From the IMG/VR virus record IMGVR_UViG_3300045988_111768: a DNA stretch of 27,914 nt, one strand, 5' to 3'. How positions within the stretch are numbered: the first letter of the stretch is position 1; each line of letters opens with the position of its first letter. The notes under the pieces were generated by a model that ran no database searches, had not been told where the DNA came from, and saw nothing but the letters and a program-made list of their open reading frames with translations. The DNA is from a virus. This document shows, one piece after another, positions 1 to 27,914 of this stretch. Position numbers and translations under genes: made by a program.

Positions 1-141
1 CTGCTGCCGACCATCCGAAAAGAGGGCAGTACGATTATCTTCGCGCTTAACCCTTTGACCCCGGCTGATGAGGTTATGACCCGTTTCGTGACAAAACCAA
101 ACCGAGAAGTAAAGTCGCGTACCGTGCATAGGCACGTGACC
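1..141. repeat. Terminal overlap, identical to 27774-27914. The window wraps a circular or circularly permuted genome of 27,773 bp unique sequence.
   Basis: Bases 1-141 (ctgctgccgaccatccgaaaag...cataggcacgtgacc) recur base for base at 27774-27914. The overlap lies inside one continuous reading frame (terL). Confidence 0.95.
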
Positions 142-873
142 TACAGGACGCTGCTCCGCGCCGGACTGCTGCCAAACGAGGTATTGAAACAGGTCAAGGA
201 AGCGAAGGACTCGCCAGACTTCGCCCACATCTGGGAAGGTGCGCCGATCGAGGACGTGGCGAACCGTATCATCTCATGGCAGCAGCTGGTAGGCGCGGAA
301 ACCGTCGAACACGCCGAGGGGGGTGTTGTATTAGGTATCGATGTGGCGCGACTCGGTTCCGACCGTACCGCCGTGGCCGTCAATCAGGGCGGCACGATAG
401 TAGACTTGGTGAGCTGGCATCATACAAGGCTTACCGAATCGGCGGAGACTATACGGCAGCTTGCAGACAGGTGGAAACCTACCGCGATTAACGTTGATGA
501 TTGCGGCGTTGGTGGCGGTTTGACTGATATGCTTTTGCAGTCTGGTTTGCCTGTGCAGCCTGTCAACAGCGCAAGCCGTGCCAAGGATAGCGTGAGGTAC
601 CCGAACATCAATAGCGAACTTTGGTTCGATTTTTCCGAAAAGCTGCAATCGGGTGCAATCCGTATCAACTCTGCATTACCGGACAAAAACGCATTGTACG
701 ATGAGCTGAGCACGCGAAGCTGGAAACTCAACGCCAAGAACCAACGGCAGGTGCAGCCGAAGGCCGAATACAAGCAGTCGAATAATACCGGTTCGCCTGA
801 TTTGGCCGACTCCGTGCTTTTGTCAGCCTATGAGCCTGCGAAGTATACAAGCTGGATTGTCGATGTCGTGTGA
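1..873 (+). CDS. terL: Terminase large subunit, C-terminal part (5'-truncated by the window edge; continues from 27360-27914)
   Basis: The frame is open from base 1 (LLPTIRKEGSTIIFALNPLTPADEVM...) and is in phase with the ORF that runs off the window end. The joined product is 428 aa. Stop is TGA at 871-873. Position directly before the portal gene fits a terminase. Confidence 0.85.
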   Translation: MLPTIRKEGSTIIFALNPLTPADEVMTRFVTKPNREVKSRTVHRHVTYRTLLRAGLLPNEVLKQVKEAKDSPDFAHIWEGAPIEDVANRIISWQQLVGAETVEHAEGGVVLGIDVARLGSDRTAVAVNQGGTIVDLVSWHHTRLTESAETIRQLADRWKPTAINVDDCGVGGGLTDMLLQSGLPVQPVNSASRAKDSVRYPNINSELWFDFSEKLQSGAIRINSALPDKNALYDELSTRSWKLNAKNQRQVQPKAEYKQSNNTGSPDLADSVLLSAYEPAKYTSWIVDVV

Positions 874-876
874 GCG

Positions 877-954
877 TAATTGATAATGATTATAAATAAG
901 CGCTCCGTAGGTTTAGGTATCCGCATCTATAATTAATAATGATTATCAATAAGC
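877..954 (+). repeat. Two 25-bp direct repeats (877-901 and 930-954, 23/25 identical) in an AT-rich terL-portal spacer. Each holds an 11-bp palindrome ATAATGATTAT.
   Basis: TAATTGATAATGATTATAAATAAGC versus TAATTAATAATGATTATCAATAAGC, read directly. Palindromic cores lie at 883-893 and 936-946. A TATAAT hexamer sits at 928-933. Confidence 0.8.
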
Positions 955-970
955 CTAATGAAAGACGATA

Positions 971-3091
971 ATGAGCAAACTCATGTACAAATTGCGGAGC
1001 TTCTTCAACCGCCCTGACCCGCAGACTTTTGCCGGTGATTGGACGCGGATAAGCGGCAGTGGGGCACAGGTGATTCCACCCTATGACGCTTACGCGCAGA
1101 TTTTCCCCTACAGCAATGTAATCGCGTCGCGGTTCGCTACGATTATCCCCTACGCCGTAGACAATCAGGGCAAGCGCATCAACCCGGCACCCACGGCGCT
1201 CCGTGCCCTCTACGCGCCCAATGACCAGTTCTCTTGCCTTGAGTTTCTGAAATTCATCGCCAATTCGATTCTTACCCAGTCGCATCTTGATATTCTCATT
1301 TGGACTAATCAGGGCGGGCACATTCAGCCGGGCGGCGAGGTCACGCCCGACAATATCGCCGGTTACACGTTTTTGCCGCAGGACAGCCGCCAGTGGGACA
1401 GCTCGCACACTACTTGGACGCACCGAGTAACAATGAATATCGGTGGCAGGTTGGAGACTCGCACCTTTACACGTGATGAGACAATCGCGCTCAGTTATTC
1501 GGCGCATCCGCTCGACCCGTCGCGTGGCATCAGCCCGGCGCAGACCATCCGCAAATGGGCGAACGTCGATGATATGATCGCGGATTACGAGCGCGGCTTT
1601 TTCGCCAACGGAGCTGTTCCCGCTGGCATGATGGGTATTGTCTCCGCAGATGCGACTGACTTCCAGCGCACTAAATCGCAGCTTGAAAACGCTTTTCAGG
1701 GTGCGGGGCGGAACAACGGCGTTGTCTACAATATGATCCCCGTCGACCCGATTACCAGCAAGCCGTCTGATACGGGGAAGCTGGTGTGGGTCCCCTTCCA
1801 GCAGGCAAATAATAGTCTTGACTTGGCAAGCCTGAACAACGTGGTGAACAACCGTCTCGCAAGTGCTTTGGCCGTGCCGGATATCGTGCGCGGTATCGAC
1901 AATGGACAGACCTACGCCAACGCGGAGCAGGCCGAGCGTTCCTTCGTTGAAAACACTTTGAAACCGCTGTGTATGACGGTGTGGGATAAATTCCAGTTCG
2001 AGCTTGATCGAATCACCGGCGGACTCGGATACGGTATCAATTTCACCCTTGACCTTCCGGCGCAGACGGATGTGCGCAAGGTGCAGGCCGACACGCAGGC
2101 CGTACAGGTCGAAACGCTTATCAAGCTCATTAACGCGGGTGCCGCTGTAGACTCCGCCGTGGAAGCCTTGCACCTGCCGGAAGAGTACAAGGCGTTGGAG
2201 CTTAAGCCTGCCGCGCCGTCGCTTTTCTCACGTCCCGCAGCCCCGCGACTTCAGGCCGCTAAACCGGAGCCTGATACGAAGCCTGTAAAACCAGAGGTGG
2301 AAGAGCCCACAGTAGCCAAGGCCGCAAAACTGGTGCGCGAATACTACCGTGACCTGATTGACATTAATCTGGCCGCGCATGACTTTGCCAAACCCACCGT
2401 GGATAGTGGCGAGATTCAGGCCGAGCTAGTCGACGGCCTTTTCTCCGTCTATGAGCCTGAAATAATCGCCTACGCCAACGCGACTGGCAAGACTATTATT
2501 CAGGCCATGCAGGAGCTTGCCGCCACTAATCCGGCAATTGCGGAGATACTGGACGCTTACACGCCCGCGCAGCTTGCCGATATTATCAAGTGGGGCGCAT
2601 TGCCTGAAACATTCGAGCAAGCCTACCGCAGGCAGCTCACGAAGACAGTAGCAGCCGTGACCGATACCGCAAATAAAAGCATTGCGGAAATCATCGCTCA
2701 AGGCATCAAAGACAAGCTCGACTACAGGGAGCTTGTGAAGCAGCTGCATGGCCTGCTTGACAATGACCGCGCCGAACTGCTGGCGGCAAACGAGCTGCGC
2801 AACGCGGAGCGATTGGGCAGCCTGTACAGCGCGAAGAACCTAAGCAATAAGACAGGCGTAACCCTGAAAAAGGTATGGCATACCAGCGGACTCGATTCAG
2901 GAAGCGAACACAAGCCCTGCCCATTCTGCGAGCATATGGACGGCAAGGTGGTCGGGTTGAGCGAGACTTTTTTTGCTGAGGGTGATTCGATCGACATCGA
3001 CGGCGAGACATACACGAACGACTATGCTTCGATGGTCACGGCTGCGGCTCACCCGCGCTGTCGCTGCACCCAGACATACGAGGTGGCCTGA
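971..3091 (+). CDS. Portal protein fused to a MuF/SPP1 gp7-like head morphogenesis domain (706 aa)
   Basis: The N-terminal ~400 aa look portal-like (ALAVPDIVRGIDNGQTYANAEQAERSFVENTLKP). A Pro/Ala-rich linker (KPAAPSLFSRPAAPRLQAAKPEPDTKPVKPEVEEP, about 2198-2330) follows. The C-terminus has the MuF signature WHTSG...HPRCRCT. It sits immediately after terL. Confidence 0.85.
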   Translation: MSKLMYKLRSFFNRPDPQTFAGDWTRISGSGAQVIPPYDAYAQIFPYSNVIASRFATIIPYAVDNQGKRINPAPTALRALYAPNDQFSCLEFLKFIANSILTQSHLDILIWTNQGGHIQPGGEVTPDNIAGYTFLPQDSRQWDSSHTTWTHRVTMNIGGRLETRTFTRDETIALSYSAHPLDPSRGISPAQTIRKWANVDDMIADYERGFFANGAVPAGMMGIVSADATDFQRTKSQLENAFQGAGRNNGVVYNMIPVDPITSKPSDTGKLVWVPFQQANNSLDLASLNNVVNNRLASALAVPDIVRGIDNGQTYANAEQAERSFVENTLKPLCMTVWDKFQFELDRITGGLGYGINFTLDLPAQTDVRKVQADTQAVQVETLIKLINAGAAVDSAVEALHLPEEYKALELKPAAPSLFSRPAAPRLQAAKPEPDTKPVKPEVEEPTVAKAAKLVREYYRDLIDINLAAHDFAKPTVDSGEIQAELVDGLFSVYEPEIIAYANATGKTIIQAMQELAATNPAIAEILDAYTPAQLADIIKWGALPETFEQAYRRQLTKTVAAVTDTANKSIAEIIAQGIKDKLDYRELVKQLHGLLDNDRAELLAANELRNAERLGSLYSAKNLSNKTGVTLKKVWHTSGLDSGSEHKPCPFCEHMDGKVVGLSETFFAEGDSIDIDGETYTNDYASMVTAAAHPRCRCTQTYEVA

Positions 3092-3256
3092 ATGGATATA
3101 AAATGCAAAAAGTGCGGGAGGTTTCTGGGGTCTACCGAGCATAGCTTGCAAGTCATGCTCAAGTGCCCTAACTGCCGTGCTTATCTCGCCTATCACGTCA
3201 CCATGCTAAGTGAGAACCATTCTCAATATCATGATAGTATTGGGCATAGAGCATAA
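3092..3256 (+). CDS. Com-like zinc-ribbon protein, 54 aa (below the ORF-track length cutoff)
   Basis: ATG at 3092 lies one base after the portal stop. Translation is MDIKCKKCGRFLGSTEHSLQVMLKCPNCRAYLAYHV..., with CxxC-N16-CxxC and the basic/hydrophobic context of the phage Mu Com translational-activator family. Stop is TAA at 3254-3256. Confidence 0.6.
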   Translation: MDIKCKKCGRFLGSTEHSLQVMLKCPNCRAYLAYHVTMLSENHSQYHDSIGHRA

Positions 3257-3297
3257 GCCCTAGAAGGACGCTCAAAAACAAACGTAAGGAAGGATGA

Positions 3298-5058
3298 ATG
3301 AAACAGACCATCGTATGCGACGCTCACAGCGCAAGCAGCGACGGCAAGATGTTGACATTCCTCGCCAACAGCGGCAAGAAGATGACAAACGGCTATACCG
3401 TAGACCTGCAAACCTTGCAGGCTCCGGTAGACGGCGGACTGCTCAAGCCAGTAACTGAGCTGACCGACTCCGACAAACTCACGCTACCGCTGCTTGTCGA
3501 CCACATGCCGAGCATCACGTATCAGGCCGGTATCATCGAAAAACTTTGGATCGATGATGACGGGCTAATGGCACGCGCAAGACTCAGCAGCAACGAGCCG
3601 GGCGAGGGTATCCGCAAGCTTGCAAGCGAAGGGATGTTAACCAATTCCTTCAGCATCACTATCGACTTCGACGCTGAGCCAGACGAAAACGGGGTAATCC
3701 GTAACGCCGAGCTGGTCGAAATCAGTGTAGTCTACCGTGGCGCAGACAGCAAAGCCGTGTTTCACAGTATCAACAACCGGGGAGGAAAAACAATGAAAAT
3801 CAAGAACAATCTCACCAAGGACGAAGCGCAGGCGCTTATCGATGAGCTGACCGACGCCATCCACGATTTGACCGAGAAAACCGACGACGACATGCCGCCG
3901 GAGGAACCGGCGCAGTCCAACGAGGCCGAAAACAGCAAGGAAGGTGACGCTACCGTGTCCAATGGTCGCACTAACATCATCATCAACAGCGCCGGAGCAG
4001 CACGCCAGTCCCTCGCCAAAACCAATGACCCGCTGGACGAATGGCTGAAGAGCGAAGACGCTACCAAGGCATACGAGCAGGCATTGTGGAAGGCCGACAA
4101 TCAGGGCGTTAACGGCTTCAAGGCCGCTTGGCGCGAAGAGCTTGCACGCCACGCCTACGTCAACAATTCCAGCATCGATGAAGCAAGCGTGACCAAGCTT
4201 GTCCCGACCTCGGTCATTACCGAGATCGAAGACGCGCTCAACAAGGCAAGCGAACTGTGGCCGCTGTACCGCAAGCTGGACGTTGACAGCTTCACGGTCG
4301 GCGCTCAGCTGGCCGGGCTGACCGATGATACCCGCGCCCACGGCTACAAGGTTACCGACTACGGCACCAGCAAGAAGACCCAGAAGTTCAATCTGGTTGA
4401 GCGCAAGATTGCCGCAGATTTCGTTGTCAAGTACGCAGTGCTGAACAAGGGCGATATCAGGCGCACCGACAAGCCGGGCGCGCTGGTGAAGTACCTGCTG
4501 AGCGAGATGCCGAACTACATCTTGCACGCCATCGACCGACAGATTATTCTGGGCGGATACACCGACATGGACTTCTTCCGTTCGGTGCAGACCGACGCGA
4601 AGGACAGTTCGAGTGAGTCCGCCGGTAAGAACTTCGCGCTCTCCGCCACCGAAGGCGACCGAGCCAACCTTGTCCTTGACGTGGTGGGACTCGCTTCCAA
4701 GATTACCGCCACCGGTACCAAGGTGCTGGTAATGAGTCCTGAAACCAAGGTCGACGTTATCACCGCCGCGGACGGTATCGGCCGACCGCTGGTCGGCTAC
4801 GGCAATGATAATCTTGCCGCCTACTTGGGTGTCGATAAGGTCATTACCCCGGACTGGTGGACTGATGCTGATGACGCGAAGACCCGCGCCGTCGTGATCG
4901 TGCCGGAAGCCTATGGCGTGGTCGGTGATACGTCCATCAGCGCGTTCACCAACTTCGCACTCAAGACCAACGAACAGGAATACCTTAGCGAAATCTTCGC
5001 GGGTGGTGCCCTGACCAAGGTCAAGAGTGCAGGCGTGCTCAATCCGAAGACCGCGTGA
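3298..5058 (+). CDS. Prohead protease - scaffold-like (delta) segment - HK97-fold major capsid protein in one 586-aa ORF
   Basis: The N-terminal ~160 aa carry HK97-type serine-protease motifs (LVDHMPS..., NSFSITIDFD, EISVVYRGAD). An acidic helical segment follows. The C-terminal ~300 aa are HK97 capsid-like (FNLVERKIAADFVVKYAVLNKGDI..., ILHAIDRQIILGG). SD AAGGAAGGA precedes the ATG. Confidence 0.85.
   Translation: MKQTIVCDAHSASSDGKMLTFLANSGKKMTNGYTVDLQTLQAPVDGGLLKPVTELTDSDKLTLPLLVDHMPSITYQAGIIEKLWIDDDGLMARARLSSNEPGEGIRKLASEGMLTNSFSITIDFDAEPDENGVIRNAELVEISVVYRGADSKAVFHSINNRGGKTMKIKNNLTKDEAQALIDELTDAIHDLTEKTDDDMPPEEPAQSNEAENSKEGDATVSNGRTNIIINSAGAARQSLAKTNDPLDEWLKSEDATKAYEQALWKADNQGVNGFKAAWREELARHAYVNNSSIDEASVTKLVPTSVITEIEDALNKASELWPLYRKLDVDSFTVGAQLAGLTDDTRAHGYKVTDYGTSKKTQKFNLVERKIAADFVVKYAVLNKGDIRRTDKPGALVKYLLSEMPNYILHAIDRQIILGGYTDMDFFRSVQTDAKDSSSESAGKNFALSATEGDRANLVLDVVGLASKITATGTKVLVMSPETKVDVITAADGIGRPLVGYGNDNLAAYLGVDKVITPDWWTDADDAKTRAVVIVPEAYGVVGDTSISAFTNFALKTNEQEYLSEIFAGGALTKVKSAGVLNPKTA
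3781..3795 (+). promoter_or_regulatory. Candidate internal in-frame translation start (GGAGGA-N6-ATG) inside the protease-capsid ORF
   Basis: ggaggaaaaacaATG has its ATG at 3793, in frame with 3298 (offset 495 nt) and exactly at the end of the protease-like segment. It would give a 421-aa scaffold-plus-capsid product. Confidence 0.4.
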
Positions 5059-5092
5059 CACGCCCGGTAGCCGCCGAGCCTGACTAGACTAG

Positions 5093-5116
5093 GGGGGTGG
5101 ACAAGCGTCCGCCCCC
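5093..5116 (+). terminator. Strong GC hairpin (10-bp stem, AAGC tetraloop) 35 nt after the capsid stop, with no U-tract
   Basis: GGGGGTGGAC-aagc-GTCCGCCCCC read directly, with one G-T wobble. No T-run follows, so at best it is an I-shaped terminator or attenuator. Confidence 0.4.
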
Positions 5117-5157
5117 TAACGCATAATGAAACACACTCACACTAAGGATTAACAATC

Positions 5158-5715
5158 ATGACAACCGCCTATTTGCACCTGACCGACACCGACAAGCCCG
5201 AGTCGCAGACCGCCATCACCGCAAGTTTCGTAGATGAGAACGGCAAACACATCGGCGGCGGCGGAACTACCGAGATTCACACCGATGATACACTTGCCGG
5301 AACCGGCACCACAGGCAATCCGCTGAAGCTCTCCGATGCAACCAGCCAGAAGATTACAAAAGCCGGAACACTGACAGCCGATAACCTGCTTAACCCTGCC
5401 CCGACTGAGATTATTAGTGGGAATTTCAAAGGGGCGCAAATCATGCTTGATGACTCTTCCAAGTTGTACGTTCTGGTTAAGGCTGGTGGCGGCTTAAGTG
5501 TCTCCAATGATGGCCCCTGGAGCTCTGTAACCGCACCGGCCATTACAGCGCTTCAAGCAATCAGTACTCTTGCGGAATCGGCTTCTCTTTCCGATGTGAC
5601 CGCGAAAGTTAACGAAATGCTCAACGCCGTGAAAAACGCTACCGCTGCCAACATGGCAAACGATGCAATCACCGACCCCGGTATTGGCGAACCGTCAATC
5701 ATGGATAGTGAGTGA
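5158..5715 (+). CDS. Hypothetical structural protein, possibly a head decoration or fibre protein
   Basis: 185-aa ORF with SD AAGGA, immediately after the capsid gene. It contains a Gly/Thr-rich motif (DDTLAGTGTTGNPLKLSD) of the kind seen in phage fibre or decoration proteins. The function is inferred from position only. Confidence 0.6.
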   Translation: MTTAYLHLTDTDKPESQTAITASFVDENGKHIGGGGTTEIHTDDTLAGTGTTGNPLKLSDATSQKITKAGTLTADNLLNPAPTEIISGNFKGAQIMLDDSSKLYVLVKAGGGLSVSNDGPWSSVTAPAITALQAISTLAESASLSDVTAKVNEMLNAVKNATAANMANDAITDPGIGEPSIMDSE

Positions 5716-5738
5716 CACAGTAAAAAGGTAAAATAGTA

Positions 5739-5772
5739 GGGACACTCGTAATGAGTGCCCCTATTCTTTTTT
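5739..5772 (+). terminator. Rho-independent terminator
   Basis: GGGACACTC-gtaat-GAGTGCCCC (one mismatch) followed by tattctttttt. Confidence 0.65.
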
Positions 5773-5782
5773 GGAGGGACAC

Positions 5783-6424
5783 ATGAGCTTTATACCAATC
5801 GAAAACATCGGCGGCGAACTGGCGCGGGAGTGGCTCCCGACTGTGCTTCCAGTGGTGAGTAACATCCTATGCGGTGCCATGGTCGTGGAAAAGACAGGCG
5901 AAAGCGAAGGTATTGTACAGGCCGACGGCCTGACTGTGGAACTCGGCGCATGGTATTCAGCTGTGCAGTCGGTCAAGCATGGCGGAGAAGAAGTTGCCTA
6001 CACGTTCGCGCCGAATAACGGCGATATCGACTATGCGACAGGATTGATTACCGAAGCCTACGGCCACACGCTCACACTCGAAACTAAGCTCGAACCCGGC
6101 ACAGTCCTGACGATCCAAGGAACCTTCGGGTTTAAGACCATCCCCGAAAGCCTGCAAGCCCTGCTCGCAAGCATGATACGCAACTTGGAAGACTCCAGTA
6201 CCGGAGCCGACAGAATCACCAGCAAAAGCATCGAAGACGTGTCGGTATCCTACCAGCGTGACACGACAACACCCGTACTGGCGAAAACCGTCGAATCGTT
6301 TGCGAGCGTAATCGACATGTGGACGCTCTGCGACAAGCCGCTTGTGGTAGGCCGACTCGCCATGCCACGCACCCTGCCGTCTGTACCCTACTGGGTGGGG
6401 GATGGTGACGGCCTTGACGTGTGA
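5783..6424 (+). CDS. Hypothetical head-tail connector or head completion protein
   Basis: GGAGGG SD then ATG at 5783 (MSFIPIENIGGE...). The ORF-track start at 5771 is a TTG inside the SD. Synteny places it between the capsid and HK97 gp10-like genes. Confidence 0.65.
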   Translation: MSFIPIENIGGELAREWLPTVLPVVSNILCGAMVVEKTGESEGIVQADGLTVELGAWYSAVQSVKHGGEEVAYTFAPNNGDIDYATGLITEAYGHTLTLETKLEPGTVLTIQGTFGFKTIPESLQALLASMIRNLEDSSTGADRITSKSIEDVSVSYQRDTTTPVLAKTVESFASVIDMWTLCDKPLVVGRLAMPRTLPSVPYWVGDGDGLDV

Positions 6425-6773
6425 CCCCCTCGAGCTGTTCCCCGAGCAAATCGAAACAGTCGAACTATGGCGTTATGCGAGTTCCGCGCGTGATAATGTC
6501 AAGCTTGCCGACATGCAGGCCATAGTCAAACGTTCCACCAACTCGGACGCATTCGGTGATTACGGTGCGCGTATCGCAACCCGCCGATTCCACGTGCAGA
6601 CAAGCACAATACCCGAAAACCTGCGTGACCCTGATATGCTGCTAGACCTCGTAATCAAAGCCAAAACCCGCACATACAAAATCACGCAGGCAAGTCGCGG
6701 CGATGACATGACAGACGGAACCACGCCATTCATCACCATCTACGCGCAGCCATACGGGCGGAACGCGCTATGA
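6402..6773 (+). CDS. Hypothetical head-tail joining protein
   Basis: 123-aa ORF. Its start overlaps the upstream gene end, and its stop overlaps the next start (ATGA at 6770-6773), indicating translational coupling within the head-tail block. Confidence 0.65.
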   Translation: MVTALTCDPLELFPEQIETVELWRYASSARDNVKLADMQAIVKRSTNSDAFGDYGARIATRRFHVQTSTIPENLRDPDMLLDLVIKAKTRTYKITQASRGDDMTDGTTPFITIYAQPYGRNAL

Positions 6774-7114
6774 GCATCCGAGTCACAATCAACCGGAACA
6801 TCTACCGGCAAGGGCGGCAGGCCATGCAAACCGGATTAACACGCATGCTCACCGACATACACCGGGACGCGGTGACAAACGCGCCAATAGGCTCCCCGCC
6901 AGAAGACAAACACCCCGGCCTGCTCAAGGCTTCAGGCCGGTTCAAGCTCCAAGGCATGAAGGGTCACGTTGTCTTCGGCGGCGGCAGAGTCCCATACGCA
7001 AGGCGACGTGAATACGAAAACCGCAGGCACCCGCAGACCAAGCATTACCTGCGCAACGCAGCCAACAAGGCGGCAGCACGCAAAGACACCTATTTTACAG
7101 GGATTTTGAAATGA
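6770..7114 (+). CDS. HK97 gp10-like head-tail joining protein
   Basis: NAPIGSPPEDKHPGLLKASGRF...VFGGGRVPYARRREY matches the HK97 gp10-family pattern. It is coupled by ATGA overlaps on both sides. Confidence 0.7.
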   Translation: MSIRVTINRNIYRQGRQAMQTGLTRMLTDIHRDAVTNAPIGSPPEDKHPGLLKASGRFKLQGMKGHVVFGGGRVPYARRREYENRRHPQTKHYLRNAANKAAARKDTYFTGILK

Positions 7115-7545
7115 TTGATTTAGCAGTAGCACTAGCCCTACAAGATGCCGGTTTCGGCACCTACGGCGAAAACCTATTCGCCAACCGCTCCCCCATCCTC
7201 GATACCGGAGCAGTCAGCAGCAAGGACGGCATATGGGTCACAGCCACCACCATAAGCTACAACGCCGGACATTACACCGACCAAATCACGATAAGCACCC
7301 GCTACTATGATTCCATCCAACAAGGCGAGACGCTATTGCGCATCATGTCGTGGATAAACAGCACACTCGTAGACGCTTGCAGCCTATCGTGCGAGCCGGA
7401 AAGCCCCATCGTATTCGGCCACTTGGACATACGCCCAGCCAGTTCAATCGACTTGGACGCGATCGATGATGAAGGCCGGTACGTTAAAAGCATTCATTTC
7501 AACGTCACCTACCCTCTCCCCGACCTATCCGGCTTGAGGGTGTAA
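7111..7545 (+). CDS. Tail terminator or tail completion protein (by position)
   Basis: 144-aa ORF directly upstream of the major tail protein gene. No diagnostic motif was recognised. Confidence 0.6.
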   Translation: MIDLAVALALQDAGFGTYGENLFANRSPILDTGAVSSKDGIWVTATTISYNAGHYTDQITISTRYYDSIQQGETLLRIMSWINSTLVDACSLSCEPESPIVFGHLDIRPASSIDLDAIDDEGRYVKSIHFNVTYPLPDLSGLRV

Positions 7546-7596
7546 GCTGGAAACATAGAATATTGATAATCATTCTCAACAAGGAAGGTATCAAGA

Positions 7597-8178
7597 ATGG
7601 CAACCACAGATTACTCGCTGATTGGCAAGAAAACCGTATACATCGGACAGGAAGAATTTTCGCCCGAACTGGTCGGCTCCGATGGTATCACCATCACCCT
7701 CACCCCGAACACGGTTGATGTTGAATCACAGGCCGGAACAATCAGCATCCCGTCCGGCACCTACAGTGAGATTAGCGCCACCATCCCGCTTATCATCCCC
7801 AACATGTCGGTCATGGCAAAGATTTTCCCCTCCCTCGCGCAGAAGGGCGCAGCCGGTAGCAAGGTCACTTTCGGCGCAGGCGACTGTCAGGCAATCACGT
7901 CCGAGCCTATCGTAATCCACAATACTTGCGACAAGGACAGTACCAGCGACGTGTACATTCCCGCTGCTCTGATTCAGAACGGCGGCGAGTTCACCGTAGG
8001 TTCTACCGGCGACCCTATGCAGGTTGAGCTTGATATTACCATGCTTCCTGATGAAAAGGGTTACGTTAACTTCGGCTGTTCCGACACCACGAAGAAAACC
8101 ATTTATGACCCGTCCACCATGAGCTATAAGGACGTGACCGGCTCTCAGGCCGCAGTCTCTAAGGCTATCGAAAAGTAA
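7597..8178 (+). CDS. Major tail protein
   Basis: 193-aa ORF with a strong SD (AAGGAAGG). It sits upstream of the chaperone pair and tape measure gene and has a Thr/Ser/Gly-rich, beta-type composition. Confidence 0.75.
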   Translation: MATTDYSLIGKKTVYIGQEEFSPELVGSDGITITLTPNTVDVESQAGTISIPSGTYSEISATIPLIIPNMSVMAKIFPSLAQKGAAGSKVTFGAGDCQAITSEPIVIHNTCDKDSTSDVYIPAALIQNGGEFTVGSTGDPMQVELDITMLPDEKGYVNFGCSDTTKKTIYDPSTMSYKDVTGSQAAVSKAIEK

Positions 8179-8189
8179 GGACAAGCAGC

Positions 8190-8549
8190 ATGGCAGAAGA
8201 AACCCCGATTGTCATTGACACGCGCGAACAGACCGAAGCGCACACGTTGAAGCTGATTACCAGCGAACACCCCGAAGGCATGGTGTTCACAGTGCAGCCA
8301 ATGGGAGCTGGAACCTATCTGAAGTTCATGGATAAGGTGAAGGCGCTTCAGGCTTTGCAGCAGCAGGATATCAACGGCAAGCAGCTAATGAAGATTCAGT
8401 CGGACTTGTGTAAGCTGCTAGTCCCGCTCGTAAGCCCGGAAGAGGAATTCGCAGCGTGGATTACTGAAGCCGAGCAGAAGTACCCTCTCGCCTTCCAAAC
8501 CGTGATGAAGCAAATTATGCGCTTCGTTTTCGGCAAAGCCTACTTCTAA
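8190..8549 (+). CDS. Tail assembly chaperone (gpG position)
   Basis: 119-aa acidic protein between the major tail and tape measure genes. Confidence 0.65.
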   Translation: MAEETPIVIDTREQTEAHTLKLITSEHPEGMVFTVQPMGAGTYLKFMDKVKALQALQQQDINGKQLMKIQSDLCKLLVPLVSPEEEFAAWITEAEQKYPLAFQTVMKQIMRFVFGKAYF

Positions 8550-8563
8550 AGCGGGTTTAGTCG

Positions 8564-8908
8564 ATGGCGGTTCACAAGGTCATTGACGATTTTACGCCGG
8601 AGCAGCTGGCAAAACTCAAGGCAATCAAGGCTAAGAGTGGTGCTAGGGCTTCGGCGTTTTATCGTGATAAGGAAATGTTACTGGCCGAGTTCGGGCGATA
8701 CTACGGTTGGCAAGCCGTTCGTGACGTTATGACGGACAGAGTGGCATACGAGACGTTCATAGCCTTGCTCAATGCAGGGCGTGCGTTGCGGCTCCGTGAA
8801 CGTATCGAGTCCACGCAGGACACGGCGGCAGCGATCGGAGCAGTCTTAAGCAAGAAACCGGGACAGGCATTACGCAAATACTTGAAGAAACTGGAGAAGG
8901 GAATCTAA
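8564..8908 (+). CDS. Second tail assembly chaperone-position protein (gpT position, separately initiated)
   Basis: 114-aa ORF ending one base before the tape measure ATG. The frame upstream of its ATG is closed by TAG at 8558-8560, so it cannot be a -1 frameshift extension of 8190-8549. Confidence 0.6.
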   Translation: MAVHKVIDDFTPEQLAKLKAIKAKSGARASAFYRDKEMLLAEFGRYYGWQAVRDVMTDRVAYETFIALLNAGRALRLRERIESTQDTAAAIGAVLSKKPGQALRKYLKKLEKGI

Positions 8909-11317
8909 ATGGCTCAGGCAGGCGAAATTAGATTCGATGCGATTATAGACACGTCGGACTATGACAGTGGTGCCAAGCGCATCCAGACGGCTACATCTAA
9001 AATCGAGGATAGTGCAGGACAGGCCGACAAGGCAATAGGCGATATCGGCAAGAACGCGGGTAGTGGAGCGCCTAAAATCAAGGACGCATTCTCGAAAACG
9101 TTCGACGGTATCGGTGAGCTGGCTGACAGTCTAGGTGTAAGCCTACCGGGCAAGCTTGTCAAAGTCGCGTCCATCGGCGGTGCTCTGGCTGCTGTAGGCG
9201 GCGTGTTCAAAACCGGTTTCGACACTGCCATGTCGCAGATTGACGTTCAGGGCACTTTGGACGCTCAGCTAGGCCGCGGCACAGAAGGGGCGAAGAACGC
9301 CGGTATGGTCGCAGGCCGCCTATACCGTGAGGGATGGGGCGAGAGCCTAGCCGACGTTGCCGACGTGGCAAGCAATGTCGCGCAGGTGATTCGCGGCATC
9401 GGTGAGAACGATTTGCAGACAGTGACTCGCGCTACCGAGGTGTGGGCGGGAACGTTCGACGCTGATGCGGGCGAGTCGATTCGTGGCGTTAACGTGTTGA
9501 TGCAGAAGTTCGGTCTGAGTGCGACGGACGCAACCGACCTTATGACCAAGGGCATGCAAAACGGCTTGAACTACACCGACGAATTGGGCGACAATCTGGC
9601 CGAATACTCGGGACGTTGGGCTGAAGCCGGCACCAGCGCACAAGAGTACTTCTCGCTGCTTCAGGCCGGTGTGGACTCTGGAGCGTACCAGCTGGACAAG
9701 GTGGGCGACTTCCTCAATGAATTCCTGACATCGCTTACAGACGGTCGCATGGAAAAAGGCATGAGCGACTTCAGTCAAGGCACCCGAGACGTGTTCACCG
9801 AATTTCAGAACGGACGCGCCAAAGCGGAAGACGTGTTAAACGCCGTCATTGGTGAGTTGGGTCACATGACCGACAAGACCAAGGAAGCGAGCATTGCAAG
9901 CACCCTGTGGTCTAGTCTTGGCGAAGACAATGCTATGGGCATGATTGAAGCACTTGCCAACGTCCCGAACAAGTATCAGGACATTAAGGGCGCTACCGAC
10001 GCTGCTGCTGACAGCACTATGAGCATCGGGCAACAGTGGGAAGCGTTCAAGCGTACTCTTTCCGGCATGTTGGGTGACACGTTCACCCCGTTTGTCAAGG
10101 AGTTCATCAGCGGCCTTACAAGCATGTCGCAGCAGTTCGTGGCGTTTGTGAACTCTGTTGATTGGAGTTTCCTCGGCAACAGTCTCAACGCCCTTGGCGT
10201 GGTATTTGGTACCGCTTTCGCTGCTGTCGTGCCGACGCTGCGAACCGTGGTCGATGCCATGTCTGCTATGTCGCAGTGGTTTGTAGACAATAGCACTGCT
10301 GTGACTACCGCGCTTGTGGCTATCGGCGTCGGCTTCGGAGTGTTCAAGGTGGCTTCGATTGTTACGACTGTGGTCACTGCGCTTCAGGGCTTCAGTCTCG
10401 CGGCCAATATGGCATCTATCGCGCAGTGGGCTTTTAATGCGGCGATGAGTGCGAACCCGATTATACTGGTGATTTCGCTTGTCGCTGCTCTTGTGGCCGG
10501 GCTGGTGTATTTCTTCACACAGACTCAGATCGGCAAGCAGCTGTGGAGTGATTTCACGGCCACGCTTGCGAGCCTGTGGAGTGCGCTTAGCAGCAGACTG
10601 ATAAGCCTGTGGGGCAATATCACTTCCGCGCTTGCAGCTGCGGGCGGACAAATCAAGGCCATTTGGAGTAGCGTCACGGCGTTTGTCGCCACCGTGCCGG
10701 GAAGAATGAGCGGGTTTTTCGCCGGTATCGGTGAGCGTATCGGCGGTTTCTTCAGTGGCGTTGGCAGTGCAATCGGATCGCGGTTCGACAGTGCCGTATC
10801 CTACGTTCGTGGTATCCCCGGTAAAATTCGGGCTGCGTTCGGCAATGTTGGGAGCCTGCTGACTGGTGTCGGCAGTGACCTTGTGGCCGGGCTGATTAAC
10901 GGCATCAGCAGTCGAATCGGCGGCGTTATCGAGAAATGCCGTTCACTTGCCAGTTCGGCGGTTGATACCGTGAAAAGCTTCCTTAAAATCGGCTCGCCGT
11001 CGCGCGTGTTCCGCGATGAGGTCGGCCAGTGGATCCCTGCCGGTATCGCCGTAGGCGTTGACAAGGGACTGCCGGAATTGCAGGATACTTTGGCGGCTGG
11101 CCTTGATGCCATCATTCGTCCTATCCCGCAGGCTTTGAGCGATGATATGCCGCTGCCGCTATCAAAAATCGACGGTAAGATTGACAGTAGTGTTATGCCG
11201 CTCGAAGCCAATACCACGACCACGACCACTGTCAATGCGCCTATCACTGTGCAGACAAGTGACCCGGAAGCGGCTGGCCGTGCCGCTGCGCGTCAAATCA
11301 GCTTCTATCTCCTGTGA
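8909..11317 (+). CDS. Tape measure protein
   Basis: 802 aa. The sequence is helical and Ala/Gly-rich, with a central hydrophobic block (TALVAIGVGFGVFKVASIVTTVVTAL..., PIILVISLVAALVAGLVYFF). The position is canonical. Confidence 0.9.
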   Translation: MAQAGEIRFDAIIDTSDYDSGAKRIQTATSKIEDSAGQADKAIGDIGKNAGSGAPKIKDAFSKTFDGIGELADSLGVSLPGKLVKVASIGGALAAVGGVFKTGFDTAMSQIDVQGTLDAQLGRGTEGAKNAGMVAGRLYREGWGESLADVADVASNVAQVIRGIGENDLQTVTRATEVWAGTFDADAGESIRGVNVLMQKFGLSATDATDLMTKGMQNGLNYTDELGDNLAEYSGRWAEAGTSAQEYFSLLQAGVDSGAYQLDKVGDFLNEFLTSLTDGRMEKGMSDFSQGTRDVFTEFQNGRAKAEDVLNAVIGELGHMTDKTKEASIASTLWSSLGEDNAMGMIEALANVPNKYQDIKGATDAAADSTMSIGQQWEAFKRTLSGMLGDTFTPFVKEFISGLTSMSQQFVAFVNSVDWSFLGNSLNALGVVFGTAFAAVVPTLRTVVDAMSAMSQWFVDNSTAVTTALVAIGVGFGVFKVASIVTTVVTALQGFSLAANMASIAQWAFNAAMSANPIILVISLVAALVAGLVYFFTQTQIGKQLWSDFTATLASLWSALSSRLISLWGNITSALAAAGGQIKAIWSSVTAFVATVPGRMSGFFAGIGERIGGFFSGVGSAIGSRFDSAVSYVRGIPGKIRAAFGNVGSLLTGVGSDLVAGLINGISSRIGGVIEKCRSLASSAVDTVKSFLKIGSPSRVFRDEVGQWIPAGIAVGVDKGLPELQDTLAAGLDAIIRPIPQALSDDMPLPLSKIDGKIDSSVMPLEANTTTTTTVNAPITVQTSDPEAAGRAAARQISFYLL

Positions 11318-11325
11318 GGTGATTC

Positions 11326-12198
11326 ATGTTAGCTTTCCCTACTGATAGACTGGATGTCCAGCTAAATCTTAACGGCTTCCGTCTTAATGGCGTGGACTCG
11401 CGCGGCGTGTTCTGGCATACGACGTTCGGCAAGGTGTCTGGCTTGTTCGATGGCGTGGGCACGTCGCTCAAAACCACACAAAAGACATGGAACGACGGCG
11501 CTTACTCCAATATTCCCGTTCGTGCCGGGCGCACGATCACTATTGCCGGATGGCTCATGGGACAGTGTACGCCTACGCTTGTAGACGCATGGACTGATTT
11601 CAAAACCGCACTGCAAGTCGGGGAGCAGCAGTTGCGCGTGACGTTTGACGGAGTAAGCCTAGCCTGCACTGTGATGCAGGCATCTGCACCATTGATTAAG
11701 TGGGAGGGGCGTACTGTGCTCTCGTACTCCGTCGAATTGTTCGCTTGTGACCCGCGCCTGTATTCCGACGTGCTATTATCCGCTTCGACCGGTTTGCCGT
11801 CTTCAGTCGGCGGCATGACCTTCCCCTATGCATTTGGCGGTGATGGTAGTCAGTGGGCTTTCGCTGAGCGTGTGACAAGCGGCACTGTCACACTCAATAA
11901 TGACGGCGACACCGATTCGCCGGTGACTATCAAGATAACCGGCCCCGTGGTCAATCCTATGGTCGAGCATTCCAGCGGTAAACGCCTGCAATTGTTGCAG
12001 ACGCTCGGCGCAGGGCATTACGTTGTCTTCGATGGCAGGTCGAAGCAGGTGCTTTTGGATGGGAGCGACCCGGCGCGTAATGTGCTGTTTCGTGAGTGGG
12101 CTAACGCTTCAGTGGGGCAAAACACGTGGCGTTTCAGCAGCGCGGAGTACAATCCGCAAGCACGAATGACGGTTAGCTTCCGGGAAGCGTACATCTGA
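11326..12198 (+). CDS. Distal tail protein (Dit-like)
   Basis: 290-aa ORF immediately after the tape measure gene, with SD GAGGTGA. This is the typical siphovirus order. Confidence 0.7.
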   Translation: MLAFPTDRLDVQLNLNGFRLNGVDSRGVFWHTTFGKVSGLFDGVGTSLKTTQKTWNDGAYSNIPVRAGRTITIAGWLMGQCTPTLVDAWTDFKTALQVGEQQLRVTFDGVSLACTVMQASAPLIKWEGRTVLSYSVELFACDPRLYSDVLLSASTGLPSSVGGMTFPYAFGGDGSQWAFAERVTSGTVTLNNDGDTDSPVTIKITGPVVNPMVEHSSGKRLQLLQTLGAGHYVVFDGRSKQVLLDGSDPARNVLFREWANASVGQNTWRFSSAEYNPQARMTVSFREAYI

Positions 12199-13256
12199 TG
12201 GCAGACGGTATTAATTTTCTTGCGGTGTCCTTGGTCGATGGTCACGTCTTGTGTGAGCTGCCCGACTTGCAGGTGTCCGAAATGATAATCCGCTTGGAGG
12301 AAGCGAGCAGTACAAGCGCCACACTGCCCTTGCGTAATGCGCCGATTAACTGGGAACCAGCTACCCGCGCATATTGTTGCGCGGTATTGGCCGTCACTGA
12401 CTCTATGCTTCCCTTGTGGGGCGGCATCGTGGTCAAGCGCAGCAGGGAGCTTGCCGCGGGAACCGTAACCCTGACTTTGGAGACTGTGGAAACGTATTTG
12501 GCGCGTTTGTACACTCCAGCCGTGTCGTTTTCCAAGCAGCCGCAGAGCGAGATTTTCCGGCAGCTTGTGGACTCGTGCATGAGCGGCCACGATTTTAATT
12601 ATGCGCTGGACATTGAGGACAGCAGTGTTATCCGCGACAGGCAATACACGGCGGATAACAAAACGCTTTTGTCGGCCTTGCAGGACTTGAGCAGCGTCAT
12701 TAACGGCATCGAGTGGGAGTCGTATTGGAGGGCTGACGGCGACGGTTCCTTCACGCCGGTGTTCCATTGCGCGGACAGGCTCGGCGGCACTATGCCGATG
12801 CATGTGGCGTTGAGTCAGTTGGCTGCGGCGACTTACCTTGAGGATTACTCGTCTTCGTATGGTGCGAATCGCGTGCAGGCCGTGAGTGGTTCCGGTGATA
12901 CGGCTTTACGCTCCTCATGGCATCAGGTTGAGCAGACCAGCAGGCCGGTGGTGGATTACATCTATTCCGCTAATGATTCCGTGGTTGTACAGGATACCTT
13001 GGAGGGTTACGCATCGCAGAATCTTAAGGCGTTGCAGGACGGCACAAACAGTCTTACCGTGGGGCTGCCTTTGCTGGACAGTCTCAGCTTCTGGACGCTA
13101 ATACGAATGGGCGACCCGCTGGCGATTGACTTTGATGATGACAATGTGTGTTTCCCCGACGTGCGCGAATATACGGCGCGTATCATTGGGGCTAAATATT
13201 CGTTCGGTCAGGGTGGGTGGCTTATCGAGCCGACCTTGCAAAAAATGGAGGAATGA
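12198..13256 (+). CDS. Minor tail or tail-tip protein (Tal-position)
   Basis: 352-aa ORF whose start overlaps the Dit stop (TGATG). Synteny supports the call. Confidence 0.7.
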   Translation: MADGINFLAVSLVDGHVLCELPDLQVSEMIIRLEEASSTSATLPLRNAPINWEPATRAYCCAVLAVTDSMLPLWGGIVVKRSRELAAGTVTLTLETVETYLARLYTPAVSFSKQPQSEIFRQLVDSCMSGHDFNYALDIEDSSVIRDRQYTADNKTLLSALQDLSSVINGIEWESYWRADGDGSFTPVFHCADRLGGTMPMHVALSQLAAATYLEDYSSSYGANRVQAVSGSGDTALRSSWHQVEQTSRPVVDYIYSANDSVVVQDTLEGYASQNLKALQDGTNSLTVGLPLLDSLSFWTLIRMGDPLAIDFDDDNVCFPDVREYTARIIGAKYSFGQGGWLIEPTLQKMEE

Positions 13257-13489
13257 TAGTGGGAGGTAAATTCAAGTATTCACTTACCGGCGCTGATGCG
13301 ATTGCACGCAAATTCGCCATGCAAGATGCTAAGATTTTTCACGCGGCGCTTGGCTCTTCGGCTGTGGCCGCTGCCGTCGATGACGTTAGCGCATTGTCGG
13401 ATGATACAACAATCGCTGGACGTTTGGAACTGCTAGAATCAAGGGTGGAAGATTTGGAAAACCGTTTGAAAAAACTGGAGATGAAATAA
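13253..13489 (+). CDS. Small coiled-coil tail-associated protein
   Basis: ATG at 13253, or GTG at 13259 lying 6 nt after GGAGGA. The C-terminal heptad-like segment is RLELLESRVEDLENRLKKLEMK. The start choice is uncertain. Confidence 0.55.
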   Translation: MIVGGKFKYSLTGADAIARKFAMQDAKIFHAALGSSAVAAAVDDVSALSDDTTIAGRLELLESRVEDLENRLKKLEMK

Positions 13490-14404
13490 TTGGCTATTGT
13501 CGCGCACCCATTGACAGCAGTAGACGGCGCACCGGTATACACTGCGCAGGATTATCGTTTTGCCGTCAATCCTTTTATCGCACCAGCTCCGGCAGCTTCC
13601 AAGCCGTTCGCCTGCTATCAGGGTGTGCGCGGCGGGGCTGTCTCTCCGCTGGTTAAGATCGATGGCATCACAGTGCTTGTCAAATCTCATGCCGGTATCC
13701 TGTGCCCTTGGCAGTCGCATGGCGCATACTCGTATGCCTTCACAACTGACATGTCTGTTAAGGTGCCGGACACCACAGGGTCTTACAAGGTCGCCGTGAT
13801 TCTCACCGATCCTAGCCTAGGACATGGCGACACGCCAAAGGCCGCGCTTAACGTCTATCCGAGCGCTACGCCTGATGAGTCGATTCCGGGTCTTGTCCTT
13901 GCCGTGGTCGATGCAGGTGTGGCAAGCGATGTGGCGTTGCGTCTTAACGGGGATGGCAGCATTACAGTGCCATCCGTGGATGCTTTAGGCTCTTTTAGCG
14001 GCTGCGATGGACAAAGAGCGCATGCCGATGGCAGGGATTACGTGCGCACTAGCGGGAAATGGGTTTTCGACGGAGCCTTCACCGAAGCGGACTTTACCAA
14101 TCCTAACCACGTCGGCTGGAACATCATCCAAATTCGTGGCAGTGTGCATGCTGGTATCGCATCAGGCATGTTCTGGGCTAACCGCAAGACCGAGTGGAAC
14201 GCGAAAGCGTGGGACAATAGCCCAATTGTCTCCATACCTGACTATCTTAAGGCCGTCAACATTGATACGCATTTTACAACATCATCCAGCAACGTCCTGC
14301 TTCAGGTGATTTCTAGCATCATTGCGATACGCCCTGCTGTGGACAAGGTGTTTCATACCGGCGAATGGTATTCGGCGAGCTTCACTTATCAGCTTTTGCC
14401 GTAA
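13490..14404 (+). CDS. Minor tail protein or candidate receptor-binding protein
   Basis: 304-aa ORF with a TTG start 9 nt after GGAG. It is the last structural gene before the lysis cassette. The N-terminus (AHPLTAVDGAPVYTAQDYRFAVNPF) resembles actinophage minor tail proteins, from memory only. Confidence 0.6.
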   Translation: MAIVAHPLTAVDGAPVYTAQDYRFAVNPFIAPAPAASKPFACYQGVRGGAVSPLVKIDGITVLVKSHAGILCPWQSHGAYSYAFTTDMSVKVPDTTGSYKVAVILTDPSLGHGDTPKAALNVYPSATPDESIPGLVLAVVDAGVASDVALRLNGDGSITVPSVDALGSFSGCDGQRAHADGRDYVRTSGKWVFDGAFTEADFTNPNHVGWNIIQIRGSVHAGIASGMFWANRKTEWNAKAWDNSPIVSIPDYLKAVNIDTHFTTSSSNVLLQVISSIIAIRPAVDKVFHTGEWYSASFTYQLLP

Positions 14405-14410
14405 GGTGGT

Positions 14411-14704
14411 GTGTCTGTGTCGGGTTTGATCGCCGCGGTAATTGGGTCTAACGCTTTTTTGACTGTCGTGACGTGGCTGTTGCAGCGTGTTGATTCGCGC
14501 CGTGACCCTCTGCGCGATGGTGTCCGTGAGCTGCTTTTCTGCAAGCTTGAGGCACTGCACTTGCGCATGGTGGATAATGACGGCGTTATGAGCGTGCCTG
14601 ACAAGGAGACTGCCGAGCGTATTTATGATTCTTATCATGCTTTGGGTGGGAATGGTGTTGGTACGCGCATGATTGCCGAAATTCGTCAGGCTCATATCAA
14701 ATAA
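14411..14704 (+). CDS. Small membrane protein (one N-terminal TM), possible holin or lysis accessory protein
   Basis: GTG start. The TM segment is GLIAAVIGSNAFLTVVTWLL. It lies directly upstream of the endolysin gene. Confidence 0.55.
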   Translation: MSVSGLIAAVIGSNAFLTVVTWLLQRVDSRRDPLRDGVRELLFCKLEALHLRMVDNDGVMSVPDKETAERIYDSYHALGGNGVGTRMIAEIRQAHIK

Positions 14705-14725
14705 TCATCCAAGGAGGTAAAAATA

Positions 14726-15451
14726 ATGGTTAATACAGCGGTTCAGGCTCTTGCCAAGGCACGACAGGTTCACAGCGGGTATGGTGGCTATTGTCTCAAG
14801 TTCGTACAGGACTGCTACGGCGCATCCGCGAAATATCCCAGTGCTATCGCGGCGTGGAATGCTTCGCAGCATAAGCACGTAACCAGCACAACGGCAGGCA
14901 TTCCACTCGGTGCGCCTATCTATATGACCAACGGCGGACGTTACGGACACGTCGCCATCTACGCCGGTAACGGCCAGATGATTACGACCAACAGCATCAC
15001 TAACAAGGTCGGCAGTGCATCCGTGCAGGGCTGGGTCAATTCCGGCTACAGGCTGCTCGGCTGGACTTCGGACATCGAAGACCAGATGATCCCGGGACTG
15101 GAAGCGGCCACCTCTTCCGTGCTTGCTGTTGACGGCAGCGCCGGAGCGGCTACAGTGCGCCGCTGGCAGCAGGTAATGGGCACTACCGTGGATGGAGTAA
15201 TCAGCGGACAGCAGCATGTTACCGGCAGGGGTTGGGGGCGTCCGGCAATTGAGCATTCCTTGCGGTATGGTCGTGGCGGTTCCGAGCTGATTCGTCGCGT
15301 GCAGCGTGCTTGTGGCGTGATGGCCGATGGTCTGCTTGGCCCTGATACTGTTCGCGCCATTCAGCGGCATCTTGGTGTGTCTGCGGATGGCTGGTTTGGT
15401 GCTGGGGCTGTTCGCGCGTTGCAGCAGCGTCTTAACACTGGCCGATTCTGA
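14726..15451 (+). CDS. Endolysin: papain-like (CHAP/NlpC-type) amidase or peptidase domain plus peptidoglycan-binding repeats
   Basis: Strong SD AAGGAGG. N-terminal Cys...His signature (GGYCLKFVQDCYG ... GRYGHVAIYAGNG). C-terminal repeats have PG_binding_1 character (GSAGAATVRRWQQVMG, ADGLLGPDTVRAIQRHLG, ADGWFGAGAVRALQQRL). Confidence 0.85.
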   Translation: MVNTAVQALAKARQVHSGYGGYCLKFVQDCYGASAKYPSAIAAWNASQHKHVTSTTAGIPLGAPIYMTNGGRYGHVAIYAGNGQMITTNSITNKVGSASVQGWVNSGYRLLGWTSDIEDQMIPGLEAATSSVLAVDGSAGAATVRRWQQVMGTTVDGVISGQQHVTGRGWGRPAIEHSLRYGRGGSELIRRVQRACGVMADGLLGPDTVRAIQRHLGVSADGWFGAGAVRALQQRLNTGRF

Positions 15452-15468
15452 GAGAGGTGGTGGAGATT

Positions 15469-15690
15469 ATGAAGCATGGCGCGGAGGATGCGCAGGATAC
15501 TGCTTATACGCCTGTGTTCAACAGCACGGTTCGCACTGTGGTTTATGTTGCCGGGCTTGTCGCGTCCGCGGTTGGTCTTGGCTTTATGACTTTCGGCGAT
15601 GCCGCGGTTGGCGGTTATATCAGCACTGTTGCGGGTTTGATTACGGCTGGTTTTGGTGTCGCGTATAATCCGCTGCGTGTTAACGGTTGA
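15469..15690 (+). CDS. Holin (two predicted TM helices)
   Basis: ATG at 15469 after GGTGGAG. TM segments are TVVYVAGLVASAVGLGFMTF and GYISTVAGLITAGFGVAY. It follows the endolysin gene. Confidence 0.7.
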   Translation: MKHGAEDAQDTAYTPVFNSTVRTVVYVAGLVASAVGLGFMTFGDAAVGGYISTVAGLITAGFGVAYNPLRVNG

Positions 15691-15721
15691 GCCTGTTACA
15701 GGGCTGATTACATGCGTTTAA

Positions 15722-15752
15722 GGGGGTGGCTGTGTTGGCTACCCCCTTTTTC
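15722..15752 (+). terminator. Rho-independent terminator at the convergence point of the late and early arms
   Basis: GGGGGTGGC-tgtgttg-GCTACCCCC followed by ttttttc. It is preceded by an A-poor flank, so it is mainly plus-strand. The minus-strand operon also ends here. Confidence 0.8.
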
Positions 15753-15779
15753 TGTCTCTATGCTGTTCGGCGTGTTTGC

Positions 15780-16001
15780 TCATGTTGCCATTTGACAAGA
15801 GCGGTGCCGTTCGACACCGTTTGTGTCCTCTTCGATCAGGCATAGCCATGTCGTGCCGTCAGTTTTTACTGTTTGGAGTCGTGGCGTGCAGCAGTGTGCA
15901 GGTGGCTGTTGTGGTGGGGCGATTGCGCATATTGCGCATATGCTGAGGATTGCCGCGAATATGGAGATGTTTACACTTATGATTAGCGGTAGATTTTTCA
16001 T
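15780..16001 (-). CDS. Small membrane or possible lipoprotein (73 aa), unknown function
   Basis: N-terminal hydrophobic segment is LPLIISVNISIFAAILSICAICAIA, with Cys residues after it. ATGA overlap couples it to the upstream gene. It is the last gene of the leftward arm. Confidence 0.55.
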   Translation of the reverse strand: MKNLPLIISVNISIFAAILSICAICAIAPPQQPPAHCCTPRLQTVKTDGTTWLCLIEEDTNGVERHRSCQMAT

Positions 16002-16234
16002 CCTTTATCCTCGCTTTGGTTGGGTACTTCGGACGGCATGGAGCCGGAATAGCCGAGCAGATGACGGCAATAATTGATTACATGCGCATAAGCCGTCGCC
16101 ATTCCGTCGTAAAAGTTGTATTTCAGCCTTCTTCGTCTGGTACCGGAAGCGTTATTAGCTGCTTCCCACTCTTTTTCCAGATAGTCGATGACTTGTTGTA
16201 ATGCTTTGTCTTTTTCGGTTACGTTCGTAGCCAT
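15998..16234 (-). CDS. Hypothetical protein (78 aa)
   Basis: SD GGAGAAAACC precedes the ATG. It is coupled to the downstream gene. No motif was recognised. Confidence 0.55.
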   Translation of the reverse strand: MATNVTEKDKALQQVIDYLEKEWEAANNASGTRRRRLKYNFYDGMATAYAHVINYCRHLLGYSGSMPSEVPNQSEDKG

Positions 16235-16243
16235 GGTTTTCTC

Positions 16244-16351
16244 CTAGTAGTTTACGGCTTCGGTGCGTGTAATGAAGAAGTGTATGCCGGTAGTGCATTC
16301 GACCCAACGGTTAATGTTGAAGCTTTCAACTGTTGCTGTTTTGATTTTCAT
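16244..16351 (-). CDS. Hypothetical micro-protein (35 aa, below the ORF-track cutoff)
   Basis: AAGGAAAGGAACCATAATG start context. Translation is MKIKTATVESFNINRWVECTTGIHFFITRTEAVNY. Stop is TAG at 16244-16246. Confidence 0.45.
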   Translation of the reverse strand: MKIKTATVESFNINRWVECTTGIHFFITRTEAVNY

Positions 16352-16378
16352 TATGGTTCCTTTCCTTTGGTTGTGCTC

Positions 16379-16762
16379 TCAATCATCCATAACCGTCAGC
16401 CCCTGCATGAGACTGTGGGACTGTCCGAGTTCCAATTGCATCGCCGGAATGATCAGCCGCGTGCAGAGTTTCGTCTCGTTTTGCACGCGCGGGCATCTTC
16501 TGCTGCTTGCCCAGTCTATTAGCTGCGGTTGCGTGCATCCGACTTTGTGCGCTGCTTCGCGCGTGGTCAGGCCAAGCAGCATGATGGCCGTTTTGATTCG
16601 TGCGCCTAGCATGATCTCGTCGCATGCGCCGCCGAGTGTTACCGGCTTCCATGTGCCTGCAAGCGTCTTTACTGCCAGTTGGCCGTACCGGTTTTGCCAT
16701 ATTTCGTGGTCTGCTTCGGCGTAGCTTACGAGTGTCCAGTCTGGTTTGTGTTGGTTTCCCAT
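16379..16762 (-). CDS. HTH DNA-binding protein (XRE/Cro-like HTH in the C-terminal half), candidate early regulator
   Basis: LGARIKTAIMLLGLTTREAAHKVGCTQPQLIDWASSRRCP is a classical XRE-type helix-turn-helix. SD is AGGAAGGA. Confidence 0.75.
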   Translation of the reverse strand: MGNQHKPDWTLVSYAEADHEIWQNRYGQLAVKTLAGTWKPVTLGGACDEIMLGARIKTAIMLLGLTTREAAHKVGCTQPQLIDWASSRRCPRVQNETKLCTRLIIPAMQLELGQSHSLMQGLTVMDD

Positions 16763-16805
16763 GTTTTATCCTTCCTGTGGTGTCGGTATTTGTGTTGTGT
16801 GGTGT

Positions 16806-16829
16806 GGGGCGTGTCTCTTGGCACGCCCC
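16806..16829. promoter_or_regulatory. Perfect palindrome or hairpin H1: GGGGCGTG-N8-CACGCCCC, between P1 and the HTH gene
   Basis: Read directly. No U-tract lies on the sense (minus) side. It is 23/24 identical to the reverse complement of H2 at 21065-21088. Confidence 0.7.
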
Positions 16830-16848
16830 TTAGTGGCAGATTCTTGTA

Positions 16849-17190
16849 CTATGCTTCAATCAGTGTGTAACGTCCGTAGGTTTTGAGGAATCTACCGAGC
16901 TTAAGGCCATAGTGTGCGAGCTTTTCGTTAGCTGCGGCTTCCCATTCCTCGTTAGCTGCGGCTTCCCACACTTCCCCGTGTGCCCTACGTGGCAATCCTT
17001 CGACTCGCTCGATATCATGGTATGTGACATCACTTTCTAAATCGATGTGCCATTCATGGTCAGAGCCGAACCAGAGTCGATTACCGGTGATACCATCCTT
17101 AATAACGATGGCGGTACGTGTGATGTCGCCGTAGATGGCAACTGGCTTGATTAGGACGGCCTTATTGTGGGTGTCAATTGCTGTGAGCAT
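16849..17190 (-). CDS. Small protein P1 (113 aa), paralog of 21098-21424
   Basis: It aligns by eye along its whole length with P2 (M-TAID..., PVA(I/V)Y, DG(I/N)TGN, ERVEG, EEWEAAAN, YGLKLG, (T/E)L(I/V)EA). It contains an in-frame 24-bp tandem duplication. Confidence 0.8.
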   Translation of the reverse strand: MLTAIDTHNKAVLIKPVAIYGDITRTAIVIKDGITGNRLWFGSDHEWHIDLESDVTYHDIERVEGLPRRAHGEVWEAAANEEWEAAANEKLAHYGLKLGRFLKTYGRYTLIEA

Positions 17191-17256
17191 TGTTTGTCCT
17201 TTCCTTGGTTTGGTTGATAACTACGATATTACTCTACCTGTGCCAACGACACGCAG
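17191..17256 (-). promoter_or_regulatory. Promoter-leader cassette A
   Basis: In sense orientation: tGCGTGTCGttggcacaggtagagTAATATcgtagttatcaaccaaaccAAGGAAAGGAcaaacaATG. The -10-like hexamer is at 17226-17231 and GCGTGT lies 17 bp upstream (17249-17254). Confidence 0.6.
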
Positions 17257-17263
17257 AGGAAAC

Positions 17264-17291
17264 AAAAAAGAGGGGCGATTTCTCGCCCCTC
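17264..17291 (-). terminator. Rho-independent terminator (minus strand)
   Basis: In sense orientation: GAGGGGCGA-gaaa-TCGCCCCTC followed by TTTTTTG. It lies 10 nt after the stop of 17301-17648. Confidence 0.85.
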
Positions 17292-17300
17292 CCTCAACGC

Positions 17301-17648
17301 TTACAACGTGCCTAACGTCGTGCTGCAACCGGCCTTATGCCGGTACATGGCACACACGCTGATCGACACCAGCAGGCCACGCAACCCAGTCTTACGCGCC
17401 AACAGCAGCCACGTGATACCGCCGAAGATTGGAGACGCGCACCATCCGCAGTCTGTGAGCTGCCGCAGGCTCTTCGCGGCCTTTGCCTGCTTCGTGTTGC
17501 CGCGTTCTTCCGCGGCCTGTGTAGCTTGCGCCACGGCTTCGCGCCACACATCGCGCATGTCTGCAAGCCTGTAGCCGAATCCGGGCGTGAGCTGCGCACA
17601 GGTCAGGAAATACCCGGCTGCGAGTCCTGCCACGATTGCCTTTTCCAT
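17301..17648 (-). CDS. Small membrane protein (115 aa), unknown function
   Basis: Hydrophobic segments are AIVAGLAAGYFLTCAQL and PIFGGITWLLLA. SD is GGAGGAA. Confidence 0.6.
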   Translation of the reverse strand: MEKAIVAGLAAGYFLTCAQLTPGFGYRLADMRDVWREAVAQATQAAEERGNTKQAKAAKSLRQLTDCGWCASPIFGGITWLLLARKTGLRGLLVSISVCAMYRHKAGCSTTLGTL

Positions 17649-17651
17649 GAT

Positions 17652-17912
17652 TCATTCCTCCATAGCGTCGAAGAGTTCGGCCACATTGTGACACGCCTTG
17701 CCATCGTAAATGAGTGCTGGGAAGCTGCTTGTAATCTCAAGCACATCATCCCACCTAGTGTTACCCGGCTGCACGACTATCAGCCTTGTGCCACTGTCTG
17801 CGAGTGCGTGGCGCGCCCTGTGCAGCATGTCACTTGCCTGCGGGTCGCATTGCACGCAGCCGTCGAAGGCGAGGTATACGACACCTTTTGCCAATCCTTG
17901 CATGCTTACCAC
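17652..17912 (-). CDS. Glutaredoxin/NrdH-like thioredoxin-fold protein
   Basis: CVQC redox motif after a beta-strand (VVYLAFDGCVQC), and a cis-Pro region (SSFPALIYDGK). The start is either GTG at 17912 (overlapping the exonuclease stop) or ATG at 17903. Confidence 0.6.
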   Translation of the reverse strand: MVSMQGLAKGVVYLAFDGCVQCDPQASDMLHRARHALADSGTRLIVVQPGNTRWDDVLEITSSFPALIYDGKACHNVAELFDAMEE

Positions 17913-18796
17913 TCTTCAGTCTCACCAGCGAAGGTCTGCACGGAAAACTTGTTAGATAGCATGTCTGTGTAGGCCAGTGTGTTTCGTCCGCTTTCCAGCT
18001 GCTTTTCCACTTTGTCCTGCACGTCTTCGCGGCGTACAGGCATGACCACGTGAGATAGATTGCAGTACACGCGATCGTCCAGCATCGTGAAATAGACAGT
18101 CTCAAGACTGTCATTCACAGCGAAATACTGAAGCACCTGAGCCTTGTACGTATCAGGCACGAAGTCGAAGGCCGTCAAATCAGCACGCAGCACATCCGGG
18201 AAGAGAGCAAGCAGCATGTCATGGAAAGCATCGGTGGTGCCCACTGTCTTGTCGCCCGAATGCAGGTCATGCCATAGACCATACGGCACTACGGCCATGA
18301 GATGATTCCTAGTGCCGAGCGACTTCGCTTCAAAAGCAAAAGTCGGTTGCTCGGCCTTCTCGTGCGCGTCGGGGCTGATTGCGATTCGCTCATCATCATC
18401 ACGAACCCACATGCCCGTATCAAATTCCACTGTGGCCGTGTCAATGCCGAGCTTTTCGCACGCCTGCCTGATGTTCTCGTTTTCCAACCTGTGACCGCGT
18501 GCCATGGGCGGTTCGCCGTCTGCGGGGTCTGCCCACATCTCGGCAAGGAAGCTCCAGAATTCGGCGGGGACTTTCAAACGCTGATTGTCTACTCGCGCCT
18601 GTTCGGCCTTATGCAGGTATTCGATTCGTTTCGCGTCGGTCTTGGCCTTCTCCGCCATGGCTTCAAGCTTCGCCACGTCCTTCTGTGCGTAGTGTTCCAT
18701 GCTCAACGCTCCGGCCTTCGTGCCGGTGATTTTGCCGATGCGCTGTCGCAGCCATGCGTCGGTGTCCTGTGATTGTGAAATGTCGATGATGTGCAT
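17906..18796 (-). CDS. YqaJ/lambda-exonuclease-like recombination exonuclease
   Basis: N-terminal WLRQRIGKITGTKAGAL and catalytic-region pattern ISPDAHEK...FEAKS are typical of YqaJ-family viral recombinases. Confidence 0.75.
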   Translation of the reverse strand: MHIIDISQSQDTDAWLRQRIGKITGTKAGALSMEHYAQKDVAKLEAMAEKAKTDAKRIEYLHKAEQARVDNQRLKVPAEFWSFLAEMWADPADGEPPMARGHRLENENIRQACEKLGIDTATVEFDTGMWVRDDDERIAISPDAHEKAEQPTFAFEAKSLGTRNHLMAVVPYGLWHDLHSGDKTVGTTDAFHDMLLALFPDVLRADLTAFDFVPDTYKAQVLQYFAVNDSLETVYFTMLDDRVYCNLSHVVMPVRREDVQDKVEKQLESGRNTLAYTDMLSNKFSVQTFAGETEEW

Positions 18797-18822
18797 GATG
18801 GTTTCCTTTCATTGGGTGAGGT

Positions 18823-18845
18823 GGGGCACCCGTGGTGGGTGCCCC
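18823..18845. promoter_or_regulatory. Perfect GC hairpin H3 (GGGGCACCC-gtggt-GGGTGCCCC) between P3 and the exonuclease gene
   Basis: 9-bp perfect stem read directly. No U-tract lies on the sense side. It holds the same position relative to its upstream small gene as H1 and H2. Confidence 0.65.
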
Positions 18846-18855
18846 GTGGTTTTGG

Positions 18856-19146
18856 TTAGAAGTTCTTGAGGTCGTAGTAGAGGGCTGCAACGTCGCCGTC
18901 GCTCATGTCGCGGGCACCACCTTCTTCCATCACTTCTTCTACGCCGTCCTCATCGTAGAAGTATTCAGACCACAGCAGGCAGGATGGTTCGTCTTCGTCG
19001 TAGGCGGCATAGAAGATTCGCCCGTCTTCGAATTCGATTCGTAGCGTGTCGCCTGCATAGATTCCATCTTCGACGCTCGTGCTGCGGATGTCGTTGGTGG
19101 TGTTGTGGAGGGTGCTGCCGATGGTCTGGAGGGTTGGGGTGGTCAT
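18856..19146 (-). CDS. Small, strongly acidic protein P3 (96 aa)
   Basis: ATG at 19146 is fixed by cassette B (the ORF-track start at 19200 reads through the promoter). I count 23 Asp+Glu against 5 Lys+Arg (YDEDEPSCLLWSEYFYDEDGVEEVMEEGG). Confidence 0.7.
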   Translation of the reverse strand: MTTPTLQTIGSTLHNTTNDIRSTSVEDGIYAGDTLRIEFEDGRIFYAAYDEDEPSCLLWSEYFYDEDGVEEVMEEGGARDMSDGDVAALYYDLKNF

Positions 19147-19211
19147 TTCTGTTTCCTTTCCTTGTTGGTTGATAACTCTGATATTACTCGCCATCTCCAT
19201 GCGACACGCCG
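19147..19211 (-). promoter_or_regulatory. Promoter-leader cassette B
   Basis: In sense orientation: CGGCGTGTCGcatggagatggcgagTAATATcagagttatcaaccaacAAGGAAAGGAaacagaaATG. The -10-like hexamer is at 19181-19186 and GCGTGT lies 17 bp upstream (19204-19209). Confidence 0.6.
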
Positions 19212-19486
19212 TGAACCGGAAAATCCACTGGTTTTTTTTCGTCGGCAGGCTGGGACTGCATCACACGACTATTCCTGCCACGCTCCGGCCTGTCATGCTT
19301 GGCATAGCCGCCCTGTTCGATGGCAAGCACTGCGATACTTGCGATGGTCGCAAAGCAGCAGCACACGGCAAGCACAAGGCACTCGGCAGACCAGTCATAG
19401 GCACCCGAGAACGCAAGGCCAAGAGTGAAGCTGGCACCGACAAGACCGAAGATAAAGGCGCTGAAATCAAGCGCGAACTGCTTCAT
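19184..19486 (-). CDS. Small membrane protein (about 100 aa), unknown function
   Basis: ATG at 19486 lies 2 nt after the erf stop. Hydrophobic runs are FSAFIFGLVGASFTLGLAF and LVLAVCCCFATIASIAVLAI. Its 3' end overlaps cassette B. Confidence 0.55.
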   Translation of the reverse strand: MKQFALDFSAFIFGLVGASFTLGLAFSGAYDWSAECLVLAVCCCFATIASIAVLAIEQGGYAKHDRPERGRNSRVMQSQPADEKKPVDFPVHGVSHGDGE

Positions 19487-19487
19487 G

Positions 19488-20069
19488 TCACTCACCCGCC
19501 TTAACGATCTGCGCACGAATAGCCATGATATCGGCCTTGGTCAAATCTTGCGGACGGGTCACAGGATGCCCGAAGTTGGTGGACTGGACTAGCTGGCGTA
19601 TATCCACCCCCGCGGCTTGCGCGTCGCTGCTTACGGCCTGCCAGTCTTTTGCGCTGGCTTTCGCCTGTCCCGAGTGTGATTGCGTCGCACCGTAGCCGTC
19701 ATCATCCTTTTCCGGGAAGATGCCGAGCGCAGCGTACAGGCTATAGCGTCGCGCATAGGTTACGGCGCTGCCTACGGCCTGCGGGTCGCTAAGCACGAAG
19801 AACGGATAGGAGCCGACTGTGAGCGTATCCGCTTCATCGAAGATAACCGTGCGCACGATGCCAAGCGGCTTATCTTCACCCGACACGTATTCGACGGCTT
19901 GATAGAAGCCCATGCCATGCTTGGCGAAGACGGGTTTCACGCCCTTCAGCAGGGTGTCAAGGCCGAGGTACTTGTATTGGCGTTTGCCTGCGTCGGCTCG
20001 CAAATCGGTGACGAATGTCGGGATGTCCTGTAGGAGCTTGGCGTACTTGGTGTTGAGGTTGCTGGTCAT
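19488..20069 (-). CDS. erf: Erf-family single-strand annealing protein
   Basis: KRQYKYLGLDTLLKGVKPVFAKHGMGFYQ and AVGSAVTYARRYSLYAALGI are hallmark Erf motifs. Confidence 0.8.
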   Translation of the reverse strand: MTSNLNTKYAKLLQDIPTFVTDLRADAGKRQYKYLGLDTLLKGVKPVFAKHGMGFYQAVEYVSGEDKPLGIVRTVIFDEADTLTVGSYPFFVLSDPQAVGSAVTYARRYSLYAALGIFPEKDDDGYGATQSHSGQAKASAKDWQAVSSDAQAAGVDIRQLVQSTNFGHPVTRPQDLTKADIMAIRAQIVKAGE

Positions 20070-20146
20070 TTTGGTTTCCTTTCCTTGGTTTGGTTGATAA
20101 CTACGATATTACTCTTGGTTGTCAGTAGCGTCAAAACGACACGCCG
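20070..20146 (-). promoter_or_regulatory. Promoter-leader cassette C
   Basis: In sense orientation: CGGCGTGTCGtTTGACGctactgacaaccaagagTAATATcgtagttatcaaccaaaccAAGGAAAGGAaaccaaaATG. The -10-like hexamer is at 20106-20111 and TTGACG lies 17 bp upstream (20129-20134). The motif is at 20137-20146, inside the upstream gene's 3' end. Confidence 0.65.
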
Positions 20147-20690
20147 AATAATCCATAAAACGCGCCGAGACAATCTCCTTGTCACGCCACAAGCCAAGCG
20201 CACACTTGATTACATGACCCGTGATATCCACAGGCACAGTCGCATACACATCGACGCCACGGCAACCAAGACGCCGCAAGAAATCGCAGCAGGGACAGTC
20301 GCCCGTCCACCTGTACTCGCGGCCATCATCCAAAGTCACAGCCCAATCCCCGCCGTCTCGCACGATAACACACGTTTGCGAGTCCTTGAGCGCATGGACG
20401 GCGAGAGCACTGGCGATCCGTCGCGCTCGCGGACTGCCGTTGGTCGGCAGGTCTGGCATTGGAAGGCGCACGTCATCCACGGTCAGGTCGCACGGCTCCC
20501 CGGCATCGAAGAAAGTCGCCACCATGTCGTGCCAACCGCCGTCCGGTGCAACCGCGTCTATGCGCACGTCGTACATGATGATGCCGAAGTTGCCGCGATA
20601 CCTGCGTACCTCGCACGCTTCGACATACCATCCATATTGGCCGAGATAGTCGGCAATCCTGTCCCCGAGCTTCTTCACAACCTTGTTCAC
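20109..20690 (-). CDS. Hypothetical protein (193 aa) with a C-terminal Cys/His cluster
   Basis: GTG start overlaps the upstream stop (GTGA). GDCPCCDFLRRLGCRG...TGHVIKC suggests a zinc-binding, loosely SWIM-like module. No confident family was recognised. Confidence 0.6.
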   Translation of the reverse strand: MNKVVKKLGDRIADYLGQYGWYVEACEVRRYRGNFGIIMYDVRIDAVAPDGGWHDMVATFFDAGEPCDLTVDDVRLPMPDLPTNGSPRARRIASALAVHALKDSQTCVIVRDGGDWAVTLDDGREYRWTGDCPCCDFLRRLGCRGVDVYATVPVDITGHVIKCALGLWRDKEIVSARFMDYSACRFDATDNQE

Positions 20691-21019
20691 AATGCTTCTC
20701 CGATTTCCTTGGTGGTGATGGTCCCCGTCCAGATTTCCGGTGCCTTGTCCATGATTGCCTTGGAGTCATCAATAAGACAGTCGATAACATAGTTTTCGGC
20801 CAAGAGTCGCAGCCCATAATCTTGCTGCACGTGCTTTTCAAGCACGATGTGCCCGGCCTTCTCGTACCATTCCGCAAGCTCCCAGAGCATTCGGGAGATT
20901 TGCATTTCGTCTGTCCATGCTTCCTTGCGCCATTGCTTGCCGTCTAGGTAGAGCGTTGCGTCTCGTAGCCATCTGTGGTCGTCGCGGCTGGTGATGATGC
21001 AGACCCTGTGCTGTTTCAT
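20687..21019 (-). CDS. Hypothetical protein (110 aa)
   Basis: SD is AAGGAAAGAGAA. It is translationally coupled to 20109-20690. No motif was recognised. Confidence 0.6.
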   Translation of the reverse strand: MKQHRVCIITSRDDHRWLRDATLYLDGKQWRKEAWTDEMQISRMLWELAEWYEKAGHIVLEKHVQQDYGLRLLAENYVIDCLIDDSKAIMDKAPEIWTGTITTKEIGEAL

Positions 21020-21064
21020 TATCGTTCTCTTTCCTTGTTTGGTTTAATGTTTTTCGGTGTGTGT

Positions 21065-21088
21065 GGGGCGTGCCGAGAGACACGCCCC
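21065..21088. promoter_or_regulatory. Perfect palindrome or hairpin H2: GGGGCGTG-N8-CACGCCCC, just downstream of P2
   Basis: Read directly. It has the same stems as H1, and its loop (CCGAGAGA) is the reverse complement of the H1 loop (TCTCTTGG) apart from one base. Confidence 0.7.
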
Positions 21089-21097
21089 TAGTCTGTG

Positions 21098-21424
21098 TCA
21101 GGCTTCTACCAGCTCGTACCTGTCCCCGGCCTTCTCATCGAATGCGCCGAGCTTAAGCCCGTAGTAGTCAAGCAGCTTGTTTGCGGCTGCTTCCCATTCC
21201 TCTTCGTCAGCGCCGTACACGCCTTCGACTCGCTCAGCGGAATGTGCCGCGTCGCCGTCATATGCCGAATCGGTATACCATTCGCGGGTAATGTCGCTGT
21301 ATGCGAGGGGATTCCCGGTGTTGCCATCAACGATTAGCAGCGTGTCGTATGCGTTGCTCGCGTAGACGGCGACGGGCTGAACGTCGATAACTTCGTTGGT
21401 GTTTAAATCGATTGCGGTAGTCAT
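21098..21424 (-). CDS. Small acidic protein P2 (108 aa), paralog of P1
   Basis: See P1. I count 23 Asp+Glu against 6 Lys+Arg. It has a single copy of the EEWEAAAN segment. Confidence 0.8.
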   Translation of the reverse strand: MTTAIDLNTNEVIDVQPVAVYASNAYDTLLIVDGNTGNPLAYSDITREWYTDSAYDGDAAHSAERVEGVYGADEEEWEAAANKLLDYYGLKLGAFDEKAGDRYELVEA

Positions 21425-21491
21425 TTTGGTTTCCTTCCTGTTGTCTGGTTGATAACTCTGATATTACTGCTGATTGCGACACGACACGCCG
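21425..21491 (-). promoter_or_regulatory. Promoter-leader cassette D
   Basis: In sense orientation: CGGCGTGTCGTGTCGcaatcagcagTAATATcagagttatcaaccagacaacAGGAAGGAaaccaaaATG. The -10-like hexamer is at 21461-21466 and the outer GCGTGT lies 17 bp upstream (21484-21489). Confidence 0.6.
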
Positions 21492-21510
21492 ATAACCAGG
21501 AAATCCCATA

Positions 21511-22590
21511 TCACGAGCCAGAATTAGACACAAGCTCTATACCCTCACCAATCCACCGCATCACAGGAACGGCCATGGAATTACCCAGGGCTTTGTAACG
21601 CTTGGAATCTGGCGCGTGCTCGGCACCACGCCACGGCACATCCGTATACCCGTCAGGGAAGCCTTGCAGTCTTTCGCACTCGATAGCCGTAAGCCGTCGA
21701 ACGGCAAACCCTGGCGAGTTAACGAAGCACGCGCTTTTACCGTCATGCGCTGTCAACGTGGGCGACAAATCATGGCCGACACTAAGCGTGCTTGAGTCAG
21801 TCGAGCAATACGGTGGATTGATAAAGCAAGCTCCCCGCGCATCCATCGTGGTCAAAGTCGGAGCTATGTCATGGCCGACGCTCATATGTACGCCGGTATC
21901 CGACGCGCAATAAACGCGTTGCTCTAGTCTTTGGAGTCCTGGAGTGCTGTCAATGCTGCAAGATGCCGATCTAGAGCTTGCATTAGCTCGCTTGGCAAAG
22001 GCTTTGCGCGCTTCCGCGCTCGATTGATAATCCCAACGCAGGCTCTCTCGCTCAAATAGTACCGGTGCGGCACGTCGCCAGTCTCTAGTATTGACAACAA
22101 GGAACACACGTCTGCGTCGCTGTGCCACTCCGTAGAATTGAGCGTCAAGCACCCGCCATGCCGCCCCGCCATCAGGCCAGAGTTCGGCCACGCCTGCGAG
22201 CAGTGAGCCGAAAGCGCGCCCTCCATCTGCGGATAATACGCCGGGAACGTTTTCCCATACAATCCATTCTGGATTAATTTCATGGCAAGCTCGGAGATAT
22301 TCGAGCATGAGCCGGCCGCGCGGGTCATCCAACGCCTTCCTGAGTCCTGCGATGCTGAATGCCTGGCAGGGGCTTCCTCCGACCACAATGTCAACTGCTC
22401 CACGGTATTTGCTCCAATCTACTTTTGTCATATCTCCAAGGTCAGGCACTCCTTGGTAGTGGTGTGCGAGTACCGATTTTGGGAATGGGTCTATTTCAGA
22501 GTAGGCGACTGCTTCCCAGCCTAGTGGTTTCCAAGCCACGGTTGCTGCTTCTATCCCGCTGAAAAGGCTTATGTATTTTAGCGGTTTCAT
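21511..22590 (-). CDS. DNA (cytosine-5) methyltransferase with a tandemly duplicated target-recognition module
   Basis: Motifs occur in canonical order: LFSGIEA (I), GGSPCQAFS (IV), ENVPG (VI), QRRRRVFLV (VIII), RRLTAIECERLQGFP (IX), GNSMAVPV (X). ATG at 22590 is fixed by cassette E (the ORF-track start at 22617 is upstream of the SD). Confidence 0.9.
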   Translation of the reverse strand: MKPLKYISLFSGIEAATVAWKPLGWEAVAYSEIDPFPKSVLAHHYQGVPDLGDMTKVDWSKYRGAVDIVVGGSPCQAFSIAGLRKALDDPRGRLMLEYLRACHEINPEWIVWENVPGVLSADGGRAFGSLLAGVAELWPDGGAAWRVLDAQFYGVAQRRRRVFLVVNTRDWRRAAPVLFERESLRWDYQSSAEARKAFAKRANASSRSASCSIDSTPGLQRLEQRVYCASDTGVHMSVGHDIAPTLTTMDARGACFINPPYCSTDSSTLSVGHDLSPTLTAHDGKSACFVNSPGFAVRRLTAIECERLQGFPDGYTDVPWRGAEHAPDSKRYKALGNSMAVPVMRWIGEGIELVSNSGS

Positions 22591-22652
22591 TGCGTGTTCC
22601 TTCCTTTTTGGTGACAATATTGATATTAGTCGCTCTCACAGGCGACACGCCG
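22591..22652 (-). promoter_or_regulatory. Promoter-leader cassette E (diverged copy)
   Basis: In sense orientation: CGGCGTGTCGcctgtgagagcgacTAATATcaatattgtcaccaaaAAGGAAGGAacacgcaATG. The -10-like hexamer is at 22623-22628 and GCGTGT lies 16 bp upstream (22645-22650). Confidence 0.55.
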
Positions 22653-22660
22653 AGGATACG

Positions 22661-22691
22661 AAAAAAGGCGGCACGCCTAGAACATGCCGCC
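22661..22691 (-). terminator. Rho-independent terminator (minus strand)
   Basis: In sense orientation: GGCGGCA-tgttctaggcg-TGCCGCC followed by TTTTTTCG. Confidence 0.7.
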
Positions 22692-22780
22692 ATGTGTACC
22701 ATTCGCCGGTGCCCCGACACGGCTGGCACTACCGCTGGCAGCGGTTGGTGCGCATCCTTGGAGATGCGTTCTGCCGTACA
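22661..22780 (-). ncRNA. Candidate ~120-nt small RNA bounded by its own TATAAT promoter and the 22661-22691 terminator
   Basis: No credible ORF is present (the longest sense ATG frame is 19 codons, with no SD). Internal hairpins are CGCATC-N6-GATGCG (22751-22768) and ACCGC-tggca-GCGGT (22731-22745). The ends are predicted, not measured. Confidence 0.35.
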
Positions 22781-22786
22781 AACACC

Positions 22787-22815
22787 ATTATACGAGCTTT
22801 AGTCGATCCGCGCCG
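22787..22815 (-). promoter_or_regulatory. Candidate promoter for the sRNA candidate
   Basis: A perfect TATAAT on the minus strand lies at 22787-22792. CGGCGCGG at 22808-22815 resembles the cassette motif at a -35-like distance. Confidence 0.4.
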
Positions 22816-22829
22816 AACGGCATAAAAAT

Positions 22830-22884
22830 CCCCCCACCTGAGTTGTACTTGCTTTGGGCAGTCCCGAAGCCCTCTAGTGGGGGG
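22830..22884. other. Long-range GC stem (CCCCCCAC ... GTGGGGGG) enclosing 39 nt, flanked by T/A runs on both sides
   Basis: Read directly in the non-coding island downstream of the loader gene. In minus sense ATTTTTAT follows it. The loop is too large for a textbook intrinsic terminator. Confidence 0.4.
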
Positions 22885-22997
22885 TGCTTTTCCTATGCAC
22901 AACTACATGTGCAGGAGACGCATAGCTGTAATCTTACCAGACAGACAAGAGAATCATGCCACTTGTCACGTTGGATACACAAAACGTTCACACGCAA

Positions 22998-23840
22998 TCA
23001 CAGGCCAAGCAATGACTTCGCGCTCATAATATTGCGCTCCATCTTGCGAGTGCGCCTATCCGCTCCAGTCACCTCGATAGGAACACACATCTCCTTAAGA
23101 CGGGAGTAGACGCGCTGGCGTCGAATGTCTGCGGGGTCGGCAAGCTCGCCAATGGTGAGGTTGGTGGTGACGACTATTGGCAGGCCACTACGATACCGTG
23201 CGTCGATGATGGTCATGACCTGTTCCCATACATACTCAGTGTTCCGTTCAACGGCCATGTCATCGATTACGAGCAGGTCGAAACGGCTCAGATTGTCGAT
23301 GTATTTCTGTCGCCCGTCGAAGCTCTCTTGCAGCCTGTTGATGATGCGGGTGAAATTGGTCATCATGCACGGTGTGCCATTGTCTATCAGGGCGTTGGCT
23401 ATGCACGCTGCCGCGAAGCTCTTACCGCAGCCTACGTTACCGTAGAGCATCAGCCCGGTGCCGTTTGAGCGCATGGCATCGAAATTAGCCACGTACTTGC
23501 GTGCGATGCCCATAAGATTGGTGTTGCCGCCATCATCATTAGCAAACGTCCATTTGCGCATCTCGGCGTCTGGGAAGCCGGTACGTCGCATACCGTCCAA
23601 GTATTGCATTCGGTCGCGCTTGCGTTTTTCCTCGGCTTCGATGCGATTATGCTCTACGACGCATTTGCACGCGCATGACAACACCTTTATCTTGCCAAGA
23701 AACGGCTGGCGTACCTGCTTTTGCGTGTGGCATTTGCCGCACATAAGCAGCCCGTCCGCATTACGGTAGTCGCCTTCCTGTTCGGCGTATTGTTGTGCGG
23801 CACGTGCCGCGATACTGCCAAAAACGTTGTTCGATTCCAT
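22998..23840 (-). CDS. DnaC/IstB-like AAA+ helicase loader with an N-terminal Cys-rich zinc-finger region
   Basis: Walker A is GNVGCGKSFAAAC and Walker B is FDLLVIDDM. The N-terminal cluster is CGKCHTQKQ...LSCACKC. Confidence 0.85.
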   Translation of the reverse strand: MESNNVFGSIAARAAQQYAEQEGDYRNADGLLMCGKCHTQKQVRQPFLGKIKVLSCACKCVVEHNRIEAEEKRKRDRMQYLDGMRRTGFPDAEMRKWTFANDDGGNTNLMGIARKYVANFDAMRSNGTGLMLYGNVGCGKSFAAACIANALIDNGTPCMMTNFTRIINRLQESFDGRQKYIDNLSRFDLLVIDDMAVERNTEYVWEQVMTIIDARYRSGLPIVVTTNLTIGELADPADIRRQRVYSRLKEMCVPIEVTGADRRTRKMERNIMSAKSLLGL

Positions 23841-23856
23841 TGCTTGTATCTCCTTT

Positions 23857-24672
23857 TCATGCCTTGAATTGGCTCATGAGTTCCATTGCCCTGTCACGTT
23901 CGGCCTGTGTTTCGCGTCGGTCGGCGGGGAGGGTAACGGCCTGCGCCTGCTGCTTATAGCCTTGGCTTTGGTAGGTTTTGATGGGATAAAACGCGTTCCA
24001 GCCACGACGGATTACCTCGGAAAGATAATCATCTACACTCATGTTGCTTTGCGCTGCATAGGCATCTAGCTTGTCGATATTGCGCTTGATCGCGTTGTCT
24101 GTCATTGCCGCTCGTTTCGCCTTACGGTTTTGCAACCACTCGCCTAAAAGCTCTTTAGTGGTGGCATTGGACGTGTAGGCATCAATAATCGCGTCGAAGC
24201 TATGACGCTTTCTTTCTTTCTTTTTTACAGAGGTGTTTACACCAGAGGTTACACATGTGTTTATATCTGGTATAGGTTCGTCATTTTTGACACTTTGATT
24301 TGTCACATCTGACATTTCCATTTGTCGTTTTTGACAAATGGATGTGTCAATACCGAACAATGCTTCTGACTTTTCCGTAAGTGTGTACCATTGCGTTCTG
24401 TCGTAAGCCGATTTATTGTAATTGCCTACGATAATCAACCCTTCTTCCCTAAGCTTGTCCAAGGCCGTGCGAATACCGCGTGCCTTGATATACGGAAACA
24501 GCTCCTCGAACGCCTTCATACTATTGAACGTCCAGTAATGCCCATCGTGGTAGTTTTCCTCGTTTGCCTTGTTGTGCTCGCACCAATGCGCGATGTTCTC
24601 CAAGATGATAGCGGCGTTAACGCCGACCATTTGAGCAACTTCAACATCGAAGACATGTTTTTTCATAATCAA
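23857..24672 (-). CDS. Replication initiation or replisome organiser protein (N-terminal winged-helix-like domain plus DnaD-like C-terminal domain)
   Basis: The C-terminal segment LGEWLQNRKAKRAAMTDNAIKRNIDKLD...SEVIRRGWNAFYP resembles the DnaD/DnaB_2 domain. It lies directly upstream of the loader gene. A TTG start at 24672 sits 6 nt after AAGGA; the alternative is ATG at 24666. Confidence 0.75.
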   Translation of the reverse strand: MIMKKHVFDVEVAQMVGVNAAIILENIAHWCEHNKANEENYHDGHYWTFNSMKAFEELFPYIKARGIRTALDKLREEGLIIVGNYNKSAYDRTQWYTLTEKSEALFGIDTSICQKRQMEMSDVTNQSVKNDEPIPDINTCVTSGVNTSVKKKERKRHSFDAIIDAYTSNATTKELLGEWLQNRKAKRAAMTDNAIKRNIDKLDAYAAQSNMSVDDYLSEVIRRGWNAFYPIKTYQSQGYKQQAQAVTLPADRRETQAERDRAMELMSQFKA

Positions 24673-24693
24673 TTACCATCCTTTGGTAAAAAT

Positions 24694-24793
24694 AATCCCG
24701 CCACCTTCCGATTCTCGTCCAATCAGAGGGTAGCGGGATTGTCGCGTTAGGTTATGACCCATCACGTTCGATGGGACGAGCATCTAACGCGAC
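24694..24793. promoter_or_regulatory. Two abutting perfect inverted repeats in the leader or control region of the replication operon
   Basis: AATCCCGC (24694-24701) pairs with GCGGGATT (24733-24740). GTCGCGTTAG (24741-24750) pairs with CTAACGCGAC (24784-24793), with a nested CCCATC-acgttc-GATGGG (24758-24775). Confidence 0.7.
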
Positions 24794-24803
24794 GTTGCTT
24801 ACT

Positions 24804-24832
24804 ATTATACACGATGTTTTAGGTTCCCTTGT
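24804..24832 (-). promoter_or_regulatory. Candidate leftward promoter of the replication operon
   Basis: A perfect TATAAT on the minus strand lies at 24804-24809, in the context cgtgTATAAT shared with the tRNA promoter. The -35 is weak (ACAAGG/GACAAG). Confidence 0.45.
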
Positions 24833-24890
24833 CGGCGTGTCCATTATGCAGACACGTGCCGTATTGGCTTCAATCAGCCGCGACACGCCG
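24833..24890. promoter_or_regulatory. Inverted repeat of the cassette motif: CGGCGTGTC (24833-24841) and GACACGCCG (24882-24890), with a related GACACGTGCCG between them
   Basis: Read directly in the divergent rep/ssb intergenic region. It is the same 9-mer as in cassettes B-E. Confidence 0.6.
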
Positions 24891-24950
24891 AAGTCTATGC
24901 CACGTAGTAACGTTGGAAACGTCCAAAAAAACAACCGAAAGGAACACACC

Positions 24951-25379
24951 ATGAACGACCCGCGAATCATCATCGAAAAAGGCCGACTCACCGGCGAACC
25001 GGAAATAAAGCAGACCAAGACAGGCAAGACAATGCTTGTCTTCACAGTCGCCGGTAACGGATCGCATAAGGACAAGACCACAGGCGAATACGTGAATGAT
25101 TGCCAGATTTTCGTGCGCTGCACCATCTGGGATACCGCACTGTTCCCCAGCATGCAGCAGCTGCTGCACAAGGGTACTTTGGTGCGTCTTGACACGGCTT
25201 TCGACTATCAGGTGCGCGACGGACGCGACGGCGTGCCACACGTGTACTTTGATGCGAAATTCCCCGAAATTTCGGTGCTCCCGTCGAAGTCCAAGCAGCA
25301 GGCACCGCAGCAGTCCTACCAGTCCGCAGCTGCACCACAGGCGGCTGCTGGCGGCGACCCGTGGGGAACGGAATTCTGA
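24951..25379 (+). CDS. ssb: Single-stranded DNA-binding protein
   Basis: ATG at 24951 after GAAAGGAA. The OB-fold start pattern is IIIEKGRLTGEPEIKQTKTGKTMLVFTVAGN. A Gln/Ala/Pro-rich tail ends in DPWGTEF (acidic/aromatic tip). Confidence 0.85.
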   Translation: MNDPRIIIEKGRLTGEPEIKQTKTGKTMLVFTVAGNGSHKDKTTGEYVNDCQIFVRCTIWDTALFPSMQQLLHKGTLVRLDTAFDYQVRDGRDGVPHVYFDAKFPEISVLPSKSKQQAPQQSYQSAAAPQAAAGGDPWGTEF

Positions 25380-25397
25380 TAGGCAGGAGCTGAGACT

Positions 25398-25865
25398 ATG
25401 GAACAGGAACTGAGAATAGAAGCCATTGGAATGCGCCCCGCGCCCAAAGGCTCATACCGTTTCATTCGCGGCCATGCCATCCCGATGAGCAAGCGTGAGA
25501 AGCCGTGGCGAACGATGGTCAAGACTGCGGCACGTGCCGCGATGATTGATAAGGACTGGTGTCACGTCGAAAAACCCGACTTCGTATGTGTCTGCATCGC
25601 CTTCCGCATCAAAGCGCCGAAGCGTCTTATCGAGAGTGCCGGAACCGTACACCCTTGCGCTGCTCCGACTAATCCGCCCGACATCGACAAGCTTGCCCGT
25701 TGCGTGCTGGACGCTCTCACTGATGCGGGTGTGTGGTGCGATGATTCGCAGGTGTGCGAGCTGCATTGCAGTAAGTGCTACGTGCCTACCGCCGAAGAAG
25801 AGGGTGCAGCAATTACCGTCTTTCATTGCGAGGGCGGCGTAGTGGAGACTGAAGAGTGGAAGTGA
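25398..25865 (+). CDS. rusA: RusA-like Holliday junction resolvase
   Basis: RPAPKGS near the N-terminus and PDIDKLARCVLDALTDAGVWCDDSQV are RusA-family signatures. Confidence 0.8.
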   Translation: MEQELRIEAIGMRPAPKGSYRFIRGHAIPMSKREKPWRTMVKTAARAAMIDKDWCHVEKPDFVCVCIAFRIKAPKRLIESAGTVHPCAAPTNPPDIDKLARCVLDALTDAGVWCDDSQVCELHCSKCYVPTAEEEGAAITVFHCEGGVVETEEWK

Positions 25866-25874
25866 GTTTGAAAA

Positions 25875-26012
25875 ATGAAGAGATTTCTTAGGGAATTGCC
25901 GAGGGTGCTCGGCGCACTGCTTGGCTGGCTTGCGCTGTGCGCTGCATCGCTGCTGTTTGTCCTTGCCGTCGTTGCTTTGGCTAAAGTCCTGTGGATGGTG
26001 GTTGCAATATGA
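25875..26012 (+). CDS. Small hydrophobic protein (45 aa, below the ORF-track cutoff)
   Basis: Translation is MKRFLRELPRVLGALLGWLALCAASLLFVLAVVALAKVLWMVVAI. Its stop overlaps the next start (ATGA at 26009-26012). Confidence 0.45.
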   Translation: MKRFLRELPRVLGALLGWLALCAASLLFVLAVVALAKVLWMVVAI

Positions 26013-26248
26013 GCCGGAGACGTGACCTAAGTATGCAGGCCATGCTTACGCAGATTGAGCTTATGTCAAGGCCGCATGTTATCGTTGATTTGCATAATCC
26101 AGAGATTCACCGCATGGTGCAGGAATTCCGCCGACCTAAGGCGAAGTGGGAGCGGCCTTTGCAGCATAAGTGGGCGCAGCCGCACGACTTGCAGGACGTG
26201 CCAGACCGGTATTCGGAAGCGTGGAGTCCTATGGAGCTTTTCGACTGA
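26009..26248 (+). CDS. Hypothetical protein (79 aa)
   Basis: ATG at 26009 is coupled to the upstream micro-ORF. No motif was recognised. Confidence 0.5.
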   Translation: MSRRRDLSMQAMLTQIELMSRPHVIVDLHNPEIHRMVQEFRRPKAKWERPLQHKWAQPHDLQDVPDRYSEAWSPMELFD

Positions 26249-26258
26249 CCATGATACG

Positions 26259-26295
26259 ACACCCCTAGCCCTAAGTGGTTGGGGGTGTTTTGTTG
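26259..26295 (+). terminator. Rho-independent terminator separating the rightward early operon from the packaging genes
   Basis: ACACCCC..GCC-ctaagt-GGT..GGGGTGT followed by TTTGTTG. Confidence 0.6.
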
Positions 26296-26363
26296 TCTGT
26301 GGCTTCCGGTAAAATCGAAAACATAAGGCAATAAGCGTGATAACCACGATTGGAGGTAAAGGA

Positions 26364-26726
26364 ATGGCAAAAAAGGGAGTTGTGCGTAACCCGACTGGTA
26401 AAGGCGGTTTTGGGGATCACCCGGAGAACGCGGCACACGGCAGGTGGAATAGTGCCGACTCGTATTCGTACAATGTGCAGAAGTATGGCCGTATGACCGA
26501 TATCGAACTTCAGGAGATAATTTTGAAGTCGAAGTCGGGCGAGTTGACACAGTTTCAGAAGGCCGCTTTGCAAACCGTCCTCGATATGAACGGCAAGGAC
26601 GGTTGGAAGAAGCTTGTCGATACGGTAGACAGGTGCGACGGGCGTGCCATGCAGCCGGTTGAAAACCATATCGACTACACTCCGCCGACCATTAATGTGC
26701 AGTTCGTGGGTGATGATAATGACTGA
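26364..26726 (+). CDS. terS: Terminase small subunit (candidate)
   Basis: ATG at 26364 after GGAGGTAAAGGA. The N-terminal basic segment is KKGVVRNPTGKGGFGDHPEN. The size (120 aa) and position upstream of terL fit a small terminase. No decisive motif was found. Confidence 0.55.
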   Translation: MAKKGVVRNPTGKGGFGDHPENAAHGRWNSADSYSYNVQKYGRMTDIELQEIILKSKSGELTQFQKAALQTVLDMNGKDGWKKLVDTVDRCDGRAMQPVENHIDYTPPTINVQFVGDDND

Positions 26727-27033
26727 TCGTGACTGTTTCTTCATTCGTGATTATGTCGAAGACAGGTGTTTTGGTTTTGATAAGGCTGATTGGCCTTACA
26801 CTGGTGGCGCTCAGCATGCGGATGCCATTAGCCTGCGTTTCGGCAGGTGTGTCGCTGACTATTGCAAAGCGCATTCCATCACGCTCACTAAATCACGATA
26901 CGTCGACCCATTGACAGGGTATAGGACTGGGTTAATGCGCGTAGTACCCGAGTATCTACGTCCACTTGTAGATAGCCTGTGGTATGATTGGGCTAAGAAA
27001 CATTCTGAATATTTCGGAGGGAACGCCGTATGA
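26719..27033 (+). CDS. Hypothetical protein (104 aa) between terS and terL
   Basis: ATG at 26719 overlaps the terS stop. No motif was recognised. Confidence 0.55.
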   Translation: MTDRDCFFIRDYVEDRCFGFDKADWPYTGGAQHADAISLRFGRCVADYCKAHSITLTKSRYVDPLTGYRTGLMRVVPEYLRPLVDSLWYDWAKKHSEYFGGNAV

Positions 27034-27034
27034 T

Positions 27035-27062
27035 TTGAGTCTGACCAGTGTCCGTGTATAAT
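27035..27062 (+). promoter_or_regulatory. Sigma-70-like promoter upstream of the tRNA
   Basis: TTGAGT (27035-27040), a 16-bp spacer, then TATAAT (27057-27062). This is the best canonical promoter match I see in the window. Confidence 0.55.
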
Positions 27063-27125
27063 TGATTATTGGAATTCGTTCATAACAAAAAGCGCGCACT
27101 ATTCGGCTTGTCGTATGGTGCGCAT

Positions 27126-27210
27126 TGGAGCGTTGCACGAGTGGCTTAAGTGGGCACCCTGCTAAGGTGCTAACCGATAATGGTTCAGGGGTTCGAATCC
27201 CTTACGTTCC
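27126..27210 (+). tRNA. tRNA-Ser(GCU): tRNA-Ser, anticodon GCU, with a long variable arm and no encoded CCA
   Basis: Folded by hand. Acceptor GGAGCGT/ACGTTCC (7 bp, one G-T). D-stem CAC/GTG with GG in the loop. Anticodon stem GCACC/GGTGC with loop CTGCTAA. 16-nt variable arm (AACC/GGTT stem). T-arm AGGGG-TTCGAAT-CCCTT. Discriminator G. Confidence 0.85.
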
Positions 27211-27322
27211 GCGATGCCCGGCGGTTATGGCGGCTGGCGGGTATTGGCTGCTTGCGCGTTTCGGCTCCTTTCCTCGCAGGCAGCCGGTTTGGTGATAAAG
27301 CCTTCACATTGTGGAGGTTGGT

Positions 27323-27356
27323 AGCCCCTAGTCTTCGGGCTGGGGGCTATTCTTGT
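27323..27356 (+). terminator. Hairpin with UUCG tetraloop and T-rich tail, 11 nt upstream of the terL ATG
   Basis: AGCCCCTAGTC-ttcg-GGCTGGGGGCT (11-bp stem with two G-T pairs) followed by attcttgtatt. Confidence 0.55.
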
Positions 27357-27359
27357 ATT

Positions 27360-27914
27360 ATGGTCGATTTGAGTATTCCAGCGGCGTATGAGCCGCTATT
27401 ATGGTGGACTCGCTCAAGTGTCCCGCCCTATCGTTATTATGTGTATGAGGGCGGTCGAAGCTCAGGCAAGACAACCACCATATGCCAGTCTCTCGTATTG
27501 CGTGGCGCTGTAACGCCGATTCGCGTCCTGTGCGCTAGGGAGTTCCAAAACTCCATCAGCGAGAGCGTTAAAAAGAGCCTTGAAGCAGCTATAAAGACGC
27601 TTGGCCTAGGCGGCTACACCATTACCAACGACGCTATCACGCACATCAATGGCACGTCGTTTATCTTCAAGGGCTTGCATATCGACGCGGAAACAACCGT
27701 CAAGGGTCTAGAGGGTATCGACGTGTGCTTCATCGATGAAGCACAGTTCATTAGCAAGCATTCGCTTGACATCCTGCTGCCGACCATCCGAAAAGAGGGC
27801 AGTACGATTATCTTCGCGCTTAACCCTTTGACCCCGGCTGATGAGGTTATGACCCGTTTCGTGACAAAACCAAACCGAGAAGTAAAGTCGCGTACCGTGC
27901 ATAGGCACGTGACC
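27360..27914 (+). CDS. terL: Terminase large subunit, N-terminal ATPase part (3'-truncated by the window end; continues at base 142 through the circular junction)
   Basis: MVDLSIPAAYEPLLWW...YVYEGGRSSGKT (Walker A) ... DVCFIDEAQF (Walker B-like). The frame stays open to the window end and is in phase with 1-873. Confidence 0.85.
   Translation, partial: MVDLSIPAAYEPLLWWTRSSVPPYRYYVYEGGRSSGKTTTICQSLVLRGAVTPIRVLCAREFQNSISESVKKSLEAAIKTLGLGGYTITNDAITHINGTSFIFKGLHIDAETTVKGLEGIDVCFIDEAQFISKHSLDILLPTIRKEGSTIIFALNPLTPADEVMTRFVTKPNREVKSRTVHRHVT
27774..27914. repeat. Terminal overlap, identical to 1-141
   Basis: See feature 1-141. Confidence 0.95.

Follow-up and report, generated by a model that had tools for sequence, protein, structure and literature searches.

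Three small genes of this phage, P1, P2 and P3, are each carried in a unit comprising a near-identical promoter cassette, a short open reading frame and a perfect GC-rich hairpin, and this unit is a real, repeated module that moves among related phages. Our preferred reading, held at a little under an even chance, is that P1 and P2, which form one family, and the unrelated P3 are early accessory proteins that small Bifidobacterium siphoviruses can do without, carried in such modules, with counter-defence or host take-over as candidate roles. The window, as we call the whole stretch of DNA analysed (∼27.9 kb), is the complete genome of a small, uncultured siphovirus. Its host is probably Bifidobacterium: the portal protein is 51% identical to portals of B. 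asteroides phages, and relatives of P1 and P2 are present in a prophage on a Bifidobacterium chromosome contig. The features of the region are collected in Table 1.

Table 1. Features in and around the P1, P2 and P3 units, in window coordinates
Feature	Position	Strand	Description
HTH127	16379-16762	-	Weak Xre-type HTH protein; conserved anchor behind variable small genes in relatives
H1	16806-16829	-	GGGGCGUG-CCAAGAGA-CACGCCCC; the H2 stem with the loop flipped
P1	16849-17190	-	113 aa, net charge -5; paralog of P2
P1 promoter cassette	17211-17255	-	Core AGTAATATCNNAGTTATCAACCA at 17211-17233; box variant TGCGTGTCG
Canonical intrinsic terminator	17266-17295	-	Stem plus T-run; end of the P3-exonuclease unit, ahead of the P1 cassette
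YqaJ/RecE-like exonuclease	17906-18796	-	Cistron downstream of P3
H3	18823-18845	-	GGGGCACCC-ACCAC-GGGUGCCCC; no U-tract
P3	18856-19146	-	96 aa, net charge -18; separate uncharacterised family
P3 promoter cassette	19166-19211	-	Core at 19166-19188; box at 19203-19210
ERF-family single-strand annealing protein	19488-20069	-	First gene behind the fourth cassette
ERF (fourth) cassette	20091-20146	-	Core at 20091-20113, unchanged; box 10 nt further upstream
orf193	20109-20690	-	Function not assigned; downstream cistron of the P2 unit, no promoter of its own
orf110	20687-21019	-	Function not assigned; downstream cistron of the P2 unit, no promoter of its own
H2	21065-21088	-	GGGGCGUG-UCUCUCGG-CACGCCCC; 10 bp if one G.U pair is allowed; no U-tract
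P2	21098-21424	-	108 aa, net charge -17; P1/P2 family, uncharacterised
P2 promoter cassette	21446-21491	-	Core at 21446-21468; GGCGTGTCG box at 21483-21490, 13-nt spacer, AGTAATATC (TAATAT as -10), AGTTATCAACCA
Orphan C5 cytosine DNA methyltransferase	21511-22590	-	Truncated cassette: box at 22644-22651, TAATAT at 22623-22628
Canonical terminator	22667-22691	-	Upstream of the methylase cassette

The three reading frames lie where an earlier sequence-only reading of this DNA had placed them. That reading took P1 and P2 for paralogs, and the relationship extends over their full length (47/117 identities, 40%, E 2e-15); P1 also contains an internal tandem duplication of 27 nt, so that WEAAAN occurs twice. 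The kinship of P3 that it raised as a possibility, through a C-terminal motif, does not survive. P3 is unrelated to P1 and P2 by BLASTP (E 3.6) and by profile-profile comparison (probability 0.1%), and the common YY.LK motif amounts to just 8 nt of DNA identity. Both its homologs and the placing of the -10 element speak for a P3 start at 19146. The counts of acidic (D+E) and basic (K+R) residues given earlier are exact (18 and 13 in P1, 23 and 6 in P2, 23 and 5 in P3), and strong acidity is, as stated there, a feature of two of the proteins: P2 and P3, with a very low pI of 4.05, are the most acidic products of the genome's 35 genes, whereas the net charge of P1, -0.044 per residue, is ordinary for this genome. 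Across divergent family members acidity is kept, with net charges mostly between -12 and -24. P1 lacks both strong acidity and conservation: the closest relative (91-99% identical) carries a frameshift in it.

AF2 predicts a β-dominated fold with one long helix for P2 (pLDDT 93) and a helix, five strands and a second helix for P3 (pLDDT 91). Neither the P1/P2 family nor P3 has a match in Pfam, PHROGs, NCBIfam or PADLOC; PDB profile searches were negative, as were Foldseek searches of the PDB (lowest E 0.33 with P2, 0.05 with P3) and, for P2, a structure search of BFVD (best E 0.12). With both families lacking database and structure matches, neither reveals a known anti-CRISPR, Ard or Ocr fold. 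The correspondence to Acr or Ard folds that had been envisaged for these proteins is thus absent in sequence and structure, and they show no likeness to other known anti-defence proteins.

The 23-nt core of the cassette occurs exactly four times in the genome, always on the minus strand, where no copy is expected. One exact copy precedes each of P1, P2 and P3, which are accordingly the first genes behind their own cassettes, as had been claimed; the fourth lies upstream of ERF, where TTGACG sits 17 nt before TAATAT. The methylase was said to use the same promoter class. The GGCGTGTCG box and TAATATC are indeed present in its promoter, spaced 13 nt apart as in the class, yet it lacks AGTTATCAACCA and is a truncated variant. 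A short, acidic ORF (≤120 aa, net charge ≤-0.09 per residue) is driven by 20 of 35 non-identical true cassettes, and other cassettes in relatives drive a pentapeptide-repeat/DUF5758 protein. Pentapeptide-repeat proteins are a known DNA-mimic fold class.

Each hairpin lies 9–19 nt past a stop codon (gaps of 19, 10 and 9 nt for H1, H3 and H2), with a perfect GC stem of 8–9 bp and no T-run, at the positions first described. H1 and H2 are one 24-nt palindrome with the loop inverted between them. Five distinct perfect GC-rich hairpins of at least 8 bp occur in the 27.9 kb (seven scan entries including two nested ones; shuffle mean 1.4), three of which are H1–H3, and intergenic folding z-scores at the three sites are -3.3, -3.4 and -4.6. 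T is absent from the 10-nt tails past the H1 and H2 stems and occurs once in that of H3; the two canonical terminators, by contrast, carry T6–7. In relatives the hairpin is kept with its upstream gene whatever gene comes next, and loops vary while stems stay paired. Some relatives have a canonical terminator after the P-family gene, so that ending transcripts there is an accepted design; in most distant relatives no strong hairpin follows it.

In Actinobacteria the typical 3′-end signature is a hairpin without a U-tract within 50 nt of the stop codon (PMC12288462, PMC8269248), and it is these "I-shaped" hairpins that H1–H3 most resemble, in stem, position and lack of a U-tract, and in a phage of an actinobacterial host. 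The literature disagrees on whether such hairpins act as terminators at all. Unlike them, H1–H3 stand inside operons, and the phage has canonical U-tract terminators where units end. No promoter was found between a hairpin and the gene that follows, so the downstream genes depend on read-through, which fits differential expression; for the same reason H1–H3 cannot be efficient terminators. Transcript attenuation is a candidate role. In the early operon of T7, an acidic first gene (0.3, encoding Ocr) is followed by intercistronic RNase III hairpins that shape mRNA 3′ ends and stability. The order of acidic first gene and stem-loop is alike here, but stems of 8–10 bp are too short to be RNase III substrates and each unit has its own promoter.

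Alternatively, the hairpins may work as DNA, either as palindromic sites for a dimeric regulator that also recognizes GGCGTGTC, or as recombination joints, with hairpin and cassette forming short conserved sites for ERF/exonuclease-mediated module swapping. This promoter box occurs 11 times in the window against 1.5 expected, inside H1 (plus strand), H2 (minus strand) and the P3, ERF, P2 and methylase cassettes, with one mismatch in the P1 cassette; it also flanks the methylase insertion on both sides. The loop inversion between H1 and H2 would suit a site that is independent of orientation, although inverted loops are known from plastid genomes to arise at hairpins as a by-product of mutation. 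Stem sequences are conserved with minimal covariation across relatives, which leaves room for a DNA-level role. Against this, H3 and equivalent hairpins in relatives have unrelated stems (GGGGCACCC, GCCCCGCC, GGGCGGCGU) with unchanged geometry and post-stop position, which argues that structure matters over sequence, and one relative (L047) carries a compensatory stem change, GGGG/CCCC to GUGG/CCAC. We regard a DNA-level function as unlikely, but as deserving some weight.

The surroundings of the P1/P2 family in temperate Bifidobacterium phages raise another explanation. There the gene lies beside an integrase or recombinase with no cassette upstream, and is coupled to a 286–289 aa protein (phrog_15934); its place in a module that is not early lytic suggests a different or additional role. 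The family could be one half of a two-protein system, in which the acidic protein neutralizes or chaperones a larger partner (phrog_15934, or orf110/orf193 in this phage) to exclude superinfection, to act in an abortive or toxin-antitoxin-like way, or to support recombinase-linked mobility. A small acidic protein with a larger one is a common antitoxin/toxin charge pattern, the partner starts 2 nt past the P-family stop in the Bifidobacterium prophage (L042) and L218 as well as in most IMG/VR relatives (L006–L013, L021–L033), and a tyrosine recombinase gene follows the partner gene, next to the prophage integrase. In the window, however, tblastn finds no homolog of phrog_15934, which also has no PADLOC hit; a hairpin separates P2 from orf110 and orf193, and cassette-type phages carry the P-family gene alone or beside P3, among varying neighbors. 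We judge such a pairing improbable.

A role for P3, and perhaps P2, as an accessory of the recombination and replication module seems equally doubtful. P3 would then be, for example, a Gam-like inhibitor of host RecBCD, AddAB or AdnAB, protecting linear phage DNA, or a modulator of ERF and the YqaJ exonuclease. It is strongly acidic, like DNA-end mimics, and in the window and two relatives (L044, L047) it sits downstream of ERF and directly ahead of the YqaJ-type exonuclease, a position like that of lambda gam relative to bet and exo. In four others (L020, L045, L216, L217), however, P3 is unlinked to the exonuclease, lying several kilobases from YqaJ, after a DnaC-like gene and before a P2-like or 117-aa gene, and its structure matches neither Gam nor any nuclease inhibitor. 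Finally, the hairpins could be RNA anti-CRISPRs (Racrs), solitary CRISPR-repeat mimics that titrate Cas proteins. Racrs are described in phage genomes (PMC10651486). Although the core of H3, GCACCC...GGGUGC, is similar to the stem of the type I-C repeat of B. longum, GTCGCACCCC(ACT/TCAC)GGGGTGCGTGGATTGAAAT, this reading of H1–H3 is effectively refuted at the sequence level, as no hairpin is among the best full-length, ungapped matches of 16 Bifidobacterium repeats to the whole window, the 3′ handle is absent, Rfam gives no CRISPR-DR hit, and the H1/H2 pattern elsewhere yields single generic hits in high-GC genomes and no arrays.

We return to the reading of the modules as carriers of accessory early proteins. 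The cassette (the GGCGTGTCG box, 13 nt, TAATAT and a conserved leader with the SD) would act as a strong promoter, and the hairpin would act on RNA as an I-shaped 3′-end element, as a leaky terminator, a block to 3′ exonucleases or both, so that the first cistron would accumulate above the promoterless ones downstream (HTH127, the exonuclease, orf110/193). The strongly acidic P2 and P3 would most likely act stoichiometrically on host proteins, with counter-defence and take-over of the host as candidate roles and nucleic-acid mimicry as a possible means. Like T7 Ocr, ArdA and MfpA/Qnr they are small, of low pI and in a promoter-proximal early position; the pentapeptide-repeat protein in the equivalent cassette slot of relatives recalls MfpA/Qnr-type mimics, and an orphan methylase as the neighboring module recalls DNA-mimic anti-restriction systems. 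In contrast to DNA mimics, P1 is not acidic, and the β-rich folds predicted for P2 and P3 correspond to no PDB entry, Ocr, ArdA and Gam included.

The layout also resembles phage counter-defence loci of the acr-aca type, which had been proposed from the position of P1 upstream of an HTH gene. HTH127 is indeed downstream of P1, although its HTH assignment comes from sub-threshold matches (Pfam HTH_3, E 0.0065; PHROG regulators, E 0.004; 434 repressor, E 0.085). It is highly conserved (83% mean column identity) and in relatives stands behind at least five distinct sets of upstream genes, but the adjacency of P1 and HTH127 is not kept (L034/L035). The likeness thus lies in a putatively strong promoter, in small, fast-evolving, dispensable ORFs whose fold has no known counterpart, and in a better-conserved downstream HTH gene retained while upstream genes change; HTH127 may be the island's conserved regulator, analogous to Aca. 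The differences are that HTH127 matches no solved Aca by sequence and only weakly 434-repressor/Xre proteins, that one promoter type recurs at four or five sites along the arm, one of them before ERF, that no Aca-operator-type inverted repeat is evident in the cassette alignment, and that the P proteins lack Acr homology. An anti-defence function is plausible but unproven, at roughly slightly less than evens.

The "cassette - small gene - hairpin" units are shuffled among relatives, and the phages may exchange them at the conserved cassette and hairpin flanks, as the arrangements partly show. That the P genes are accessory and mobile is borne out by comparison of genomes: besides the frameshift in P1, the methylase unit is wholly absent from the closest relative, and P3 occupies different slots, before the exonuclease or, after the DnaC-like gene, directly before a P2-like gene. 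In L216, P3, a P2-like gene, an 82-aa ORF, HTH127 and the pentapeptide protein form a single island.

The small early proteins P1, P2 and P3 fall into two families. P1 and P2 are full-length paralogs, as the sequence-only reading had held: residues 1–113 and 1–108 align at 40% identity (BLASTP E 2e-15), and each protein matches the P1/P2 family profile. Kinship of P3 with this pair, at which a possible shared motif had hinted, does not hold. BLASTP gives E 3.6 and hhalign a probability of 0.1%, the predicted topologies differ, and homology was rejected on the BLASTP and profile–profile comparisons. The acidic and basic residue counts first reported for the three proteins are exact. P2 and P3, both with a pI of 4.05, are the two most acidic products among the 35 genes of the genome (net charge per residue −0.157 and −0.188, against a genome mean of −0.022, s.d. 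0.058), and P1 is unremarkable at −0.044. Strong negative charge is kept within both families: P2 and P3 carry −17 and −18 (family medians −15 and −16) and divergent members mostly −12 to −24, with P1 an exception at −5. Cluster-level relatives number 113 for P2 and 86 for P3, all of them unnamed or “hypothetical”, and they come from Caudoviricetes contigs and gut metagenomes. The P1/P2 family is narrow: when 1.84 billion representatives were searched exhaustively with its profile, only 82 clusters belonged to it.

The AlphaFold model of P2 (pLDDT 93, pTM 0.83) comprises nine strands and one long helix, and that of P3 (pLDDT 91, pTM 0.82) a five-stranded sheet preceded and followed by a helix. 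Foldseek found nothing significant in the PDB for either, the best matches being at E 0.33 for P2 and E 0.05 for P3 (the KhtT N-domain), and no DNA mimic of the Ocr, ArdA or Gam type is among these PDB matches; nor did P2 have a significant match in BFVD. No match at the curated thresholds came from searching P1, P2 and P3 against Pfam, PHROGs, NCBIfam, PADLOC and PDB profiles, or from scanning Pfam and PHROGs with 40 divergent P1/P2-family proteins; the best match in the family searches is a sub-threshold AfAlkA TBP-like one (E 0.003). The proposed structural and profile comparison with Acr, Ard or Ocr proteins has yielded no positive link to any such fold. P1/P2 and P3 are two uncharacterised families, whose confidently predicted structures match no known fold.

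Within P1, the 20-nt sequence TGGGAAGCCGCAGCTAACGA is repeated exactly, in direct orientation and with a period of 27 nt (window 16910–16965, minus strand), so that WEAAAN(E) is duplicated. In the relative L005 there is a single repeat copy and a frameshift, giving an 88-aa product (P0298), and other cluster representatives of the P1 subfamily (P0235, P0258) are likewise truncated or frameshifted. In the protein P0194, on a 942-nt Logan contig, a P3-family N terminus is fused to a P2-family C terminus at ALHY/GFKLG, a joint at which P3 and P2 have the 8-nt string CTACTACG in common. This chimera probably arose either by deletion where a P3 and a P2-like gene adjoin or as an artefact of assembly.

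Contigs of 24.9–41.8 kb in ENA/Logan, including a scaffold of 27,828 nt, match the 27,914-nt window and encode a terminase, a portal, a Lactococcus-phage-type capsid protein, SPP1-Dit, a tape measure and lysis genes; these contigs and their gene content indicate that the window is a complete small siphovirus genome. A search of the phage collection for near-identical DNA gave no match to the window. The portal is 51% identical to those of two Bifidobacterium asteroides phages, its sole matches in that collection, and P1/P2-family genes are also present in a prophage on a 450-kb metagenomic Bifidobacterium contig, where the flanking GcpE protein is identical to proteins named Bifidobacterium; cluster names include B. 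longum. From the portal matches and the prophage contig we infer that the host is a Bifidobacterium, an actinobacterium. No P1/P2 relatives were found in GTDB genomes. The early arm runs leftward, on the minus strand in window coordinates.

Features of the early arm in their order along the minus strand, with the positions of the promoter-box octamer
Feature	Position	Strand	Remark
Replication initiator	23857–24672	minus	
DnaC/IstB-like loader	22998–23840	minus	
Terminator	22667–22691	minus	upstream of methylase
C5 methylase	21511–22590	minus	orphan
P2	21098–21424	minus	after methylase
H2	21065–21088		GC hairpin 3′ of P2
orf110		minus	after P2
orf193		minus	after orf110
ERF	19488–20069	minus	
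orf100		minus	after ERF
P3	18856–19146	minus	
H3	18823–18845		GC hairpin 3′ of P3
YqaJ/RecE-like exonuclease	17906–18796	minus	after P3
orf83		minus	after exonuclease
orf115		minus	after orf83
Terminator	17266–17295	minus	upstream of P1
P1	16849–17190	minus	
H1	16806–16829		GC hairpin 3′ of P1
HTH127	16379–16762	minus	after P1
35-aa ORF, putative DUF5758 remnant	16244–16351	minus	after HTH127
orf78		minus	after 35-aa ORF
Octamer GGCGTGTC	5057, 13829, 16808, 17690, 19203, 20138, 21079, 21483, 22644, 24834, 24882		

P1, P2 and P3 each stand first behind a promoter cassette of their own, as had been proposed. The 23-nt cassette core, AGTAATATCNNAGTTATCAACCA, occurs four times in the window, upstream of P1, P3, P2 and ERF, always on the minus strand and with no copy expected. 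The aligned cassettes comprise an invariant GCGTGTCG box (GGCGTGTCG in 4 of 5), a 13-nt spacer, AGTAATATC, AGTTATCAACCA and the Shine-Dalgarno sequence GGAAAGGA; the ERF cassette has a 23-nt spacer and has gained a TTGACG −35 element. The methylase, which had been placed in the same promoter class, shares the box, the spacing and TAATATC, but the downstream half of its cassette is different. Behind 35 non-identical cassettes that retain the box, instances that are phylogenetically non-independent, the first gene belongs to the P1/P2 family in 10, the P3 family in 7, an acidic 83/84-aa family in 6 and a 91-aa family in 4; the remainder are ERF (3), a pentapeptide-repeat + DUF5758 protein (2) and others (3). 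Proteins of at most 120 aa with a net charge of −0.09 per residue or below account for 20 of the 35 first genes, counted over the same non-independent instances.

The promoter-box octamer GGCGTGTC is present 11 times in the window against 1.5 expected. One copy lies within H1 and one within H2, and two others form an inverted pair (24834 plus, 24882 minus) ahead of the replication initiator gene. The octamer may serve as a recombination joint or be bound by a regulator. The methylase unit, a truncated cassette plus gene, is an insertion with the GGCGTGTCG box at both ends (window 21491–22660 compared with L005 9900–10000).

H1, H2 and H3 lie where they were first placed, each a perfect GC hairpin of 8–9 bp shortly 3′ of a P stop codon (gaps of 9–19 nt). 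A genome scan for perfect stems of at least 8 bp with at least 6 GC pairs finds five distinct hairpins, namely these three, the terminator at 17270–17291 and one in the structural arm (seven entries including two nested, against a shuffle mean of 1.4), and the intergenic folding z-scores are −3.3 for H1, −3.4 for H3 and −4.6 for H2. The claim that they have no U-tract also stands: the 3′ tails ACACCACACA, ACACACACCG and ACCUCACCCA are A/C-rich with at most one T each, unlike the canonical terminators of the same arm, which have runs of six to seven T. Canonical intrinsic (L-shaped) terminators were rejected on this criterion. For the inferred host clade, H1–H3 fit the actinobacterial I-shaped hairpin as defined previously (PMC12288462), a GC-rich stem-loop less than 50 nt past the stop and lacking a U-tract. 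Hairpins of this kind within 50 nt of stop codons are the prevalent 3′-end signature in Mycobacterium and have been detected by Term-seq in Streptomyces, and whether they terminate transcription or merely mark processed ends is disputed (PMC12288462, PMC8269248). The next gene begins 26–45 nt beyond each hairpin with only a Shine-Dalgarno sequence in between and must therefore be expressed by read-through; the U-tract terminators sit at unit ends. We propose that the hairpins act on RNA as leaky I-shaped terminators, as blocks to 3′ exonucleases or as both, and would thereby yield more of the first cistron.

Other roles for the hairpins were considered. Action at the DNA level, to which the over-represented octamer inside H1 and H2, the identity of H1 and H2 as one 24-nt palindrome with its loop flipped, and the box-bounded methylase insertion all point, we judge unlikely. 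RNase III sites were set aside, the stems being merely 8–10 bp, as were terminators for antisense transcription, since H3 alone has a weak T-rich plus-strand tail and H1 and H2 have none. An RNA anti-CRISPR (Racr/solitary CRISPR repeat) was rejected on comparison with 16 published Bifidobacterium repeats, which gave no near full-length similarity, and on a negative Rfam search. A scan of genomes with the H1/H2 pattern gave generic single sites only among the matches listed.

The stems of H1 and H2 are identical and their 8-nt loops mutually reverse complementary (CCAAGAGA against UCUCUCGG, the reverse complement of CCGAGAGA; 7/8 match). The flanks hold their orientation, and L005 has the loop variants exchanged between the P1 and P2 sites. 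The difference looks like a hairpin-loop flip-flop inversion. The 40–45 nt from H1 or H2 to the next start (16763–16805, 21020–21064) are strikingly C/A-rich and G-poor (e.g., CACACCACACAACACAAAUACCGACACCACA). Such a composition is rut-like, and through it the hairpins could be coupled to Rho.

Comparison with related loci drawn from IMG/VR, JGI metagenomes and ENA/Logan contigs marks the units as accessory. In L005/L043, the closest relative (91–99% protein identity), P1 is frameshifted at its internal repeat and the entire methylase unit is absent, so that P2 comes directly after terminator and cassette. The gene order around P3 indicates that the units are mobile. In the window, L044 and L047 the exonuclease gene comes after P3; in L020, L045 and L216 P3 adjoins the DnaC-like gene on its 5′ side and a P2-like gene on its 3′ side; and in L217 a 117-aa gene comes after it. 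On the same comparison, the hairpin goes with the gene upstream of it. The H3 stem is found 3′ of P3 regardless of the next gene, with loops ACCAC, GCCAA or GACAA, and H1 is found 3′ of P1-like genes in L034/L035, with no HTH gene there. Stems are nearly invariant in the relatives. The one compensatory pair is in L047, where the P3 gene is followed by an H1/H2-type hairpin, GUGGCGUG-N8-CACGCCAC, with a G:C to U:A change; the one uncompensated stem mismatch is in L217. Perfect GC hairpins also occur after other genes in equivalent positions; their stems are unrelated (GCCCCGCC/GGCGGGGC, GGGCGGCGU/ACGCCGCCC), and they too lack U-tracts. A canonical terminator follows the P-family gene in five distant phages (L019, L023, L036, L037 and L040), and no strong hairpin follows it in the temperate group.

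The 83/84-aa and 91-aa genes are followed by a conserved element, GCGGC(G/A)G(A/G)GGCAACCGC(G/A)CAACCC(U/C)CC (L045 2763–2825, L047 5755–5814, L220 373–438, L221 ~3914–4000). Its two stems, GCGG/CCGC and GGAGG/CCUCC or GGGGG/CCCCC, show apparent compensatory change, and because they interleave the motif is pseudoknot-like.

P1 lies directly upstream of the weak Xre-type HTH gene HTH127, as had been described, in the order P1 cassette, P1, H1, 43 nt and HTH127, with no promoter or terminator between. HTH127 has 83% mean column identity across six homologs. Its profile and PDB matches are weak Xre/434-repressor ones, and no solved Aca is among the PDB matches. At least five upstream gene sets occur over ten HTH127-bearing contexts (the window, L005/L043/L219, L044, L045, L047, L216, L217, L220 and L221). 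HTH127 is preceded by P1 in the window and elsewhere by a basic 114–117-aa gene (L044, L217, L045), an acidic 83/84-aa gene (L045, L047), a 91–100-aa gene (L220, L221) or an 82-aa gene after P3 and a P2-like gene (L216). The L216 cluster reads P3, H3, P2-like gene, cassette, 82-aa gene, HTH127 and pentapeptide/DUF5758 gene. In L221 most of the 83-aa gene is replaced by the 91-aa gene, and the last codons (VEQFARTW and stop) and the 3′ structured element remain, which shows that replacement took place between conserved flanks.

The layout of the P units resembles that of acr-aca loci. As in an acr-aca operon, P1 is a small ORF directly upstream of an HTH gene within one transcription unit, and across genomes HTH127 is a conserved anchor with variable upstream genes. 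P2 and P3 are like the Ocr, ArdA and Gam-type mimics in their family-conserved negative charge but unlike them in predicted fold.

The 35-aa ORF downstream of HTH127 has a DUF5758 match and seems to be what is left of a pentapeptide-repeat + DUF5758 protein, which is intact in relatives (L020 4031–4738, L216 3529–4467) and is encoded directly behind a cassette in L020 and L185.

The observations of the sequence-only reading are thus largely confirmed, and its interpretation is supported in part. Guilt by association makes it plausible, at slightly less than an even chance, that the P proteins are counter-defence or host take-over effectors, a Gam-like role of P3 being covered only so far as a host nuclease is the target. 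Dispensability, mobility, narrow host-clade distribution, conserved acidity and promoter-proximal position fit host-directed, stoichiometric early effectors, as do the orphan methylase nearby, the pentapeptide-repeat protein in relatives and the conserved HTH anchor. A wider and decidedly more doubtful proposal is that the uncultured Bifidobacterium siphoviruses compared here possess a “plug-and-play” counter-defence island, resembling an integron and driven by recombination, whose effectors have new folds. Each effector would move as promoter cassette, ORF and 3′ hairpin, and among the effectors would be the orphan methylase and a pentapeptide-repeat DNA mimic as well as the new acidic folds P1/P2 and P3 and further acidic mini-proteins. 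The phage ERF/exonuclease would swap units at the GGCGTGTC box/cassette and hairpin joints, HTH127 would co-regulate all units, and P2 and P3 would be founders of new anti-defence families directed against Bifidobacterium R-M or CRISPR systems.

In temperate relatives (the L042 prophage, L218 and most IMG/VR relatives) the P1/P2-family gene stands not behind a cassette but next to an integrase. A 286–289-aa phrog_15934 protein begins 2 nt past its stop, followed by a tyrosine recombinase. This context keeps open a role of the P1/P2 family as half of a partner-dependent two-protein system, which we consider distinctly improbable; the window has no counterpart of the 286-aa partner. There is likewise little probability of an accessory role in recombination or replication, and the structure and profile searches, all negative, place the P proteins in no known non-defence function. 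The conserved three-gene module of the temperate phages spans L042 10001–12175 and L218 6001–8049 and includes a recombinase of ~288 aa; the L042 copy adjoins the prophage integrase.

Architecturally, the arrangement varies two known themes, early accessory or anti-defence loci and actinobacterial I-shaped hairpins, and does not form a new category. Bifidobacteria have unusually many defence systems, and immune evasion by gut bifidophages is known almost solely from database look-ups. Should P2 and P3 prove to be counter-defence effectors, they would bring two new folds to that function, accompanied by a conserved HTH anchor that could be used for guilt-by-association mining of more bifidophage effectors. 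For Bifidobacterium genetics, the compact promoter–ORF–hairpin unit would offer an expression part ready for use, and it would be a clean test case for the role of U-tract-less hairpins in Actinobacteria. If the P proteins are ordinary accessory genes, the finding shrinks to the well-documented modular gene shuffling of small siphoviruses.

In L002 (ENA contig k141_102722, 41.8 kb), bacterial-looking DctP, Ogt, LMW phosphatase, aldehyde dehydrogenase and transporter genes abut a truncated methylase gene, after which the phage early arm comes; the phage has no integrase. This junction could be a chimeric assembly via a methylase homolog, or real. Within the replication initiator gene of the window lies a 17-nt inverted repeat (TGACATTTCCATTTGTC/GACAAATGGATGTGTCA; 24310–24349) with a 6-nt spacer, a possible origin or iteron-like site.

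Follow-up and report, generated by a model that had tools for sequence, protein, structure and literature searches.

The window, namely the whole 27,914-nt stretch analyzed here, is a complete circular phage genome (27.8-kb); the phage is uncultured and its host is most likely a gut Bifidobacterium. The late arm runs one way and the early arm the opposite way, a layout resembling that of SPO1 and the lactococcal 936 and c2 phages, and a scan of the early and accessory ORFs revealed no integrase. In the early arm, five copies of a repeated element, termed cassettes A to E, were located directly 5′ of the minus-strand ATG codons at 17190, 19146, 20069, 21424, and 22590. The transcription units that they head (P1, the P3-exonuclease operon, erf, the P2 operon, and the methyltransferase) fit the gene map, and the gene for a 127-aa helix-turn-helix (HTH) protein follows P1 behind cassette A. 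P2 is a paralogue of P1, and P1, P2, and P3 gave no match to any family or solved structure. The products of most of the five units are small acidic proteins, recombination proteins, or a DNA methyltransferase. Spacers against the window phage, one of which matches the cassette core, were found in CRISPR arrays bearing the B. angulatum type I-E repeat, and an active type I-E array in the host lineage is filled with spacers that target the phage family. The coordinates are summarized in Table 1.

Table 1 Cassettes, boxes, terminators, and the candidate regulator gene in the window.
Feature	Position	Strand	Context	Elements
XRE-fold HTH protein, 127-aa	16379..16762	-	downstream of cassette A; candidate box or leader binder	
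First palindromic double box	16806..16829	.	between P1 and HTH gene; no T-run, no adjacent -10	GGGGCGTGTC-TCTT-GGCACGCCCC
Cassette A	17187..17276	-	upstream of P1; nhmmer E 6.6e-21	box TGCGTGTCG 17247-17255; -10 TAATAT 17226-17231; TTATCAACCA 17211-17220; ATG 17188-17190
Intrinsic terminator	17266..17295	-	directly upstream of cassette A	13-pair stem, then T-run
Cassette B	19143..19231	-	upstream of P3 + YqaJ exonuclease unit; nhmmer E 3.9e-20	box 19202-19210; -10 19181-19186
Cassette C	20067..20170	-	upstream of erf; nhmmer E 2.3e-17	box 20137-20145; TTGACG 20129-20134; TAATAT 20106-20111
Second palindromic double box	21065..21088	.	between P2 and ORF 20687..21019	flipped relative to the first
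Cassette D	21422..21511	-	upstream of P2; nhmmer E 4.5e-21	box 21482-21490; -10 21461-21466
Cassette E	22587..22672	-	diverged copy; upstream of C5 cytosine methyltransferase; nhmmer E 3.3e-15	box 22643-22651; -10 22623-22628; +1 block TTGTCACC
Intrinsic terminator	22667..22691	-	directly upstream of cassette E	GGCGGCATGTTCTAGGCGTGCCGCC-T6
Divergent control region	24834..24889	.	between replication operon (leftward) and ssb (rightward)	
Control region, minus-strand elements		-		box GGCGTGTCG 24881-24889; GGCACGTGTC 24851-24860
Control region, inverted box	24834-24841		at -44..-37 of TGTATAAT (24804-24811)	

The gene-sense consensus of the cassettes was tcGGCGTGTCRc, N15-17, AG-TAATAT-C, RKAG, TTATCAACCAAAC, GGAAAGGAAAC, and ATG; its upstream motif, GGCGTGTC(R), is termed the box. 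An nhmmer profile of related cassettes gave exactly five matches in the window, all on the minus strand (E 3e-15 to 5e-21), and the next-best matches (E 0.1 and 1.6) were isolated boxes (divergent control region). The pattern GCGTGTCG-N10-30-AGTAATATC matched 4 times against 0 in 100 shuffles, and GTAATATCNNNGTTATCAACCA matched 4 times against 0 expected; the recurrence is not due to chance, as a previous sequence-only reading had argued. That reading also described the positions of the five elements and their shared runs correctly: A and C share exactly 39 identical nt (17197-17235 = 20077-20115) and B and D exactly 23 (19166-19188 = 21446-21468), and neither run can be extended. Its spacings between GCGTGT and TAATAT were reproduced as well (17 nt in A, B, and D, 16 in E, and 27 in C); measured from the last C of GGCGTGTC, the distances are 16, 15, and 26 nt, respectively. 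Copy E is more diverged, as had been noted, clearly so in the +1 block, and one reading was corrected, as the box of copy A is TGCGTGTCG and not GGCGTGTCG. Cassette C has its box shifted upstream by 10 bp relative to the other four, and a canonical TTGACG stands 17 bp from TAATAT.

TAATAT, which fits the -10 pattern TANNNT, was present in all five window copies and in every related copy with this cassette. Only cassette C (TTGACG-17-TAATAT, 9/12) passed a sigma-70 scan; a TTGACA-like -35 is absent 16-18 bp upstream in A, B, D, and E, where GCGTGT or CGTGTC is found. Across the window and its relatives, 21 distinct cassettes were compared; the box, AG-TAATAT-C, and the +1 block were near-invariant, although at -14..-6 and -2..+9 the conservation of most fetched copies is partly built in, as these bases had been specified in the search pattern. 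For the +1 block, independent evidence comes from two sets only: a box-only regex on loci previously fetched with the bases-fixing pattern, and a pattern that fixed the box and -14..-6 and left the +1 block free. In the same 21 cassettes, the 14 nt between the box and the -10 were free in sequence, whereas their length was held at 15-17 nt (last C of the box to the -10). A spacer constrained only in length speaks for two elements under selection at a fixed distance, and recent copying or gene conversion is disfavoured, since it would not have left the spacer free.

Terminators lie directly 5′ of the box at A, E, and many related copies, and the genes downstream of A and E consequently need their own promoters; in most relatives, the terminator and cassette E move together as one unit. 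No terminator precedes B, C, or D, and the ORFs upstream run into these cassettes: the TAA within TAATAT is the stop codon of ORF 19184..19486 in B and of ORF 20109..20690 in C. Elsewhere in the window, TTGAGT-16-TATAAT precedes a tRNA and TGTATAAT stands at the replication operon, both having the good hexamers of presumed host-only promoters, and TTGACA-16/17-TATACT/TACTAT is in use in a related Bifidobacterium phage. Judging from these promoters, the host reads a canonical -35, which the cassettes other than C lack.

At least 12 related metagenomic phage contigs also carry the cassette, which has at least 10 unrelated gene families downstream, and a search of the relatives showed the element retained upstream of orthologous as well as non-orthologous genes. 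In distant relatives, some of which are temperate, the box occurs at the same distance from other -10 modules (TGTAYAGT, 14-16 nt; TATAAT, 16 nt). C-type copies have TTGACG or TTGACA at 17 bp and a box displaced one helical turn upstream, and at locus L011 TTGCTT-16-TATAGT is closely preceded by an inverted box. On comparison of these arrangements, the box and a canonical -35 appear to be interchangeable. The earlier proposal of a promoter class was thus supported at the sequence level by the invariant -10, the fixed box distance, the terminators, the retention in relatives, and the canonical -35 variants. The methyltransferase segment (21493-22596) was found to be an indel with one end in each of cassettes D and E, D forming its right edge and E its left edge. 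Since the cassettes are near-identical, they also serve as homologous-recombination joints for gene gain and loss.

It had further been suggested that the leader is conserved beyond the needs of a promoter and might embed an RNA-level control element. The extra conservation exists, but much of it consists of a CA-rich tract and the Shine-Dalgarno sequence, which also precede the non-cassette genes at 16350, 18796, and 21019. The repeat GATAAC-N3-GATATT was not conserved, as it reads ATAATCATCAACC in cassettes retrieved without that block. RNA-level control was not borne out: the leaders were less stable than shuffled controls (MFE -0.6 to -2.4 kcal/mol, z +0.2 to +1.6), and Rfam gave no match in the cassettes. 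The leader is unstructured and for the most part a generic strong translation-initiation region.

The box also occurs in other arrangements. In four other phage contigs, perfect 20-bp palindromes, GGCGTGTC-N4-GACACGCC, cover -36..-17 of two promoters; such palindromic boxes over a promoter were found only in the L033-type relatives. The divergent control region, nearly invariant in three relatives, contains three boxes in both orientations, and its TGCATAAT (24843-24850) is bracketed by GGCACGTGTC and the inverted box. From its palindromes and inverted copies, the box probably behaves as a protein half-site. Relative to the promoter, it stands at -36..-29, at -46..-39, inverted at about -41, or as a pair on either side of a -10; this variation fits repression at least as well as activation.

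The 127-aa HTH protein, which the earlier reading had singled out for binding tests, is no more than a candidate for the box regulator, and the only phage one. In fold it resembles XRE repressors, controller proteins, and Aca2, though as a generic XRE match only. Its homologues lie 3′ of a box promoter in L004, L006, L007, L009, L017, L018, L022, L024, and L028-L030, in most cases preceded by different small variable genes; protein and box co-occur in one lineage. In a second box-bearing lineage (L033, L035, L038, and L039), however, no homologue was found in the fetched 12.6 kb, including the early arm.

We tentatively propose that the cassettes are autonomous, portable modules of an early promoter and a 5′ untranslated region, with the box as a putative regulator half-site at the -35 position. 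Host RNA polymerase carrying the housekeeping sigma factor would use AGTAATATC as the -10 region, and transcription would start about 5-8 nt past TAATAT. The box, 16 +/- 1 bp upstream of the -10, occupies the place of a -35 but does not resemble one; it may be bound by one half of a sequence-specific, probably dimeric, regulator. At the cassettes, such a regulator would replace the missing -35 contact, like a class-II or T4-middle-type activator, and it would repress where two boxes cover or bracket the core promoter, as in the control region and the 20-bp palindromes of the relatives. The leader of approximately 30 nt, CA-rich and with a 7-nt Shine-Dalgarno sequence (GAAAGGA), would serve efficient translation. 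One regulator could switch five units jointly: P1 and HTH; P3, the exonuclease, and two small ORFs; erf; P2 and two ORFs; and the methyltransferase. Against this modular reading, promoters free of phage factors would better suit anti-defence and early genes, and B, C, and D lack an upstream terminator and have upstream ORFs running into them. In addition, -35-independent promoters are common in actinobacteria, so the box may not be needed for recruitment of RNA polymerase.

Such promoters are the basis of the strongest alternative, which we consider rather unlikely. Here, -35-independent housekeeping-sigma promoters would fire at DNA entry on host polymerase alone, the box would be a pure operator, and the XRE protein accumulating from cassette A would shut off the five units and the control region, as Aca or Cro proteins do. 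Palindromes over -36..-17 and boxes bracketing TGCATAAT are classic repressor geometries, yet the window cassettes carry a single half-site without an inverted repeat. An operator role alone also leaves unexplained the strict 15-17 nt distance and the -35 hexamers at displaced boxes, and TAATAT with neither TG nor a -35 would be a weak promoter under sigma-70 rules. The gene order agrees with this reading, since the HTH gene lies 3′ of a box promoter in the window and in L004, L006, L007, L009, L017, L018, L022, and L024, where that region was fetched, usually behind at least one small variable gene, and its fold relatives include repressors, controller proteins, and Aca2; nevertheless, boxes and palindromes are present in L033-type phages, whose fetched early arm contains no such homologue. 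Small acidic anti-defence genes would be plausible cargo in view of the active type I-E array against the phage family, and the Aca-mediated shut-off of strong anti-CRISPR promoters (PMC9410906 and PMC8633003) is a precedent, whereas P1, P2, and P3 have no known anti-CRISPR activity.

Direct reading of GGCGTGTC as an unusual -35 by region 4 of a host sigma factor (housekeeping, alternative, or remodelled), with no extra DNA-binding protein, seems improbable. The position and the 15-17 nt tolerance match a -35 element, and a host-side reader would explain why the box pairs with three -10 modules and spans phage lineages that share no DNA-binding protein. However, the box is unlike TTGACA, although hexamers of that type are in use in the same phages and host; a sigma element would not be expected to occur in inverted copies, in 20-bp palindromes, or at a distance from any -10; and the early-arm proteins scanned included none resembling a sigma factor. 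It is very improbable that the cassettes are recombination linkers with leaders optimised for ribosome loading, and perhaps an RNA-processing site, in long transcripts from the promoter at ~24804, their -10-like and box sequences being retained for another reason, such as protein roadblocks or gene-module packaging: the lack of an upstream terminator at B, C, and D, the ORFs ending inside them, the breakpoints within cassettes, and the generic Shine-Dalgarno and CA-rich part agree with this idea, but not the strong terminators at A and E, the invariance of TAATAT and its flanks beside variable bases, the constrained spacer length, or the canonical -35 hexamers at exactly 16-17 bp in variants.

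The promoter-leader modules proposed here were compared with known phage systems. In the SPO1 host-takeover module and the early regions of lactococcal 936 and c2 phages, promoters are near-consensus for sigma-A, with a -35 TTGACA and a TG-extended -10. These arrays likewise consist of many near-identical promoter and strong-RBS units heading short early operons, often separated by terminators; the window cassettes, except for the TTGACG-bearing C, differ in having no -35 similarity. The start-associated sequences of Cluster K mycobacteriophages (SAS and ESAS) reportedly include a 13-bp translation-start element, the SAS. They resemble the cassettes as conserved repeats immediately upstream of many start codons, with a ribosome-binding site, in actinobacteriophages, but the cassette spans 70-90 bp and adds a -10 and an upstream box.

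The stoperators of L5 and other Cluster A mycobacteriophages are 13-bp asymmetric repressor sites, one of which overlaps the -35 of Pleft; the system comprises many copies of the site GGTGGMTGTCAAG, a gp71-type immunity repressor, and an integrase. Stoperators and the cassette motif are both short asymmetric intergenic repeats of actinobacteriophages, in one orientation relative to transcription and overlapping the main early promoter core. In contrast to stoperators, the cassette motif, whose sequence is different, stands at a fixed distance from the -10 in every copy, in 5-10 copies versus 24-30 or more, and the window phage has no identifiable immunity repressor and, in the early and accessory ORFs scanned, no integrase. 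T4 middle promoters combine a MotA box, (a/t)(a/t)TGCTT(t/c)A, centred at -30 with a sigma-70 -10, and AsiA and MotA appropriate sigma. They too are a multi-copy phage class with a good -10 and a conserved element at a fixed distance replacing the -35. The cassette box GGCGTGTC is, however, unrelated to the MotA box and also occurs inverted or palindromic, and the host is actinobacterial; Pfam, PHROGs, and NCBIfam scans of the early proteins suggested no MotA or AsiA homologue.

Finally, anti-CRISPR operons are repressed by Aca HTH proteins (PMC9410906 and PMC8633003). The order of a predicted early promoter, small variable gene(s), and a conserved HTH gene, together with an active host CRISPR system aimed at the phage, resembles these operons. 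Aca sites are inverted repeats within the promoter, whereas the window cassettes have a single half-site; P1, P2, and P3 have no known Acr function, and the HTH protein is only a generic XRE-fold match. Taken together, the proposed portable promoter-leader with an unusual box at the -35 position represents a fresh variation on an established phage strategy and does not constitute a system of a new type.

Direct reading of the minus strand located five promoter-plus-leader cassettes (A to E) where the sequence-only reading had described them. The identities that it had noted between copies, 39 nt for A and C and 23 nt for B and D, proved to be maximal runs, and its distances from the box, the conserved element GGCGTGTC at the -35 position, to the -10 hexamer TAATAT were reproduced. 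The pattern GCGTGTCG-N10-30-AGTAATATC matched 4 times in the window and 0 times in shuffled sequences, GTAATATCNNNGTTATCAACCA matched 4 times against 0 expected, and a profile built from related cassettes retrieved exactly five copies from the window (E-values 3e-15 to 5e-21). These three tests placed the five cassettes far above chance.

In gene sense, the consensus begins with tcGGCGTGTCRc, often with a terminator T-run before it. There follow 15-17 nt from the last C of GGCGTGTC to TAATAT, of which the final two are AG and the others free in sequence, then AG-TAATAT-C, RKAG, TTATCAACCAAAC, and finally GGAAAGGAAAC, 3-5 nt and ATG. Among 21 distinct cassettes from the window and its relatives, two blocks were near-invariant while the intervening 14 nt and positions -5 and -4 varied freely, positions -14 to -6 and -2 to +9 being fixed by the search pattern in most cassettes retrieved from relatives. 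Two invariant blocks separated by a free spacer indicate selection on two elements at a set distance, which is not expected from copying or gene conversion. At cassettes B and C, the end of an ORF overlaps the cassette, its stop codon being the TAA of TAATAT. Other readings of the parts were discarded: GTGTCA/GTGTCG of the box as a degenerate -35 would leave a spacer of 14-15 nt, which is too short; a MITE-like mobile element would have terminal inverted repeats or target duplications, and neither was present; and the TTATCAACC block as a DnaA box (7/9 to TTATNCACA) was dropped for its weak match and lack of origin context.

Positions of the features described in the text (in the window unless a locus is named)
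Feature	Position	Strand	Remark
Terminal repeat	1-141, 27774-27914		identical copies
Late genes	up to ~15,700		rightward
Early arm	24,666 to 15,780		leftward
Cassette A	ATG at 17190	minus	P1 and 127-aa HTH protein
Cassette B	ATG at 19146	minus	P3/YqaJ exonuclease
Cassette C	ATG at 20069	minus	erf
Cassette D	ATG at 21424	minus	P2, paralogue of P1
Cassette E	ATG at 22590	minus	C5 methyltransferase
127-aa HTH ORF	16379-16762	minus	
ORF overlapping cassette B	19184..19486		stop at 19184-19186
ORF overlapping cassette C	20109..20690		stop at 20109-20111
Box palindromes, 24 bp	16806-16829, 21065-21088		after P1 and P2
Non-cassette genes with CA-rich tract and SD	16350, 18796, 21019		
Methyltransferase indel	21493-22596		window only, against L025
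Conserved RNA, ~125 nt	about 22661-22815	minus	
TGTCAAAAAYGAC repeats	24280-24357		
Replication-operon leader	24667-24800	minus	
TTGATAAT-N-ATTATCAA sites	880-896, 933-949, 7563-7579	plus	third site before ORF starting at 7597
L023 protospacer (example)	12055-12086		31/32 bases
tRNA-Ser(GCT) gene with promoter	27035-27212	plus	
CRISPR array, L020	about 1480-1560		repeat GTGTTCCCCGCACACGCGGGGATGATCCC
CRISPR array, L023	about 3150-3230		repeat GTGTTCCCCGCACACGCGGGGATGATCCC
Cassette version in L040	10055-10137, 12408-12485		identical copies

The 141-bp terminal repeat marks the window as a complete genome, circular or terminally redundant, with a length of 27,773 bp; the large terminase gene appears to span the junction. 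The early arm encodes a replication organiser, a DnaC-like loader, a C5 methyltransferase, Erf, a YqaJ exonuclease and an XRE HTH protein, together with many small ORFs matching no family, several of them acidic. No integrase was found among the early and accessory ORFs scanned. The tRNA-Ser gene, just upstream of terL, has its own near-consensus promoter (TTGAGT-16-TATAAT), and canonical -35 elements are therefore in use in this genome. No convincing rightward promoter was found for ssb in 24834-24950. Two further features were observed around replication. The TGTCAAAAAYGAC repeats, two exact and two degenerate copies inside the replication-organiser gene, lie in the most AT-rich kilobase of the genome and look like origin iterons. 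The leader of the replication operon contains two hairpins, the second terminator-like (CCCGCTACC...GGTGGCGGG then ATTATTTTT), and shows compensatory changes at six pairs. Its conservation extends to the temperate relatives L028 and L030, and an attenuator or an RNA linked to the origin are possible readings.

The portal protein was 51% identical to those of Bifidobacterium phages BlindBasel1 and BlindUri1, and the endolysin C-terminus 67% identical to that of Bifidobacterium phage Bbif-1. At least 15 of the 101 spacers in the metagenomic CRISPR array of L023 (spacers 7-20, 83, 94) matched the phage family of the window. The repeat of this array, shared with a second metagenomic array in L020, is listed as the type I-E repeat of B. 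angulatum LMG 11039 (PMC4521832). From the repeat type and the matching spacers, the host is most likely a Bifidobacterium of the angulatum group. One spacer, CCGAGAGTAATATCAGAGTTATCAACCAACCAA, matched the cassette core and thereby several sites per phage genome in many phage lineages, which shows that the conserved cassettes offer host CRISPR immunity a multi-copy target.

In exact-pattern scans, at least eight related contigs, viral or metagenomic, proved to carry the cassette, each in one to four copies; several of the retrieved loci are partial contigs. Downstream lay orthologues of P1, P2, P3 and erf as well as other genes, at least 10 families in total. Among 185,579 representative genomes, the exact pattern had a single match, in a Chitinophagaceae MAG; this was taken as chance, and no prophage copy of the cassette was thus seen among these genomes. 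AT-rich matches in thirteen other loci (L001, L005, L008, L010, L012, L014, L016, L019, L031, L032, L034, L036 and L037) were also attributed to chance, having no box, RBS or gene context. Megablast of 14000-23000 against the INPHARED phages gave no match, and a related-locus search with the HTH alignment added no loci to those found by other searches. In BlindBasel1, the nearest named phage, the repeat was not found and the promoters were canonical.

The window is collinear with its closest relative (L025) at 95% identity except for one segment, the methyltransferase indel, whose breakpoints lie inside cassettes D and E. In other relatives, this slot holds different genes, or the cassette-headed units are reordered. 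These data show identical regulatory cassettes acting as joints in gene gain and loss. Directly upstream of cassette E, we also observed a conserved RNA of ~125 nt with its own TATAAT and a strong terminator. It has a tRNA-Trp-like anticodon stem-loop (CUCCAAG), and in seven homologues three of its base pairs show covariation; at this position, relative L004 carries a genuine tRNA-Trp(CCA). The RNA was not recognised by ARAGORN or Rfam.

The surplus conservation of the leader had earlier been taken as a possible sign of RNA-level control. The predicted 5'UTRs, ~30 nt long, folded worse than shuffled versions and the cassettes had no Rfam match at E <= 1, both of which speak against it. The CA-rich tract and the SD (GAAAGGA), which is complementary to the actinobacterial 16S 3' end, also precede three non-cassette genes, which puts most of the surplus conservation down to a generic strong translation-initiation region. 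What is left over is about -3 to +6, possibly a start-site context or a protein half-site. The GATAAC-N3-GATATT repeat proposed in the same reading was not conserved: searches independent of the +1 block, the conserved bases just downstream of TAATAT, returned the variant TTATCAATC (box-only search of related loci) and the variant ATAATCATCAACC in four further phage contigs (box plus -10 scan). Hence, only ATCAACCAAAC is robust downstream. Three copies of the near-palindrome TTGATAAT-N-ATTATCAA were observed in the late arm, each directly after a -10-like hexamer, two of them between terL and the portal gene; the sites are conserved in relative L002. Their half-site TTGATAA is the reverse complement of the cassette +1 block, and TTGATAAY occurs 9 times in the window against 1.2 expected. 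A tie between the +1 block and these sites may be suspected, as a lead rather than a result.

The box was also found outside the cassette. Distant relatives were retrieved solely by their HTH protein, among them temperate phages that encode a serine recombinase. In these relatives, the box precedes an extended -10, ATAGGTGTAYAGT, by 14-16 nt, and the TTATCAACC block is missing. In a second lineage (L033, L035, L038 and L039, here L033-type), a perfect palindrome, GGCGTGTC-N4-GACACGCC, has the box as its left arm, which lies 16 nt from TATAAT, so that -36 to -17 is covered at two different promoters. In C-type copies, TTGACG or TTGACA at 17 bp replaces the box, which is displaced 10 bp upstream, and in L011 TTGCTT at 16 bp replaces it with an inverted box just upstream. 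In the window, the nearly invariant divergent control region (24834-24889) contains three boxes in both orientations, two bracketing TGCATAAT and one at -44 to -37 of TGTATAAT. A prophage-like element beside an integrase in a 450-kb bacterial contig (L040) has two copies of a different cassette version, one ahead of a P2-like gene and the other ahead of a further small acidic gene. This version consists of an inverted box, TTGTAT and the palindrome AATATTACTCC-AAAC-GGAGTAATATT built from GAGTAATAT; the AGTAATAT motif is thus itself part of a palindrome there. The window has two box palindromes, neither with a -10. They follow the paralogues P1 and P2 and are mutual reverse complements in gene sense, and the T/C asymmetry of their arms is preserved at the DNA level, so that the RNA of one orientation would have a C-A mismatch. 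A DNA site fits them better than an RNA hairpin.

The 127-aa protein, which had been proposed to bind the cassettes, was predicted to have a generic XRE HTH fold with an extra N-terminal sheet (pLDDT 85) and matched no specific family. In its own lineage the proposal gained support, a homologue lying downstream of a box promoter in every retrieved contig with that region; BlindBasel1, with its canonical promoters, has no close homologue. As a universal reader of the box it was undermined by the L033-type phages, which have boxes and palindromes but no homologue, nor any XRE protein at all, in 12.6 kb spanning the early arm. The two lineages have only P2-like and Erf-like proteins in common. 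Since two box-bearing lineages share no DNA-binding protein, the reader may be host-encoded or differ between lineages.

On sequence grounds, we tentatively favor, at a little short of an even chance, that the cassettes are promoter-plus-leader modules in which the box, at the -35 position, serves as half-site for a regulator. Positive action of the box would be in keeping with its fixed distance to the -10 and with its interchangeability with canonical -35 hexamers. Two further arguments for it are that TAATAT lacking both TG and a -35 would be weak by sigma-70 rules, and that promoters internal to the lytic operons of temperate relatives would have to be silent in lysogens. Repression would be in keeping with the palindromes covering core promoters and with the box position differing between promoter types; a regulator acting only as a repressor, Aca-like or Cro-like, seems somewhat unlikely. 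In a broader reading, one regulator, possibly host-encoded, would read the 8-bp GGCGTGTC and control, in both directions, portable early/anti-defence cassettes in Bifidobacterium phages, virulent as well as temperate, and in prophage-like elements, a single box replacing the -35 contact and palindromic or bracketing boxes repressing. This we regard as unlikely, but it would represent an actinobacterial counterpart of sigma appropriation and a mobile regulon whose cassettes drive gene shuffling. Direct recognition of the box by a sigma factor would suit its position, and no phage sigma factor was found among the early proteins; we consider it improbable. Only copy C passed a consensus scan as a sigma-70 promoter (TTGACG-17-TAATAT). 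A complete lack of promoter function in the cassettes is highly improbable.

Bifidobacteria are key gut commensals and probiotics. We know of no published work on transcription control in their phages, and no study of promoters in Bifidobacterium phages turned up in literature searches. Should the cassettes prove to be promoters, this phage group would have its first family of regulatory motifs, Bifidobacterium genetics would gain compact parts (promoter, 5'UTR and RBS), and a regulator with a simple 8-bp site would be indicated. Their logic resembles that of T4 middle promoters, L5 stoperators, Cluster K start-associated sequences and the repeated early promoters of SPO1 or lactococcal phages, but the testable features that define each of these were not found here; it also resembles that of Aca-controlled operons, but the inverted-repeat operator in the promoter was absent. 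The cassettes would thus appear to be a new variant, a phage promoter family with its own box at the -35 position in a phage group without prior regulatory data.
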